Position numbers and translations under genes: made by a program. A stretch of 60,434 nt of DNA, filler included. It is 8 parts of 8 records of this genome, joined end to end, with 100 filler letters (N's around TTAATTAATTAA, not from the genome) between each part and the next. Parts side by side here need not be neighbours in the genome. Positions count along the whole stretch, not along the records: positions 34,344 to 43,933 come from SRR31147125_29806; 7 more parts are not named here. One strand, 5' to 3'. Every line of letters starts with the position of its first letter. Positions within the stretch are counted from its first letter, which is position 1. The notes below the pieces were generated by a model, which was not told the DNA's origin, ran no database searches, and saw only the letters and a list, made by a program, of their open reading frames with translations. Of the stretch, positions 1 to 60,434 are shown piece after piece.

Positions 1-3
1 AAA

Positions 4-103
4 CGCGCATGAGCAGCTTACTCACAACGATAGGGTGAATGTTCTTGATTGAGTGGGGGCAAGGGCATTCAAAAAGATCGCGTATGAGCAGTTTACCCGC
101 AAC
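4..103. repeat. Imperfect 25-bp direct repeat pair at the contig start
   Basis: CGCGCATGAGCAGCTTACTCACAAC (4-28) vs CGCGTATGAGCAGTTTACCCGCAAC (79-103): 21/25 identical, 50 bp apart. Confidence 0.6.
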
Positions 104-188
104 AAAGTTTGATTGTCTTTGAAAGAGTGCCCCCAAGGTCAATCAAAGAATAATACAATTGCATTCATATTTTTTCTGATTCAAGGGC

Positions 189-1913
189 TCACTTCAAATA
201 GGAAGCCAATTGTCTCAGCTCCTTGGATGAGAGTTGAATCTCATCCAGAAGTTCGAAAAAAAGCGGCTTGTCGATACTCTCCGTCAACGTCACGTCTCCG
301 TTCATGGTCACTGTGAGATTGCCGTTTTGTTGATAGGATACCTGCGTCAGATTCTCCCCGGGGATCACCAGCTTTGATTGCAGGGCCGGCCAGTTTCTCT
401 CCTTGGCCAGATTTCTTGCAAATTGTCCCAATTTACTTTTCATTCCCCAAGGGATATGTTTCAAAATTTTCTTTTCCCACAATTGGCATCGACCGTTTAC
501 AGTCAATCCTTTAGCGTCAAATGTCAAAGCCGTCTCCCTATCCATTGGGGGACGATTGAACCGGTTGGCCATACAGCTCGAGACGGCAAGCAGGCGGTTT
601 TTCTCTTGCGGGCGAATCTCCTCATCCAGAAAACGCCATCCTTGCCATACGCCGCACAAAATCCCGGCAAACAGCATCACCTCGGCGGTAATTGACCACT
701 CCTGCAATAAGTCCTCATCGTCATAAAGGCTCCAGACGCTTTTTGTACGCAATAAAAAGAGTAAAAGCGCCCGCATCATGTCGGAGTGTAACTGGGGATC
801 ATTAAAAAAGTCAGACGGATCGATATGCTGATCAAGGGCGTTTTGAATATCGTCAAATCTTAGGAATAATCGTTGCTTCAGCGCTTCATATGGGGTGGAG
901 GGTGCACTTCTTAAATCGTCACTCTGTTCAAACCGTTTTTTAAGGGCCGCAAGAAAAACGGTGCTGGTCAGCCCCTGGAGGGGATCGATTTCGGTCAGCA
1001 GATGAAGGAGATGCCACAGTAGAATGGCGTCGATATCCTCGGTTTTGACCGGATTGTTCCAAAGCCAGTTGTTTAAAAATTTCAAAGATTTGGGTAGCAA
1101 AGACAACTTCAGATAATCCACCGGAGGCGGTTGAAGAATGTAAGAGAGCAATTTACCTGACTCTGCAACAGGAGGAAGACGCTGAATGAGTACAAAAATG
1201 AGTCCGCCACAGGCATCGGATTTCAAAAAATCAGCGTCGAGAAACGGTTTGGAACTCGGGGAATGGGGCCGGTCCGGGGGCAATTTCGATCTCTCTGAAA
1301 GGGAGGTAATCATCGAAGCCAGGGCGCTCTCCCCTTTCAGTTGGGTAAATTTTTTCGGTTGTACTTTGATGGAAAAGAGCTCCGGGATAAAATTGGAATA
1401 GCGGTACGCAAGAAATCGATGCTTCGCTTCCGAGGATTCGACGAATATCGCTTTGAGTGCGGAGAGGGGAATTCCCCCCCGAAAAAAGATGACCTTGGCG
1501 GACTCGGTTGGGTGCAGCGCAGATGTGATCAACCGGTTTTGATCATCAATGTGAAAATCGACATGCCCCGATACGTCCGACCAGGAAAGTTTGAGGGAGA
1601 GGATGGCAAGATCAATGCCGCTCTCCTCCTTACACTCCGGCAATATTGATGCGGGAACCCGATCGATGAAAAGCGGAATAAGACCCGGTGAGAAGTGAGA
1701 GAGATCCCGGTAATACTTTGAGTATCCTTCCATGGAGTGGATGAGGCCGCTGCTGATCATTGTCTTGAGATTCTCGGTATTGGTTGCCAACAAAATTTCC
1801 TTTGGTTCAAAAGCAGAATGCGGGATATCGTCTTCTATGATCTCTTTTTCTTTTTGCTCTTCCGGGATGGGTGATCCGAAAAGATCTTGAGCATGCTCTT
1901 TGGGGTGACTCAT
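189..1913 (-). CDS. Hypothetical protein (574 aa), last gene of the DISARM-like operon; possible degenerate ADP-ribosyltransferase (DarT-like) N-terminal domain
   Basis: Long ORF co-oriented with and 47 bp downstream of the UvrD-like gene. GGAG upstream. N-terminal segments ATNTENLKTMISSGLI, GLIPLFIDRVP and GGIPLSALKAIFVES. Confidence 0.75.
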   Translation of the reverse strand: MSHPKEHAQDLFGSPIPEEQKEKEIIEDDIPHSAFEPKEILLATNTENLKTMISSGLIHSMEGYSKYYRDLSHFSPGLIPLFIDRVPASILPECKEESGIDLAILSLKLSWSDVSGHVDFHIDDQNRLITSALHPTESAKVIFFRGGIPLSALKAIFVESSEAKHRFLAYRYSNFIPELFSIKVQPKKFTQLKGESALASMITSLSERSKLPPDRPHSPSSKPFLDADFLKSDACGGLIFVLIQRLPPVAESGKLLSYILQPPPVDYLKLSLLPKSLKFLNNWLWNNPVKTEDIDAILLWHLLHLLTEIDPLQGLTSTVFLAALKKRFEQSDDLRSAPSTPYEALKQRLFLRFDDIQNALDQHIDPSDFFNDPQLHSDMMRALLLFLLRTKSVWSLYDDEDLLQEWSITAEVMLFAGILCGVWQGWRFLDEEIRPQEKNRLLAVSSCMANRFNRPPMDRETALTFDAKGLTVNGRCQLWEKKILKHIPWGMKSKLGQFARNLAKERNWPALQSKLVIPGENLTQVSYQQNGNLTVTMNGDVTLTESIDKPLFFELLDEIQLSSKELRQLASYLK

Positions 1914-1960
1914 TGCAGGGCTCCATTATTGGATTTGATTGTCATTGATGGTTCACGTTG

Positions 1961-3148
1961 TTATCCGTTGGGGGATGAGTGGGGTGGGGGATCTTTAGAC
2001 TCCAGCGCGGGGCTTCTCGGTTCCGGCCAATATCTCAATATCCCGGGATCGGTGGGAAACGTCTCCAATATTCGACGACATTTGGTGGGATCGGCGTGAC
2101 GGTTCATGAGGATGAAGAGCTGTTCCCTGGCTCGGGAGGTCAGCACGTACATCTGTTTTTTAAACGCCTCCATATCCTTAGAAGAGAAGTAATACTGGTC
2201 CAGTTCGGCAATGAACACCTCATCGAACTCCAACCCTTTGGCACTCTGGCAATTGAGTACCACGATTCCCCCTTGATCAAAGGGGATGGGGTGGTTCTTT
2301 CGACCGAGATTTCCGGCATAGGTGTGAATGGAGGGGCCGCCTTTTTGTTTCAGGGCCTGATAATAAAGATCCCGAAGCCTGTTGTTGGGCAACAAGACGG
2401 CAATCAGGCGATGGGGATGGATGCGGTGTCGTCGGAAAATGCGATCGATCAAAGTATGTCGGTTGGGAAAATCCACCAGTAAGGGGATCTCGCCGTTTCT
2501 CGTGGGAAGCTCCGGTGGTTTGGCTGTGGTGCCGCTGTAGAAATACTGGGCCAGCATGGCGATCTGACGGGTGTTTCGAAAGTTGTGGGTTAACTCAAAG
2601 CAAAATTCCCGCCCAACGTCCAGCATCTCTTTGATATCCTTCAGACAAGAGTTGGTGGCCCAGATTTGTTGATTTTCATCGGCGGAGACAACGATCTTTT
2701 GAAAGTGTTCATCCATGAACTCATAGAACCGAGGGGGCATATCCTGCCCCTCATCGATGAGAACAGCGGCGTTTTCCTCGGGATCCGGCTCCTGCCGATC
2801 CATCTCTGCCATGATTTTGTCCCAATTGTATTCAAACGGTCCGGACCGGGGGAGCGATTTTCCATAAACTTGGGAGAAGAAATGTTTAAACCAGGTGTGC
2901 CAGGTTTGGATCTGGATGTGAGGAAGCAGCCCCAGGGACATTTGCTGGAGCATCCGCGTATATAAAAGACAGAAGCACGCCTTTTTGTCTTGACTCAGGG
3001 TATCGGCAAACAGCAGCACAATCACCGATTTCCCGGTTCCCGGCGCACCGGAGAGAATGGCTCTGTCGGTTTGCTGCAGTTTCCGTAAAATACGGTCCTG
3101 CTCTTTACTGAGCTCGAGATATGTGGGAAGCCTGAATCGTCTTTTCAT
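1961..3148 (-). CDS. Compact superfamily-1 (UvrD/Rep-like) helicase/ATPase
   Basis: Walker A GAPGTGKS, Walker B LIDEGQD, plus LTHNFRNT, SAKGLEFDEV and YVLTSRAREQL. Start taken at MKRRF; a TTG start at 3163 is also possible. Confidence 0.88.
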   Translation of the reverse strand: MKRRFRLPTYLELSKEQDRILRKLQQTDRAILSGAPGTGKSVIVLLFADTLSQDKKACFCLLYTRMLQQMSLGLLPHIQIQTWHTWFKHFFSQVYGKSLPRSGPFEYNWDKIMAEMDRQEPDPEENAAVLIDEGQDMPPRFYEFMDEHFQKIVVSADENQQIWATNSCLKDIKEMLDVGREFCFELTHNFRNTRQIAMLAQYFYSGTTAKPPELPTRNGEIPLLVDFPNRHTLIDRIFRRHRIHPHRLIAVLLPNNRLRDLYYQALKQKGGPSIHTYAGNLGRKNHPIPFDQGGIVVLNCQSAKGLEFDEVFIAELDQYYFSSKDMEAFKKQMYVLTSRAREQLFILMNRHADPTKCRRILETFPTDPGILRYWPEPRSPALESKDPPPHSSPNG

Positions 3149-3258
3149 GTAAACCCGGTTCAAAAGAATTGGTTATGAGTGGGAAAGGTATTGCGTCCCC
3201 ATTCCTTTAATACGCCTCTTTAAAATTGGAGAAGGGCAGTCGGTTGACTTGCCAATGG

Positions 3259-5271
3259 TTATCCATGGGTTGGATGATCTTGAACATATTGCAAAAGCCC
3301 CTGAATATTTCCCTGCCTGCCGCTGCCGATGAGAAACTGCCTGTCCAGCAAACAGTTGTTGAAAATACAGCTCACTTCCGGGAGTAGGGTGCAGCCGTGG
3401 CAAGCAGCCCGATTCAACTGATCCGGCCCTTGGCCTTCATGCTCGGCGCAGATGGGATCATAAGTGCAGGTGGCGGCATTTTCCATGGCTTTCAGCCACA
3501 GCTTGATGAATCGATCCGGAGTGCCGTGGGCCGCAAGGCCCCCCAACGATCCCATTTTGTTGGGCACGGCTACGTAGATGAGAATACCGCTCATTGGGGA
3601 TGTTTCATCAAATGAGCAGAAGATCTTCTCCCGGATGGATGAGGCCGGATATCCGGCATTGAATTCCAGCTGTTTAATGAGAAGATGGGCGATTGTATGC
3701 AGGAGAATCATCCGCGGGGATGGGGCGGGAAGATGGGTTCTCAGAAAGGAGCGCTTGGTTCTTTTTGCCAGGGCTGCCGCTCTGGCTTTGACGGACGTCT
3801 GATCTTCCCACTGCTTGAGGATACCCTCATCCATGGAGAAAAAGATCCCTTCCCCGTAAAGCTCACATGCCGGGAGCCAATCGGTGGGGGTATCCATTCC
3901 GGGACGGATAAGTTTACGTTTGTCTGCATCGCTCGCCTGGTAGCGCCTGAAGCCGCAAAAGACCTGCACCTCTCTCACCCGTTTGACGATCACGAGTTGG
4001 TTGATGAGCATGGCCCACATCAGAAACTTATGGGAAAAATGACCGCTGATTCTGCATTTGTCCTGCAGGGCTTGCCAGGCTTTGGTTTGGTGCTCGGTGA
4101 TGAATCGTTCATATTCCTTGAAATCGTCATATCGGGTGGAAAGGGCATTGTATTCGGCCGCAAGCATATCTTCCATATTGCCCATGCCCGTCTCTTCCAT
4201 GCTTGAGGTTTCGGAGTCTTTCACAATATCATTGACGTTGGGCCAGCCGTTTTCAAGATCATCCAGGGCATCATGGAGATTTTCCCTGGAGACGCCCAAC
4301 AGTCTTGCCGTGGCTTTGATGAGCCGTCGATATTTACTTCTGTCGATTTTTTGAAACGGTTTCAAAAAATGCCATCCATCCAGTTGACCGATTCTGGCAC
4401 GGATGTCATGCTCATCGATTCGTGATTCCGGAGGGATATCCAGGGCCGAGATCACTTCGGGAAGGTGCACCCGCACGTCAGTCACTTTGACGGCGATGGG
4501 CGGGGTTTCCATCGCTTCTACGGACACACGTTCCAATCGCCAGGGTTGCGTCCTCATCTCGTTCAACTTGGCAAAGAAGTGCCTGTTCCGGATACCGCTG
4601 AGATTCCTGGGTTCAGCTCCGCAGTGTCGGCATCGGATTTCCAGTTGGCCCCGTCGATTTCGGTTGAGGTAAAGCTGATCTTTGATCGTACACCTTTGGT
4701 GTCGGCTGGAATTTTCACCTCCATCCGCCTTCCCATTGTCATTCCCTTTAACGTGCTCCATATGGGCCAGAAAGTGCCAGGGAATGTCATCCAGATGCCC
4801 ATCATCGGAGATCAGTACCCATGTAACGAACTCCAGTTTTCCGTTGCAGTTATCCGATTGGCATGAAAGCTGTTCCACGGAATCGACTTTCAGGCCGTAT
4901 TTTTTTTCATGAAAAACCCATGGCAGATAATGAAGACGGCCGCACTTCAGGCAGTGCATCCAGGAAGGGAACCGCACCGAAGGAATCCGGTGTCCCCGGA
5001 TCTTTTCCAGGCCGGTGAATGGGTCTTTCATCACTGAGAAGGTGGGGGCGGAAAGCAGGGTGACATCGGAAAAACCCTCCGCTTCGAGCTTGGCTTTCAA
5101 GTGGGTTCGGATGAGGGGGATGGGGGTGCCGAAAGGGGAGCCGTCCCGATCCGTCCAGAAGGTGATGTCGCAGGGGACAAAGCATTCGCTACCGGCCCTG
5201 CAGACGGCACCGACAGCACACTCTCTGATGGTTTTGGTTTGTCCGATTGTGATGAGGTCTTGGGTCATCAA
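3259..5271 (-). CDS. drmB: DUF1998-domain protein, DISARM DrmB-like
   Basis: C-terminal LLHTIAHLLIKQL...GYPASSIREKIF...GSLGGL...CTYDPIC...AACHGC..LPEVSC..NN..LDR, plus N-terminal CxxC pairs. Lies directly downstream of a DrmA-like helicase. Confidence 0.88.
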   Translation of the reverse strand: MMTQDLITIGQTKTIRECAVGAVCRAGSECFVPCDITFWTDRDGSPFGTPIPLIRTHLKAKLEAEGFSDVTLLSAPTFSVMKDPFTGLEKIRGHRIPSVRFPSWMHCLKCGRLHYLPWVFHEKKYGLKVDSVEQLSCQSDNCNGKLEFVTWVLISDDGHLDDIPWHFLAHMEHVKGNDNGKADGGENSSRHQRCTIKDQLYLNRNRRGQLEIRCRHCGAEPRNLSGIRNRHFFAKLNEMRTQPWRLERVSVEAMETPPIAVKVTDVRVHLPEVISALDIPPESRIDEHDIRARIGQLDGWHFLKPFQKIDRSKYRRLIKATARLLGVSRENLHDALDDLENGWPNVNDIVKDSETSSMEETGMGNMEDMLAAEYNALSTRYDDFKEYERFITEHQTKAWQALQDKCRISGHFSHKFLMWAMLINQLVIVKRVREVQVFCGFRRYQASDADKRKLIRPGMDTPTDWLPACELYGEGIFFSMDEGILKQWEDQTSVKARAAALAKRTKRSFLRTHLPAPSPRMILLHTIAHLLIKQLEFNAGYPASSIREKIFCSFDETSPMSGILIYVAVPNKMGSLGGLAAHGTPDRFIKLWLKAMENAATCTYDPICAEHEGQGPDQLNRAACHGCTLLPEVSCIFNNCLLDRQFLIGSGRQGNIQGLLQYVQDHPTHG

Positions 5272-5413
5272 ACACTCTTTTGCTCTGCACGATGAGATCG
5301 TCGTTGATTATGACTTGGATCGGTTGTCCAACCAATTTGAAATAGCTTGATATCCACCGGCACCGTGCATTCCGACGGCTGAGTCAAATACTTTGACGAT
5401 TCTCCAATGTCAT

Positions 5414-8400
5414 TCAACGGGGTGCCACAAAAACAATGCCGCATGGTTCATCCACCTGCCGCATGGATTGCAAGGTTGTCCAGCTTTTTTCCTTTTCCGC
5501 AGATGTCCCCTTGGACGTGGGTTCACCTTGGGCATGGGAGTCTTCTCGGTATCGATGATCATTGGGTGTCACCAGCAGAGGAAATTTATCCCTGCGATTG
5601 GGCGGGGTCTCGTACTGAAGGGGGTTCATGTCCCAGCCGTCCCGACCGCTCAGCTCGTCCCAATGGAACAGTAGATGATCCAGATGCGCCTTGGTCTGTT
5701 TGTACTGGCCCGGCGACGCTTTTTTGCATCGCTCAAGAAGCCGATCAACAGCGGTTTTAATGAGATCATTGTCCATGTCCATCCGGTTGGCCATGTCGTT
5801 TTCCAACAGTCCGGCCCCATGGCGCATCACAATGACCAGTGCGGCATGGAGGGCCCGCTGCCGAGCCGGTGCCGAGAACGGCGTGAGGCTCGTTGGTTCC
5901 ACAAATCGATAAAACGACTCATGATAAGCCCGAAAGTTTTCAAAGTGGGACATATCCCGGGCATGATTTCGAAGAAAATGGGTCACCACGATGCCGGGGA
6001 CGTTGCCCCGTCCCACACGGCTTCCGGCCTGGATGTACTCGCCGGTGGTAAAGGGCTGCCCGTTGATTACCATCAGCCCGAGCCGTGAGATATCCAAGCC
6101 CACGGAGACCATATTGGTACAGAGTAAAAGGGAGATGGCCCGGTTGTTTTCATGGCTGTAGTTCACTTCCAGATCCGATAGGTATTTTCGGATTTCGCGG
6201 GCATTTCGATTGCTGGTGAGCTCTGCAATCCCTGATTCGGAATAGAGGCCGCGAAAAGCGATGAATCGATCCGCCATTCGTTCTTTGTACCTTTCGCTCT
6301 GCTTGGGAAGAGATGGGATGGACGATTCTGATGGTGGAGACGCTTCGTCGACAAATGTGTCACAAAATTGTTGAAACTGACCGGCCAGAGTATCGGTGCG
6401 TCCGTTATGTTCATCCAGCAGGGTGTGGATGAAGTAGTTGAGATATTTGCTCACCTCATCGCCAATGAGATTGTGAGTGATACCCAGCCCCCGCAGGCTG
6501 CCGTGGTAGGCCACCAGGGTCCACCATGCATCCCGGACCGCCTCGTCGGTTTCATTCCAGATGGACGGGGCGGCAAAAAGGGCGGCGCCAAGGGGGGCAA
6601 AGGATTCGGTGCGACCCAGTTTGGGGGCGAAGTACCCGATATAGCGGCGTCCGGGGCTTTTGGTGTCCACCTTGGCAAAGAAGGAATCGCTCCAGTTCAA
6701 TCCCGGTGGAGGAAAAATGGCCGCTTTTCTGGCATAGAGCTTTTGAATCTGCTCCCTTGCATTCCGGATGGTGGCGGTGGAGGCGATATATTTGGGGTTG
6801 TGATTCTTGAGCGCAAATACCGTATCAAAGCCTGCCTCATACAGGCCGGAAATGGTGCCCAGCTCACCGGCAATGAGATGCAGCTCATCTTGGATGATCA
6901 GGTCGGGTGGGCGGAAAGTGGTACCGAAGAAGACGCTGGTTTCCTTTTTCCAGGTGACCATGGCAAACTTGTCGATGGTGGCCAGCAAAAGGGTCGGAGG
7001 ATGATCATAGAGATGCTGATCCACGACATTGACGGGTAAAACCGGTTCATCGTCGCCGCCAAAATCACAATCGGGATTGGTGCAGATAAATGCAAAGGTC
7101 TCTAAATCACCGTAAAAGTTGGATTTTTTGGGATCTTCGTTCATCTGAAGCTCTCTTTGGCACCATGGGCATTGGGTGATCACCAAATTTTCCAAACCGT
7201 GACCGTCGGCGGCAAGGGCATTGTCCAGGATTTGCTTGGCAGTGTAGTAGGAGTTCGGCGAACTGGCCCCCCCGACCCACAATCCCGCCGTGATGGGAAT
7301 ATCTCCCAGCTGCTCGGGATGTTTCCGCCTGAGCAGCTCCAGTGCGCAGATCACCACCGATGCCCGTTGAAACTGCTGAATGGTGAGAAGCCGCAGCGTA
7401 TACCGCATGATCACGGTGGTTCCTGCCCCGTCATCGGGATGGCACAGCCGCCGGTAGGTCACCAGGAAAGAGATGATGGCAAGGTAGGCTTCGGTCTTTC
7501 CGCCGCCGGTCTGAAACCAGAGTAGATCCACCAGGTCCCGGTCGGGGTCTTTCTCATGGATGATGGAGGGCATCACCTGCAGCAGAAATCCCAGCTGAAA
7601 GGGGCGCCAGAGGGGATCATCGATATGTCTGGTTTTCATATAATCGATCATGGCGATATGGGCCAGGGAAAAGGCTGCGGCCACCATGGGATCGCTCAAA
7701 AGTCGGATGCCTTCATTCATTCGTCGGGATGCCCGGCGGATCGGTTTCAAAAGGGAGGCAGCCGTTATTTGCTGATCCGGATTCAATTTTAAAGCACTCT
7801 TTTCGAGGCCCCCAATCCAGTGGTCATAGGAATGGATCAACTCCAAAAGAGCGGTTTGAACGGTTTTAGGCACTGATTTTGTTTCAGCCAATGTTGAGAG
7901 ACGCAAAATGTCCGGGTTCAGCTCCCGAACGTCTGTTTTCATCAGCGGCACGTCACAGGAAGGAAGAAACGCAGCCCGAATGGTCGTCACCCGGTCGTCG
8001 GCATCGCTCTTCCAATCGGGAGAAACGCCGTGACCAATGGCATAGATGGTTTTGTCGGAGTAGAGCAGGGCAAACTGTCGCTCTTCTTCATCCAGTTGAA
8101 AGATGTCGCTGTTCGGGTAGGGGTATATGTCACCGGCTGTGGCCGTACACTCAAAAGAGAGCTGAAACAGGTGGGTGGCTTCCCAGGCATCTCCGGACAG
8201 ATCCTTCGAAAGAGCGGTGTTGACCACTGAAATGGTTACAATGAAACCGTTCAGTGTCGATTCCGGACGCCATTTGACATGAAGGGTATCAACATGAGGG
8301 CCTTTATCACTTCCGTCATCATCAATATTGAGGGAGCTGTCGCATATATTGAGGGCGTGGTCGGATAAAATGGGCAGCTTCTCTTCAAACAACGCCATTT

Positions 8401-8941
8401 CATTCGGGGCCTTCAATGTGATGATATCTTCATGATCTTCCGTGCGATCCGGAAGCGGACGGCGTTGCCAAATGGAATGGGATGAATGGGAACCCGCTCC
8501 ATCTTCCCCGAATTGTTTAGGCGCTTTCAGCTTTGAATAGCGGGCCGCTTTGATGATGATATCGAGCGCGATATCGCGACTCACAAAAAACGACAAGCCC
8601 ACACCGGACGGGGGACGATAGTAGCAAGGGCCTCCGACTTGTCCCGCTTTTTTTTGAGTGCGGGTCCGGCCTTCCGAGACTTCGTTGTTCTCCCAGGGGC
8701 TTTCCTCATCTTCGTCTGTGAAGTCGGCGTTGAGGTCTTTATCAGCCAGATCCAAATCCGGATCATCGGGAAGACGTCCATAGAGAAGTCCACATTGGTA
8801 CATCTCCGATGGTCGCATGTAGAGGATCTCTTCATTGTGAGTCGTTGAGGTGTCGGAAGGACGCACAAATGGTCCGACGAGGCATCGTTCAAGCCACTGT
8901 TCGATGTCGGTGCGTACGGTATGTAACTCTTTGGGCGGCAT
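5414..8941 (-). CDS. drmA: Superfamily-2 helicase, DISARM DrmA-like (1175 aa)
   Basis: WRPFQLGF, LLWFQTGGGKTEAYL, MRYTLRLLTIQQFQRA, CPWC/CxxxxC Zn motif, IQDELH, ASTAT, TNMVSVGLDISRLG, EYIQAGSRVGR. Confidence 0.9.
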   Translation of the reverse strand: MPPKELHTVRTDIEQWLERCLVGPFVRPSDTSTTHNEEILYMRPSEMYQCGLLYGRLPDDPDLDLADKDLNADFTDEDEESPWENNEVSEGRTRTQKKAGQVGGPCYYRPPSGVGLSFFVSRDIALDIIIKAARYSKLKAPKQFGEDGAGSHSSHSIWQRRPLPDRTEDHEDIITLKAPNEMALFEEKLPILSDHALNICDSSLNIDDDGSDKGPHVDTLHVKWRPESTLNGFIVTISVVNTALSKDLSGDAWEATHLFQLSFECTATAGDIYPYPNSDIFQLDEEERQFALLYSDKTIYAIGHGVSPDWKSDADDRVTTIRAAFLPSCDVPLMKTDVRELNPDILRLSTLAETKSVPKTVQTALLELIHSYDHWIGGLEKSALKLNPDQQITAASLLKPIRRASRRMNEGIRLLSDPMVAAAFSLAHIAMIDYMKTRHIDDPLWRPFQLGFLLQVMPSIIHEKDPDRDLVDLLWFQTGGGKTEAYLAIISFLVTYRRLCHPDDGAGTTVIMRYTLRLLTIQQFQRASVVICALELLRRKHPEQLGDIPITAGLWVGGASSPNSYYTAKQILDNALAADGHGLENLVITQCPWCQRELQMNEDPKKSNFYGDLETFAFICTNPDCDFGGDDEPVLPVNVVDQHLYDHPPTLLLATIDKFAMVTWKKETSVFFGTTFRPPDLIIQDELHLIAGELGTISGLYEAGFDTVFALKNHNPKYIASTATIRNAREQIQKLYARKAAIFPPPGLNWSDSFFAKVDTKSPGRRYIGYFAPKLGRTESFAPLGAALFAAPSIWNETDEAVRDAWWTLVAYHGSLRGLGITHNLIGDEVSKYLNYFIHTLLDEHNGRTDTLAGQFQQFCDTFVDEASPPSESSIPSLPKQSERYKERMADRFIAFRGLYSESGIAELTSNRNAREIRKYLSDLEVNYSHENNRAISLLLCTNMVSVGLDISRLGLMVINGQPFTTGEYIQAGSRVGRGNVPGIVVTHFLRNHARDMSHFENFRAYHESFYRFVEPTSLTPFSAPARQRALHAALVIVMRHGAGLLENDMANRMDMDNDLIKTAVDRLLERCKKASPGQYKQTKAHLDHLLFHWDELSGRDGWDMNPLQYETPPNRRDKFPLLVTPNDHRYREDSHAQGEPTSKGTSAEKEKSWTTLQSMRQVDEPCGIVFVAPR

Positions 8942-9213
8942 AGACGGTCTTGTATCTTGGTTCGCTTTGGAAATGAAAAATAAAAAGTGATTCTTTCTAA
9001 GGTCAATCCCTATTTGAATGATGTAAATCTCTTGCTATTTAAAATGGTTACTTATCAATACCTCAAAGTTGAGGATACTATGCATTTTTTTTCTGAATTA
9101 ATCAATAGATTCGGAAACCGCTTTCTGATATTTCTTCCCGATGTTCATTACCAAAATTTTAATATGGAAAAATGGAACAGCCGGTAGGGGAAAGAATCAG
9201 TAGGGGAGAAATA

Positions 9214-9882
9214 ATGTCGACGGGTTATTTTGTACATGAGTCAAGTTATGTGGATGAGGGGGCTGTGATTGGCAATGGAACGAAAATTTGGCATTTCTCC
9301 CATATCATGCCGGGAGCTGTCATTGGGGCCCGGTGCAATTTCGGGCAGAATGTCAATGTGGATGGCGGGGTGACCATTGGAAACCGCGTAAAGGTACAGA
9401 ACAATGTCTCCATCTATTCAGGAACCACCATCGAAGATGATGTGTTCCTGGGGCCTTCCTGCGTGTTGACCAATGTCTCCAACCCGCGAAGCCAGATTAA
9501 CCGTCATGCGTTGTACGAAAAGACAGTGATCCGGCGGGGAGCGTCCATTGGTGCCAATGCCACCATTGTCTGCGGGGTGACCATCGGCAGATATGCCTTG
9601 ATAGGGGCAGGCGCCGTGGTTACGGATGACGTCCCGGACTATGCGCTCATTGCAGGGGTGCCCGGACGTCGGATGGGCTGGGTCTCCCGACACGGTCATC
9701 GGTTGGTGCATGAAGATGCGCAGGGAATTCGAGTGTGTCCGGAGAGCGAATATCGGTATCAGTTGAATGCCCAAGGGATTATGAAATGTCTTGATCTGGA
9801 TGAAGAGTCCCCTTTGCCGGAATTTTTGGCAAAAGGGGAAAAAGATTATCAGCATTTCAAAAATATTGGGCAGATCAGATAG
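9214..9882 (+). CDS. Hexapeptide-repeat sugar N-acetyltransferase (WbpD/WlbB-like)
   Basis: HESSYVDEGAVIGNGTKIWHFSHI...GQNV...NNVSIY...GPSCVLTNV.NPRS; left-handed beta-helix repeats; GGGGAG RBS. Confidence 0.9.
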   Translation: MSTGYFVHESSYVDEGAVIGNGTKIWHFSHIMPGAVIGARCNFGQNVNVDGGVTIGNRVKVQNNVSIYSGTTIEDDVFLGPSCVLTNVSNPRSQINRHALYEKTVIRRGASIGANATIVCGVTIGRYALIGAGAVVTDDVPDYALIAGVPGRRMGWVSRHGHRLVHEDAQGIRVCPESEYRYQLNAQGIMKCLDLDEESPLPEFLAKGEKDYQHFKNIGQIR

Positions 9883-9931
9883 GGAAATTGAACGGTCGAA
9901 AGTTAGACGACTGAAAAACGGGGGAAAGTTT

Positions 9932-11055
9932 ATGCAATTCATTGATCTTAAATCACAATATCGACAGATCGAAGCTGATGTTCAGCGGCGTATCAATACG
10001 GTGTTGGCGCATGGGCGATACATCATGGGGCCGGAGGTCAAGGAACTTGAAGAGGCCCTTGCCGAGTATGTCGGTGTCAAACACTGTATCGGGGTTGCCA
10101 GCGGGTCCGATGCCATCCAGGTGGCGCTCATGGCTTTGGAGGTCGGCCGGGGGGATGAGGTGATCGTCCCCACGTTCACGTTCATTGCTACGGCAGAGAT
10201 TATTTCACTTCTGGGTGCAACTCCTGTATTTGTGGACGTGGATCCCGCAACCTACACCATCGATTTAGATCAGATGGCGGCAGCTGTCACTGAAAAGACC
10301 CGGGCCATCATTCCGGTCAGTCTGTATGGGCAGTGCGCCGATGTTGATCGGATCAACGCCATTGCCGAAATAAATGGACTCAGTGTCATTGAAGATGGGG
10401 CGCAATCCTTTGGGGCCACGTATAAAGAAAAAGATCTTGTGGACTTTCCACCATCGGTTGTACCTCTTTTTTTCCTTCAAAGCCCTTGGGGGCTTATGGC
10501 GACGGTGGGGCCTGCTTCACCAATGATGAGTCACTTGCCAAGCTGATGCAGGAAATTCGGGTTCATGGTCAGGATCGACGCTACCATCATCCGCGCATCG
10601 GATTCAACGCCAGGTTGGATACCATCCAGGCCGCTATTCTGCTGTCGAAATTCAAAATTTTTCCTGAAGAGGTGGCGCAGCGGTGGGAAATCGGTAACCG
10701 ATACTCAGCGTTGATTAATGAGAAATGCCCTGAGATTGTAACGCCGGCCATTGCGCCATGGAACAGATCCGTATATGCCCAGTACACCATTCAAGTGGAG
10801 AATCGAGAGGCGGTGCAGGAAACATTGAAGGAAAAAGGAATTCCCACAGCGGTTCATTATCCGGTGCCGTTGCATCGTCAGCCTGCATTTTGTCAGGGCG
10901 AGGGCAGTGACGCCGGTGATGCCGTATCCCGTACCCCCTTTGATATGCCGGTGGCGGAAACGCTTTCTAAAAAGGTGATGAGTCTTCCCATGCATCCCGG
11001 TCTGACTGTGGCGGATCAAACTTTGATTGTGGATGCATTGGTGAAAGAGCTGTAA
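9932..11055 (+). CDS. DegT/DnrJ/EryC1/StrS sugar aminotransferase (WbpE-like), split by a single-base indel near 10425
   Basis: MQFIDLKSQY...IEDGAQSFGA in one frame. Continues in the next frame as SCGLSTIGCTSFFPSKPLGAYGDGG (PLP lysine) ...RLDTIQAA...LSLPMH-like C-terminus. Confidence 0.9.
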
Positions 11056-11143
11056 GTCCCGCCAATTTAGCAAGATATTTTCTCCCGCTATGAGAATTTG
11101 ATCTGTTTTTACGGAAAATTGTGAATAAGGATAGAATTATCAA

Positions 11144-12237
11144 ATGACCCACACCCCCAGTGTCACTTGCCTTGGTAAATTATTCAAGAATGAAACGGCA
11201 AGGAAAACCCATTTTAAAAGAGAACTTCAAAAAAAATGAACTCTCAGAAGTTTCGACAACTTCCGGGATTTCCCATCGCAAATGATGATGCTATTCTTTC
11301 GCTTTCCGATCCTCCCTACTATACCGCATGCCCCAATCCCTGGTTGAAGGATTTTATAAAATATTGGGAAGACGCCAAAAAAGAGATTCGTATTCCCTAC
11401 CATCGGGAACCCTTTGCAGCGAATGTTCGGGAGGGGCGAAGTGGTCTGTTTTACGATGCCCATTCCTACCACACAAAGGTCCCCCACAAGGCGATCATGC
11501 GGTATATTCTTCACTATACGGAGCCGGGCGATATCGTTTTCGATGGGTTTTGCGGTACCGGCATGACCGGAGTGGCGGCCCAGATGTGCGGGGATCGGGA
11601 TATGGTCGCGTCACTGGGATATAAAGTGGAAGAAGATGGGACTGTTTTGCAATCGGTGCCACTCGATCGTCTTTCTCAAAATGCCCAAACGGGTCAATCC
11701 GGCTCGAGTCATCTCAAAAATTCCAAAATTCCAAATAATTTCAATTTGTCAAGTGATGACCAATGGGGTCCTTTTTCCAGACTGGGGGCCAGAAGGGCCA
11801 TCTTGAATGATCTTTCTCCGGCAGCCTCATTCATCGCCTATAACTACAATACCCCCATGGATGCCGATCTGTTTAAGCAAGAGGCCGCGCGTATCCTTTC
11901 CGAAGTTGAAACCGACCTGGGGTGGATGTATGAAACCCGCCATACCGACGGCAAAACCAAAGGAAAAATCCATTATACGGTCTGGTCTGATCTTTTTTCA
12001 TGCCCGGAGTGTTCCGGTGAGGTGGTTTTCTGGGATGAGGCCGTCGATCACGAGGGCGGAAAAGTGTTCAAATCTTTTCCATGCCCCCACTGCCGGACGG
12101 CGCTCAGCAAGCGCAATATGAAACGGGTCTGGATGTCAAAGTTCGATCCGGCCCTGAATAGAGAAATTCGTCTTGCCAGACAGATTCCGGTGCGCATCAA
12201 TTACTCCATTGAAGGGAGTCGGCAACGGTTTGAAAAA
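11144..12237 (+). CDS. DNA methyltransferase, BREX type 3 PglXI-like; partial (3' truncated by contig end), poly-A indel near 11230
   Basis: MTHTPSVTCLGKLFKNETARK... joins to LSDPPYYTACPNPW, HSYHTKVPHKAIMRYILHYT and SAM-binding motif I VFDGFCGTGMTG; CxxC pairs. Confidence 0.8.
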
Positions 12238-12337
12238 NNNNNNNNNNNNNNNNNNNNNNNNNNNNNNNNNNNNNNNNNNNNTTAATTAATTAANNNNNNN
12301 NNNNNNNNNNNNNNNNNNNNNNNNNNNNNNNNNNNNN
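12238..12337. other. Artificial contig linker
   Basis: 44 N + TTAATTAATTAA (stops in all six frames) + 44 N. Confidence 0.99.
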
Positions 12338-13162
12338 CATCATTTTCATCGTACCCTTGTAGGTACCGATATCAAGAGTCATCAGCATCGCTCCCTGCTT
12401 CTTGTCCAGGTCGCCGGTAATGGCTTCAATACCTTTAATGATCTCATCTTCCCGATCTGCAGGAATCGTGGCCAGGATGGTATTCGAGCGGTTTTTCTGC
12501 TCGTTCATGAAACCGATGAAGGTAGCGAACAGCGGAACGTTGGAGATGTACTGACCCATTCCGGAGGAGTCGAGGATGGTGGCGCCCTCCACGCCTTCCT
12601 CCAGGAAGTATTCCAGCACATGGTAGATGAAATCCTCCATGTAGAGGATGAGAACCAGGAGTTTCATTTCCCGCTTGCTGACCGGAGCGTCGTCGGTTTT
12701 CTCCCCTGTATGACGCAGGAAGCTTTCAGCTATCACTTCGTTGGATCCGGCGGACAAAAGCTCCTGCTTCAGTGTGGTGGTGCTCAGCGCCCGGGACAAT
12801 GCAGCGAGGATCTGGACATGCTCGGAAGGTCGGTCTTCGGGTCCCAGGATCACAAAGAACAGTTTGACCTTCTTTTTGTCCAGGGCGTCAAAGTCCACAC
12901 CTTTTGCGGCGTGGGCAGCAAAAACAAGGAAATCGTTCATTCCGGCGACCCGGGCATGGGGAATGGCCAATTCTCCGCCGAAACCGGTGGAGCCCTGACT
13001 TTCACGTTCCGAAAGGGCCAGGGCGATGGCCTTCTCACTGGCGCTGCCGATTTTCGGGCTGCGGGCAGCCAGCGCGGCCAGTGACTCGATGGCGGCGTCC
13101 TTGTTCTTCGCCTTCAGGCTGGTGGAGCAGGATGCGGGTTCGAATATCGCGGCAAGATCCAT
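12338..13162 (-). CDS. PTS EIIA (Ntr/fructose-type) domain fused to a C-terminal PII-like domain; stop codon lost at contig end
   Basis: ERESQGSTGFGGELAIPHAR (phospho-His motif), then MKLLVLIL...GVEGATILDSSGMG...PLFA. Confidence 0.8.
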
Positions 13163-14486
13163 CAGGAAGCCTCCTTGTCGTCTACATCTTCAATCTCGAG
13201 GGCTTTCACTATCGCGTATTTGGAAATCGGCGGGCCGGTCAGTTCATTGACGAATACCGACAGAAGAATGATATTCACCATCATCGTGATGATATCTTTC
13301 TGTGCCTGTTCCAGTGTGGCGATCATCGGCGATGCCTGAATCATCAGCACCAGGCCGATGGCGACACCGGCCTGGGGCAGCATGCAGTAGCCGAGGTATT
13401 TCCGGATGTTCGGCCTGGATCTAGCCAGTACCGCTCCACCCCAGACACCGAATACCTTTCCGAAGGCCCGGGCGACGATGAATACCAGACCCAGGATGAG
13501 AATGTCGCCATGGATGAATATCGTCGGATCCAGTTCCGTACCGGCGATTGCGAAAAACAGCGCATAGATGGGCGGGGTCAGCGGTTCCAGATTTCGGAAT
13601 ATCCGATGGTTTCTGGGCGACATATTGATGAGCACCATGCCGGCTGCCATGTTGGAAAGCAGAGGAGAGAGGTGGAACACCAGGGTAACGGCGGTGAGCA
13701 GGAAGATCCACCCGAGAGCGATGATCATCAGCTCGCCGTTGTGATTCTTTTCCTCGATAACTTGTGGATGACCCAGCCGACACCGCCGCCGATGATGATA
13801 GACAGCAGAATCTCCTTGAATGCTCCCCAGACAACGGCGAGGCCGCCGCTGGCATTAGCACCGTGGACGGCGGCTTCCGCGGCGTGAGCCCCTGTTGCCG
13901 CTGCGGCGGAATCGCCGGTCAGAATACTAGACACGACCGCGAAGACGATGCCGAAAATGATCACCGCCCCAGCATCATCCAATGCCACTATCCCGTACAG
14001 ACGGTCAACGAACGGACCATGGGCACGCAGGGACTGGACGATGGCCACCGTTGCCGCCGGTGCCGTCGCAGTTGCGATGGCACCGAGCATCAGGGCGAAG
14101 GGCAGGGGAAGTTTGAAAAGCCAGAGCCCCAGAGTGACGGCGACGAGGGTCAGCAGGATCTGGCTGACCGTGAGGACCACAACCTCCATCCCCATGCGTT
14201 TCAGTTTGGATATGGAGAATTCGCCGCCGATTGTGAGTGCGATGAGTCCCAGCGCCACATCCGTGACGATCTGCAGGGACTCACTCATATCATGGTGGAT
14301 TATGCCCAGGGCCGCGTCGCCCAGGAGGAGTCCGGCGATGATGTAGCCGGTAATCTCGGGCAGGTGGATCCGGGACACGAGCTTCCCGAGAAAATAACCC
14401 AGGATCAGCAGCATGCCGGTGGAAAAGAGGCCATGGTGGATCATCAGATCCCGCAGGGCCGTCAGTTCGGCAACGATGTATTCCAT
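13162..14486 (-). CDS. Cation:proton antiporter (Na+/H+ exchanger family), split by a poly-A indel near 13750
   Basis: Hydrophobic helices; LPEITGYIIAG, ATATAPAAT, GIVALDDA, PQAGVAIGL. The frames rejoin as ...RKKNHNGELMIIALG. Confidence 0.88.
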
Positions 14487-14548
14487 GAACCGATTGTACA
14501 GGAGGAGGAATGCTTGTAGAACCCGAGGGAACAGGCAGATCCGTTGTA

Positions 14549-15055
14549 TCAGTTTCCGAGGGCTGCTAATGCCGAGTCATAATCCGGTTCATCGGCGTTT
14601 TCTGAAACCTGTTGTGTGTAGACAACCATACCTTTCTCGTCTGTGACAACCACGGATCGCGAATAGAGTCCTTCCACCGGTCCGTCGGTGAAGGTGACGC
14701 CGAAGTCGCTTCCGAAGCGGTCATCCTTCATCGATGACAGGCTGATGACCCTATCGAGTCCTTCTGCGCCGCAGAATCGCGACTGGGCGAAAGGTAGGTC
14801 TCTCGAAACACAGAGAATGGCGACATCATCACCCATGGATCCTGCTTCGGCATTGAACTTGCGAACCGACGCCGCACAGGTGCCTGTATCGATGCTGGTA
14901 AAGATATTGAATACCAGCTTTTTACCCTCGAAATCCACCGCACTCTTGTCGCTGAGATCTCCAGCGGTCAGGTTGAAATCGGGTATCCGGCTTCCTACTG
15001 CAGGAAGGGATCCTATCGTATTCTGGGGAGTACCCCCGACAGTGATAGTGGCCAT
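14549..15055 (-). CDS. tpx: Thiol peroxidase (atypical 2-Cys peroxiredoxin)
   Basis: SIDTGTCAASVRKFN and SRDLPFAQSRFCGAEG; AGGAG RBS. Confidence 0.95.
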   Translation of the reverse strand: MATITVGGTPQNTIGSLPAVGSRIPDFNLTAGDLSDKSAVDFEGKKLVFNIFTSIDTGTCAASVRKFNAEAGSMGDDVAILCVSRDLPFAQSRFCGAEGLDRVISLSSMKDDRFGSDFGVTFTDGPVEGLYSRSVVVTDEKGMVVYTQQVSENADEPDYDSALAALGN

Positions 15056-15154
15056 AGCTACTCCTAATAATATTAGTTGAATACTAATATATTTCTTCAG
15101 AACAACCGGAAATGCAAATTTTCAACAGATTTCTGTTGATGGCAGCTCTGGACG

Positions 15155-16092
15155 TTATTCGTTGTCCTGGTTTTCAGGTCCGGCGGCGTTCTCGTCATAC
15201 AGTTCGGATGTGGTCTTGTAGGGCACTCTGGCCGAAGGGACATGTTCGGAGGCCGGTCCGGCATGGCGGTCCTGATCGTCGAAGAATATATGTGCGTTGA
15301 AGGCCTTAAGGACCTGATCTTTCTTGAGGCCTCCCAGGAAGTAGGCCTCATCAACGGTGACCCCCAGCTTCGCAGCGTCAGAATAACCCTCTCATGGGCC
15401 GGCCGGTCACGGGCGGTGACCAGCGCGATACGTACCAGAGGATCTTCCGACAGACTTTTTATCCGGGAGAGGGTTTTCAGCACACGTCCGAACGGACCTT
15501 CCGGGAGAGGCACTTCTGCGAAGACTTTTTCATTTTCCAGAAAGGCGTCCAGGCCCTGCTGTTTGTATATAATCTCCGAATCCTCGCTGAATATCACGGC
15601 ATCACCGTCGAAAGCAATGCGGATTTCATCGGCATCGGGGTTGAAGGATTCCGGCGGCGCATACAGTTGAGCCGCGGCGATACCATGATCCGACGCATCC
15701 TGAACGTCCTCGGCGTTCTTCGAAAGGAACAGATCCACCGAATATGCCTCAAGGAACGGTCCCAGGGGTTCTCCGCCGGAGAATGCAGCGCGTGTAATTG
15801 CCAGGTTGTAGAAATCGATGGAGTTCATCACCCGCAGGCCGGTCTGCGGATTGTTCTGGCTCATAATGACCACTTCCACCAGGTGCTCACCCAGTTTCTC
15901 ATTCAGCTTCAGAAAGGCTTCTACCAGCGGAAAAGCCGTACCGGGATCCAGTACCCGTGCCTCGTTGTCCTTCTGGTACTCCGAATAGGCCTTGAGACCC
16001 TGCTGCTCAAATATCCGGTTCTCTGTCTCCAGGTCGAAAAGAGCCCGGGAAGAGATGCCGATCACCATTGTATCTGTCAGATCCGGAGCCAT
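15155..16092 (-). CDS. 5'-nucleotidase (cN-IB-like, HAD-type), poly-G indel near 15363
   Basis: IGISSRALFDL, RIAFDGDAVIFS, IALVTAR. The repaired C-terminus reads WGVTVDEAYFLGG...HIFFDDQ and ends at TAA 15157-15155. Confidence 0.88.
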
Positions 16093-16340
16093 CAGATATA
16101 CCTCTTCTATTAATATAACGGTTACTCCACCATTGTGGCGGCGTTTTATTGGTGACGTGCAATCCTGCGTTGCCGTCGTTGTGTTTGTGAACCGGATTTT
16201 CCCTGATGACGGATCCTTACGCTCCGGCCCGAAGGAGTGATATTTTTTTCTGAGAACAGTCTTTTTATTCTATGCCTCGTATGGACTTGTTGGATACAGC
16301 CGGAAAACAGATCTGAAGTCGTAAAAAAAGCAGAATAGTT

Positions 16341-16369
16341 TTGATTTTTCGGGCTCGACAGGTTACATT
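16341..16369 (+). promoter_or_regulatory. Putative sigma70 promoter
   Basis: TTGATT-N17-TACATT just upstream of a structured non-coding segment. Confidence 0.4.
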
Positions 16370-16375
16370 TATATC

Positions 16376-16600
16376 AGGACATTCAATCCATTCAGGGAGG
16401 TTCACCATGCAGGACCCACCCAAAGGTGTATGCCGGTAAATGCCGGCACTATAAGAGGTTATGTCCGACAGGGAGGCGCCTATCGACGAGCAAACTCCAA
16501 CATATCGGACCAACAATCACGGTTGAACAACCGTAAAATAACGAACCCTCTGAAATGATTTTCACAGGGCTATAGACCGGCTTCAGGCCGGTCTTTTTTT
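16376..16600 (+). ncRNA. Candidate structured small RNA (unassigned)
   Basis: Closing stem 16391-16403/16543-16554 encloses four hairpins; upstream promoter and downstream terminator; no convincing ORF. Confidence 0.4.
16574..16600 (+). terminator. Rho-independent terminator
   Basis: AGACCGGC-TTCAG-GCCGGTCT followed by a T run. Confidence 0.8.
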
Positions 16601-16977
16601 GCCCATGTGGAAACAAATAAATCTGCATTTATTTATTTATGCCGTTGCGCGTATTTTCTCATCGCGTGAAGACTCGCCTCCTGGCAATCAAGCGGAATTT
16701 CACAGCCGGCTCCGACGGTCCAGGCCGGTGCGGACTCCTTTTCGCAGTGATGGAGTCGGGTGGCAAACGCCATTGTGATGGGCATGAAGGGCTGTTTCTC
16801 CGCCGGCAGGTGCTTCATTACAGCAGTTGCACATTCTTTCGTAGTCATGGGAGTATTCTACGTCCGGGACCGGATGGATGCCATCAGTACCTGTCGGCAT
16901 CGATTCCGGCTCAGACCGTATGGTGAATTACTTACGGAATGAAAGGTATTTGAGTAAAATATGACCGAGGAATTCCG

Positions 16978-17347
16978 GTGAGAGATATCTCCGAGTTATC
17001 AGAGTCCACAACATCCTACGAATTGTTCACCCATGTCTATTGGCGTATCGTCACCCGTGAAATCACAGATTTTTCACAGCTCGTCGACTACCTCAAATCC
17101 GTAGAAGAGGGTTCCAGGAAAGACTATGTGTTGAAGGCGGCCTTTCCTCTTATTCGTGAAATCCACTGGGGTTTCTTCCGGGAATTGAACGCCCGAACCT
17201 GGCCCAAGCTCTGGGGAGATCTGATACGTCCCCATGCGAGATACGATTTCGCCGGCGAGCTGAAACGCAGTATGACCATCACTGACATCTACTGCGGATT
17301 TGTGGATATACATGGCTATACCGCACTGACCAGGAGTTCCAAAGACG
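16978..17347 (+). CDS. Class III adenylate/guanylate cyclase-like protein, N-terminal fragment
   Basis: GAGG RBS; the ORF ends in IYCGFVDIHGYTALT, resembling the F.DI.G(F/Y)T first catalytic motif. Confidence 0.55.
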
Positions 17348-17447
17348 NNNNNNNNNNNNNNNNNNNNNNNNNNNNNNNNNNNNNNNNNNNNTTAATTAAT
17401 TAANNNNNNNNNNNNNNNNNNNNNNNNNNNNNNNNNNNNNNNNNNNN
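17348..17447. other. Artificial contig linker
   Basis: 44 N + TTAATTAATTAA + 44 N. Confidence 0.99.
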
Positions 17448-17597
17448 GTCATAAACGGTTCAAGATGAGGCACTGATCCGTTTATGACTCAATTGTTGAT
17501 GGTATTTGTCCTGTTTTATTGGTGCTGTACTTTATTAACCATCATGAATCTTTATGCATTTTAAATGATTCAGTAAATGGAACTGATGCCCTGAAAT

Positions 17598-17613
17598 TGG
17601 CACGGAAACTGCG
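17598..17613 (+). promoter_or_regulatory. Putative sigma54 -24/-12 promoter
   Basis: TGGCAC-GGAAA-CTGCG just upstream of the kdd-like gene. Confidence 0.6.
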
Positions 17614-17624
17614 GATTCTGATAA

Positions 17625-18350
17625 GTGAAAGAATTTAAAAGCTCTATTCAGACTTAGCAGTAGAGAGATCTTTACCAATGAGGTCTTCCGTGCAAGCTGC
17701 AGAGAGGATCAACCTGATCCGACCAATCTTTTCAAACGAAATTCTTATCGATGTGCTCGCGTTGCAACCTACATCGACAGCTTTTGATCGTATCAGACAG
17801 GCGTGTGGAGGGAACATCGCCACATCAAATATGCTATTCTCGATATTGTTGAAAAACAGGGGAAGTTTCAGGACCCAGTAACAAAATCCGGCGGGATTCT
17901 TATTGGTTATGTGAAATCGATCGGCGATGATGTAAGGGATCAAACCGATTTGAAACCAGGGGAGAAAATAGCAACGCTCGTATCACTTTCACTGACACCG
18001 TTAAAGCTTGACGAAATAGTAGACATAGATCTGAACACCGATCAGGTAAAGGTCAAAGGAACGGCCATTTTGTTTGCCAGCGGTGGGTACGCAAAATTAC
18101 CAGACGATCTTCCAGAGACACTTGCCATGGCAGTTCTCGATGTTGCGGGGGCCCCGGTCCAGGTCAGGCTCAATGCTATACCCGGGGATACGGTGCTCGT
18201 TCTCGGGGCAGGCAAGGCAGGATTGCTTTGCCTTCAGGAAGCCATGAACCGAGTATACCCAACTGGAAAGGTCGTCTGCATCGAATTCAGCAAAACCCAG
18301 TGCACAGTTGTGGAAGAGCTTGGTCTCGCCCATCACGTTATACAGGCTCA
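17625..18350 (+). pseudogene. kdd: L-erythro-3,5-diaminohexanoate dehydrogenase-like (lysine fermentation), C-terminally truncated
   Basis: NEILIDV, PVTKSGGILIG, IATLVSLSLTPL, LPDDLPETLAMAVLDVAGAP, VLGAGKAGLLC. Similarity stops at HHVIQA; the start is approximate. Confidence 0.7.
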
Positions 18351-18624
18351 ACGTATTTCCAATCAAAATTCTGCCGTTGCGAGATCGTAACAAAGATATC
18401 ATCACGCTGGGGATACGATTCGGGAGCTTAACATGGATCTTGTCAACCGGCAGGCGGTACCAAATGGCAGCCTCAATACCATCCTGGCTCAGACGGAATA
18501 CAATATTTTGAAAACTATCCGGAAGAGCCACAAAACTACAAGGGAGATGGCCGGTGCTTTAGGGTTGAGTCAAACAACGCTTGTCAGAAAATTGAAAAAA
18601 TTCCAGCGATCTCCAATTCGCTAA
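18338..18624 (+). pseudogene. Remnants of a sigma54-dependent activator (end of AAA+ domain and C-terminal HTH)
   Basis: LYRLNVFPIKILPLRDRNKDI (from 18338) and TTREMAGALGLSQTTLVRKLKK (18433-18624) lie in different frames, and the rest of the protein is missing. Confidence 0.65.
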
Positions 18625-18830
18625 TGACTTATGTCAGGATTGTGCAGATCAACCAGAGTGGTGATAGTCTGTTGTGGAGGAGCACAAATCTCTGTGTGGG
18701 GATCATTTAAGCTCAAGAGTTTGCTCATTGATTTTCTCTTGCCCCGGAACTATATCTAAAATTGCACAATATAGTAATTAACCCTCTACAGATACTGGCA
18801 GATCAGTGCCAACGGCAGGAGGAGCCGCTT

Positions 18831-19502
18831 ATGCAAGCACGACATATTTTCGTAACGGTGGTCGCAGCATCAGTTCTCGTATTTGTTCTTATGGGCAGCG
18901 GGGCCCAGGCCGCAGGGGATGAAGTCTTTGATTCCGAAAAGATCATCAGCGAAATCGAGGAGCAGCTCAAACTTTCAAAGGAACAGTGGGAGAAGCTCAA
19001 GCCCGTTATCGAAGAGAAAAGTGCCGAGCTGTCGAAGAGTATGGGGGAGTCGGTTGACAAGGGGTTTGCGGAGCTTGAAAAGTTGTCACGGCAGCTTGAA
19101 ATGATGTCCAGTGATGCCGAGAGCAAAATCAAGGAAATCGTCACCAGCGAAGAGGCTCAGCGGTTCAAGGATTACCTTGCCAAGGTCGACGAAGAGGCGA
19201 TCGAACAGGCCAGGGACAAAATGATTGCCGACCTCAACGAACTGCTCGCATTGTCCGCAGAGCAGGCACAGAAAATCGAGCCGGTGCTCAGGGAAACGTT
19301 CAGTGAGTTGAGCGCACTGGTTCTTGGACTCACAGAAGAAGGCACCCGCAACTGGAACGAATTCAAGAACGAATTTGAGACGCTCACGAGGGATCTGTAC
19401 GACCGGGTAAAGAGTACCCTCGACGCTGAGCAGATGGAAAAGCTCGAGCAGTATAACGAAGATCAGAAAGAGAACATCGAACGGGTTATATTTAGAGTTT
19501 GA
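18831..19502 (+). CDS. Exported alpha-helical hypothetical protein with an internal duplication
   Basis: AGGAGGAG RBS; signal peptide ending AQA; repeated unit LKLSKEQWEKLKPVI / LALSAEQAQKIEPVL. Confidence 0.75.
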   Translation: MQARHIFVTVVAASVLVFVLMGSGAQAAGDEVFDSEKIISEIEEQLKLSKEQWEKLKPVIEEKSAELSKSMGESVDKGFAELEKLSRQLEMMSSDAESKIKEIVTSEEAQRFKDYLAKVDEEAIEQARDKMIADLNELLALSAEQAQKIEPVLRETFSELSALVLGLTEEGTRNWNEFKNEFETLTRDLYDRVKSTLDAEQMEKLEQYNEDQKENIERVIFRV

Positions 19503-19538
19503 TCGGCCGGTATACCGGACATACTGAATTGGGGGCTC

Positions 19539-21437
19539 ATGAGCGAATATGTCGGCACCGCTTTATTTGTATATGATGAAAGCGGGGGACAATTCCGGGA
19601 AGACCTGATAGCAAATGACCTCGGCTGTTCCATTTCGGCTGTATCCAGCGCTGAGTTGCGGGAGAACAGGGCAGCATTTCTCAAGGACACCGATCATGTC
19701 GTCGTCGCCGGTTCGTTACCGGTCGTCAAGGAACTGTTTCAACTGGCAATAGAATACGGGTTCAGTGTCGGCTTGATGCCGCTTGACACACAGCTCGCGC
19801 TGAGGCGCTGCTACCGAATCCCCGAAGATCGTCGCCAGGCATTACTGCTAGCGCTCGATGCCAGCCATGCAGAAATTGATATCGTGTTCTGCAACGACCA
19901 GATCGTTCTTTTCAAAAGCGTCGTCGGCTGGGTGCCGATGATCGACAGTCGGATTAACAAGAGCAAACTCAGGATCGTCATCGATGCGATCCGTGAGATG
20001 AGTTCGCTCCACCTCCTACCGTTTTCGATTTCGACTCTGGGAAATAACCGGAACGAGGTGCGTACCGCCGCCTGTGGCTGTGTCATTCTCGAAAACCCGG
20101 AGTCGAGCTATGCCTCATCGATGATCGGCAACGACGGATCATTTAATGATTCGATGATTTCGGCGGTAATCATCGCCCCGTTCTCGATCCTCGACTATCT
20201 GAAACTGCTCTGGCGGCGAGTCTTTACCGATCCCAATTCAGGCAAACTTCCCCCTTCCGTCGGCCATATCAAATCGCCGGAAATGATCATCAAGCCGGGT
20301 CCGCGGCTCGATGTATCCATTGACGGTGAACTGACAACCGTGACCCCCGCACATTATCGCGTACAACCGGCTGCGATTAAGGTAAATCATGGTTTCGTAA
20401 AGGATAAAGACGGCCGGAAGGGCGTGTCACAGAAAGAGAAATTCTCCATCGCCAACCTGCCTGCAGGTAAAGAGCTCGAAAAGCAGCGTACGAAGCGGGT
20501 TCCCTTTTTTACTTATGCATCAGAAGATAGATTCAAGGATCTGTTCATCGCCCTGCGCAACGATGCCCGATTCAGCGCGACCTATGTCGTACTGATGACG
20601 CTGAGCACAGTTCTGGCGACGACCGGACTCTATCTCGACAGTGCTTCGGTTATTATCGGGGCAATGCTGCTGGCCCCCCTGATGGCCCCGATCATTTCCC
20701 TGGCAATGAGCCTGCTCCGCTACGACCGTAAGCTGTTTAAACAGTCGTTCATAACAGTCTGCGTCGGTATCGGGTTGGCGCTGGGCGTCGCGACATTGCT
20801 TGCCGCTCTGTCGCCATACCAGCCGATTACCGGTGAGATGCGGGCCCGGCTACAACCGTCTCTGCTGGATCTGGCCGTGGCAGTCGTTGCCGGTGTCGCG
20901 GGTGCTTACACGAAATCATTCAAAGAGATCCTGCAGAGTCTGGCCGGAGTGGCTATTGCTGTCGCGTTGGTACCGCCCCTCGCAGTGGCAGGAATCGGGC
21001 TCGGAAGGTTCGACCTGGTCTTTTTCGGAAACGCGTTTTTATTGTTCAGTACGAACCTCGTAGGGATCGTGCTCGCGGCAACGATCACCTTTCGAGTGCT
21101 TGGCTATTCTCCGGTTTTGAGGGACAAACGTGCATTTTTTGTCGTTCTCGGCTTTCTTGCTATTATCACCGTACCGCTGACGCTTACTTATGACAAAATC
21201 ACGGATCGGGCCGTGGCGGAGAATAAATGGGAACATGAACGGTTTCTCGTCAATGGAAAATACCTGATTGTCAATGAAGCCTTTACTGTCAGCTACCATG
21301 GGAAAACCCTGCTTATCGTCGATCTGCATGCCCGTGAACCGCTGACCAGAAAAGATTTGAGCGAGTTCAAGAGAAAAATTCGCCGGAATTTTTCGGAAGA
21401 TTTGAAAATACGGGTAAAAATCACCTATATCCCCTGA
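19539..21437 (+). CDS. TIGR00341/DUF389 membrane protein with N-terminal degenerate diacylglycerol-kinase-like domain
   Basis: DSASVIIGAMLLAPLM and GVAIAVALVPPL (DUF389); N-terminal IDIVFCN...SIDGE features of the DAGK fold. Confidence 0.85.
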   Translation: MSEYVGTALFVYDESGGQFREDLIANDLGCSISAVSSAELRENRAAFLKDTDHVVVAGSLPVVKELFQLAIEYGFSVGLMPLDTQLALRRCYRIPEDRRQALLLALDASHAEIDIVFCNDQIVLFKSVVGWVPMIDSRINKSKLRIVIDAIREMSSLHLLPFSISTLGNNRNEVRTAACGCVILENPESSYASSMIGNDGSFNDSMISAVIIAPFSILDYLKLLWRRVFTDPNSGKLPPSVGHIKSPEMIIKPGPRLDVSIDGELTTVTPAHYRVQPAAIKVNHGFVKDKDGRKGVSQKEKFSIANLPAGKELEKQRTKRVPFFTYASEDRFKDLFIALRNDARFSATYVVLMTLSTVLATTGLYLDSASVIIGAMLLAPLMAPIISLAMSLLRYDRKLFKQSFITVCVGIGLALGVATLLAALSPYQPITGEMRARLQPSLLDLAVAVVAGVAGAYTKSFKEILQSLAGVAIAVALVPPLAVAGIGLGRFDLVFFGNAFLLFSTNLVGIVLAATITFRVLGYSPVLRDKRAFFVVLGFLAIITVPLTLTYDKITDRAVAENKWEHERFLVNGKYLIVNEAFTVSYHGKTLLIVDLHAREPLTRKDLSEFKRKIRRNFSEDLKIRVKITYIP

Positions 21438-21444
21438 CTTGACT

Positions 21445-22592
21445 ATGCTGTTGAATACCGCTTCTCACGCCATTTCCATGGTTTTTATACTGGCCCTTTT
21501 CTTTCTGCCCGCATGTGAGGCGGAGGAAGAAAGAGAGCCTCCTGGCAAGACTGTTAAAATCGGCATTATTGGTCCATTTAGCGGAGAAGATAAGAAGTGG
21601 GGGAGAACGGTATGCTGGGCGTCGAGACTGCACTCAGGTTGTTTGACCAGAACCAGGAACGTTTCAGGATCGAACTGGTAAAGATGGATGATGCGAACGA
21701 TCCGGTAAAAGCACGCACGGTCTTTCGTGAGCTCGTAACAAAGGAGCAGGTTGCGGCTGTAATCATGTTGTCGGGAAGCGTTTCTACCCTGGCGGTTGCC
21801 AGGATCGCAGATATATATGAAACACCCGTGCTATTGGCACTTTCCACCCACCCGGCGGTAACCGAAAATGATTGGCTCAGCCAGATCGTGTTTGAAGATC
21901 GATTCCAGGCTACCGTTGCCGCTCTGTTCGCAGTGGACGAGCTGCTGCTTGACCAGGCAGGGGTGGTAAAGGACAGTAGCGATCCCCATTCTACTTACCT
22001 CGCCGACACCTTTACAGAGAAGTTCACGGGTGCCGGAGGGCTGGTTGAACAAGTCGATATCGCTCTGGTTGATGAAAAGAAGGCGGCATCCCGGCTGCGC
22101 GATGCAAATCTCGACTTCGTATACATAGCGGCAGGGGTCGATACAATCACCGCTTTCGAAAGAGGTGCGAGGGACATGGGGTGGCATCCGCAGGTCATGG
22201 TCAGCGACGGCATCCTCGCCCTCATGCTGCTGGCTGAAGATCTGGATATGCAATTGGTGGAGGGAATGCTTGCAACAGATGTCTATTCGATGATCGAGGA
22301 TCATACCCCGTACGGTCGAGCTGTAACGGCTCAGTTTAAAGAATTGTTCAGTATCAGGGGCACGACGATTACCGCATTGAGCTGTGAAGCGACCTCGATC
22401 ATGGTTCGGGCCGTTGCACAATGCGCTGACCGGTTCGACAAACGGTGCATTAACCGAAACCTTCGCAGTGGCAGGGAATTCGAAGGATTATTCGGTCCGG
22501 TACTGATAGGAACAGACGGAAAGGCGGAGCGACCGGTTTTCATCAATCGGATTCACAACGGAGAACTGCAATATCTGTTCAAGGTTAATTGA
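21445..22592 (+). CDS. ABC-type branched-chain amino acid substrate-binding lipoprotein (type I PBP), poly-G indel near 21600
   Basis: Lipobox-like FLPAC; VKIGIIGPFSG; DDANDP; C-terminal FEGLFGPVLIGTDGKAER. Confidence 0.8.
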
Positions 22593-22709
22593 GGTGGATA
22601 AATTCTGATCAGCACTGAAAACGAGGAGTAACATTACCCGGTCCTGCCTGACATCCAAATACCCAAATAGCAAAAAAATAAACAGGAAGAGGTTACACCA
22701 TCCTTGATC

Positions 22710-22809
22710 NNNNNNNNNNNNNNNNNNNNNNNNNNNNNNNNNNNNNNNNNNNNTTAATTAATTAANNNNNNNNNNNNNNNNNNNNNNNNNNNNNNNNNNN
22801 NNNNNNNNN
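22710..22809. other. Artificial contig linker
   Basis: 44 N + TTAATTAATTAA + 44 N. Confidence 0.99.
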
Positions 22810-23517
22810 TTTTTCATGGCCGAACAGCTCACTCTCCAGCAGCGTTTCACTCAATGCCGCGCAGTTGACCGCCACAAAGGGTCCATCCGACCGGTCGCTG
22901 TAAACATGAACCGATTTGGCAACCAGCTCCTTTCCGGTACCTGAATCACCGGAGATCAATACATTACAGTTTGTCGGGGCAATCTGATGGATCAACGCTT
23001 CGATTTCACGAATTTTTCTGCTTTCTCCAATAATGACCGGTGCCTGAAATGCACCGGTGAAAGCGGACGAGGAAGGGTCGGAGTCGGGAGTGTTTGATGC
23101 CGGAGCATGGGAATGGCAAGCATCGGCTCCTTGCATCGCCTCTCTCCGAAGCCTTTGATGCTCAAGCGCTTCAGCGATTTTCTCCATGAACTGATCCGGA
23201 GTGAACGGCTTTTCCAGATAGGAAAACGCCCCTTCCCGGGTGGCTTCAATGGCACTTTCAATGGTGGCATACCCGGTCATGAGAATCACTTCCGTATCCG
23301 GAAAATGGGTTTTGACATTGATCATCAATTCCATGCCGTCCATGCCTTCCATTTTTATATCCGTCACAACCAGATCATAATGGGTGGATTTCATCTGCCT
23401 TAAAGCACCTAATGCATCGGTATATGATGAAACGCCGTAACCGTTTTTTTCCACCAGTCGCCTCAGTCGTTTCAACGCAATGACTTCATCGTCCACAAGC
23501 ATGATTCTGGGTTGCAT
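22810..23517 (-). CDS. Sigma54-dependent response regulator (NtrC family), partial
   Basis: REC domain IMLVDDE...VTDIKM...KPF; AAA+ GDSGTGKE and ESELFGHEK. Confidence 0.92.
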
Positions 23518-23913
23518 TTGATTGATTTCCTTTTCCTCCTTTGTTTCTCGGGAATCATCACTTCTCATTTTTCATCCCGCATGGAGAAAGATACATATTT
23601 TCAACCCGATCCGTCTCCTGCGCCGCGCCTACGTCAACGATAAAAAAAACCGATTTTTCATTGTGATTTTACCTTAACTCGGTCAGAATTGCTACACAAG
23701 AGATATTCTCGACCCATGTCATTATCCCCGTTTTTCTGGAATTCTAATCAAAAATGTGTAAAGTAAATGAATTTTTCGGGTCTGACTGCTCTGTACTTTC
23801 AGTTGCGTATAGTGCCGGTGACAAAGCAAATAAGTGAAGCGCGTTAAAAGTTGTTTGTCCATCCGGACAAATCGATTCCGACTCATGCAACTTTTGCTTG
23901 GAGAGAACTAAAC

Positions 23914-26900
23914 ATGAAAATAGTCGGCTACATTTTTTACTTTTTATATTTACCCATTGTAATTATATGTTTTGTTCAAAAAGAGGTAATCATTGCAAAA
24001 GAGAGCTCACCTTCTTTTGCCAAATCGGTGGAAAAGGTTATCTATCCGGCTTTGGAAGACAAAAATGACCCCAGGCAGGCATATCAGCGAAAGCTGCTAC
24101 GCCTGACCCTTTCGGCAACCAGAACCGAATATGGAGACTACGAGCTGGTCAACTCAGACCAAAGCCTTTCATACTCCCACCAAAATGAGCAGCATCAGAC
24201 ATTGATGGCCGGACTTGACGATAAGCTCAGCGTCATTGCCAAGGCAACCAACATCGAGCTTGAAAAGCGTCTGACCCCGGTGAGGATTCCGATCTACAAG
24301 GGGATGTTGGGATATCGTATTTTTCTAATCAATGCCGAAGATCAGCCCCTTTTCACCCCTTCCATGAGCCTTGAAGATCTAAAGCACACCATTACCATCG
24401 GTCAGGGGGAAAGCTGGGGGGATGTATCGATTCTCAAGTCCGCCGGTTTTAACGTAAAGACTGAAAAACTGTACCGTGAACTGTTTGACGCCCTACAGCA
24501 AGGCAAATTCACCGCCTTTGGCCGAGGCATACACGAAGCACCAGTCGAACTCGATGCCTATGGCAATCAATACCCCAATATGCGTGTGGAAAAAAATCTG
24601 ATCCTCCACTACCCCTTTCCGGTATATTTCTTCACTTCCAAAACCATACGGGGAAAAAGATTGGCGGAACGGATCCGAAAAGGGTTTGATACACTCATCA
24701 AACGGGGGATTTTGAATTAATGTTTCTCAGCCATTATGGTTCTATCCTAAAAAAACCAACTTCTACCATCGAAAACAGATAGATATCCCCAACCCTCACT
24801 TACCCGATTCCGCCCCGTTGGATAATTCAAATTATTGGATCACCGGCATTGATCTGCCTGAAAAGGGATTAATCAATCCAGGGCGTCCAAAACAGATACA
24901 ACTCACCATGGAAGAGCAGGCGTTCCTTAAAGCGCACCCCGTCATCAACGTCGGTAATGAACTTGATTTTCCGCCGTTTGACTTTGCCATCAATGGTGAA
25001 CCGAAAGGCTACAGTATTGATCTTCTCAATCTTCTGGCTCAAAAGATAGGAATCCGCATCAACTATATCAACGGCTACAACTGGACAGAACTTGTGGCTC
25101 TTTTCAAAGCGGATAAATTGGATCTGCTGCATTCGCTTCGCATTACACCCCAACGGAAGAAATTCGGTCTCTTTTCCGAAGGCTACACCCGCTCTAAAAC
25201 CCATTTTATAACCCGCATAGAGAATCCTGATATTCATGAGATGACAGACCTTTACGGAAAAACGGTTGTCGTTGCCAAAGGGTGGAAGCAAGAAGAGTAT
25301 CTTTCAACCAAACATCCTCAAATCAAATTGCTCAAGGTCGATAATTTGGAAGAGAAGCTGGAAGCCGTCTCGAAAGGGGATGCCTATGCCAGCCTTGATA
25401 ATGAAACCACTGCAGGATATATGATAAAAAAGATGGGTTTGCGTGATCTTAAAATATCCGGATGGTCAAAAAAGTTGGACAAGGGAAAAGCGACGAAATA
25501 CCATTTCATGGCTCACCAAGATGCCCCTTTGCTGATTACAATGCTGAACAAAGCTCTGAAAAGTATCACCATTGATGAAATTGACGCCCTTGATGCCAAA
25601 TGGTTTGGCGGAACAGATAGGGAAGTCTCGGAAATCTCATCGATCAAGCTCACCCCAAAAGAAAAACAATACCTTTCCCGCAAAGGAAGTCTGAAGATGT
25701 GTGTTTTGCCGGACTGGCTACCCTATGAACGGATCAATGAAAAAGGGGCGCATGAGGGGATTGCCGAAGATATCATCAGGATTGTGGAACGTCGCATTGA
25801 CACACCCATCGAGTTATACCCAACGAATACATGGGCGGATTCACTAAAATGCATTCAGGAACGAAAATGCGATTTCCTCCCCATTGCCTTCAATATCATG
25901 GATCATCAGAACTATCTGGATTATACCCGGCCGTTCATTGTGGAGCCGTTTGTCATTGCAACACGACTGAATGCCCAATTTCTACGGGATGCTTCCGAAA
26001 TCGCAGATCAGAAGGTCGGTGTCATCAAAAGATATGAAACTGCGGGTAAACTCAAAAAAGCATACCCGGAAATGCAGATTGTGGATGTATTAAACCCTCG
26101 GGATGGATTGAAACGCGTACAATCCGGAGAGCTATTGGGATACATCGATTTTTTACCCACCATCGCCTACACCATTCAAAAAAACGGCATGGTTGATCTG
26201 AAAATCAATGGTCGGCTGGAGTTTGACATCGACATTTCCATGGCAACCCGGAATGATGAACCCCGGTTGCTGTCGATTATGCAAAAAGCCATTGACTCAA
26301 TCAGCGCAAAGGAGCAGAGAAGCATTGTCAATAACTGGATTTCAGTTAAGTTTGAAAGTGGGATGGATTACCGCCTCATCTGGAAAATCATCGCTAGCGT
26401 CGGTTTAATTCTTGGTTTAATATTTTTCTGGATGAGCCGCATGGCGGTGATGAACAGGAAAATTTCAGCAGCCAATCAAAAGATCCATGCAGCAAATCAA
26501 AAAATCGAAGCGGCCACCCAAGCCAAAAGCGAGTTTTTGGCAAACATGAGCCATGAGATCCGTACTCCCATGAATGCCATTATCGGATTATCGCGATTGG
26601 CTTTAAAAACGGATTTACTTCCCAAACAGTTGGATTATTTGAAAAAAATAGAGTCCTCGGCAGACTCTTTGTTATGTATTATTAATGATATTCTTGATTT
26701 TTCCAAAATTGAAGCCGGCAAGTTGAATATGGAGTCCGTTGACTTCAACCTGAAAGAAGTGTTTGATAATGTTTCCAATTTGATAGCGGTTAAGGCAGAA
26801 GCAAAAGGGTTGGAATTGATATTTAAAATTGATACAAATATTCCCAAACAGTTGATTGGAGATCCTTTTCGACTGGGTCAAATTTTAATTAATTTAGCGA

Positions 26901-28426
26901 ATAATGCGGTTAAATTTACAGATTCCGGACAAATACTCATAACGACAAACAGTATTTCAGACACCAACTCCCTTGACGGAAATGAAGTATTGCTACAATT
27001 TTCCGTGCAAGACAGCGGCATTGGAATGACAGGGGAAAAAATCGACAAGCTGTTCACCGCTTTTTCGCAGGCCGACACTTCCACCACTCGAAAATATGGC
27101 GGGACCGGCCTTGGATTGACCATTTCAAAACAACTGACGGAAATGATGGGGGGGCGGATTTGGGTGGAAAGCGAGTATGGAAAAGGCAGTAACTTTTTAT
27201 TTACCGCAAAATTCAAGTTGTTGATCGATCTACAGGAACAACTGAGCTGCCCGGTAAATATTTCCGGTGGTCGGGAACAGATCGTTGATGACAATCCAAA
27301 GGCCCCCGTCAACAGCCATAAATCGACCACCATTCCCAAAACGGTTGAAGGGCTGGAACAGATTCGGGGATCAAAAATTCTTCTGGTGGAAGACAATCAA
27401 ATCAACCGGCAGGTCGCAATGGAACTGCTGGAAAACGAAAGCTTTTGGATCACTATTGCCAAAAATGGAGAAGAAGCGGTGCATCAGGTGACCAAAGGGC
27501 AATTTGACGCGGTGCTCATGGACGTCAATATGCCGATAATGGATGGATTCACTGCCACCGCCATCATTCGAAATTCATTTAAACGAGAAGTGTTACCGAT
27601 CATTGCCATGACCGCCCATGCAATTTCAGGCTACAGAGAAAAATGTCTCAACGCCGGAATGAACGATTACATATCCAAACCCATCAATCCAATAGCTCTA
27701 TTTACGACTCTGGTCAAGTGGATCGAACCGGGCAAGCGAGAGGGTCCTGTGAAACGACGCCCCGAAGAGATGGGCGGGACAATTCTCCCCGATACACTGC
27801 CCGGAATCGATATCAACGCAGGTCTGGAAAAGGTTGCAGGGAAAAAGGCGGTATATAAAAGATTGTTAACAAGATTTTATCTCAATAATTCCACCGCAGT
27901 GAAGAAGATCGATGACGCCTGTAAAAAGGGGGACATTGCCAAAGCATTGAGTGTTGCCCATGGCTTGAAAGGTGTGGCAGGAAATTTGGGAGCAAATGAC
28001 CTGTATAAAGTGACGGCTGATCTTGAAAAGAGGTTACAAAGTGAGAATCAGGAGAACATGACACCGTTGCTGGAGGCGATATCTCGGGAATTGATTATCG
28101 TTATGGAAGGCATCAATACACTGGGTAAAACAGGTAAGACAGCCCCGGAGAAGAAAATGACGCCCCGGGCTGAGGCTTTCACTGTTGACAAGAAGCAGGT
28201 AGAAACACTACTCAATGAATTGATTGAGTTGATGGAAGAAGATATTCGAAAAGCCAAAAATAAACTTGAAGAGTTACAAGCCTTGTTTGGCGACACACCG
28301 GCAATTGAAAAAATAGCAAATTTGCTTGAGGATTATGACACTGATGAAGCTGTCACCGAGATCGTCAACTTTGGACAACAATTGGACATCGACGTAACTT
28401 CTGATACATTATCGAGTAAAATTTAG
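23914..28426 (+). CDS. Hybrid sensor histidine kinase: three periplasmic solute-binding domains, HisKA, HATPase, REC and HPt; the first domain is split off by two homopolymer indels (~24705 and ~24755)
   Basis: [44 protein letters not shown]...[18 protein letters not shown]. The repaired linker reads [12 protein letters not shown]...[18 protein letters not shown]. Confidence 0.85.
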
Positions 28427-28440
28427 GTAAAGGAACAACC

Positions 28441-28562
28441 GTGTACGAACATAATGAAAACCAGCGAATATTAATCGTTGATGATAGGGTGGAAAACATC
28501 GACGTTCTTATGGAAGTTCTTGATGAACAGTATATGGTTATTGCGGCAAGAAATGGAGAAAA
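28441..28562 (+). CDS. Response regulator, N-terminal fragment
   Basis: AAGGA RBS; GTG start; RILIVDDRVENIDVLMEVL...AARNGE. Confidence 0.75.
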
Positions 28563-28662
28563 NNNNNNNNNNNNNNNNNNNNNNNNNNNNNNNNNNNNNN
28601 NNNNNNTTAATTAATTAANNNNNNNNNNNNNNNNNNNNNNNNNNNNNNNNNNNNNNNNNNNN
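28563..28662. other. Artificial contig linker
   Basis: 44 N + TTAATTAATTAA + 44 N. Confidence 0.99.
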
Positions 28663-28987
28663 ATTTCTGAGAATATTTCGCAAGCTGTCCCTGTGTGGGC
28701 AGACTCATGTCGATAGCGCCGAGGATGTTCTGTTCCAGAACTTCCGGTGGTGCACCGAGCTGGTTATTGGGGAAGATGGAAACCGTAATGGCACCGCCGG
28801 TTCTTTCCTCCACGGCTTCGGCAAACATGATGCAGGCTTCATTGCCCGTATGGGACTCGTTTGCGAAGTGTCCGATTTTCAGTTCGATGGGCTCAGGTGC
28901 GGCCTCCGGGCTTTCGTCGGCACCTGCTCCGAAGCAGAATGCGGCGAGGGATGCCAACAACATCAGAGATAAGAGACTTTTCTTCAT
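28663..28987 (-). CDS. TRAP transporter substrate-binding protein (DctP family), partial
   Basis: AAGGAG RBS; signal peptide; FAEAVEERTGGAITVSIFPNNQLG...GAIDM. Confidence 0.88.
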
Positions 28988-29010
28988 AAGATACTCCTTA
29001 GCTTCTCTAT

Positions 29011-29026
29011 TGCACGATTCATGCCA
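29011..29026 (-). promoter_or_regulatory. Putative sigma54 promoter of the TRAP gene
   Basis: Minus strand TGGCAT-GAATC-GTGCA; candidate enhancer palindrome TTGCAATTTCTGCAA near 29114-29128. Confidence 0.65.
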
Positions 29027-29287
29027 CAAGGCTCCGTGTAATTCAGCATGCATTATTTTGTTACTCTAAAAGTATTTAAATAAGTAACCGAGAATCTGTC
29101 CGTTGCCTCCTGATTGCAATTTCTGCAATCACGGTGCAAGATGTGCGCAGTGCTTCGAAGATTGGGGAATAGCAGAGACTAGAAAGAGCCCATGGCTCCT
29201 GGCCGCTGTTTGCAGCCGCGAGAATGGTGATTCCCGGTTGATTTTCGGCCTTCCCCAATCTGCGATGCACTGGGTAAGATCTGCAGC

Positions 29288-30971
29288 CTATTCCGGCATC
29301 GAGAAGAACGTGATTCGGGTGCGAGCGCCCTTCGGTTCATTGTCTTCCAGTTCGATCTGCGCACCGTGGGCAGCCAGTACCTGATAACAGATGGACAGAC
29401 CGAGTCCGGTACCGTTTTCTTTTGTAGTGAAATAGGGATCAAAAACCCTGTCGATAACACCTCTGTCGAAGCCCGGTCCGGTGTCCGTGATATTCACAAC
29501 CAGGTCTCCATCCCGACCGCTTGTCAGACAAATTCAATGACATCTCCTTCTCCGGTCATTTCAAGGGAATTGGTGAGGATATTCGTCATCACCTGCTCGA
29601 TTTTCAGCACATCGAAGTAGAAACAATCCCTCCGGGCGTCGGATTCGAACCGGACAGCCACGCCCTTTTCAGCACCCAGCAGTTCAAACTTTCTATGGAC
29701 GTTCCCCAACAGCCTTTCCATGGAAAACCTTTCCAGGCTCAGCTCATTCGGTTTGGCGATTTCTAGGATCTCCCGAACGAAGCGGCCGGCATTGGCGATT
29801 TCGTGACTGATGATATCTTCGTATTTCCGGTTATTTTCCTTGTTCTTCGATTGGATCGCCATCTGTATCACCTGAAGGGGATGGCGGATTTCATGGGCCA
29901 TTCGGGAGGAAATCCGGCCGAGGAAACTGAATCGATCATCTGTACGCAGTTGAATGTTCCGCTTGTTCAGCATATTGAAGGCATTGGCCAGGGACTGAAG
30001 CTCATCATTGGTCTTCACAGATATCTCGTTGTTGAAATCTCCCTGAAGCATTTTGTTCACCATTTCGGTGAGAGAGACGATGGGATTGGAGATAAGTTGA
30101 GATATCCCGATGGAAATCACACTGATCATGACAATGATGAGAATCATGATGAGGATGTAGAATCGGATGAAGGCTCCATGCTGGAAGAACAGGGCGTCTC
30201 TACCGATGCTGCCGACTAGTTTCCAGTTGTTGATGAGTGTGGTGACAAAGATACTGCGGTCTTTTCTGTGCTGGTTGGTTGTATGAACCTCACCCCAGGC
30301 GTCATGCTCCGTTTCGCCCATGAGACTGATGTCCGAGTGGGCGATAATCCGGCCTCCAGCATCGCCGCCGGTGTGCTGCGAGATGTCGACAAGGGCGATG
30401 TCATCGAACATATCGTAGGTGTAGTAGCGAAGTAGTCGTCGGAGCTCCGATAAATCGATCGATCCACCGAGCAGGCCGGTGACACGTCCGGCTTTCTTGA
30501 CCGGAACCGCGAAGATAACGATTCCTTCCAGTGCCGGGTCATAGCGCTGGTCGGGCACATAGTACATAAACAGGAGCTCCCCCGTGAAAAACCGTTGGAA
30601 ATCCTCATAACCGGTGATTGTTCCACTGTGGTTCCCGGTGCTCCAGTAGTCACCATTTTCGGCGAAGAACCAGAAGTGTTCGAAGTCAAAGGATTGATTG
30701 CTCCATCGCTGCAGCAGATATTCCCGGTATCGAGTCTGCGCTCCTTCGTTGAAGGTTTCCGACCCAGCCAGTATCATCAGCTCCCGGACTCTACCGGAAA
30801 CCCAATCGCTGAGCACCCGGGAGAGATTCAGCATCTGCAGGTCCTTCTTCTCGATCATTGATGCTTCATAGGAGTTCCGGTAGGTGATGTAGGCGTAGCT
30901 GGAAAAGATGATGTAGATGCTGAGTGTGGGGATGAGTACCTGAAAAAAACCCGGTACCTGAGGTGTTTCAT
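29288..30971 (-). CDS. Membrane sensor histidine kinase (Cache-like, HAMP, HisKA, HATPase); indels near 30948 and 29530
   Basis: ATG overlaps the upstream stop (ATGA); MAHEIRHPL, NILTNS, DTGPG, FTTKENGTGLGL. Confidence 0.88.
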
Positions 30972-32305
30972 CGTTCCAGCTTGTAATACAGTCCCCGCTG
31001 GGAGATTCCCAGCGCTTCGGCGGTGGCCTTTTTATTACCTTCCAGCATATCAAGAGCCCAGTTGATGTAGGAATCCTCCAGTCTCTGGAGGGGCACCAGT
31101 CCTATTTCGTCGAACTTCATCGGCAGGGTTTTCAGAGATTCCAGGAAGAGTGATTCTTTCCGGATGGAGTCCCCTGTCTCAACGATGACGGCCCTTTCGA
31201 TACAGTTCCTCAATTCCCTGATGTTGCCCGGCCATGGGTACTCCAGAAGTGCTTCCCGGGCCTCCGGAGAGAATCGGCATTTCCTGCGGGACAGCTTCAG
31301 GCACATCTGCGAAAGAAGCCAGTCCGACAGGATGGGAATATCTTCCCGGCGCTCTCTCAGCGGCGGAATCATCAGGGGGAAAACGTTGACTCGGTAGTAA
31401 AGGTCTTCCCGAAACGATCCCTCACGGCATTTATCCGCGAGAATCTCATTGGTCGCGGCGATGATCCTCACATTGAGTTGAATCCTCTTGTTGGAACCCA
31501 GGCGGGTGATTTCTTCTTCTTGAAGGAACCTGAGGAGTGATACCTGAGCTTTGGGTGACATCGCCTCGATTTCGTCGAGGAACAGGGTGCCGCCGTCGGC
31601 GAATTCAAGTTTTCCCATCTGGTCCCTGGAAGCCCCGGTAAAAGCTCCCTTCACGTACCCGAACAGCTCACTTTCCAGCAGGTTCTCCGGCAGGGCACCA
31701 CAGTTGATAGGCACAAAATTGCTGTCCTTCCGTGAGCTGCCCTTATGAATGAGTCGGGCCAGAACCTCTTTGCCGGTACCGGTTTCTCCCTGAAGCAGGA
31801 CGGTTGAGTTGACGTTCTTCAACGGCCCGATTTTTTCCAGCAGGGAAAGATACGCTGCCGAACGACTATCGAAGCAGTACTCGTCATTCTTGTCCATTTC
31901 CTGAGACAGGAAACGGTTAGTTGTTTTCAGTTCTCCGTGATCGATTGCTTTCTCGATAATAATCAGGAGTTCGTCGATCTGAATGGGTTTGGTCAGGTAG
32001 TCAAAGGCGCCGAGTTTCAATGCTTCAACAGCGTTCTCGATGCTGCCGAAGGCGGTCATCATGATGAATTGGCTATCGAAATGACTTTTATTGCAGAGGC
32101 CGAGGAGCTCCAGTCCGTTCTTCCCCGGCAGCACAAAGTCCGAAACCACCACCTGGTACCGGTAGTCGTTTAACCGTTCCTCCGCCTCTTCATAGGAATG
32201 CGATATGTCGACGGTGTATCCTTTCGGAAGCAGCAGATCACGGATGATCGCAGCCAGAGACACATCGTCATCGACAAGGAGTATTCGGATTGTTCTCTGA
32301 TTCAT
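30968..32305 (-). CDS. Sigma54-dependent response regulator (NtrC family)
   Basis: REC domain; GETGTGKE; ESELFGYVKGAFTGA; WPGNIREL; C-terminal HTH. Confidence 0.95.
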   Translation of the reverse strand: MNQRTIRILLVDDDVSLAAIIRDLLLPKGYTVDISHSYEEAEERLNDYRYQVVVSDFVLPGKNGLELLGLCNKSHFDSQFIMMTAFGSIENAVEALKLGAFDYLTKPIQIDELLIIIEKAIDHGELKTTNRFLSQEMDKNDEYCFDSRSAAYLSLLEKIGPLKNVNSTVLLQGETGTGKEVLARLIHKGSSRKDSNFVPINCGALPENLLESELFGYVKGAFTGASRDQMGKLEFADGGTLFLDEIEAMSPKAQVSLLRFLQEEEITRLGSNKRIQLNVRIIAATNEILADKCREGSFREDLYYRVNVFPLMIPPLRERREDIPILSDWLLSQMCLKLSRRKCRFSPEAREALLEYPWPGNIRELRNCIERAVIVETGDSIRKESLFLESLKTLPMKFDEIGLVPLQRLEDSYINWALDMLEGNKKATAEALGISQRGLYYKLER

Positions 32306-32341
32306 TTCAGGGACCGATACTATATTCGCTCCAGTTGGACG

Positions 32342-33646
32342 TCAAGGAAATGGTGTCCAGTGCATCGCACAACCGATGACAGCCAAGACAAAATCGCTGC
32401 CCCGCCCTGTTGCCCAGGGAATGAATTTCCCGGGTTGGCCTGTCGGAAACCTCCCAATGAACAGCGTTGCCCCGGATCGGGGATTGTACCACCAGGCATC
32501 AGCCTCCGGTCCTTCGACGGTAGACAGGTTGATCTCCATCGTCCTGCCTTTGGGAGTGTAGGCAAGCACCAGGCTGCAGTCATCGGTGGATGCACAGACG
32601 ACGTATCCATCATCTTCAGGATTGCTGTTCAGAATCAGGTCCTGATTCTGCCGAAGATCCTGCCATGGCAGCTTCTCCAGGAAGGCCTTCATCATTCCTG
32701 TCTGTTTCGCTCCGGGAAGATCCAGCGCCTCCTTCCAGCCAGTTCGCGCCTGGATGATCGGTTCTCTCCCCGGTTCGTACATCTGCCAGACATCATTGCA
32801 GCCATAGGTATATCCGGCTGCGCCAGCCAGGATAGACCACCAGGCCGAGACCCTGACATCCCAATCATCCAGCCAATGCTCATCTTTCTTATCCCAGAAC
32901 ACATTGCCGATATTCTCGTATCTGGCTTCCCCGTTGATGATCGGCCTGGTGCGGCTCTTCTTCTGATCATGCTGAAGATATCGATACTCCTGTTCACTGC
33001 AGTCGTGTCCGCTCTGGTACATGTCCAGATCCATCCAGGATTCATCGAAATGATCGCTGGCCAGATTTGTGTTCAGTGGGTGATAGGTCATCAGATGGTC
33101 CGGAGCCGTCTCTCTGATTCCAAGTGCCATTCTCTGGAATATCTTCTTCTGAACGTCGGTCTCTGGTATCCTGTCTCCTCCGAGAATCCAGACGATATTC
33201 GGTCGATTCCGATAGCGTTCTCCAAGGATGCGGCCGTAGGTCCACGCATTCTCAGGAGTGAAAATCAACGGTCCTTTCCCCCACAGAAGGCTGATTTTGT
33301 CGCCCCAAGTCGGCAGGAGTCCGACGATGAGCTCCCTTTTTTCCGCCTCGTCCAGGACAAAATCGACATGCTTGAAATAGCACTCGTTGATCCGGCATGG
33401 ATCGTCATCAATAAGGGGCGTGTGGCCGTAGGCATTGCCTTCATGAATACCATCGAGTTCACCGAGTATGACCGTCTGGATGACATTGAAGCCCTTGGCA
33501 AGTCGGTTATCCAGATAAAAACTGATATCCTCCCTTGTCAGGCGGTGGATAAGTTCCCAGGCCGTATCACCTGTCCAGAGAAAAGGTCGACCCTCCGAAG
33601 TTGTCAGGTATCGACCATTTTCGGAAATTCTGATGCCTTTGTTCAT
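32342..33646 (-). CDS. DUF4038 / GH140 (apiosidase-like) glycoside hydrolase with C-terminal putative collagen-binding domain
   Basis: GRPFLWTGDTAWEL, GFNVIQ, NIVWILGGD, YQSGH, NGEARYE, GYTYG, WWYNPRSG. Confidence 0.85.
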   Translation of the reverse strand: MNKGIRISENGRYLTTSEGRPFLWTGDTAWELIHRLTREDISFYLDNRLAKGFNVIQTVILGELDGIHEGNAYGHTPLIDDDPCRINECYFKHVDFVLDEAEKRELIVGLLPTWGDKISLLWGKGPLIFTPENAWTYGRILGERYRNRPNIVWILGGDRIPETDVQKKIFQRMALGIRETAPDHLMTYHPLNTNLASDHFDESWMDLDMYQSGHDCSEQEYRYLQHDQKKSRTRPIINGEARYENIGNVFWDKKDEHWLDDWDVRVSAWWSILAGAAGYTYGCNDVWQMYEPGREPIIQARTGWKEALDLPGAKQTGMMKAFLEKLPWQDLRQNQDLILNSNPEDDGYVVCASTDDCSLVLAYTPKGRTMEINLSTVEGPEADAWWYNPRSGATLFIGRFPTGQPGKFIPWATGRGSDFVLAVIGCAMHWTPFP

Positions 33647-33744
33647 GTCGCTACTTCCTTTTGATGCTCCGGCATGGCTTCTTTCTTTATTCTTTGACAT
33701 TCTCGTATTTCGCTTTTTTTATGATATGTATAATAAAACCGAAT

Positions 33745-34243
33745 ATGAACCATCGAACCAGTCCGACGATAGGTGTTTTCACCGCCGAACTCAACGATTT
33801 CTACCAGGCATTGGTTTGGAAGGGCATTTCTGCCCGTGCGGAATCCGAAGGCCTCGGCCTTATCTGTTTTCTGGGTTCCCGATTGGATTCTCCGATTACC
33901 CCCGAGAAGAGTGAAAATCATGTCTATGACCTGGCAGGTGAGCGGAACATCGACGGTCTGATTGTCGTGACGTCGGCAATTTCCACGTATCAGGAAATTG
34001 ATTCACTGTGTCGATTCTTCGAATCCCGCCCCCCTTTACCCATGGTTTCCATCGGTTTGAAGATTCCGGGAGTCCCTAATATCATGGCTGAAGGCCGGGC
34101 TGCCTTCGCATCTCTGCTTCGTCATATGATAGAAGATCACCATTGCCGGAGGTTCGCACTTATCACCGGACCGACCAGCCATGCAGAGTCCAGCCAGCGG
34201 GAAGCGGTCTTTTACCAGACCCTGTGCGACGCGGGACTCGAAT
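33745..34243 (+). CDS. LacI-type sugar-binding-domain protein (no HTH), partial
   Basis: TIGVF...YQALVWKGI...IDGLIV...HMIEDHHCRRFALITGP...ESSQR. Confidence 0.75.
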
Positions 34244-34343
34244 NNNNNNNNNNNNNNNNNNNNNNNNNNNNNNNNNNNNNNNNNNNNTTAATTAATTAAN
34301 NNNNNNNNNNNNNNNNNNNNNNNNNNNNNNNNNNNNNNNNNNN
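34244..34343. other. Artificial contig linker
   Basis: 44 N + TTAATTAATTAA + 44 N. Confidence 0.99.
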
Positions 34344-34675
34344 GAATGCTCTCGGAAGAGGGTTTTTCTACAGGCTCGTTAGCTGTGAAGAATATGGGAA
34401 CATTCATATGTTCTGATTGCCTGTTCCCCCTTACAGGGCGCAAACACCAAATCAGACGTCATGCCAAGCTTGCAGGCCATCCCGTTCTGGGGGATCACAG
34501 GTACAGTTTAAAACTGGCCGTGGAGTTTATCAGGACCCGTCATACCTTTTCCCGTCAGGCCCTTCATTCCCTTTCTCTGGAACCGGAACTTCCCGGCACA
34601 CATCAGACCAGACGCTTTGAATCCGCCATCCCTTCCGAATTCCTGCGCATTATGGAAGACGATAAAGTTGCATAA
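34344..34675 (+). CDS. RluA-family pseudouridine synthase, C-terminal fragment
   Basis: TGRKHQIRRH...GHPVLGDHRY...RQALHSLSL. Confidence 0.8.
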
Positions 34676-34788
34676 AGTATCTTGGGGGGAACCAGGACGG
34701 GTCGTCCCCTTTGAGACGGGCTGTTTCTTTAACAATGGGAAGGCGTTACGGGGAGAATTCTGCGGTCTGAAAATGTCCCACCTACCCG

Positions 34789-34959
34789 TTGGAGTTCGGG
34801 GGATAGTGTTTTCGGGTCAGGCGTGCAAAGTTGCAAACTTTTAAAGGCGAAATCCCAGGGAGGCAGTGTTGAAAGATTGGAACTTGAAAACGGCTAAGTA
34901 GACGTAGTTGATCTGTTGACCTGGAAGCCCCGGCAACACGCAGCTCATCCAAACTCCAA
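34789..34959 (+). ncRNA. Candidate rod-shaped ncRNA (6S-like architecture)
   Basis: Nested complementary blocks TTGGAGTT/AACTCCAA, GTGTT/AACAC, GGTCAG/TTGACC, TTTTAAAG/CTTGAAAA, followed by a terminator. Confidence 0.35.
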
Positions 34960-34962
34960 AAC

Positions 34963-34990
34963 AAAAACCCGACCTCGTGCCGGGTTTTTT
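34963..34990. terminator. Bidirectional-type rho-independent terminator
   Basis: AAAAACCCG-ACCTCGTGC-CGGGTTTTTT. Confidence 0.7.
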
Positions 34991-35156
34991 AATTAAAAAG
35001 TATGATGTTCGGCATAGAGGTTGCTCATCAGTTAGGGGATTCAAATGAAGGAGGTTGCAATAGGATGGCAAGGGTAGCCAGATTGCAACTTGTGCTTTTC
35101 TCGCTGCCGGTGGTAGCAGTTCGGGCATTTCTTGGCATCAAAAAAGTGACATTAGC

Positions 35157-36344
35157 ATGGATAAGGCAGAGTTTATAAGCCGGTTTTTCATTGACAAATC
35201 ATTGGCAGAAAATATCGGTTTCAATCCTTATTTTCAAAATATCGAAAGCGGAATGAGCGGGCGAATTCAAGTTCAGGGAAAGAGCCTGATAAATCTTGGA
35301 ACGAACGATTACCTTGGCCTTTCAAACAAGCCGGAAATCAAGAAAGTTGCTTTGAAAGCCATGGATGAATTCGGCGTGAGTATGTGCGGGACGCCAATTG
35401 TCATTGGCCAGAGCACTCTTAACCGCAAGCTGGAAAATAAGTTAGCTAGTTTTTTTAAACAGGAGGATGCGCTTGTATATCCCTCCTGTTACCAGTGCAA
35501 CACCGGCATTTTTAATACCCTGACGAATGAAGAAGATATCATCATCTTTGATAAGGATATTCATTCCTCGCTTATGAATGGAATTGCCCTGACCAAATCC
35601 AAATGGCGGACATTCCCGCATAACGATCTGGGCAGGCTGGAAGACATTTTAAAGAAAACGCAGGGTCACCGCATGCGTTTCATTGTTTTTGAAGGGCTTT
35701 ACAGCACTGGAGGCGATTATCCCGATCTGGCGCAGATTATACAACTGGCAAAAAAATATGACGCTTTCACCATTATAGACGATTCGCATGGCGTTGGTAT
35801 TCTCGGGCAGACGGGTCGAGGGGTAGTGGAAGTGTATAATGAATTTGAAGGCATAGACCTTATTACTTTCTCGCTGGGTAAAGCTATCGGCACCTTTGGC
35901 GGCGCTATGGCAGGAAGTGAAAAGATTGTCGATTACTTTCGTTATTCCTCGCCGATGTATTTTTACTCGACTGCATTGCCGCCAGGAATTGCTGCCGCTA
36001 CCATTGAATCTCTTGGCTATATCAATCAGGCGAATGAGGAGAGAGAGCGCATAAAGGGGTTTGCCGGGAAAGCCTATGCAGCCCTTAAATCGATGGGCTA
36101 TACGCTCTCGGTCAGCGATACTCCGCTTTTTTCAGTGATTTCAAAGACTTCGGAAGAGACTTTCCTGCTCACCAAAAAACTGTTCGAAAAGGGTGTATAC
36201 ACCGTCCCATTCATACCGCCAAGCGTTCCGAAAAACTCCCCGCGTATCCGGTTGACGTTTAACGCTTATTTGTCAGAAATTGAGATTGATCAGGCTATAT
36301 CAGTATTTGAGGAAATTAAGAAGGAATGCCCAAATATTATTTAG
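35157..36344 (+). CDS. PLP-dependent alpha-oxoamine synthase (serine palmitoyltransferase/BioF/KBL family)
   Basis: NPYFQNIES, NLGTNDYLGLS, HSSL, FPHND, DDSHGVG, SLGKAIG (PLP Lys), PPSVPKNSPRIR. Confidence 0.9.
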   Translation: MDKAEFISRFFIDKSLAENIGFNPYFQNIESGMSGRIQVQGKSLINLGTNDYLGLSNKPEIKKVALKAMDEFGVSMCGTPIVIGQSTLNRKLENKLASFFKQEDALVYPSCYQCNTGIFNTLTNEEDIIIFDKDIHSSLMNGIALTKSKWRTFPHNDLGRLEDILKKTQGHRMRFIVFEGLYSTGGDYPDLAQIIQLAKKYDAFTIIDDSHGVGILGQTGRGVVEVYNEFEGIDLITFSLGKAIGTFGGAMAGSEKIVDYFRYSSPMYFYSTALPPGIAAATIESLGYINQANEERERIKGFAGKAYAALKSMGYTLSVSDTPLFSVISKTSEETFLLTKKLFEKGVYTVPFIPPSVPKNSPRIRLTFNAYLSEIEIDQAISVFEEIKKECPNII

Positions 36345-37246
36345 TTATGAACCCGACCTGTTGTAGCGGGAGAAGCCGCAGGCATTTCGATTCAATCATC
36401 TCCTCTTTTCGGCAGGCTGGTGAAGCCGAATGCCATTACACTACCGGTTATGAGGATGCCACACGTGTGGCTTGTCAGGCTATCAGGCAGGGCTTTGATA
36501 TCATAGTGGCCGTTGGCGGCGACGGCACTATTAATGAAGTTCTCAATGGCTTTTTTCTGGAAGCGGATTTGAGCTCGAAGGCGAAGCTCGGTGTTGTTCA
36601 TGTTGGCACCAGCCCCGATTTTAACCGCTATCACAAAATCCCCACAGATATTGGGGCAGCAATTGAGGTCATCAAAGAGGGGAAAACCAAAAGGATTGAT
36701 CTCGGAAAAATCGCTTTTAGCGATTTGCACGGACAAGAGGTTACCCGTTATTTTGCCAGTAACGCCAATATCGGCCTTGGTCCTATAGTTGCCGACAAGG
36801 CCAATTCCCGGCACCGTAAATATCTTGGTGATATTCTGGGGACGCTTGTCGCCACTCTTGGCTCTCTGGTTCAATTCCGCCCTGTCACTCTATCGGCAAA
36901 TATCGATGGCCATACTGCTATTCTCAAGGAAATGGTAAATGTCACCATCGGCAAAGACCCATACATAGCGTCGGGCATGCGGGTATTTCACCATATCGCA
37001 CCGGACGACGGGAAATTGTATCTGCTGTCTGTACAGCATAAAGGGCTACTCCCCATGTTAATGCACATCCCGCATCTCTACATTGGCGACTTCCTGAAAT
37101 TTGAAGGAGCTAGCGTCCGATATATCAAAAAGATTAAAGTTGAAAGCCATGAACAGTTGCAGGTCGAGTTTGATGGCGATGTCAAGGGGCATCTCCCTGC
37201 CACAATAGAAATAACCCCAAAAGCAATAGATGTGATTGTACCTTGA
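36326..37246 (+). CDS. Diacylglycerol/sphingosine kinase family protein (YegS/DAGK_cat)
   Basis: NP, VAVGGDGTINEVLNG, DLG, PDDG, EFDGD; overlaps both neighbours. Confidence 0.9.
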   Translation: MPKYYLVMNPTCCSGRSRRHFDSIISSFRQAGEAECHYTTGYEDATRVACQAIRQGFDIIVAVGGDGTINEVLNGFFLEADLSSKAKLGVVHVGTSPDFNRYHKIPTDIGAAIEVIKEGKTKRIDLGKIAFSDLHGQEVTRYFASNANIGLGPIVADKANSRHRKYLGDILGTLVATLGSLVQFRPVTLSANIDGHTAILKEMVNVTIGKDPYIASGMRVFHHIAPDDGKLYLLSVQHKGLLPMLMHIPHLYIGDFLKFEGASVRYIKKIKVESHEQLQVEFDGDVKGHLPATIEITPKAIDVIVP

Positions 37247-40200
37247 AAATATTAGTTACAGGCGCAAGCGGTTTTTTAGGCTCGCATATCGTGGGCAAGC
37301 TTCTCGAAGACGGTCACAAGCTCAGATCCCTTGTACGCCGGGATAGCGATTTGAGCTTTTTGCCCCTTGAAAAAGTTGAAATCATACAGGGAGATTTGAT
37401 CGAACCGGGTAACCTTAACGAAGCCATAAAGGGCTGTGATCTTGTTGTCCACTCCGCTGCCAGAGTTTCCGACTGGGGAGATTATCAGAGCTTCTACAGC
37501 GCAAATGTTATCGGCACCCGCAACCTGCTAAATGTCGCAAAACGAAGCGGGATCAAGCGCGTTATTTTGATAAGCAGTAATGCGGTGTTAGGTGAGGAAA
37601 ATTGTACTAGGTCAAAAAAGGAAAGCGATCCTTATAACCCCACAATGCCCTATCTTTCCCGCTTTTTTAAGTGCCCGATGAATTTTTACCGGGAAACCAA
37701 GGCGCAGCAGGAAAAGGAAAGCATCACTTTTTGCGAAGAAAACAATATTTATCTGACTGTTCTGCGTCCGGTTTGGGTCTACGGCGAAAGGGAGTTTCAT
37801 TCCGGGCCATATGAATTCTGCCGGACGGTTCTGAGTGGCATGCCGGTTTTGCCGATGGGAAACGGCAACCGTCTGCACTGCGTCAATGTGAAAGACGTTG
37901 CAAGGGCAGTCAGCCTTGCCATTGAGAAAGAGTTGGATGGCGTACGGATTTATAATATCGGCAATGAGGAAGCCGCCAAAACCAGAGATTATTTCAACCT
38001 CTTTTGCCGCAGTCTTGGAGTTAAGCCGCCGCTATATCTTCCTTTCTGGTGTTTTTATCCACTCGGTTTTCTTCTGGAAGTTCTGGCGAGATTGTTTAAT
38101 TCGTCAAAGCCTTTTCTCCTGACTCGCGCAAGGGTGAATTTTTTTACTGCAACAATATTTACGATATTGGCAGAGCCAGAGAAGAACTTGACTTTACCGC
38201 CCAGATATCACTTGAAGAGGGCATAGAGGAGGCTGTGGCATGGTGGCGGGATAACGGGTTTTTTGACAGGAAACGCAAACAAAAAAATATCAAAGGCATA
38301 TCCCGCATCATTCTCGATGCGCGAATAGCGACCGCAGTTCTGACACACTATCTGAAACAGGTATTCAAGCGGGAAGTAACTCTGGGGCAGTACCTTCAGT
38401 TCATAAAAAGGCTGCTTGTTTTTTCTCGCTTTTTGAAAAACTACAAGGCGGTTAAAATCAACGGCGGTTATAAGCTGCATCTCTATTTACCGGCCTTTGG
38501 CACCAAAGCTTTTTATACGGCGCTTGATAAATTCGTGAGCGGAAAAACGGTGCCTCTCATGTCGTTTATTCCATTACCAAAGTCTGCCCTTGCCATTGCG
38601 AGCATTGCTACCAGAAACTGGATGTGAACAAGAGCATGCCAAAGGAATTGATGCTGGAGACAGCAAAGAAAATTCAGGATGCCGGAGTCTCACTGTTTGA
38701 TATTGAAGGAGGTGAGCCTTTCGCCCGTTATGAGCGACTGCTGGCAGTTGTTGAGGCACTGGATGAACGCAGCGAAATTTGGATAAACGCGACCGGACAT
38801 CTGGCGAGTTTCGAACAACTCGTGGAGCTGAAGCAGGCAGGATTGTATGGTTTGATGGTCTCCATCCATCACCCGGAAGCTGAAAAACACGATACATTTT
38901 TGGGTAGAAAAGGTTCTTTTCCGACGGCAATTAAGCTGATCCGGATGTGCCGCAGAATTGGTCTGTCCACCGTCATCAATTGCTGCCCGTCAAAGGAAAT
39001 GATCGAGGACGGCGGTTTGCAAAGTATAATGGAAATTGCGGACGGGCTTGGATGTTCTTATGTCCAGTTCATTCACGAAAAGCCATCGGGAAATTGGGCT
39101 CATCGCGGTTCAAGTATGATGGAACCGGAATTTCTCGAAAATCAGATAAAACAACACATCCGGTACAACAAGGCGGCCCGATACCCGCCCGTTTTATTTC
39201 AGATTTTCGAGGCAAGTTCTCTTGGATGTACTGCCGGAGGCGTTGAGCGGTTCTACGTGAATGCCGATGGTGAAGTGCAACCTTGCGAATTTCTCAATAT
39301 ATCTTTCGGCAATGTCCGTGATGAGAACTTTGAAGTTATCTATGAAAGGATGCGCAAGTTTTTTCCGGCAGCAACTCAGGACTGGCTTTGCAATACGGAG
39401 AATAGTCTCATTCAGGAATTTATCAAAGAGCGTGGCATTACACGCTTTCCCATTGAAAGAGATCTGACGATTGAACTCGTTAAAAAATTCCAGTCCAAAA
39501 AAGATGTTCCCTTTTTCAAGGATCTGAACTTGAGCCATAGCGTCCAAAGCATAGCATGGGCTTATATTAAATCCATGAGGCCCTACCTTTTCTTTCTTTC
39601 CGGTATGGCCGGATGGACAGGGATTGTTTATGCCGGGGGCGAAACGTCTCTGTTAAAAACCGTGCTTATCCTGGCCGTCGTTTTTCTGGGATGGGGGTTC
39701 AATCAGGTTGTTAATGACATCCTCGGGTTGAAAGAGGACCGGGTGAACGCTCCGCACCGCCCACTGGTAAGTGGTGAATTGCCGTTGAACTGGGCAATAG
39801 CCATTACGGCAATTCTCTTTTCAGCAGGGCTTGCGGTAACAAGCTATCTCAATCCTTATGCGGTTATGATCTATCTGGCAGTTTTTGTACTGAATATTTT
39901 TTACGAGTGCATGAAGGGGATCCCGCTTGCCGGAAACGCGGTATTTGCGCTGTTCATGCCGCTCTGCCTTTATTATGGGGCTATGAGCGCAACTGATGCG
40001 GGGCCGGAAATTCTGGCCGATAGTAGTTTATGGCCGGTTGCCACCGCGTTCTTTTTGGTCAGTTTTGTAATGTGCTTTTTACGTACTACAAAGATTATGA
40101 AGGTGACAAGCTTGCGGGTAAAAAAACCCTTGTGGTCCTTCTTTCGCCGGAAAAAGCACGATTTCTTAATTTTCCTTTCAGCCTGCTGCCCTTCTTCCTG

Positions 40201-40470
40201 CTGTTCGTTCTCCCGTTTGAAGCAAATCTGTACTTTACGGTTTCCATGCTTTTGAATTTCATGATGTTTCAATATACGGCTTGGCTGTTTTTCAAAGATA
40301 GGGCAGGCGAGAAGACTTATTATAATCTGAAATGGAATTTCAGCGCCGCCGTATTGTTCGAGGTTTCCTTTATAATGCTGGCGGATCCACAACTGGGGGT
40401 AATGCTATATGGTTTAGGTTTTTTTGGCGTATTGGCTCTTTTCCATCTGCACAAAGATCATTTAAGCTGA
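37243..40470 (+). CDS. Predicted three-domain fusion: extended SDR (NAD-dependent epimerase/dehydrogenase) + radical SAM/SPASM + UbiA prenyltransferase; three homopolymer indels (~38140, ~38545, ~40078)
   Basis: TGASGFLG and YRETK (SDR); CPCHCEHC = CxxxCxxC at 38585-38608, EGGEP and GCTAG...DGEVQPCEF (radical SAM); NDILGLKED..N..HRPL and YKDYEGD (UbiA). The radical SAM-UbiA junction is in frame with no repair. Confidence 0.75.
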
Positions 40471-40494
40471 CATTTGAAGACAGGAGAAAATACT

Positions 40495-40889
40495 ATGAGC
40501 AAATTTATCAAACCTCTTTTTCTGGTAGGCGGGCTGTACGACTTTTTAATAGGTCTGGCTTTTCTGATCATTCCGTACACTATTTTCGAATTTATCGATG
40601 TCGCCCTTCCCAGCCATATCGGCTATGTTCAGTTTTCGGCGGCATTTCTAATGATTTTCGGCCTGATGCTTTTTAGCATAGCCCGTGACCCGTTAGCCAA
40701 TAAAAACCTCATTTCCTACGCTGCCATGATAAAGATCGCTTACTGTGCGATCGTCGGCGGGCATTACGTGATCGGCAACATGCCGCTTCCTTGGGTTTTT
40801 TTGGTATTGCCGATTTCTTGTTCCTGCTGGCTTTTGTCTGGGCGTATAGGGAAATAGGAAAGAACGTAGAGGCACATGGTCAGGCTTGA
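40495..40889 (+). CDS. Small four-helix membrane protein, poly-T indel near 40800
   Basis: AGGAG RBS; four hydrophobic segments; repaired C-terminus WVFFGIADFLFLLAFVWAYREI. Confidence 0.7.
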
Positions 40890-41221
40890 ATGATTGCCGG
40901 ATGACAAAAAACAGAATAGAAGTATTGCCTGTGGAAAAAGAAGGACTGTTCCCAGGTGTGAGGAAAATTCATAATTCGGAAGAAGTCGGGTATGAAAAGA
41001 TGCCGACATTAGTCTCAATCTTTACGCAGCACCAGTTTCCTCCTATATGGTTTCACTGAATCTCAACCAGTCCCTCTAAATGAAAATGGGTGGCCCCTAT
41101 TTGACCGACCCAGATTCTATGCTTGCGACGGTCAAAAAAAAGTTCCCGGCGCCAACGAGTGGTATATGATGGTTAACTGGTGGGTACGCATCTTAATCTT
41201 AAGCGATAAGGAGCAAAAGTT

Positions 41222-41317
41222 ATGAGCAAAGGCCAGGACACCAAAAAATCAGATAAAAAAGAACCGGCAAAAACCATGAAAGAAAAAAGGGCTGCAAAAA
41301 AGGAAAAAAAAAGCTGA
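41222..41317 (+). CDS. Small lysine-rich protein (31 aa)
   Basis: AAGGAG RBS 8 nt upstream; MSKGQDTKKSDKKEPAKTMKEKRAAKKEKKS. Confidence 0.6.
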   Translation: MSKGQDTKKSDKKEPAKTMKEKRAAKKEKKS

Positions 41318-41527
41318 AAAGAAGTAAAAAATTAGAGGGCAGTTTTGGGGATAGTACCTAGATTTTTCTCTTCAGTGGAAAGAGCTGGAGATAGGTATGC
41401 TTGCCCCTGTACCCCCCGAAGATCGAATCCCTATTGGTCATGCCTGCGCCCTGATCTCGCCTGCAGGATGTGCTCTGTGCTAAGATCATTCCCCACTTAA
41501 AAAATAACGGATAAGGACTGACCTGGA

Positions 41528-43830
41528 ATGCTTGAAATAGAAAGAGATGCGACCATCCGGATTCTGGTCGATGAGACCGGCCTGAAGCGCGGGCCGGTGG
41601 AACAGACCGTGGCCCTCCTTGAAGAGGGGGCGACGGTCCCTTTTATCGCCCGTTACCGCAAGGAGGCGACGGGGAGCTCGATGAAGTACAGATTCGTCTG
41701 CTGCAGGAACGTCTCGGGTATCACACCGAGCTCAACGAGCGCCGCCGGACGATTCTTAAATCGATCGAGGAGCAGGGGAAGCTGACCGAGGAGTTGCGGT
41801 TGAAAATCGAGGCCACCCGCCAGAAAACCGAGCTGGAGGACCTCTACCTGCCGTTCAAGCCGAAGCGTCGCACCAAGGCGTCGATTGCCAGGGAGCGGGG
41901 CCTGGAGCCGCTTGCCGAGCAACTGTTGGCGGCACGTGGGAGCGGAGACGCGGCCCTGCAGCTGGCGGAACCTTTTGTCAATCCCGAACTGGAGGTTGCC
42001 ACGGCCGCCGATGCCCTGACAGGGGCCGGTCATATCCTTGCCGAACAGTTCGCCGAGAACGCCGAGGCACGGGCGCTGGTCCGCGAGTTGACATGGCAGG
42101 AGGGGCTATTCTGTTCCCAACCGGTCAAGGGCAAGGAAGGCACGGTCAGCAAGTATGAAATGTACTACGATTTCAAAGAGCCGATCCGGCAGGTTCCTTC
42201 CCATCGGATGCTGGCCATGCGCCGGGGCGAAACGGAGGAAGTGCTGCGGCTGCGCATCGAAGCACCGGAGGAAACAATCCTCAGCTGTCTCCAGGGACTT
42301 TTCGTTGAGCCTGAAAGCCGCTTCGCCGAGTTGCTTCGGGAGATCATCCTTGATGCCTACAACCGTCTGCTGGCCCCTTCCATCGAGGTGGAATTGCGCC
42401 TGCAGGCGAAAAATGCCGCCGATGACGAGGCGATCCGGGTCTTTGCGGAAAACCTGCGTCATTTACTGCTCGCCGCGCCAGCCGGTAGCCGTAAAGTTCT
42501 GGGCGTCGATCCCGGACTGCGGACCGGCTCCAAGCTGGCGGCCGTCGATGCGACCGGCCGTTTTCTCGAACACATGACGATCTATCCCCATGCCGGAGGC
42601 GAAGCCAAGGTTGAATCCGCCAAACGTGAGCTGTTGCGTCTTGTCGAGGCACACGCTATGGAGATGGTGGCGATCGGCAACGGGACCGCCGGGCGTGAAA
42701 TGGATCAGTTTGTCCGCCAGTGCCTGAAAGAAGCGGGTTTGAAACCGCAGGTAGTCATGGTCAGTGAAGCCGGCGCCAGCGTTTATTCGGCGTCCGATAT
42801 CGCCCGCGAGGAATTTCCTGATCTCGACCTGACCGTGCGCGGCGCTATCTCCATTGCCCGGCGTCTGCAGGATCCCCTGGCCGAACTGGTCAAGGTCGAT
42901 CCCAAGAGTATCGGGGTCGGCCAGTATCAGCACGATGTCGGTCAGACGGCGTTGAAAAAAGCCCTCGATGAGGTGGTGGAATCCTGTGTCAACTATGTCG
43001 GGATCGACCTGAACACCGCCAGTTGGGCGCTCCTCAGCTTTGTCTCGGGGATCGGCGAGTCGCTGGCCAAGGCGATTGTTCGCCTGCGCGACAGCCAGGG
43101 TACCTTTGTCCGTCGCGAGCAGTTGCTCGAGGTGCCGCGCTTAGGAAAGAAGGCGTATGAGCAGGCCGCCGGGTTTTTGCGCATCAGAAATGGCGAACAG
43201 GCGCTGGACAATACAGCGGTGCATCCGGAGCGCTACAAGTTGGTGGCGCGGATGGCGGCGGACCTCGGTGTCTCCCTGCCGGCGCTGATTGCCGAACCGA
43301 TGCTCCTCGATAAAATCAGGCTGGAGCAGTATGTCGGTACCGATATCGGCCTGCCGACGCTGCGTGATATTATCAGCGAATTGAAAAAGCCGGGCCGTGA
43401 CCCGCGCGAGACGTTCGTTGCGACCGGTTTCCGTGAGGACGTCATGGAGGTCAAGGATCTCAAGGAAGGGATGTCTCTCAACGGTATCGTGACCAATGTC
43501 GCAGCATTTGGGGCTTTCGTCGATATTGGCGTTCACCAGGACGGTTTGGTGCATGTCAGTCAGCTCGCCGACCGTTTTGTCAAGGACCCGAATCAGGTGG
43601 TCAAGGTGGGCCAGCCGGTTCAGGTCAGGGTCTTGGCGGTTGATCTGGAGCGTAAGCGGATCGGCCTGACCATGCGCAGCGGGGCGCTGGAAAAACCGGA
43701 AAAAACATCGGAGCAAAGCCAGCGACCCCAAAAACCGCAGCCAGAGAAAAAGATGGCCAAGCCACAGTCCGATCTGGCCGCCGCGCTGGAAAAATCCGGA
43801 TTCCGGGTGAAAAAAGGAAAGAAAGCTTAG
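41528..43830 (+). CDS. tex: Tex/YhgF RNA-binding transcription accessory protein, poly-G indel near 41672
   Basis: EGATVPFIARYRKEATG(E)LDEVQIR, LEDLYLPFKPKRRTKA, GVDPGLRTG, VGQYQHD, S1 domain FGAFVDIGVHQDGLVHVS. Confidence 0.95.
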
Positions 43831-43835
43831 CCGCT

Positions 43836-43933
43836 ATGTCGAACGAAAAAACATCAAAGCCTGACCCGATCTACATGACACCCGCCTGTGCCCGGAAATT
43901 GAGGGCGGAACTCAAAGAGACTCTTTACCAGCT
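43836..43933 (+). CDS. Transcription elongation factor GreB-like, N-terminal fragment
   Basis: PIYMTPACARKLRAELKE resembles the GreA/GreB N-terminus; adjacent to tex. Confidence 0.55.
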
Positions 43934-44033
43934 NNNNNNNNNNNNNNNNNNNNNNNNNNNNNNNNNNNNNNNNNNNNTTAATTAATTAANNNNNNNNNNN
44001 NNNNNNNNNNNNNNNNNNNNNNNNNNNNNNNNN
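43934..44033. other. Artificial contig linker
   Basis: 44 N + TTAATTAATTAA + 44 N. Confidence 0.99.
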
Positions 44034-45088
44034 TCTTCTTTTACGATTTTTCCATTTTTAAAAGTTTGCACAACACTAAAATCATCTAGAGTATCAACTA
44101 TTAAAAAGTCGGCAATATATCCTGGGGCAATAGCACCCAAACGGTCAATCTTGTAGCATTCGGCAGTATTTAAACTAGCAATACGTATAGCGGTAATAGG
44201 ATCCATACCGTTTGCGATTGCAATTCTTATATTATTATCTATATGTCCATTTTGGATGATATCTTCAGGGTGACGGTCGTCTGTACAAAACGTACATCTG
44301 CGCTCTGTATGTGCGTTGACACCATCTATCAAAGTAGCTAAGTTTTTTGCTGCGCTGCCTTCACGTATAGCAATATACATTCCTTTTTGCAGGCGCTCAA
44401 TCATCTCAGCATAAGTGCTACATTCGTGGTCGGTTTTAACGCCACTAACGATATATGCATTTAGAGCTTCCTCTGTAAGACCAGGACCATGACCGTCTAT
44501 AATCTTATTATAATCGGCAGCAAGATTTATTTTATCTAAAATACCCTTATCAGCATTAACTACGCCAGGGTAATTCATCATTTCACCAAGGCCTAAGACG
44601 CGCTCGTGGTCCATCATTGATTGTAGCTCGCTTGATTCCAATATAGCTCCCGAGGTTTCGAAACCAGAAGCTGGAACGCAGGAAGGAAGCATCATATATA
44701 CAGTTAAAGGTATGTCAGATGTGCTATCTAACATATATTGAATACCAGCAATACCGCAAACATTTGCAATTTCATGGCAATCTGCAATTACTGTTGTTGT
44801 ACCGTGTGGCAATACTGCACGTGCAAACTGATATGGAGTGGAGAAAGATGACTCGATATGGACGTGCGAGTCGATAAGACCAGGAACGATGTATTTTCCA
44901 CCAGCATCCACTACATTTGAGCAATTGTAGTCACCAATCCCAAGAAAGACACCATCTGCAATCGCTAAGTCTCCTTCAATAACGCCATGGGTAAATACAT
45001 CAACTACACGGCAATTTTTCACCACCAAGTCAGGTTCTATTTTTTTATTTGCGGCTTTTATTCTTCTATCTAAATTTTGTTGTTTCAA
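44034..45088 (-). CDS. ade: Adenine deaminase, partial
   Basis: PGLIDSHVHIESS, GTTTVIADCHEIANV, GLGEMMNYP, DGH, TDHEC, REGSAAKNL, CTDDRHP; AAGGAG RBS before TTG. Confidence 0.93.
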
Positions 45089-45406
45089 AATAACTCCTTA
45101 CTCACAGAGAATAATTACTATTGCCTTTAAGTTCAAATGCTATAAATTTTTAATCAAAAATACAACTATAAGCTTATAGTGTAATTAAAGTTCTCTACTG
45201 CACACTTAATATTATTACTCCGTGCATCATATCAAATATTATACAATTTATCAATTCATTATACACTTTAAACTGACTGATTAGATTTATGCATAATAAG
45301 CAAACCACAAGCTATTAAAAGGATTTACAGGCTTTGTATATTTAATAATAATTAAGACGGTGATAGTTTGATTGTTTAGCAAATAAAATATAAAAAAGCT
45401 CGCCCT

Positions 45407-46291
45407 TTACACTTCATTTTTAATAAGTTTTGCCATAACTACAAATCGTCCGTTTTCGCTGGTTGTACATGTAGAAAGGGTAAGTACTATATCATCGGGT
45501 GAAAAAGTAGGAGCCGTTTTATACATGGATTCTTGATAGCATGTCTTTAAAAATGAAACCCACATTTCATCATGAGGGAAATCTGTATCTATATAATAAA
45601 AGTCCGTTGTTGTATCAAATACAGCAAAAACTTCCCAATTTTTCGAACCGCTTAAAGTATCAAACTGAATAATTCTATGCTCGTTGAAAAAATCTTCATC
45701 TGAATAAGATATAAGACCTTTAAACATTGTCCCGTTTTTCATCCTGTGACCATATAAAATTATATTTCTTGTTATAGATAAATCTAGTGAATCGCATCTA
45801 TAGTCCATGAAAATTGAACCACGTATGTTTGGTAATTTTACAAATGACCTGTTCATATAAAACTTATTATCATCAGCCTGTACAACTGGATAATCCACTT
45901 TTGTTCCACTGATTTTAATATACCCAACGGTATCCTTGTTTTTCTTAATGTATTCGTCTAGATAATCTATAGATCGTGTTGGCTCTACAGCGTTTATAGT
46001 TGGGCTTAAATCATCGGTTTCGATATCTGTTTTTTCTGTTGCCTTCAAATTGGATTCTGCTATATAAGAATCGTTAGAATCAATTTGTGTTTTTTCAGTC
46101 TCATTATTCTTTAACGAAATAGACTGGAAAAGATAAACACTAAAAAAACCAACGGTTAAAGAAACTATGCCAACTAAAGATATCCAAAATATTTTTTTGG
46201 TTTTGAAGATATCAGTGCTATCTTTAATTTTTATAAATTTGAGTTTTAATTTGAGCCCTAAAATTCTAAGCCAAGTAATAAAATTATCCAT
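45407..46291 (-). CDS. srtB: Class B sortase
   Basis: N-terminal TM helix; YPVVQ..DN.FY; IILYGHRMKNGTMF; LTLSTC...RFVV. Confidence 0.9.
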   Translation of the reverse strand: MDNFITWLRILGLKLKLKFIKIKDSTDIFKTKKIFWISLVGIVSLTVGFFSVYLFQSISLKNNETEKTQIDSNDSYIAESNLKATEKTDIETDDLSPTINAVEPTRSIDYLDEYIKKNKDTVGYIKISGTKVDYPVVQADDNKFYMNRSFVKLPNIRGSIFMDYRCDSLDLSITRNIILYGHRMKNGTMFKGLISYSDEDFFNEHRIIQFDTLSGSKNWEVFAVFDTTTDFYYIDTDFPHDEMWVSFLKTCYQESMYKTAPTFSPDDIVLTLSTCTTSENGRFVVMAKLIKNEV

Positions 46292-46501
46292 AACCGATAC
46301 TAAATATGTATTCCTTATCTATAATTATAAATCTGATTTTATGTTATTTCTGTAATTATTATAACAGTGCATCAAAGAGTAAGTAAATATTTAATTAATA
46401 TTTTTTTAATTAAAAATATGGTATAATGTAGAAAATTAGCTTACAAAAACTAAAAAAAATAATTCTTAAATATATATACAAAGTAAAGCTGAGGAATTGG
46501 C

Positions 46502-49500
46502 GTGAAAAAATCAATATCGATCCTTTTAGTGGCTTGCATAATTTTGAGTGGAATATTGCCACACACTGCTTATGCCAATGATGGAGACGACCCTATTCCG
46601 TTTGTACAAAAAGACCCTGATACCTATTGGTCTAATCAAGATGTAACTCTTACTCTTACAGATGACGATGCTGTTGATATTTATTATCAAAGTAAAGATG
46701 CCGATGAAGATAATTGGTCTGCTTTGGTAAAATACAACGCTCCTTTAATATACTCACAAAATGGATCAATCACAATTAATGCTCTATCTAAAGATATGAA
46801 CGGTGATACTTTAGAAGAACAAAATGACATATCAATAAATATTGATAAAACCAACCCAACACTTTCAGTTCAAGTGAACAACCCAGTATGGACAAGAGAA
46901 AATATTACAATATCATTTGAAGCGGATGATACTTTTAGTGGTGTTAATGCAATATGCTTAGAGGATGGCACGGTTGTAGCATCGGTAGATTCAAATGATG
47001 ATGATGATATTTTTACGGCATCATACATAGTTTCAACTAATGGCGATTATACATATTATGCAGTGGATAATGCTGGAAACAAGTCAAGTAATATTCAAGT
47101 TCAAGTTTCAAAGATCGATAAAAACTCTCCAACTGATGCGCCAGACATATCAGCTTCACCAGAAAGCGCTTCATGGGTTACAGGACCTGTGCAGGTTACT
47201 TTGGATTGGACTGACAATACACCAGCAGGTGAAAGCCAAGAAAGAGCTCAATATAGCGATGATGGTAGTACGTGGGAAGATTATGTTTCTCCTCTTACAC
47301 TATCGCAAGAGGGAACACACACCATTTATGCAAGAACAAGAGATTTAGCAGGGAATAAATCGGATATTAACCAACTAACGATAAAAATTGATAACCAAGC
47401 ACCGCTATTAACTGCATCAGGTATTGGTTCCTCTTGGACAAATAACGATATAGTGGTAACGCTAAATGCGTCTGATACTACAAGTGGTGTTGCTGGTATA
47501 TATTCTAGTGATGGTACACAGTTAACAGCAAGCTCAAGTATTGAAAGAACGTTTACTGAAAACACAGAATCTGCTGTGATCTATTATGCTATGGATAATT
47601 CAGGAAAGAAATCTGATGATTATCCAGTTAATATAAGCAATATTGATAAATCAGCGCCAAATGCGCCAAACATATCAGCCACCCCTAGTGGATGGTCGCA
47701 TCATAATGTTACGATTGAGCTTTCTGAGGTTGCGGCGGCAGTAAACCAAAGCCCTGAGCAAAGACAGTATAATGTTAATGATTCAACATGGGAAAATTAT
47801 GAATCTTCTTTTGAGGTTTCACAAGAAGGAGAATATAGTGTTAAAGCAAGAACTAAGGATGAAGCAGGAAATACATCATCGGAAAATAGTGCTACAGTAA
47901 AAATAGATAAAACTGATCCAACAATAGCAGATGTAAGCTATACTCCAGATTCAGATAACCAAGGTAAAGGAACGGTATCAGTAACTATATCCGATGCTCT
48001 TTCTGGAATATATGAGAAAAAATATTCAATAGGCGAAAAAGCGGTTAGTTATTTTGATGATGAGGGACAAGGAATTGACATTCTTGATTCATCATTTGTA
48101 ATAGATGGTGCTGATGGCGACGAGTATACGGTTTATGCAAAGGATAACGCTGGTAATGTAACTATTGTAAATGTACACGACCAAGTTGCTAGTTTAAATA
48201 CTTATCCTTTAATAGACGACATTTCTGATAAAAGCATTGATGAAGACGCTGGGATTCAAACTATAACTATAACAGGAATATCAGATAACGAGACAACAGA
48301 CCACAATGACTTAGATGTAGACTATGATTATTCGGGATCGATTCTACAAAATGTTTCGTTAGTTGATAATGATGATGGTACGGCAACGCTTACATATAAG
48401 CCGATAGAAAACAAAAACGGTGAAGATTCGATTACAATAAATGTAACGGATGAACACAATTTAACTTCTAGTGTAACGGTAAAGATAACTGTTAATGCAG
48501 TGGATGATATCCCTGTTGCGGTTAGCGATACAAAAAATGCAAATGAAGGCGATATTGATATCGATATTGCTGTTTTAGGAAATGATTCAGATGTTGAGGG
48601 TAATGTTTTTATAAACAATTTTGATGTGTTAACAGCAAAAGGCGGAACAGTTGAAAAAAACATTGCAGGTGATGGATTTGTTTATAATCCTAAAAACTCA
48701 AATTTTTCTGGTATTGATACCTTTACATACGATGTAATAGATGAAACTGGAAACATCAGTAATACGACAACTGTTACAATAAATGTTCAAAACGAAAACG
48801 ACTTACCTATAGCTGTTGATGATAATCACGAGCTTAACGAAGATCAAACTGTTGCAATTGATGTTTTGCATAATGATATTGATGAAGACTTAGCATATGT
48901 TGATGATGAAATATTAATTATTTCGATAGTTGATTATGATGATAGTAGCGTAATAATTTTTGATGATAGTGATGCTGAAAATCCTTTAGACCCAAGCACT
49001 TCTGTCCAAGTTGAACATGGTGTAATCACATATGATAGTGATAACAGAGATTTAATGTTTACTCCAGACAGCAACTATTATGGCAGTTTTAGTTTTGATT
49101 ATACAATTACCGATATGGCTGGAGAGTCTTCGCAAGCTACAGTTTATATTTCTGTTTTAAGTATAAATGATGAACCTGAATTCACTGGATTAGCAGATCC
49201 ACCAACTTATACGTTTAATGAGGACACAGCTACGTATGATATTGATTTTAGTATAAGTGATGTTGAGATAAGTGACGCGAATGGTTTGACAATAAGAGCT
49301 GTTTCGAAGAACACATCTGTTTTGTCAAATTCAGAGATTGAAATTTTAGGGCCGGATGATGAGGATGGCGCTACAACACTAAGATTAAGTCCAAGAGCAA
49401 ACGTATATGGTACAGCGCAAATCCAGTTGGAGTTATCCGACGGTAATACCATAACTTCTGAAATACTGACAATTGAAATAGTAAATGTAAACGACCCGCC

Positions 49501-52500
49501 AGTTGCAAAAAACTATGACATTTATTATACCGAAGAAAGTTACGTTATCTTTGACCTTGATGATTATAAAGAAATAGATTCTGATATAGATAATGCAATG
49601 TCTGAGCTTTTGGTAACAATTAATCAAGATTCTATAGATGCTCTTGATGAGGCTACACAGGGAACTTTGGTAGAAGAAGATGAAGATGAACATACATACA
49701 GATTTACACCTGCTGAAAACTTTGATGAGAATATTGTGCTTAACTACACACTTTCGGATAATGCGGGCGGACAAGACGTAAAACAATTAACACTAATAGC
49801 AAGACCAATAAATGATTCGCCTGGTATTACTCAGGCTGCTACAAATGTTTATGAAACTAATGAGGATATACCAAAAGGGATTTTGCCAGATGATGTAGAC
49901 ACCTTTAATATAGATGATTACGATGCAAGTGACTTGTTGGTGTTTACAATTAGTGATGTCGATAACGATGCAGAAGATTTAATAGTGACCTTTAATAGCT
50001 CTAACGAGGAACTAATCACAGCGGAAAATATATCTTATAAAAGAGTAGGGGATAAAATTATAGCAAAAATTATTCCTAACTTAAACGAACCATACAATAT
50101 CTCAACTGAAACAAGCGGGTATAGCACAAGCATTATAACTGTAAATGTTAGTGATAGTGAAATTCAGGCTTCGTCACTATTTAGCTTTAAAGTATATCCA
50201 CAGCAGGATAACCCTGTTGCTGTTGATGATGCTGTTGATGTGGAATACAATGGATTCACGACAATATTGCCGCTAGAAAATGATTATGATTTTGATGGTC
50301 CAGATATTATAGAAATTGAAAGTGTAGGTACTGCTAACGGTACGGTAAGTATTTCTGGCGATAAGCTTTCGCTTGTTTATGTTGCTCAAGCAAACTTTAA
50401 AGGACAAGATGTTTTTACATATACCATAAGTGATGATAAGGGGAATACGGATACCGGACAAATAACTGTAAATGTTGGTGGAGATAACACTCCACCGAAA
50501 ATTGATAATATTTTAGATGCATGGGATTATGAGGATCCTAACCCAGCAACTTCTGTACAGTTTAATATCATAGACCCTGATACTGGTGATTTAAGTCATG
50601 ATATTAGTTTTGAATTCACATCAAGTGATACATCATTGATTGATTCGGATGGAATAACTTATAACGTTGATGGTAATGGAGCGGTCACACTAGCTTTACA
50701 GCCTAAAGCTAATCAATTTGGTACGGTAAACATTACAGTAAAAATCACGGATGAGCTTGGAGCATCTGACACTGATATATTTGAGTATAGGGTTTATTCG
50801 GTAAATGATGCACCTGAACCAGTTTTAGATGAATATGTAGTTGATGAAGATAAAACTACCTATGAGACAAATACAGTTATTATAGACCCACTAGCAAATG
50901 ATACTGACGTTGAAGGCGATACGCTTAGCCTTATAAGCATAAGTGGGCTTGCAAATGGTTATCTTGAGTTTTTAGGTGATGATAAATTTAAATATCATCC
51001 TGACCAACATTTTAATGATACTCAAGTAACGTCTCCAGAAACTTATTCAGAAAGACTAACGTATATTGTTTCGGATGGTAATGAGCAGAGTACAGGAACA
51101 GTTCTTATTTCTGTGGAGCCTATTAACGATAACCCAAGAGCGAGAACCGATTATCTTATTGTGGAGGGATTTGCATCTTCAAATAATTCTATCGTTTTAA
51201 ATGATGAAAGCAGTCATGATATTAGAAGAGATGATTATGATATTGAAGATACAATCCAAAATACGCTTACTTGGGCTGATTTTGAAATCGTGAAGATTAA
51301 TGGAACTGAAATATCAGTAGGTAACCCTGTTTCAACAAGTCATGGACAAGTTTCGGTAGATGCGAGTGGCGTATTAACATATACTAGAACCGAAGCAGGT
51401 GAAGGTGCAAGAGAAACAGATAACTTCACTTACACAATACGTGACTCCGAAGGGGGAGAAGGTACATCCATAGTATATATTGCAACAAGCTATGTACAGA
51501 GCATATGGGTAGACAGCAAAAGTGTTGTATTTAATGAGGATAGTGGCGAAAATTCAATTACAGTAAACTACAGCGTACCAAGTGATGTAGGAGACTATAC
51601 TGTATCATTTTCTCAACCGGGCACCAAAAAGGGCACAATACCTGCTACAAATGGTTTTACTATAGATGAAGTAAACACAACTGTTACTTTTAAATATACT
51701 CCGTCGCTTGATGAAAACGGAAATGATAGCTTTACATTTACGGTTTCTGATGATGATGGCGTATATACATCGAAAACTGGAAATGTCTATATAGATATTT
51801 TACCGATCAATGACGAACCTCAGTTTGTTTCGTGGGATAAAACTAATAATGATCCAACAAATAGCACAGTTACAACCACAAATACAACAACGAATCCCAT
51901 TGATTCAATTTCAATGCAAGAGGATACAACCAGCGACTGGTATACTGTGATTTTTCAAGATAATAAAGACTGGGAAAATGATGATATTGTTGGTTTGAAT
52001 AATGAAGATTTAACATTTGAACTGACTATTGGTGATTCTGCATCCGAGCCTGTAATAGTTGAAAATGGCGTAGAAGTTGTAAGGATAGAGGATGAAGCTG
52101 GTGTTGTAGTAAATGATAACTATTCTGCAGCAAAATTCAGATTTACACCTACAGGAAACCTAAGTGGAATAGTTCCTATAACTATAAAGGTTTCTGATGG
52201 AGTGAGTACCGTTACTGATACTTTTAATTTAACAGTAGCTCAAGTTAACGATCCACCTGTTGCCTCCGACTTTACAGAAACGATTCCAGAGGATTCTACT
52301 CTTACAGAAATTTTAGTGAATACAGGCAGTGACCTTGAAGATTTAGATAATGTGACACTTTCCATTTCAGAAATTTCATCTGGAGATACTGTGGGAAGCA
52401 CATCTAAGGGAACGATTGAACTTTTAAACGATAATAAAACAGTTGTTTATATGCCAAATAATGATGAAACAGGAACGGATTCGTTTGAATATACGATAAC

Positions 52501-54653
52501 TGACCAAGATGGTATGCAAAGTACCGGTACTGTTACAATAAATATAACACCAGTTAACGACAACCCTAATATAATTGGATATCAATATACATATACAGCG
52601 CTTGAGGATCACAACATTGAAATCAATTTTGTTGCACAAGATGTCGATGATATAAGCAGTGTTTTAGATTTTGAACGTACAAACGTATATAACGCTGATT
52701 TGATTAAAAACGTTACACTTTCTAAACAAGTTGTAGGCAATCAAGTGAACATGAAAATACTAGTAGAACCACAACAAGATAAAAGTGGAAGTCAAATACT
52801 GAATATAAGAGTTGTGGATGATGATAGTCCTGCAGGCTATGCTGATCTTGAATTTCTTGTAAAATTTGAGCCAGCAAACGATGATCCAGTTGCTGGTGAT
52901 GACCCAAGTGCACAAGATGATTTTCTCGAAACTGATGAAGATGTAGCTATTGACATAGATGTACTTGCAAATGATAGTGATATTGATGAAGGCAGTGTTT
53001 TACATGTAACCGAAATAACTACACCAAATGGTTTTAAAGGAACAGTATCAATAAACAACGACAACACTATAAAATATACACCAGAAGAAAACTATTATTG
53101 TCCTGAAGGTGAGTATGTAACATTTGAATACACGGTTTCAGACCAGTTTGGCGGAGAGGATACTGCGACGGTTTGCATTAAAGTTGCATCAGTAAACGAT
53201 AACCCAGTTGCGGAAGATGATAAGGCAACTACAAATGAGGATACTCCTGTTACAATAGATGTTTTAAACCAAGGAGAAGCGGACTCTGATGTAGAAGGTG
53301 ATGAGCTTACGATTGTAACAGTTGGAGAAACATCAGAAGCTTGGCATACTGGTGGTAGCAAAGCTAAAAGCATAGAAGTTTCTGATGGAAAAATAATCTA
53401 TACGCCTGCTGATGATGAATATGGCACAGACATATTCTATTATAAAATTTCAGATGGTAACGGTGGAGAAGATACTGCAAAGGTAACAGTAACGATATAT
53501 TCAGTTATTGATGATCCTATTCCAACATATGATGAAAACAACTCATCTGAGTTTGTAATATATGAAGATATCTTAAAAGAATATAATGTCCATTATTTGA
53601 ATGTAGAGGATACATATAAAAATATTATATTTACAGTAAGGTCTTCAGATGCATCTATACTAAAGGATACAGGAATAGTAGCGCAAAAAGTAAATAAAGA
53701 AGGAGCTTCCGACGAGGATATTTGGATAAAGATTTCATTCGATCCAGTAGCAAATATGAACACAAGTAGTCTTGATCCAAGCAATATATATGTATATGTC
53801 AAAAAACAAATAGGCTCACAAGAATTTACAGATACAGTCCCTATGCATGTATTGCCAGTTAATGACTCGCCAACTATTCCTACTATTAATGCTGTGCTTA
53901 CAACTGCTGAAGAGAGTAGCGTTAGTGGAAATGCAGTTGGAAGTGATATTGAAACACAATCAAGTGATTTGAGATATTTTGCAGGTGCAGACGGTAGTAT
54001 TGATGTAAGTTTATCTAATCCATATAGTAATATGACTGATAATAAAGTTACTATAAGTACTGCAAACGGTACAGTTGTAACAAACACTGTTACAGGCCAA
54101 TATACGTACACCCCTGATGAAAACTTTGTGGGTGTTGATTCGTTTTGGGTTTATGTAGATGATAATCACAGAGAAACAGCGGATTTTAATATAAGCGGTA
54201 TTGCATACCCAAGACAAGATTCAATTGCGACGACTGCAAAACTGGTTACTGTAACGGTTACTCCAGTTAATGACCCACCAGTAGCGGTTGATGATTCTGA
54301 GACTACAGATGAAGACGTTGCAGTAGAGATAGCAGTGAAGACAAATGATAGTGATGTTGAAGATGATATAGATTCTTTGGATGTATCTGTAGTTTCAAAT
54401 CCATCAAATGGAACTGTGAAAATTGTTTCAGGTGGAAAGATTGAATATACTCCAAATGATGATTACAATGGCACAGACACATTTACATATAAGCTAAAAG
54501 ACTCAGGCAATTTGTTCAGCAACACTGCGACGGTAACAGTGACAATAGATTCTGTTGATGATAGCCCTACTGCTGTTGAGGATAGTAAGATAATTAATGA
54601 GGACAGCGGATATATAGAAATTACTGTTTTAAACAATGATAAAAACCCAGATA
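46502..54653 (+). CDS. Giant secreted surface protein with tandem Ig-like/cadherin-like (Big_9, tandem-95) repeats, >2,700 aa, partial
   Basis: GAGG RBS; signal peptide ending AYA; N-terminal D.AGN...IDK..P repeats followed by many VND.PVA.DD...ED...I.VL.ND.D units; very acidic. Confidence 0.9.
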
Positions 54654-54753
54654 NNNNNNNNNNNNNNNNNNNNNNNNNNNNNNNNNNNNNNNNNNNNTTA
54701 ATTAATTAANNNNNNNNNNNNNNNNNNNNNNNNNNNNNNNNNNNNNNNNNNNN
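54654..54753. other. Artificial contig linker
   Basis: 44 N + TTAATTAATTAA + 44 N. Confidence 0.99.
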
Positions 54754-54850
54754 CACACAACTCGAAACAACCTGTAACTCGAAACTCGCAACACATAACT
54801 CGAAACTCGAAACACATAACCCAAAACCCGAAACCCTTAACTTCCAACTC
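54754..54850. repeat. Degenerate heptamer tandem repeat
   Basis: Units such as CTCGAAA, CTCGCAA, CACATAA, CCCGAAA, CCCTTAA (consensus C-N-C-N-N-A-A), about 12 copies. Confidence 0.75.
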
Positions 54851-54852
54851 TT

Positions 54853-55758
54853 TCACCTAGCATTCCTCGGATGATATCTTAAAATCGTATCCCTCAAATA
54901 CTCCCTTGAAATGTGTGTGTAGATTTCTGTTGTTACGATTGATTCGTGGCCAAGCATGTCTTGCACAGCTCTTAGGTCAGCACCGCCTTCAACCAGGTGG
55001 GTAGCAAAAGAATGCCTGAAAGTGTGAGGGCTAACCTGTTTGTTTATACCTGCATCTATTACTAGATTTTTAATAATTGTAAAAATCATTACTCTTGTTA
55101 AGGCATTTCCCCGCCTGTTAAGGAACAAGATATCTTCTGCTTCCTTTTTTATATCGAGCGTATGGCGATAATTTTCAAGGTAGTAGTTGATTTCTTTTAA
55201 TGCACGGTTACTAATGGGTACAAGGCGTTCTTTGTTCCCTTTACCAATAATCCGAATAAATTGCTCGTTCGCGTTTATGGCCGATATCCTGAGGGAAATA
55301 AGTTCAGAGACACGTAACCCACAGCTATAGAGTGTTTCAAGCATGGCTTTATTCCGGTGACCTTCGGGTTTGCTTAAATCTATTTGTGAAAGGAGCAAGT
55401 CAATTTCTTCAACAGACAATACATCCGGTAGCTTTCTGCCTATTTTTGGGGTTTCAAGCAACGATGAGGGATCATTCTCAATAATATCTTCCAATAAAAG
55501 AAATTTATAAAATCCTTTTATTCCTGATAATATCCGGGCTTGGGTTGCCGCGCTAACCCCCAATTCATTTATCCAGGTAATAAATGAATGAAGGTTTTCG
55601 AGTGTAATTTTTTCTGGTTCAATATTTTTTTTAACAACCTCTAAATACTCCATCAATTTTTTCACATCTCGCAGGTAAGCTTCTACTGTGTTGTCAGAGA
55701 GAGCTTTCTCCAGCAATAGAAAATTTTTATATTCTTTTATTCTTAACTCCCACTTCAT
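54853..55758 (-). CDS. xerD: Site-specific tyrosine recombinase XerD
   Basis: LYSCGLRVSEL, GKGNKER, SPHTFRHSFATHL, VQDMLGHESIVTTEIYTH. Confidence 0.9.
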   Translation of the reverse strand: MKWELRIKEYKNFLLLEKALSDNTVEAYLRDVKKLMEYLEVVKKNIEPEKITLENLHSFITWINELGVSAATQARILSGIKGFYKFLLLEDIIENDPSSLLETPKIGRKLPDVLSVEEIDLLLSQIDLSKPEGHRNKAMLETLYSCGLRVSELISLRISAINANEQFIRIIGKGNKERLVPISNRALKEINYYLENYRHTLDIKKEAEDILFLNRRGNALTRVMIFTIIKNLVIDAGINKQVSPHTFRHSFATHLVEGGADLRAVQDMLGHESIVTTEIYTHISREYLRDTILRYHPRNAR

Positions 55759-55812
55759 AGAAAATTTGCTTTTATTTAATTATAACAAGGTTGTAATTTC
55801 CATGTCAAACAT

Positions 55813-55820
55813 TACTTTTG
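55813..55820 (+). promoter_or_regulatory. Bacteroidota-type -7 promoter element
   Basis: TACTTTTG (TAnnTTTG) upstream of pyk. Similar elements lie upstream of mnmA (minus strand, ~59458-59465) and the GH28 gene (59551-59558). Confidence 0.5.
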
Positions 55821-55850
55821 CAAAACTTTTTTAATAAGTAAAAATAGTAT

Positions 55851-57254
55851 ATGAGAAGAAAAACAAAAATTGTAGCAACCATTTCCGATACGAAGTGCGA
55901 TGTAGATTTCATCGGCAAGCTTTATGAGGAAGGTGTGGATGTAGTACGTTTGAATACGGCGCATCAAACAGAAGAAGCTACATTAGGAGTTATTGAGAAT
56001 GTCCGCAAGGTATCGGATAAAATTGCATTACTTGTTGACACGAAAGGCCCGGAAATTAGAACCCGTGTTGAAGGTGATCCCATTGAGATTGAACAAGACG
56101 AAACGATTTATATTTTTAAAAATGATTTTGAGCCTGATAAAAAGGGGTTTAAAACATCATATGAAAGTTTTATTGATGAAGTTCCTATTGACAGAAGAAT
56201 TTTAATTGATGATGGTGAATTAGAATTACTTCCTGTAGAAAAGTCAGATAACTGGCTTAAATGTACTGTTCAAAACGAGGGGGTTGTAAAGAATAAAAAG
56301 AGTATCAATGTTCCTGAAACTAATTTTAAGTTGCCTTCTTTATCTGACAAAGACAGGACTTACGTAAAGTTTTCTGTGAAACACGATGTTGATTTTATTG
56401 CCCACTCTTTTGTGAGGAACAAAGAAGATGTTCTTGAGATTCAAAATATTCTCGATGAGCATAACAGTGATGTGAAAATCATTGCTAAAATAGAAAACCA
56501 GGAGGGTGTTAACAACCTGGATGAAATTCTGGACCATGTTTATGGAGTTATGGTTGCCAGGGGTGATTTAGCTATTGAAATTCCTTACGAGAAAATACCG
56601 GGTGTACAAAAAGAGATTATCACCAAGTGTACCGATAGAAGAAAACCGGTTATTGTTGCAACCCAGATGTTACATTCCATGATTACTAATCCGCGACCTA
56701 CACGTGCCGAGGTTAGTGATATCGCCAATGCCATTTATTCAAAGACTGATGCCATTATGCTTAGCGGTGAGAGTGCTTATGGTAAATACCCTGTTGAGGC
56801 GGTAAGAACAATGGCAAAAGTTGCCAAGGAAGTTGAGAAAACCCGTAGCGAATTTCATAACACACCTGTTACTATTTTAAGTAGTGAAATTTCTGCATAC
56901 CTGGCAAAATCGGCTGTTCAAGCATCATTGAAATTAAATGCAAAAGCTATTATTGCAGATACTACTACAGGAAGAACCATTAGAAACCTGGCTGGTTATA
57001 GAGGCAAGCGAATAATTTATGCGCAATGTTATTCAAAAAGAACTGTACGTGAGCTTGCTTTATCTTTTGGTGTGTTACCATCTTTTATTGAGCCTGAAGA
57101 ACAACATGAGTTTGTTACAAAGGGATTAAAGAAGTTGATTAAAAAAGGTAAGTTAAATATTGAAGATCGCGTTGTTGTTATCGGAGGTAATTTTGGTAGA
57201 GGCCATGGGGCTTCATTTATTGAGATTAGCAGCGTTGAGAATCAAATGAAATAA
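55851..57254 (+). CDS. pyk: Pyruvate kinase
   Basis: KTKIVATI, DTKGPEIR, IIAKIEN, MVARGDL, ATQMLHSM...PRPTRAEVSD, MLSGESAYG. Confidence 0.97.
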   Translation: MRRKTKIVATISDTKCDVDFIGKLYEEGVDVVRLNTAHQTEEATLGVIENVRKVSDKIALLVDTKGPEIRTRVEGDPIEIEQDETIYIFKNDFEPDKKGFKTSYESFIDEVPIDRRILIDDGELELLPVEKSDNWLKCTVQNEGVVKNKKSINVPETNFKLPSLSDKDRTYVKFSVKHDVDFIAHSFVRNKEDVLEIQNILDEHNSDVKIIAKIENQEGVNNLDEILDHVYGVMVARGDLAIEIPYEKIPGVQKEIITKCTDRRKPVIVATQMLHSMITNPRPTRAEVSDIANAIYSKTDAIMLSGESAYGKYPVEAVRTMAKVAKEVEKTRSEFHNTPVTILSSEISAYLAKSAVQASLKLNAKAIIADTTTGRTIRNLAGYRGKRIIYAQCYSKRTVRELALSFGVLPSFIEPEEQHEFVTKGLKKLIKKGKLNIEDRVVVIGGNFGRGHGASFIEISSVENQMK

Positions 57255-57258
57255 CAAT

Positions 57259-57978
57259 TTACTCTGAGGTTAGCAAAGGGATAGAAACATACATGGTTGT
57301 TCCTTTGTTAACTTCACTTTTACCCCACATCTGTCCATCTAATTCTTTAATTAGGGTTTTACAAAGGTTTAAACCAATACCTGTTCCTTTCTCACCATTC
57401 GTGCCGCCAATACTGTCGGTATATTTATCTGTTTCCAGAATCGAATTTAATTTGCTTTGCTCAACTCCAATCCCATAATCTTTAACTTCAATTATTATAT
57501 TCTTGCTTGTTTTTTTATTGGATAGTTCGATAATTCCTCCTTCGTGTGAGTATTTAATTGAATTGGAAAGTAGATTTCGAATTATCGTGCATAACATATT
57601 GGGATCTGTAAAGATTTTATTGTTAATAGATCCATGTTTAATTGTTACCTTTTTTATCTCTGCAAGATTTTTAACAGGGGCAATAGCATCATTGAATATC
57701 AAGTTTAAATCGCAAATAACTCCTTCGAAAGAAACAGTCCCATTTTGTGTTTTAAGCCAAAGAATTAAATTTTCAAGCAGGTTAAAGGTGTTATTGGAAA
57801 TATCGTTGATAAAAGAGAGTTTTTCAATAATTTCCTTTTGCGAAGTACCCTCAATGTCGTCAAGCAAAAGCTCTGAAAAGTTTTTTAATAAACCAATCGG
57901 ATTTCTTAAGTCATGAACCAAAAGAGCTATAAATTGATCCTTTATTTGTATTTCCTCTTTTAATTGCTTAACAGTCAT
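57259..57978 (-). CDS. Short cytoplasmic histidine kinase (HisKA + HATPase only)
   Basis: HDLRNP, RNLLSNSIKYS, DYGIG, GEKGTGIGL. Confidence 0.85.
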   Translation of the reverse strand: MTVKQLKEEIQIKDQFIALLVHDLRNPIGLLKNFSELLLDDIEGTSQKEIIEKLSFINDISNNTFNLLENLILWLKTQNGTVSFEGVICDLNLIFNDAIAPVKNLAEIKKVTIKHGSINNKIFTDPNMLCTIIRNLLSNSIKYSHEGGIIELSNKKTSKNIIIEVKDYGIGVEQSKLNSILETDKYTDSIGGTNGEKGTGIGLNLCKTLIKELDGQMWGKSEVNKGTTMYVSIPLLTSE

Positions 57979-58228
57979 GCTTCGCTAAATTCTGTTCCAT
58001 TCATTTAATCCAAAATCTATGCCAATAAACTCAAAGATTATTTCCTTACGGTTATAGTTAATAATATACACCCTGTTATAGAAACGGTTACCAACTATAT
58101 TTTTTTGAGCACTTAATTAAATTAACGGAATAAATGTTATTTAATTGTGTTATAAATTAAATCTGTCTAACATATAAAAACTGTTTTGAAAAATAGTGAA
58201 CCGAAAAGTATAGTGTTAATTATTTGGT

Positions 58229-59431
58229 TTATAAGGCAATGGTTCCGGAGCCAACCAATTCATTTTCTTTATACCATGCAGCAAACTGTCCGGGGGCAAT
58301 GCCTCGTTGTTTTTTGTCGAATATGATGTACAGTTTTCTTTCCCGCTGCATAAGCAATGCTTTTTGCAATGGCTGTCTATATCGTATACGTACCATATAT
58401 TCTGCACATTCACCGTTTTTTAGTTGTAAATCGGGCCTAATCCAATGTACTTCATTGTTGTTGATGGCAAGACCTTTTCTGTGCAATCCGGCGTGTTCTT
58501 TTCCCAGTCCTGTATAAATAAGGTTTTTCTCTGTATCAATAGTAAGAACAAACGAAGGTTTTGGCCGTCCACCAATATTTAAGCCTTTATTCTGGCCAAT
58601 GGTATAATAATGTGCGCCATTGTGCAATCCAACCTGTTTGCCGTAAGATGGGTTTAATTGCAGTGGATTTGAAAGATATTCCAATTCTTCATCGGGTAAC
58701 GAATTCATACCATTTAATGAAGGAATTTCTTTGTCATCAAGAAATATTGTTTCGGGGACTTCAATAATTCTACCTTTTTTAGCTTTTAGTTTTTGTTGCA
58801 AGAAAGTAGGGAGATCTACTTTTCCAACAAAACAGATGCCTTGAGAATCTTTTTTTTCAGCGGTAGCCAGGTTTTGTTCTTCTGCAATTTTACGTACCTC
58901 AAATTTATGTAGATTGCCAACTGGAAATAATGCATGTTGCAACTGTTCTTGTGTTAATTGGCATAAGAAATAACTTTGATCTTTATTGGGATCGTGACCG
59001 GCAAGTAGGCGGTTCATAGGTTTGCCGTCTACATCAATTACATCTTTTCGGCAATAGTGGCCTGTCGCAATTAGGTCTGTGTCTAATTTTAATGCTTCTT
59101 TAACAAACAGATCGAATTTTACCTCGCGATTACACAAAACATCCGGATTAGGGGTCCTGCCTTTCTCGTACTCAGCAAACATGTAATCAACTACGCGGGT
59201 TTTGTATTCCTTGCTTAAATCAACCGTATGCAGGTCGATTCCCAGCTTTTTTGTTGTGAGCTGTGCAAAAAGTAAGTCGTCTTCCCACGTGCATTTTCCT
59301 TCCAGCATACCCTCAGAATCATGCCAGTTAATCATAAACAGACCAACTACATCATATCCTTGCTGCTTAAGTAAATATGCAGAAACACTTGAATCAACAC
59401 CTCCTGAAATTCCAACTACTACACGTTTCAT
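58229..59431 (-). CDS. mnmA: tRNA 2-thiouridine(34) synthase
   Basis: SGGVDSS, GRTPNPDVLCN, ATGHY, KDQSYFL, KKDSQGICF, APGQ. Confidence 0.97.
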   Translation of the reverse strand: MKRVVVGISGGVDSSVSAYLLKQQGYDVVGLFMINWHDSEGMLEGKCTWEDDLLFAQLTTKKLGIDLHTVDLSKEYKTRVVDYMFAEYEKGRTPNPDVLCNREVKFDLFVKEALKLDTDLIATGHYCRKDVIDVDGKPMNRLLAGHDPNKDQSYFLCQLTQEQLQHALFPVGNLHKFEVRKIAEEQNLATAEKKDSQGICFVGKVDLPTFLQQKLKAKKGRIIEVPETIFLDDKEIPSLNGMNSLPDEELEYLSNPLQLNPSYGKQVGLHNGAHYYTIGQNKGLNIGGRPKPSFVLTIDTEKNLIYTGLGKEHAGLHRKGLAINNNEVHWIRPDLQLKNGECAEYMVRIRYRQPLQKALLMQRERKLYIIFDKKQRGIAPGQFAAWYKENELVGSGTIAL

Positions 59432-59598
59432 TTTTAGTAAAATGATATAAAAGGGCTGCAAAGTTAAGATTTTTACTGTTTTAATTCGTGATCTCCATCA
59501 ATGTAGTTTATAATCATCAATGAGAACTCTTTCAAGGCGATCAATTTTTTTATTTTTGCTGAAGTTTAAGTTCAATCCAAAATATTAAATCAAATTTT

Positions 59599-60434
59599 AT
59601 GAATTGTAAGATTTATTTATTGCTTCTTCTGGGAGGCGCATTCTTTTTTAGTTCATGTACCGAAAAACTATCAGATAAAATACGTTTTGATAATATGGAA
59701 TGGGTAGATGAAGTTGGTGCGAAATCTTTTCCCGATAATCAAACGGTTTATAATGTAGCCGATTACGGTGCAGTTGGAGATGGTATCAGTATGAATACAG
59801 AAGCGATTCAAAAAGCAATAGATGATTGTGCCGAGAATGGTGGCGGACAAGTTGTTTTTAATGAAGGAAGTTACCTTACCGGTTCCATTTTCATTAGAGA
59901 AGGAGTTAATTTTCACATTGGAAAAGGTGTTGAATTGTTGGGTAGCCAGGATATAAAAGATTATCCTGATATTGACACCCGGGTAGCGGGAATAGAAATG
60001 GTATGGCCGGCTGCTTTAATCAATGTTATGGATCAATCTAATGTGGCCATTACAGGTGAAGGTTCTGTTTTTGCCCGAGGAAAACCATTTTGGGATTTAT
60101 ATTGGAAAATGCGAAAGGAAGAATACGAACCAAAAGGTTTAAGATGGATTGTGGATTATGACTGTAAAAGACCCCGGACACTGCTTGTTACAAATTCAAG
60201 CGATGTTTCAATTAATGATATTACGCTGAAGCAAGCCGGTTTTTGGACTGTTCACATATTGTATTCAACTCATGTAACCATTGACGGAATTATTATTAAA
60301 AATAATGTTGGTGGACATGGCCCCAGCACCGATGGAATTGATATTGATTCATCAGAAAAAATATTGGTGCAAAATTGTGATATTGACTGTAACGATGATA
60401 ATTTCTGTTTAAAATCAGGCCGCGATGCTGATGG
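59599..60434 (+). CDS. Glycoside hydrolase family 28 (polygalacturonase-like) lipoprotein, partial; absent from the ORF track because it has no stop
   Basis: MNCKIYLLLLLGGAFFFSSC lipobox; YGAVGDG..NT.AIQKAID; GPSTDGIDIDSS; NDDNFCLKSGRD. Confidence 0.9.
   Translation, partial: MNCKIYLLLLLGGAFFFSSCTEKLSDKIRFDNMEWVDEVGAKSFPDNQTVYNVADYGAVGDGISMNTEAIQKAIDDCAENGGGQVVFNEGSYLTGSIFIREGVNFHIGKGVELLGSQDIKDYPDIDTRVAGIEMVWPAALINVMDQSNVAITGEGSVFARGKPFWDLYWKMRKEEYEPKGLRWIVDYDCKRPRTLLVTNSSDVSINDITLKQAGFWTVHILYSTHVTIDGIIIKNNVGGHGPSTDGIDIDSSEKILVQNCDIDCNDDNFCLKSGRDAD

Follow-up and report, generated by a model that had tools for sequence, protein, structure and literature searches.

A conserved locus combining an alpha-oxoamine synthase, a lipid kinase, a radical-SAM enzyme and a UbiA-family prenyltransferase: a candidate operon for an undescribed lipid of anaerobes

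Gene layout and consensus errors

The window (the whole stretch of DNA analysed, 60,434 nt) consists of eight contigs joined by N44-TTAATTAATTAA-N44 spacers, and the locus described here lies on the contig at 34344-43933 (SRR31147125_29806). Its true layout is an alpha-oxoamine synthase (AOS), a YegS/DgkB-type lipid kinase, an SDR-radical-SAM fusion, a separate UbiA gene that overlaps the end of the fusion, and a small membrane protein, all on the plus strand. The PLP-dependent AOS (395 aa) is encoded at 35157-36344 and differs by no indel from an independent assembly. It is followed at 36326-37246 by a lipid kinase of the YegS/Rv2252/BmrU family (306 aa) that has DAGK catalytic and YegS_C domains and a GGDG motif. 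The SDR-radical-SAM gene (about 766 aa) occupies 37243-39540 and is broken in the window behind 38138, 38552, and 39525. A DGGGPS-like UbiA-family prenyltransferase (about 313 aa) lies at 39530-40470 with a T missing behind 40075, and a small hydrophobic protein (about 130 aa) at 40495-40889 with a T missing behind 40795. Outside the operon, on the same strand, the neighbouring tex gene runs from Tex_N through the S1 domains (41528-43830) and lacks a G behind 41670. The Pfam domains of the operon are, in order, PF00155; PF00781 and PF19279; PF01370; PF04055 and PF13186; and PF01040, so that the radical-SAM and UbiA domains named in an earlier, sequence-only reading of this DNA are indeed present.

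Public assemblies aligned to the stretch revealed eight single-base errors in the deposited consensus, of which five are in the operon (missing bases behind 38138, 38552, 39525, 40075, and 40795), one is in tex, and two are intergenic. An independent assembly of run X1 spans 35157-43900 with 0 substitutions and restores all broken frames, whereas runs X2-X4 cover the stretch only in part. Contigs from a second study corroborate two of the eight indels. The five operon breaks all run in the same direction within 37243-40889 and the first sits on a T TTT TTT heptamer, which would suit a decaying pseudogene cluster or programmed -1 frameshifting at T-rich sites. Both explanations are exceedingly improbable and were rejected because the bases are present in independent assemblies: the X1 assembly carries an extra base at all five operon breaks and in tex, an X4 contig from another study also has the additional T at 38138, and intact orthologues of the SDR-radical-SAM protein measure 765 aa (locus L089) and 787 aa (locus L001). 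Placement of the second break in the A5 run at 38543-38547 was likewise rejected, as the omitted base proved to be a C, located behind 38552. The operon genes are real and intact in the reads. The practical lesson is that single-base deletions in a consensus produce both false fusions and false pseudogenes.

The sequence-only reading had described genes overlapping end to start and culminating in a three-domain SDR-radical SAM-UbiA fusion. The overlaps stand for AOS and kinase (19 nt) and for the kinase and the next open reading frame at 37243 (4 nt). The supposed fusion gene is not one open reading frame; in the window it falls into frames at 37243-38226, 38235-38627, 38624-40255, and 40030-40470, and the in-frame junction with UbiA is an artefact of the G missing behind 39525. 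The corrected SDR-radical-SAM gene ends at TAG 39538-39540. The UbiA gene, whose first in-frame start is a TTG at 39530 and whose start is uncertain, is a separate gene overlapping this end, as it is in L089 and L001. The small membrane gene does follow 24 nt downstream, with the UbiA stop at 40470 and an ATG at 40495, and this spacer is identical in L089. Its true stop lies at 40887-40889, the C-terminus read from the window being out of frame, and its product matched no significant Pfam family. Homologues of the small protein are encoded behind UbiA in L001, L003, L004, and L089, and on the opposite strand in archaeal loci.

The block is more AT-rich than tex, as had been noted (46.0% GC in the operon and 60.0% in tex). 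The suggestion of horizontal acquisition does not follow from this, and GC content was discarded as a sign of transfer: the contigs of the window range from 35% to 54% GC, which includes the operon, and tex is the outlier. Promoter-like and terminator-like sites were no more frequent than expected by chance (9 vs 9.7 and 8 vs 9.1), and a Rfam scan of the contig matched no family.

Families of the encoded enzymes

The AOS belongs to its superfamily (PF00155, 159.9 bits), with the catalytic residues H136, D208, H211, K242, and R363 aligning with all eight references. Both the NPYF..IES N-terminus and the unusual MCGTPIVIG loop picked out previously are found in the translation. The S[ML]CGTP loop is kept throughout the AOS clade. 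At this position the motif is (S/T)(V/S/T)R in KBL, Spt, ALAS, and two BioF references, and GSG in the third, Klebsiella BioF. The protein scores below every NCBIfam cut-off, including those for Spt (NF047600, 283.8 against 640; NF047599, 262.2 against 500; NF047603, 203.7 against 670), KBL (316.8 against 460 and 278.7 against 493), and BioF (310.5 against 426.45); Parabacteroides Spt, the positive control, reached 683.8 against 640 for NF047600. No bio genes were found on the operon contig. A phylogeny of the kind proposed with the sequence-only reading placed the synthase in a clade of its own, outside KBL and BioF: the window sequence belongs to a clade of 40 rows (SH-aLRT 99) that contains neither KBL, BioF, ALAS, nor the sole Spt reference, the two KBL references group together as a separate clade (support 100), and the BioF references branch outside the window clade. 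The tree was built by a quick method with one Spt reference on a long branch, and its backbone lacks resolution among the window clade, KBL, and Spt plus type B (the other AOS group, described below). As judged by cut-off and tree, the window AOS is not a member of Spt, KBL, or BioF.

The kinase scores 139.6 against a cut-off of 118.65 for TIGR00147, contains VAVGGDGT in translation, and falls below the equivalog cut-offs for DgkB, YegS, and MamU. Its best match among solved structures is DgkB (96.6 bits). In Parabacteroides, a true Spt (NF047600, 684 vs 640) adjoins a YegS-family kinase.

The SDR-radical-SAM gene comprises an extended SDR (approximately 37243-38230), a helical linker (approximately 38230-38560), and a radical-SAM domain with SPASM/twitch. 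The best NCBIfam matches of the SDR are the lipid-acting HpnA and OleD. The CxxxCxxC motif lies at approximately 38585-38608 and reads CPCHCEHC in the frame restored by the independent assembly, and the two enzymes share one open reading frame in L001, L003, L004, and L089. The radical-SAM part exceeds the Pfam cut-offs (PF04055, 36.9 vs 29.5; PF13186, 27.8 vs 21.5), and just three C-terminal cysteines are invariant, which suggests a twitch-like domain with a single auxiliary cluster. Scores stayed below the equivalog cut-offs for AhbD, NirJ, PqqE, HpnH, and MoaA, the best being 70.4 vs 500 (AhbD), and the best named score of the L007 relative was GeoRSP at 102.6 vs 400, also below its cut-off. 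The structure model is confident (pLDDT 93.8). Foldseek returned generic SPASM/twitch enzymes only (SkfB, SuiB, and BlsE, TM approximately 0.5), a profile search of solved structures gave a weak match to GDGT-MAS (E 1.4e-4), and neither these searches nor the ESM Atlas gave a clue to function. Among database proteins, P0122 and P0124 are UbiA-radical SAM fusions and the distant relative P0204 is fused to a PlsC acyltransferase. A search for longer proteins turned up no fused relatives in the range 952-2715 aa, a result of little evidential weight.

The UbiA protein is a superfamily member, scoring 66.3 and 35.5 on its two window pieces against a PF01040 cut-off of 34.2, and has both Asp-rich motifs (NDILGLKED and YYKDYEGD). 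Its best solved relative is DGGGPS (6m31, E 2.4e-14), ahead of 4-hydroxybenzoate prenyltransferase (2e-4). The window piece nevertheless falls below the DGGGPS cut-offs (64.2 vs 296 and 59.2 vs 353), as does the intact L001 protein (78.9 vs 353 and 73.6 vs 296). GGGPS (the PcrB family) scored above cut-off in 0 of 5 complete carrier genomes, whereas the same search recovered it in all 4 archaeal control genomes, among its seven matches. Therefore, the UbiA protein is not the canonical archaeal-lipid enzyme, and canonical archaeal ether-lipid synthesis was ruled out. A polyprenyl synthase is encoded in all five carriers, so prenyl donors should be available. A tetrapyrrole pathway built from ALAS-like, AhbD/NirJ-like, and ChlG-like enzymes was also dismissed, since the AOS is far from ALAS and the UbiA protein is nearest DGGGPS.

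It is possible that these enzymes act on something other than a bulk membrane lipid. The AOS scores against KBL at least as well as against Spt (225 and 199 bits against solved structures; 317 and 284 in NCBIfam), and therefore a short-chain substrate is possible. A pair resembling KBL and threonine dehydrogenase could then yield a short amino alcohol, which phosphorylation, prenylation, and a radical modification would turn into a prenylated small molecule serving, for instance, as a cofactor, carrier, or signal. KBL is the top-scoring named family for the AOS, a KBL gene adjoins an SDR-family gene on an Agrobacterium plasmid, and SPASM/twitch enzymes act mostly on small molecules or peptides. 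We nonetheless consider this route unlikely, as the AOS clade stands apart from KBL (support 99) and below the KBL cut-offs, and ACP fusions, the DgkB-like kinase, the DGGGPS-like UbiA protein, and the PlsC-radical SAM fusion point to lipid substrates. The ACP evidence comes from AOS homologues at approximately 50%-55% identity, which bear an N-terminal ACP domain; ACP-fused AOS enzymes are not known to be confined to long-chain substrates.

Conservation, carriers, and alternative layouts

Single-protein scans of genome and metagenome contigs returned no relatives, whereas alignment-based scans found them, and a relative of the radical-SAM protein is encoded in 342 of 373 candidate stretches of species genomes. 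Hundreds of uncultured bacterial anaerobes carry the operon, as do some archaea, with Omnitrophota, Planctomycetota, Verrucomicrobiota, Elusimicrobiota, Thermoplasmatota, and DPANN archaea among the carriers. The co-occurrence check proposed earlier bears out the grouping, in that the genes travel together: 80 loci were retained, with the kinase in 73, UbiA in 72, AOS in 55, SDR in 55, and all four partners in 48. Restricting the count to the 31 loci flanked by 6.5 kb or more on both sides gives 30, 29, 27, 27, and 25, respectively. The kinase and UbiA genes flank the radical-SAM gene in these 73 and 72 loci regardless of AOS clade, and one archaeal locus (L074) encodes the kinase, radical-SAM, and UbiA proteins with no AOS within 8 kb.

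The commoner layout, type B, has an AOS and an SDR from a different clade than those of the window (24%-30% identity), and its AOS is sister to a true Spt (SH-aLRT 92). Thus, the two layouts may have non-equivalent amino-ketone modules. Type B loci also contain ThiL-like and OYE-type genes for which the pathway proposed below does not account. The position of the ThiL-like gene, which resembles a phosphate-to-diphosphate kinase and lies directly behind the YegS-type kinase in 48 loci, would fit a scheme in which the kinases build an alkyl or prenyl diphosphate donor stepwise (e.g., by polyprenol salvage, with the YegS-type kinase acting before the ThiL-like one in type B) while AOS and SDR make the acceptor for UbiA. 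A second YegS-type kinase behind the small gene in L001 and the presence of DPANN archaea and Omnitrophota among the carriers are in keeping with this scheme. We regard it as quite unlikely, since the window and L089 have a single kinase and no ThiL-like gene, the ThiL-like protein scores far under every ThiL cut-off (110 vs 184), and the polyprenyl synthases of the five complete carriers make salvage unneeded there.

The kinship of the type B AOS with a true Spt could also mean that the locus encodes a standard bacterial route to ceramide (Spt, reductase, and kinase) beside unrelated UbiA and radical-SAM genes. PMC11334938 reports Spt-like enzymes from 38 bacterial phyla in anoxic water, frequently with no CerR or bCerS nearby, which would be compatible with this explanation. 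It is very improbable, however, because the SDR is fused to radical SAM, UbiA is fused to radical SAM in P0122 and P0124, and genes for UbiA and the kinase sit beside radical SAM in 72 and 73 of the 80 loci, irrespective of AOS clade. In addition, the window AOS does not group with Spt and an acyltransferase is not among the conserved neighbours of the loci; as the sequence-only reading had observed, there is none on the contig either.

Proposed pathway and comparison with known systems

Based on gene content and family membership, the operon probably makes an undescribed membrane lipid. Its lipid character is favoured by the DGGGPS-like UbiA protein, the DgkB-like kinase, the lipid-acting best matches of the SDR, the ACP-bearing AOS homologues, the PlsC fusion of P0204, and the pairing of Spt with a YegS-family kinase in Parabacteroides. 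The encoded enzymes retain all their catalytic motifs. We propose that the AOS would join an amino acid to an acyl thioester (probably acyl-ACP), yielding an alpha-amino ketone. Reduction of this ketone by the extended SDR would give a long-chain amino alcohol of the sphingoid-base type. The DgkB/YegS-type kinase would place a phosphate on a hydroxyl of this amino-alcohol lipid, and the DGGGPS-like UbiA protein would transfer an isoprenoid from a prenyl diphosphate to a neighbouring hydroxyl or amine; either of these two steps may come first. UbiA would thereby supply a second chain, the counterpart of the chain that an N-acyltransferase adds in ceramide. Lastly, the radical-SAM (SPASM/twitch) enzyme, fused to the SDR on its helical linker, would carry out an oxygen-independent tailoring of the lipid. 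We assign a probability of roughly 0.4 to the joint reading that the locus forms one intact operon of five biosynthetic genes transcribed together and that its product is an undescribed isoprenoid-bearing sphingoid phospholipid of anaerobes. Of the earlier proposal of an operon for a sphingolipid-like or prenylated aminolipid, both computable tests, co-occurrence and AOS phylogeny, came out in its favour and the lipid-type relatives agree with it; the three-domain fusion and the GC-based case for horizontal transfer are not supported.

A more far-reaching and doubtful extension is that the product represents a lipid class bridging sphingolipids and archaeal isoprenoid lipids, common to PVC bacteria, Omnitrophota, Thermoplasmatota, and DPANN. 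Such a lipid would consist of a sphingoid-base phosphate with an N- or O-linked polyprenyl second chain, remodelled by a membrane-associated, oxygen-free radical-SAM reaction (e.g., desaturation, hydroxylation, or carbon-carbon coupling), and could explain some of the nitrogen-containing lipids that remain unassigned in anoxic waters and sediments. If the isoprenoid-sphingoid pathway itself is correct, it would add a new class of membrane lipids and a candidate biomarker for uncultured sediment anaerobes, as well as a new substrate class for both UbiA enzymes and the SPASM/twitch radical-SAM family.

Literature searches returned no description of this gene combination, and loose terms gave unrelated papers only. 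PMC11334938 contains no instance of the terms prenyl, radical SAM, or kinase. One close parallel is bacterial ceramide synthesis (Spt, CerR, and bCerS, with the kinases CpgB and dhSphK1), which shares with the operon a condensation by the AOS family, an epimerase-type SDR, and a GGDG lipid kinase; relations within the ceramide/dihydrosphingosine kinase family are treated in PMC10331486. The operon differs in that its AOS falls outside the Spt clade and under all three Spt cut-offs, that the contig and the gene families common to the 80 loci include no conserved bCerS-type acyltransferase, and that UbiA and radical SAM are obligate partners. The module is also found on archaeal contigs, whereas no archaeal Spt-like proteins are reported for the data set of PMC11334938.

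A second parallel is archaeal DGGGPS in archaeol synthesis, which resembles the operon UbiA protein as its best solved relative, in its best named NCBIfam matches, and in the two Asp-rich motifs. In both cases, an isoprenoid second chain would be added beside a phosphate-bearing carbon. Unlike DGGGPS, the operon protein has Gly for the second Asp of the first motif (NDILGLKED), scores far below the DGGGPS cut-offs, occurs in complete genomes that lack GGGPS (5 of 5), and has AOS, kinase, and radical-SAM partners.

KBL and the SDR-type threonine dehydrogenase likewise place an AOS beside an extended SDR, and KBL is the top named family for the AOS. In contrast, the operon AOS forms a separate clade, scores 317 against the cut-off of 460, replaces the SVR loop with GTP, and has close homologues fused to ACP, and the operon adds a kinase, UbiA, and radical SAM to the pair. 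The radical-SAM enzyme shares with known SPASM/twitch enzymes (SkfB, SuiB, BlsE, anSME, MoaA, and PqqE) the CxxxCxxC core and a Cys-bearing C-terminal auxiliary domain, yet it scores below every equivalog cut-off and matches their structures at a TM of approximately 0.5. It further differs from these enzymes and from GDGT-MAS in a conserved N-terminal helical extension of approximately 125 aa and in its SDR and UbiA fusions, which are not seen in the known enzymes. Compared with these systems, the operon offers a concrete and widely conserved AOS-initiated alternative, in which the second chain would come from a prenyltransferase of the archaeal-lipid type.

Gene structure of the operon and errors in the consensus

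As deposited, the operon is read on the plus strand as a chain of ORFs that begins with the alpha-oxoamine synthase (AOS) of 395 aa at 35157-36344 (Pfam Aminotran_1_2, 159.9 bits) and a kinase of 306 aa at 36326-37246 (DAGK_cat, 92.0 bits; YegS_C, 66.2 bits). These are followed by an extended SDR at 37243-38226 (Epimerase, 132.7 bits), an ORF at 38235-38627 known from the ORF list, an ORF at 38624-40255 with Radical_SAM (36.9 bits) and SPASM (27.8 bits) and then UbiA (66.3 bits), the C-terminal part of UbiA at 40030-40470 (35.5 bits), and a last ORF from the list at 40474-40857. All the ORFs from the SDR to the second UbiA piece lie in differing frames. Translation in three frames, together with tblastn searches using intact orthologues, places the collinear pieces in four frames, with every break in the -1 direction, and DNA alignment to L089, the closest relative found (AOS 77% identical), requires five single-base gaps within 37243-40857, all on the window side.

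Public assemblies were also aligned to 35157-43900. A 13,966-nt contig from run X1, probably that of the source sample, spans this whole interval with 0 substitutions and 8 single-base indels relative to the window: +T behind 38138 and +C behind 38552 in the SDR-radical SAM gene, +G behind 39525 in the radical SAM/UbiA overlap, +T behind 40075 in UbiA, +T behind 40795 in the small gene, +A behind 41133 and one base fewer at 41304 in intergenic DNA, and +G behind 41670 in tex. Contigs of a second study, on marine sediment metagenomes (runs X2-X4), contain pieces identical to the operon, with 0 substitutions over 226-692 nt; the X4 contig has the +T at 38138 and the X2 contig the +G at 41670. 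The indels are mostly deletions in the window, and 6 of the 8 sites are runs of at least four identical bases. The frame breaks in the operon are errors of the deposited consensus. Similar artefacts may lie behind other genes of the window that look split, for example three overlapping ORFs at 9172-11055 and a histidine kinase at 29524-31053 that lacks an ATPase domain.

With the bases restored, the operon consists of five intact genes. The SDR, the linker and the radical-SAM part are then encoded by a single gene (about 766 aa) ending at a TAG at 39538-39540, whose end is overlapped by UbiA as a gene in its own right (about 313 aa). The layout of L089 is identical (395, 307, 765, 318 and 128 aa), and the Omnitrophota chromosome L001 encodes a 787-aa SDR-radical SAM protein and then a 323-aa UbiA protein with a 14-nt overlap. 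The fusion of SDR to radical SAM is therefore genuine, and that of radical SAM to UbiA is not. The overlaps and spacing described in the sequence-only reading (AOS/kinase 19 nt, kinase/SDR 4 nt, 24 nt from the UbiA stop to the ATG at 40495) are exact, and its end coordinate, 40889, is that of the small gene after restoration. The neighbouring tex gene also becomes whole (41528-43830; Tex_N piece at 41528-41785). Between operon and tex lies a short lysine-rich ORF of about 32 aa (41222-41317), in whose A-runs the assemblies disagree.

Conservation of the gene neighbourhood

With the 543-aa radical SAM-UbiA piece as query, a full HMMER search gave 3657 proteins with E <= 0.001, of which 55 had E <= 1e-30. 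Its best matches include an SDR-linker-radical SAM protein (P0121, 787 aa), UbiA-linker-radical SAM proteins (P0122, P0124), and stand-alone radical-SAM and stand-alone UbiA proteins. In a scan of one genome per species with the radical-SAM alignment A1, 342 of 373 stretches encoded a relative; the best 80, all from metagenome-derived records, were taken as loci. By record titles, the bacterial carriers among these 80 are Omnitrophota, Planctomycetota, Verrucomicrobiota/Kiritimatiellia/Lentisphaerota, Armatimonadota, Sumerlaeota, Riflebacteria/Ozemobacteraceae, Elusimicrobiota, Bdellovibrionota, Acidobacteriota and Zixibacteria, and Thermoplasmatota, Woesearchaeota and Pacearchaeota are represented as well. 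The archaeal assignment is more than a label: the cluster of locus L074 lies between genes that encode a proteasome subunit, FttA (the archaeal termination factor) and a peptidase of the presenilin type.

Partners were counted by tblastn with window pieces, up to 8 kb from the radical-SAM gene, in the best 80 of the 342 and in the 31 loci flanked by at least 6.5 kb on each side. The kinase was found in 73 of 80 (30 of 31 well-flanked), UbiA in 72 (29), and AOS and SDR each in 55 (27). Co-occurrence elsewhere, which the sequence-only reading had proposed to look for, was borne out: all four partners accompany the radical-SAM gene at 48 of the 80 loci and at 25 of the 31 well-flanked ones, and short contigs account for most missing partners. 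The linkage is tight across phyla and across domains. SDR and radical SAM share one ORF at 3 of 54 loci, UbiA and radical SAM at none of 69. The 422-aa protein P0137, in which the N-terminal third of an AOS (MCGTPIATG loop) is joined to the C-terminal two thirds of a radical-SAM protein, is probably a deletion or assembly artefact, but it places the two genes side by side in another organism.

Two arrangements were distinguished. Ten loci have type A, the window's own order of AOS-kinase-SDR-radical SAM-UbiA-small gene, and their AOS share 40% identity or more with that of the window. In the 45 loci of type B, where this identity is 27-38%, the order runs UbiA-radical SAM-kinase-[ThiL-like]-[OYE-type flavin reductase]-AOS-SDR. 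In type B, the ThiL-like gene, of the AIR synthase superfamily, sits with the OYE-type flavin oxidoreductase between kinase and AOS (11822-14034 in L007), and neither protein reached an equivalog cut-off. All-against-all clustering of ORFs from the 80 loci recovered the ThiL-like gene at 48 of them and the OYE-type gene at 40; it revealed no further widely common neighbour, above all no acyltransferase, acyl-ACP synthetase or separate ACP.

Families of the encoded enzymes

None of the five proteins falls within a curated NCBIfam equivalog. The AOS, whose active-site residues are complete, scored below every curated cut-off: KBL 316.8 (cut-off 460), BioF 310.5 (426), three Spt models 283.8, 262.2 and 203.7 (640, 500 and 670) and ALAS 217.3 (339). 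Against solved structures the order was KBL (225 bits), Spt (199), BioF (171) and ALAS (161). A quick IQ-TREE phylogeny with SH-aLRT support was built from 90 rows: the window AOS, 54 cluster-linked AOS, 27 of the 120 homologues listed, and 8 references from plasmid records (2 KBL, 3 BioF, 2 ALAS and a Parabacteroides Spt that passes the Spt cut-off). Clustering with BioF or KBL, part of what the sequence-only reading had named as a refutation, did not occur: the window AOS is placed in a clade of 40 rows (support 99), which includes all ten type A and two Ozemobacter synthases and excludes KBL (own clade, support 100), BioF and ALAS. A second clade holds 42 type B and Riflebacteria/Bdellovibrionota synthases and is sister to the single Spt reference (support 92, long branch); this tree gives no settled order among the three AOS groups.

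The unusual synthase loop noted earlier is real, S[ML]CGTP being fixed throughout the window's clade, and type B synthases have G(A/S)V(S/A)L at this position. In ALAS and Spt, this loop lines the substrate pocket. The loop arginine of KBL, Spt, ALAS and two of three BioF references is absent from the window clade and from type B; the Klebsiella BioF reference likewise lacks it. An N-terminal ACP domain is present in AOS homologues sharing about 50-55% identity, most of them labelled as Omnitrophota; this argues for an acyl-ACP substrate.

The kinase exceeds the cut-off of the YegS/Rv2252/BmrU lipid-kinase subfamily (139.6 against 118.65), and among solved structures it matches the diacylglycerol kinase DgkB best (96.6 bits). 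The top named matches of the SDR stay below cut-off (HpnA 134.8 against 367.65; OleD 113 against 580). The L089 UbiA protein has its strongest structural match in DGGGPS, at E 2.4e-14; 4-hydroxybenzoate octaprenyltransferase (2e-4) and chlorophyll synthase (3.5e-3) trail by a wide margin. NCBIfam scores are far under the DGGGPS cut-offs. GGGPS, which makes the DGGGPS substrate, was above cut-off in none of five complete carrier chromosomes; polyprenyl synthases occur in all five. A model of the L089 linker-radical SAM part, from a 50-sequence alignment, is confident (pLDDT 93.8, pTM 0.92) and shows a pair of long helices N-terminal to the core. Only generic SPASM/twitch enzymes were matched to it by Foldseek (SkfB, E 4.6e-13, TM 0.51; further SuiB, BlsE, anSME, MoaA and PqqE). 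Distant radical-SAM relatives are fused to a PlsC-type acyltransferase (P0204), UbiE/CMAS-like methyltransferases (P0240, P0256), DUF362 (P0129) and TusA (P0166).

Origin and possible product of the operon

The operon is more AT-rich than tex, as had been claimed (GC 46.0% against 60.0%; GC3 0.49 against 0.71), and horizontal acquisition had been suggested. Composition does not bear this out: the operon lies within the GC range of the other window contigs, and it is tex that stands apart. The window is composite rather than a single molecule: its eight contigs, of which 34344-43933 bears the operon, are separated by seven spacers, each 44 N, TTAATTAATTAA and 44 N (12238-12337, 17348-17447, 22710-22809, 28563-28662, 34244-34343, 43934-44033 and 54654-54753). 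Contig GC spans 35.0-53.6% (35.0% in the last two), so the record may mix organisms, and with contigs of 35% and about 50% GC together, composition is uninformative on acquisition. The join of operon and tex is found also in the independent 13,966-nt assembly. The patchy phylum spread and the mixed taxa within AOS clades are compatible with transfer. Elsewhere in the window, a sortase-domain gene (45407-46291) adjoins a 2735-aa ORF (46502-54709) on a contig of 35% GC, and an apiosidase-like gene on the minus strand (32342-33700) is shadowed by an antisense 488-aa ORF of no Pfam family (32198-33700).

We consider the operon a conserved functional biosynthetic module, with a probability of about 0.9, and a lipid is somewhat more likely than not as its product. 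It is possible that AOS condenses an amino acid with acyl-ACP to an alpha-amino ketone, which the SDR would reduce before the kinase phosphorylates a hydroxyl. The DGGGPS-like UbiA protein might then attach an isoprenoid chain next to the carbon that carries the phosphate, and the radical-SAM enzyme could tailor the lipid independently of oxygen. This scheme is tentative, somewhat short of probable, and a prenyl-sphingoid phosphate as the specific product is less likely still. The KBL-like scores of the AOS weigh against the scheme, as do the placement of type B AOS and SDR in clades other than those of the window, the type B ThiL-like and OYE genes, which have no role in it, and a radical-SAM step without any functional hint.

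Full-text searches of open papers yielded no description of this gene combination, and the terms prenyl, radical SAM and kinase are absent from a survey of Spt-like genes in anoxic waters (PMC11334938). Judged from its genes, the operon would be an AOS-initiated candidate lipid pathway in which the partnership of prenyl transferase and radical SAM appears unprecedented. Compared with ceramide synthesis, UbiA may stand in for the N-acyl transferase, which is absent from the conserved set. A Parabacteroides distasonis record (L081, 1783-4140) pairs a bona fide Spt (NF047600, 684 bits) with a YegS-family lipid kinase in head-to-head orientation. That kinase is 26% identical to the window kinase, and bacterial ceramide and dihydrosphingosine kinases belong to the broad YegS/DgkB-type family, according to PMC10331486.

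Follow-up and report, generated by a model that had tools for sequence, protein, structure and literature searches.

The locus examined here raises the question of whether positions 37243 to 40470 of the window (the whole stretch of DNA analysed, 60,434 nucleotides, filler included) encode one membrane-anchored protein of about 1,075 aa that joins an SDR, a radical SAM enzyme and a UbiA prenyltransferase, as the initial annotation proposed, or separate proteins, and what the surrounding genes may make. Four ORF pieces lie on the + strand in this interval (37243-38226, 38235-38627, 38624-40255 and 40030-40470, in frames 1, 3, 2 and 1, respectively). Pfam places Epimerase/3Beta_HSD in the first, no family in the second, Radical_SAM, SPASM and the N-terminal half of UbiA in the third, and the C-terminal half of UbiA in the fourth. 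Translation in the shifted frame gave the SDR C-terminus together with HVVYSITKVCPCHCEHCY. Coordinates of the features are collected in Table 1.

Table 1. Features of the cassette and of the segment that carries it, in window coordinates.
Feature	Coordinates	Strand	Remarks
Alpha-oxoamine synthase (PLP-dependent; KBL/BioF/Spt-like), 395 aa	35157..36344	+	First cassette gene
YegS/DgkB-type lipid kinase, 306 aa	36326..37246	+	Pfam DAGK_cat and YegS_C
SDR::linker::radical SAM/SPASM-type fusion	37243..39540	+	766 aa with T 38138, C 38552 and G 39525
Linker, ~100-aa helical N-terminal extension of radical SAM	38250..38550	+	Conserved ...YKLHLYLPAF..AFY... block
UbiA-family prenyltransferase, separate gene	39504..40470	+	322 aa from ATG 39504 or 313 aa from TTG 39530
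Small hydrophobic ~4-TM protein, ~131 aa	40495..40889	+	From ATG 40495, with T after 40795
6.4-kb segment with the whole cassette	34668..41122		Absent from G001 (close relative, Desulfuromonadales MAG)

Missing bases in the window consensus

We compared the window with the short-read Logan contig of a public sequencing run, X1 (a single record of 13,966 nt, depth 15.5). Over positions 36900-40900 there were no differing letters and five gaps, at each of which X1 carries an extra base: a T behind 38138 in a T7 run, a C behind 38552 where CC becomes CCC, a G behind 39525 at the radical SAM/UbiA junction (tctgaac in the window, tctGgaac in X1), a T behind 40075 in a T5 run, and a T behind 40795. 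Every addition at 38138, 38552, 39525 and 40075 brings back homology. The T at 38138 is also present in a contig of run X3, which comes from another study. Runs X2-X4 cover only 37304-37995, 38073-38468 and 39546-39795 plus short ends, and positions 38552, 39525 and 40075 are spanned by X1 alone. X1 may be the sample behind the window assembly and is to that extent not independent of the window, and the Logan contigs are themselves assemblies and not raw reads. Runs X2 and X4 yielded short or divergent pieces only.

The breaks between the four pieces had been attributed to single missing bases, and X1 confirms that they are base losses and not true stops. Two of the three proposed additions, a T near 38140 and a T near 40078, correspond to the X1 bases after 38138 and 40075, the latter of which restores the second Asp motif of UbiA. 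The third, a base near 38545, had the correct effect on the frame, but the true site is the C of CCC at 38552, about 7 nt away, and not the A5 run. As anticipated, this base returns the CxxxCxxC motif (C-P-C-H-C-E-H-C in the restored frame), and the SDR frame continues without a stop into the linker and the radical SAM/SPASM-type domain. The further claim that the radical SAM domain runs into UbiA in frame without repair holds for the window letters only, since X1 adds a G behind 39525.

A reading in which the breaks come from genuine mutation, so that the sequenced strain carries a decaying row of pseudogenes, could appeal to the number of losses (five single bases in 4 kb) and to their place in a horizontally acquired insert, as such cassettes are often lost or inactivated. 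We consider it very improbable, given that near-identical X1 DNA, with no substitution over 4 kb, has all five bases, that X3 has the only one of the five that it spans, and that the losses all sit in base runs. The housekeeping gene tex is split in the same way by a G absent from the G run after 41674, as judged against G001, and with the missing bases restored, all six genes of the cassette are free of substitutions and of in-frame stops. The letters of the window form a consensus from which single bases in base runs have been dropped.

A fusion gene and a separate UbiA gene

When translated in silico with the three previously proposed bases only, the region gives an ORF of 1076 aa, whereas addition of every X1 base gives proteins of 766 aa and 322 aa. 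The G after 39525 creates a TAG at 39538-39540 in the radical SAM frame, so that the protein ends in ...DLELEP*. The same arrangement is seen in L080, an independent metagenome contig in which all six genes recur in identical order and where a 765-aa fusion ends in ...DLDLEK-TAA and the UbiA ATG lies 26 nt before the fusion stop. At the junction, L080 reads GATCTGGATCTTGA where the window reads GATCTG-AACTTGA. The UbiA domain (PF01040) was found in none of the 120 closest relatives listed, and the domain order SDR::radical SAM::UbiA in none of the 150 representatives listed, 14 of which match the UbiA part only (171-323 aa, aligned from about residue 5). As weaker evidence, no protein longer than 1001 aa occurred among 7999 candidates at E<=0.001. 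Positions 37243-40470 therefore hold two genes, an SDR::linker::radical SAM fusion and a separate UbiA gene, and the triple fusion is an artefact, because X1 has a stop, L080 has two overlapping genes and the 120 listed relatives lack UbiA. Programmed frameshifting was considered as a source of the fusion and set aside, the overlap being an ordinary coupled stop/start arrangement.

It could be argued that the window is right and X1 wrong at 39525, and that a true protein of ~1,076 aa arose through a real 1-bp deletion of the stop. In the window letters, radical SAM and UbiA do share one unbroken frame, homopolymer errors are less typical of a two-G run, such as the one that loses the G, than of T5-T7, and radical SAM/UbiA fusions in the opposite order (P0121 and P0122, described below) make a triple fusion functionally plausible. 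Yet at the other four sites where X1 departs from the window, it is plainly the window that is in error, because the added bases restore conserved protein sequence, and one of these, CC to CCC at 38552, is also in a short run. With the G, moreover, the protein ends where those of L080 and of P0001, P0002, P0003 and P0008 (761-765 aa; ...DLNLEK* and variants) end, the UbiA N-terminus gains a conserved R-I-W, which is common to L080 and absent from the uncorrected window, and no such triple protein is present in the sets of relatives searched. This alternative is thus hardly credible. Had the triple fusion entered the record, it would have meant a non-existent 1,075-aa architecture; the lesson is that an error-prone consensus can fake even an "in-frame, unrepaired" junction.

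By contrast, the fusion of SDR and radical SAM is a true architecture that recurs in relatives. It begins with a TTG, and the corrected protein is 68% identical to its L080 counterpart over the full length, with Pfam E-values of 1.9e-38 for Epimerase, 1.5e-13 for Radical_SAM and 8.4e-06 for SPASM. Nor is the architecture as singular as had been supposed, since its SDR::radical SAM part occurs in 19 of the 120 closest relatives listed (761-805 aa). These database proteins share the domain order, the linker and the C-terminal end of the window fusion, with 45-73% identity over the radical SAM part and no architectural difference. Among them, P0024 and P0031 were deposited as "NAD-dependent epimerase/dehydratase family protein" (Omnitrophica and "bacterium" MAGs), and the JGI name of P0008 and P0013 is [quoted passage not shown]; the names are automatic. 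The window protein, once corrected, belongs to this SDR::radical SAM fusion family.

The SDR domain scores 132.7 bits against the cut-off of 20.9 for PF01370 (extended SDR), with GASGFLG (GxxGxxG) at its N-terminus. Y146 and K150 are invariant in alignments A1 and A3 and correspond to Y-R-E-T-K (YxxxK) in the window. Its best models are HpnA, OleD and SdmB, although the scores of P0003 against HpnA (TIGR03466, 146.4 against 367.65 bits) and OleD (NF042422, 119.4 against 580 bits) indicate likeness only. The domain is predicted to be an extended, 3beta-HSD/HpnA/OleD-like, NAD(P)-dependent reductase.

The radical SAM domain scores 51.7 bits against 29.5 for PF04055, and its C446, C450 and C453 are conserved without exception across 16 fusion proteins. 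SPASM (PF13186) scores 26.4 against 21.5 bits, but there are three invariant cysteines downstream of the core and not seven (C325, C344 and C379 in alignment A2; C661, C680 and C715 in the 16 fusion proteins), a pattern more readily reconciled with a one-cluster "twitch"-like region than with the two auxiliary 4Fe-4S clusters of SPASM. By profile, the nearest solved structures are SkfB (6efn, 3.6e-21), MoaA (1.7e-15) and PqqE (5.7e-11), with which the window domain has in common the CxxxCxxC motif and a C-terminal, Cys-bearing auxiliary-cluster region. It differs from them in its extension of about 100 aa, the absence of a peptide substrate gene and its lipid-enzyme partners. The lipid-acting tetraether synthase 7tol matched the domain weakly (5.3e-05). 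No Pfam family matched the linker, which is also N-terminal in stand-alone radical SAM relatives of 420-440 aa (A2). A structure model of the 765-aa L080 fusion (pLDDT 76, pTM 0.54) gave helices at 350-372 and 378-395 and a small sheet in the linker; the top Foldseek matches listed were all epimerase-fold (best 3wj7, 2.5e-23, TMt 0.79) and so bear on the SDR part alone, not on the linker or radical SAM, and the best scores in an ESM Atlas look-up, 0.78 and 0.76, were below the lead threshold. The 766-aa fusion reads as a cytoplasmic and probably membrane-peripheral enzyme.

The UbiA gene begins before the fusion gene has ended and is intact only with both the G after 39525 and the T after 40075. 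With the UbiA start codon placed within the final codons of the fusion gene, the two are probably translationally coupled. The window protein is 67% identical to the 318-aa L080 UbiA, and free-standing homologues have 303-323 aa. Both halves pass the PF01040 cut-off of 34.2 bits, at 66.1 and 35.5 bits, and the intact L080 homologue scores 98 bits; the product is an integral-membrane UbiA-family transferase of 313-322 aa. The second motif (DxxxD), K-D-Y-E-G-D, is present once the T is added. The first, NDILGLKED, had been described as atypical; it is real and is typical of this UbiA family, as N66, D67, E73 and D74 are invariant and G70 occurs in at least 90% of the 16 sequences of alignment A4. 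It thus reads N-D-x-x-G-x-x-E-D, unlike the usual NDxxDxxxD of the UbiA superfamily. The best solved relative is archaeal DGGGP synthase (6m31, E 2.4e-14, residues 17-273 of 318 with the L080 query), and the best NCBIfam models are also DGGGPS-type. However, the scores of 66-89 bits are far under the curated cut-offs of 269-353 (for homologue P0133, 66.4 against 296, 76.1 against 353 and 31.3 against 278 bits with NF009521, NF009522 and NF009512), and, in contrast to the archaeal pathway, the cassette has no GGGP synthase or G1P dehydrogenase.

Conservation and genomic context of the cassette

The complete cassette comprises an alpha-oxoamine synthase, a lipid kinase, the SDR, the radical SAM enzyme, the UbiA protein and a small 4-TM protein. 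The synthase (Pfam Aminotran_1_2, E 1.3e-46) is 77% identical to its L080 homologue. Its best NCBIfam scores are all below cut-off (KBL 316.8/460, BioF 310.5/426, Spt 283.8/640 bits), as are the three Spt models NF047600, NF047599 and NF047603 (283.8/640, 262.2/500 and 203.7/670 bits), and the nearest PDB entries are KBL 7v58 (1.1e-65) and Spt 8guh/3a2b (8e-58). The enzyme is thus as near to KBL as to Spt. The lipid kinase gene shares 19 nt with the synthase gene and 4 nt with the SDR gene, and its product scores 139.6 bits against 118.65 for TIGR00147, with DgkB 2qv7 as the nearest PDB entry (E 1.5e-26). The 4-TM protein, for which there was no Pfam or NCBIfam family, is 69% identical to L080 9254-9640 and about 50-54% identical to L006 9353-9727 (tblastn).

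A search of genome contigs with a single window protein gave 75 pattern matches, none of them a relative; the related loci were found by searching with an alignment instead. The five enzyme genes are clustered in all nine related loci, from at least five phyla: L080 and L001-L008, the latter from Planctomycetia, Desulfosporosinus, Clostridiales, Omnitrophota, Bacteroidales and Prolixibacteraceae, with two labelled "bacterium" or "metagenome". UbiA adjoins radical SAM in 7 of 10 loci, the window counted, and P0121 (by Pfam) and P0122 (by reading of the sequence) are UbiA-linker-radical SAM fusions. Adjacency and fusions together constitute Rosetta-stone evidence that the radical SAM enzyme works with a DGGGPS-like transferase. 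The proposal that the enzymes act on one lipid-like substrate very probably stands, in view of the clustering in nine of nine loci and the UbiA-first fusions elsewhere. The loci of relatives hold additional genes that are missing from the window cassette, for an OYE-type flavoprotein, a PurM/AIRS-like ATPase and a ketosynthase, and the product may for this reason differ between versions of the cassette.

In G001, the sequences flanking the cassette are about 55 bp apart: by blastn, G001:C7 80505-80760 matches window 34413-34667 (91%) on the left and 80816-81037 matches 41123-41336 on the right. GC content is 0.45-0.48 in the cassette segment against 0.57 in tex. The family-specific radical SAM enzyme was found in none of 201 genomes of the order of G001 at E<=1e-40, while the positive control for this search was recovered in four of four cases, with one match in each of four genomes. 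No flanking direct repeats, tRNA-like targets or integrase were found at the insert ends (34300-41600), and in the same interval repeats and promoter-like (9 against 10.1 expected) and terminator-like (8 against 8.6) sites were not beyond chance. By its flanks, GC content and distribution, the operon entered this Desulfuromonadales genome horizontally, as an insert of 6.4 kb. We regard the explanation as a whole, namely two genes within a lipid-making operon on a horizontally acquired insert, as likely.

Candidate pathway and product

Bacterial sphingolipid synthesis involves Spt, a CerR-type epimerase-fold reductase, bCerS and sphingoid or ceramide kinases. The cassette resembles it in bringing together an oxoamine synthase, an epimerase-fold reductase and a DAGK-fold kinase, and in the logic of a phosphorylated long-chain amino alcohol; it is unlike it in that the Spt models are not reached and that the window cassette has no ceramide synthase or dedicated ACP. 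No ACP or N-acyltransferase of any kind was seen in the window cassette. A DAGK-fold bacterial kinase that phosphorylates dihydrosphingosine, P. gingivalis dhSphK1, is described in PMC9045371, and a Caulobacter ceramide kinase is reported (PMC10331486).

We infer the following mechanism as a whole by analogy, its step order and the radical SAM reaction being guesses. A 2-amino-3-keto lipid would be formed when the oxoamine synthase condenses an amino acid and an acyl thioester; reduction of its ketone by the SDR domain would give a sphingoid-like amino alcohol, which the kinase would phosphorylate. The DGGGPS-like UbiA would then add an isoprenoid chain to the lipid phosphate at a hydroxyl or amino group that is still free (archaeal DGGGP synthase, as an analogy, would point to a lipid phosphate acceptor whose hydroxyl is free), and the radical SAM domain would carry out an oxygen-independent change at an unactivated carbon of the same lipid. 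The functional reading is drawn wholly from gene neighbourhood and superfamily likeness, the specific NCBIfam models for Spt, KBL, BioF, HpnA, OleD and DGGGPS all scoring far below their curated cut-offs.

Other products can be imagined. The product of the cassette could be a small molecule that diffuses and acts as a signal or antibiotic, such as a prenylated, autoinducer-like alpha-hydroxyketone or amino-ketone, or the genes could be a TDH/KBL pair for threonine catabolism with unrelated neighbours. The highest-scoring models for the oxoamine synthase are those of KBL, with a further match to NF005526, the CqsA-type autoinducer synthase model; the epimerase-fold SDRs include some L-threonine dehydrogenases; and the ketosynthase, OYE and PurM-like genes of relatives are typical of natural-product clusters. 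Against this stand the constant partners, a lipid kinase past its curated cut-off, a DGGGPS-like membrane transferase and the 4-TM protein; an SDR nearer to the lipid-acting HpnA, OleD and SdmB than to threonine dehydrogenase; and a wide spread over phyla with one copy per genome (in four genomes), which fits a structural lipid better than an antibiotic. On balance these alternatives seem unlikely, and the cassette product is probably a prenylated amino-lipid that has not yet been described. Its possible nature, which we put forward tentatively, is that of a phosphorylated sphingoid-type amino alcohol with an ether- or N-linked isoprenoid and a radical-mediated modification, spread horizontally among anaerobes of many phyla, the present Desulfuromonadales bacterium among them. 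Such a lipid might conceivably be a hybrid of bacterial sphingolipid and archaeal isoprenoid-ether logics.

A literature search covering sources other than subscription journals and supplements found no description of this gene set. Radical SAM and UbiA do not occur in the main text of a survey of anaerobic marine sphingolipids (PMC11334938), and the terms UbiA, prenyltransferase, epimerase and oxoamine do not occur in a 2026 review of lipid-modifying radical SAM enzymes (PMC13459092). The window thus presents a compact six-gene version of a conserved operon whose product is undescribed. Having arrived as one insert, the cassette forms a self-contained unit of only 6.4 kb, well suited to heterologous expression and lipidomics. 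If its product is indeed a prenylated amino-lipid, this would bear on the "lipid divide" and may point to an unrecognised biomarker in anoxic sediments.

Reading frames across 37243-40470

The interval 37243-40470 is broken into four ORFs in the window. The initial annotation had joined them, by three single-base repairs, into a hidden SDR-radical SAM-UbiA triple fusion of ~1,075 aa, and the sequences that it quoted do appear on translating across the breaks, with one added base per frame change. The public run X1 contains 97% of the stretch's sampled words. Its 13,966-nt Logan contig (depth 15.5) spans 36900-40900 as a single piece free of substitutions, and carries five extra bases relative to the window: T behind 38138, C behind 38552, G behind 39525, T behind 40075 and T behind 40795. 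The evidence at these sites consists of assembled contigs, and only 38138 is covered by any run besides X1: the T there also occurs in an X3 contig, and that run belongs to a separate study. Three of the five bases are the proposed repairs; the second of these had the correct effect on the frame, although it had been placed ~7 nt too far left. The initial annotation did not anticipate the G behind 39525, which settles the architecture; it falls after the final conserved residues of radical SAM and ahead of the first of UbiA. When all five bases were inserted by script, the first gene encoded 766 aa, ending in ...FFKDLELEP followed by TAG (window 39538-39540), and a second ORF of 322 aa ran from an ATG at 39504 (MFPFSRIWNL...) to 40470. 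With only the three original repairs, the ORF was 1076 aa long, matching the length first given.

Because X1 may be the window's own source sample, we sought support that does not rest on it. In a collection of 5.8 billion proteins, the closest proteins were 761-765 aa long with 69-73% identity and covered only 57-58% of a radical SAM+UbiA query. The SDR and radical SAM families were found together in 19 of the 120 relatives listed, and PF01040 in none of them. The four relatives whose C-terminal ends were compared (P0001, P0002, P0003 and P0008) end in ...DLNLEK, ...ELGLGE, ...DLDLEK and ...DLGLDK, exactly at the end of the corrected window protein. In a representative library of 1.84 billion proteins, the UbiA part of the query was matched by only 14 of the 150 listed proteins, which are 171-323 aa each and align from about their own fifth residue. 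A length-restricted search found no protein above 1001 aa, which is weak evidence by the search tool's own note.

An independent JGI metagenome contig (L080) matches the window in all six genes and in their order. Its DNA reads GATCTGGATCTTGA whereas the window has GATCTG-AACTTGA at the same place, and the R-I-W of the UbiA N-terminus is common to both only once the G is added. Identities between the corrected window proteins and those of L080 are 68% (fusion), 67% (UbiA), 77% (oxoamine synthase), 72% (kinase) and 69% (small ORF). The same kind of loss was seen 2 kb downstream in the housekeeping gene tex (41528-43830), where the window lacks one G in the G run after 41674 compared with a ~90% identical relative, the Desulfuromonadales MAG G001, and the gene is split into ORFs of 85 and 678 aa. 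Loss of bases in runs is thus a general feature of the window consensus, and other ORF breaks in it should be read accordingly.

The triple fusion was thus not borne out, given the TAG restored by the G behind 39525, the two genes of L080 and the lack of PF01040 in the listed relatives, and it is very probably an artefact of assembly. The SDR::radical SAM fusion is real and recurrent, and the UbiA gene is probably separate and translationally coupled to it. The small ORF that follows is cut short in the window by a T missing from the T7 run after 40795, which the X1 contig mends; its corrected form is conserved in L080 and in L006, a related genome locus.

Coordinates of features in the window and in two related loci
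Sequence	Feature	Position	Strand	Remarks
Window	alpha-oxoamine synthase	35157-36344	+	first operon gene
Window	YegS/DgkB-type lipid kinase	36326-37246	+	passes TIGR00147
Window	SDR::radical SAM			third gene of tight operon
Window	UbiA			fourth gene of tight operon
Window	ORF piece 1	37243-38226	+	frame 1; extended SDR: Epimerase 1.9e-38, 3Beta_HSD 4.3e-24 (Pfam)
Window	ORF piece 2	38235-38627	+	frame 3; no Pfam match
Window	ORF piece 3	38624-40255	+	frame 2; Radical_SAM 1.5e-13, SPASM 8.4e-06, UbiA first 160 positions 3.8e-18 (Pfam)
Window	ORF piece 4	40030-40470	+	frame 1; UbiA last 90 positions (Pfam)
Window	small protein, ~4 TM segments	40474-40889		after UbiA; no Pfam or NCBIfam family
Window	Big_9/cadherin-repeat protein, 2,735 aa	46502-54709		low-GC part
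Window	XerC/D-type recombinase	54853-55758		low-GC part
Window	pyruvate kinase	55851-57254		low-GC part
Window	MnmA-like tRNA thiolase	58229-59461		low-GC part
L080	oxoamine synthase	3912-5099
L080	kinase	5081-6004
L080	SDR::radical SAM gene, 765 aa	6001-8298
L080	UbiA gene, 318 aa	8273-9229		ATG 26 nt before stop of fusion gene
L080	small ORF, 128 aa
L006	extra genes of longer cassette version	1113-2327, 4706-5722, 5722-7002

The SDR::radical SAM and UbiA proteins

The SDR::radical SAM architecture is already known, from database proteins that bear automatic names. The SDR half has GxxGxxG and YxxxK motifs, with Y146 and K150 invariant in 16 fusion proteins. It is followed by a helical extension of ~100 aa that belongs to no Pfam family and also forms the N-terminus of stand-alone relatives of 420-440 aa, and then by a CxxxCxxC motif in which C446, C450 and C453 are invariant. 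The C-terminal region scores 26.4 bits with the SPASM model (cut-off 21.5); since just three cysteines are invariant there, a single auxiliary cluster ("twitch"-like) would be as likely as two. In profile comparison, the nearest solved enzymes to the radical SAM part were SkfB, MoaA and PqqE, with a weak match to archaeal tetraether synthase. In an AlphaFold2 model of the L080 fusion protein (pLDDT 76, pTM 0.54), two halves are folded; the top fold matches listed for the model were all epimerase-fold proteins. The models nearest to the SDR half were those of HpnA, OleD and SdmB, lipid-acting members of the fold, with all scores far under cut-offs. This radical SAM family with its N-terminal extension also occurs in P0127 (1,467 aa), fused to ~1,000 more residues with a DUF362 domain.

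The closest match of the UbiA protein, over almost its entire length, is archaeal DGGGP synthase (6m31; E 2.4e-14); the protein falls under the cut-off of every curated prenyltransferase equivalog. Its first motif is a variant, N-D-x-x-G-x-x-E-D, that is family-wide, and the second is normal. Two proteins in the databases, P0121 (721 aa, by Pfam) and P0122 (739 aa, read from sequence), have the fused architecture UbiA-linker-radical SAM, with UbiA first, the opposite of the order initially proposed. P0121 retains the canonical N-D-x-x-D-x-x-x-D first motif, and the free-standing UbiA members have Gly mid-motif.

Distribution and origin of the operon

An alignment built from the fusion proteins retrieved 79 genome loci. 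In each of the eight that ranked best for the radical SAM part (L001-L008), a single cluster contains the genes for all five enzymes: SDR, radical SAM, UbiA, kinase and oxoamine synthase. The records of these loci bear the names Planctomycetia, Desulfosporosinus, Clostridiales, Omnitrophota, Bacteroidales and Prolixibacteraceae, two records being only "metagenome" and "bacterium". Most of them add an OYE-type flavoprotein (FMN oxidoreductase) and a PurM/AIRS-like ATP-utilising protein, and some a ketosynthase. A DAO-type FAD oxidoreductase adjoins the longer cassette in L007. The window and L080 are without all four of these additional genes. SDR and radical SAM are adjacent separate genes in L004, L006, L007 and L008, the four loci with ORFs listed across the junction, and lie several kb apart in L001-L003, so the fusion is a form that this older partnership has taken in particular lineages. 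UbiA adjoins the radical SAM gene, in either order, in 7 of 10 loci, window and L080 included. Together with the UbiA-linker-radical SAM fusions, this adjacency is good Rosetta-stone evidence for the earlier suggestion that the enzymes share one substrate.

Tex of the window is 93% identical to that of G001. The matches of G001 to window 34413-34667 and 41123-41336 are only ~55 bp apart in that genome, so that the whole operon (34.67-41.12 kb) is an insert relative to G001. GC content is 0.45-0.48 in the insert vs 0.57 in tex. A search of 201 genomes sampled from the order of G001 gave no match to the family-specific radical SAM at E<=1e-40; the same query detected it, at E<=3e-71, in 4 of 4 genomes known to carry it. 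Neither repeats nor a tRNA or integrase were found at the insert ends. Judged from these sequence comparisons, this copy of the operon appears to have been horizontally acquired.

Upstream of the cassette, 24818-32305 encodes a hybrid sensor kinase of 1,202 aa that combines two SBP_bac_3 domains with an Hpt and a receiver domain, together with a Cache/HAMP histidine kinase and a sigma-54 activator. Downstream, similarity to G001 stops at 43,933, and GC drops from ~0.57 to ~0.35 at roughly 43.9 kb. The low-GC part (43,930-60,434) carries genes of housekeeping type (pyruvate kinase, MnmA-like tRNA thiolase and XerC/D-type recombinase) as well as a sortase and the 2,735-aa repeat protein; it represents either a sizeable island of foreign DNA or a chimera in which the assembly has joined two organisms.

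A putative lipid pathway

The oxoamine synthase would condense an amino acid and an acyl thioester into a 2-amino-3-keto compound, the SDR domain would reduce the ketone, and the kinase would phosphorylate the resulting amino alcohol; phosphorylation of dihydrosphingosine by a bacterial DAGK-fold kinase is known (PMC9045371). DGGGP synthase acts on a lipid phosphate and, by that analogy, the UbiA enzyme may add an isoprenoid chain; the radical SAM domain may modify an unactivated carbon. Three points speak against this pathway: KBL and Spt are equally close to the oxoamine synthase, the window's version of the cassette has no ACP or N-acyltransferase, and the radical SAM reaction is a bare proposal. 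A prenylated sphingoid-phosphate as the specific product is a tentative and rather unlikely assignment. We consider likely the broader reading, that SDR::radical SAM and UbiA share a substrate in a pathway for a lipid or lipophilic metabolite. No description of the gene set was found in the literature outside subscription journals and supplements, and the operon appears to represent an undescribed, widely distributed system of putative lipid type.
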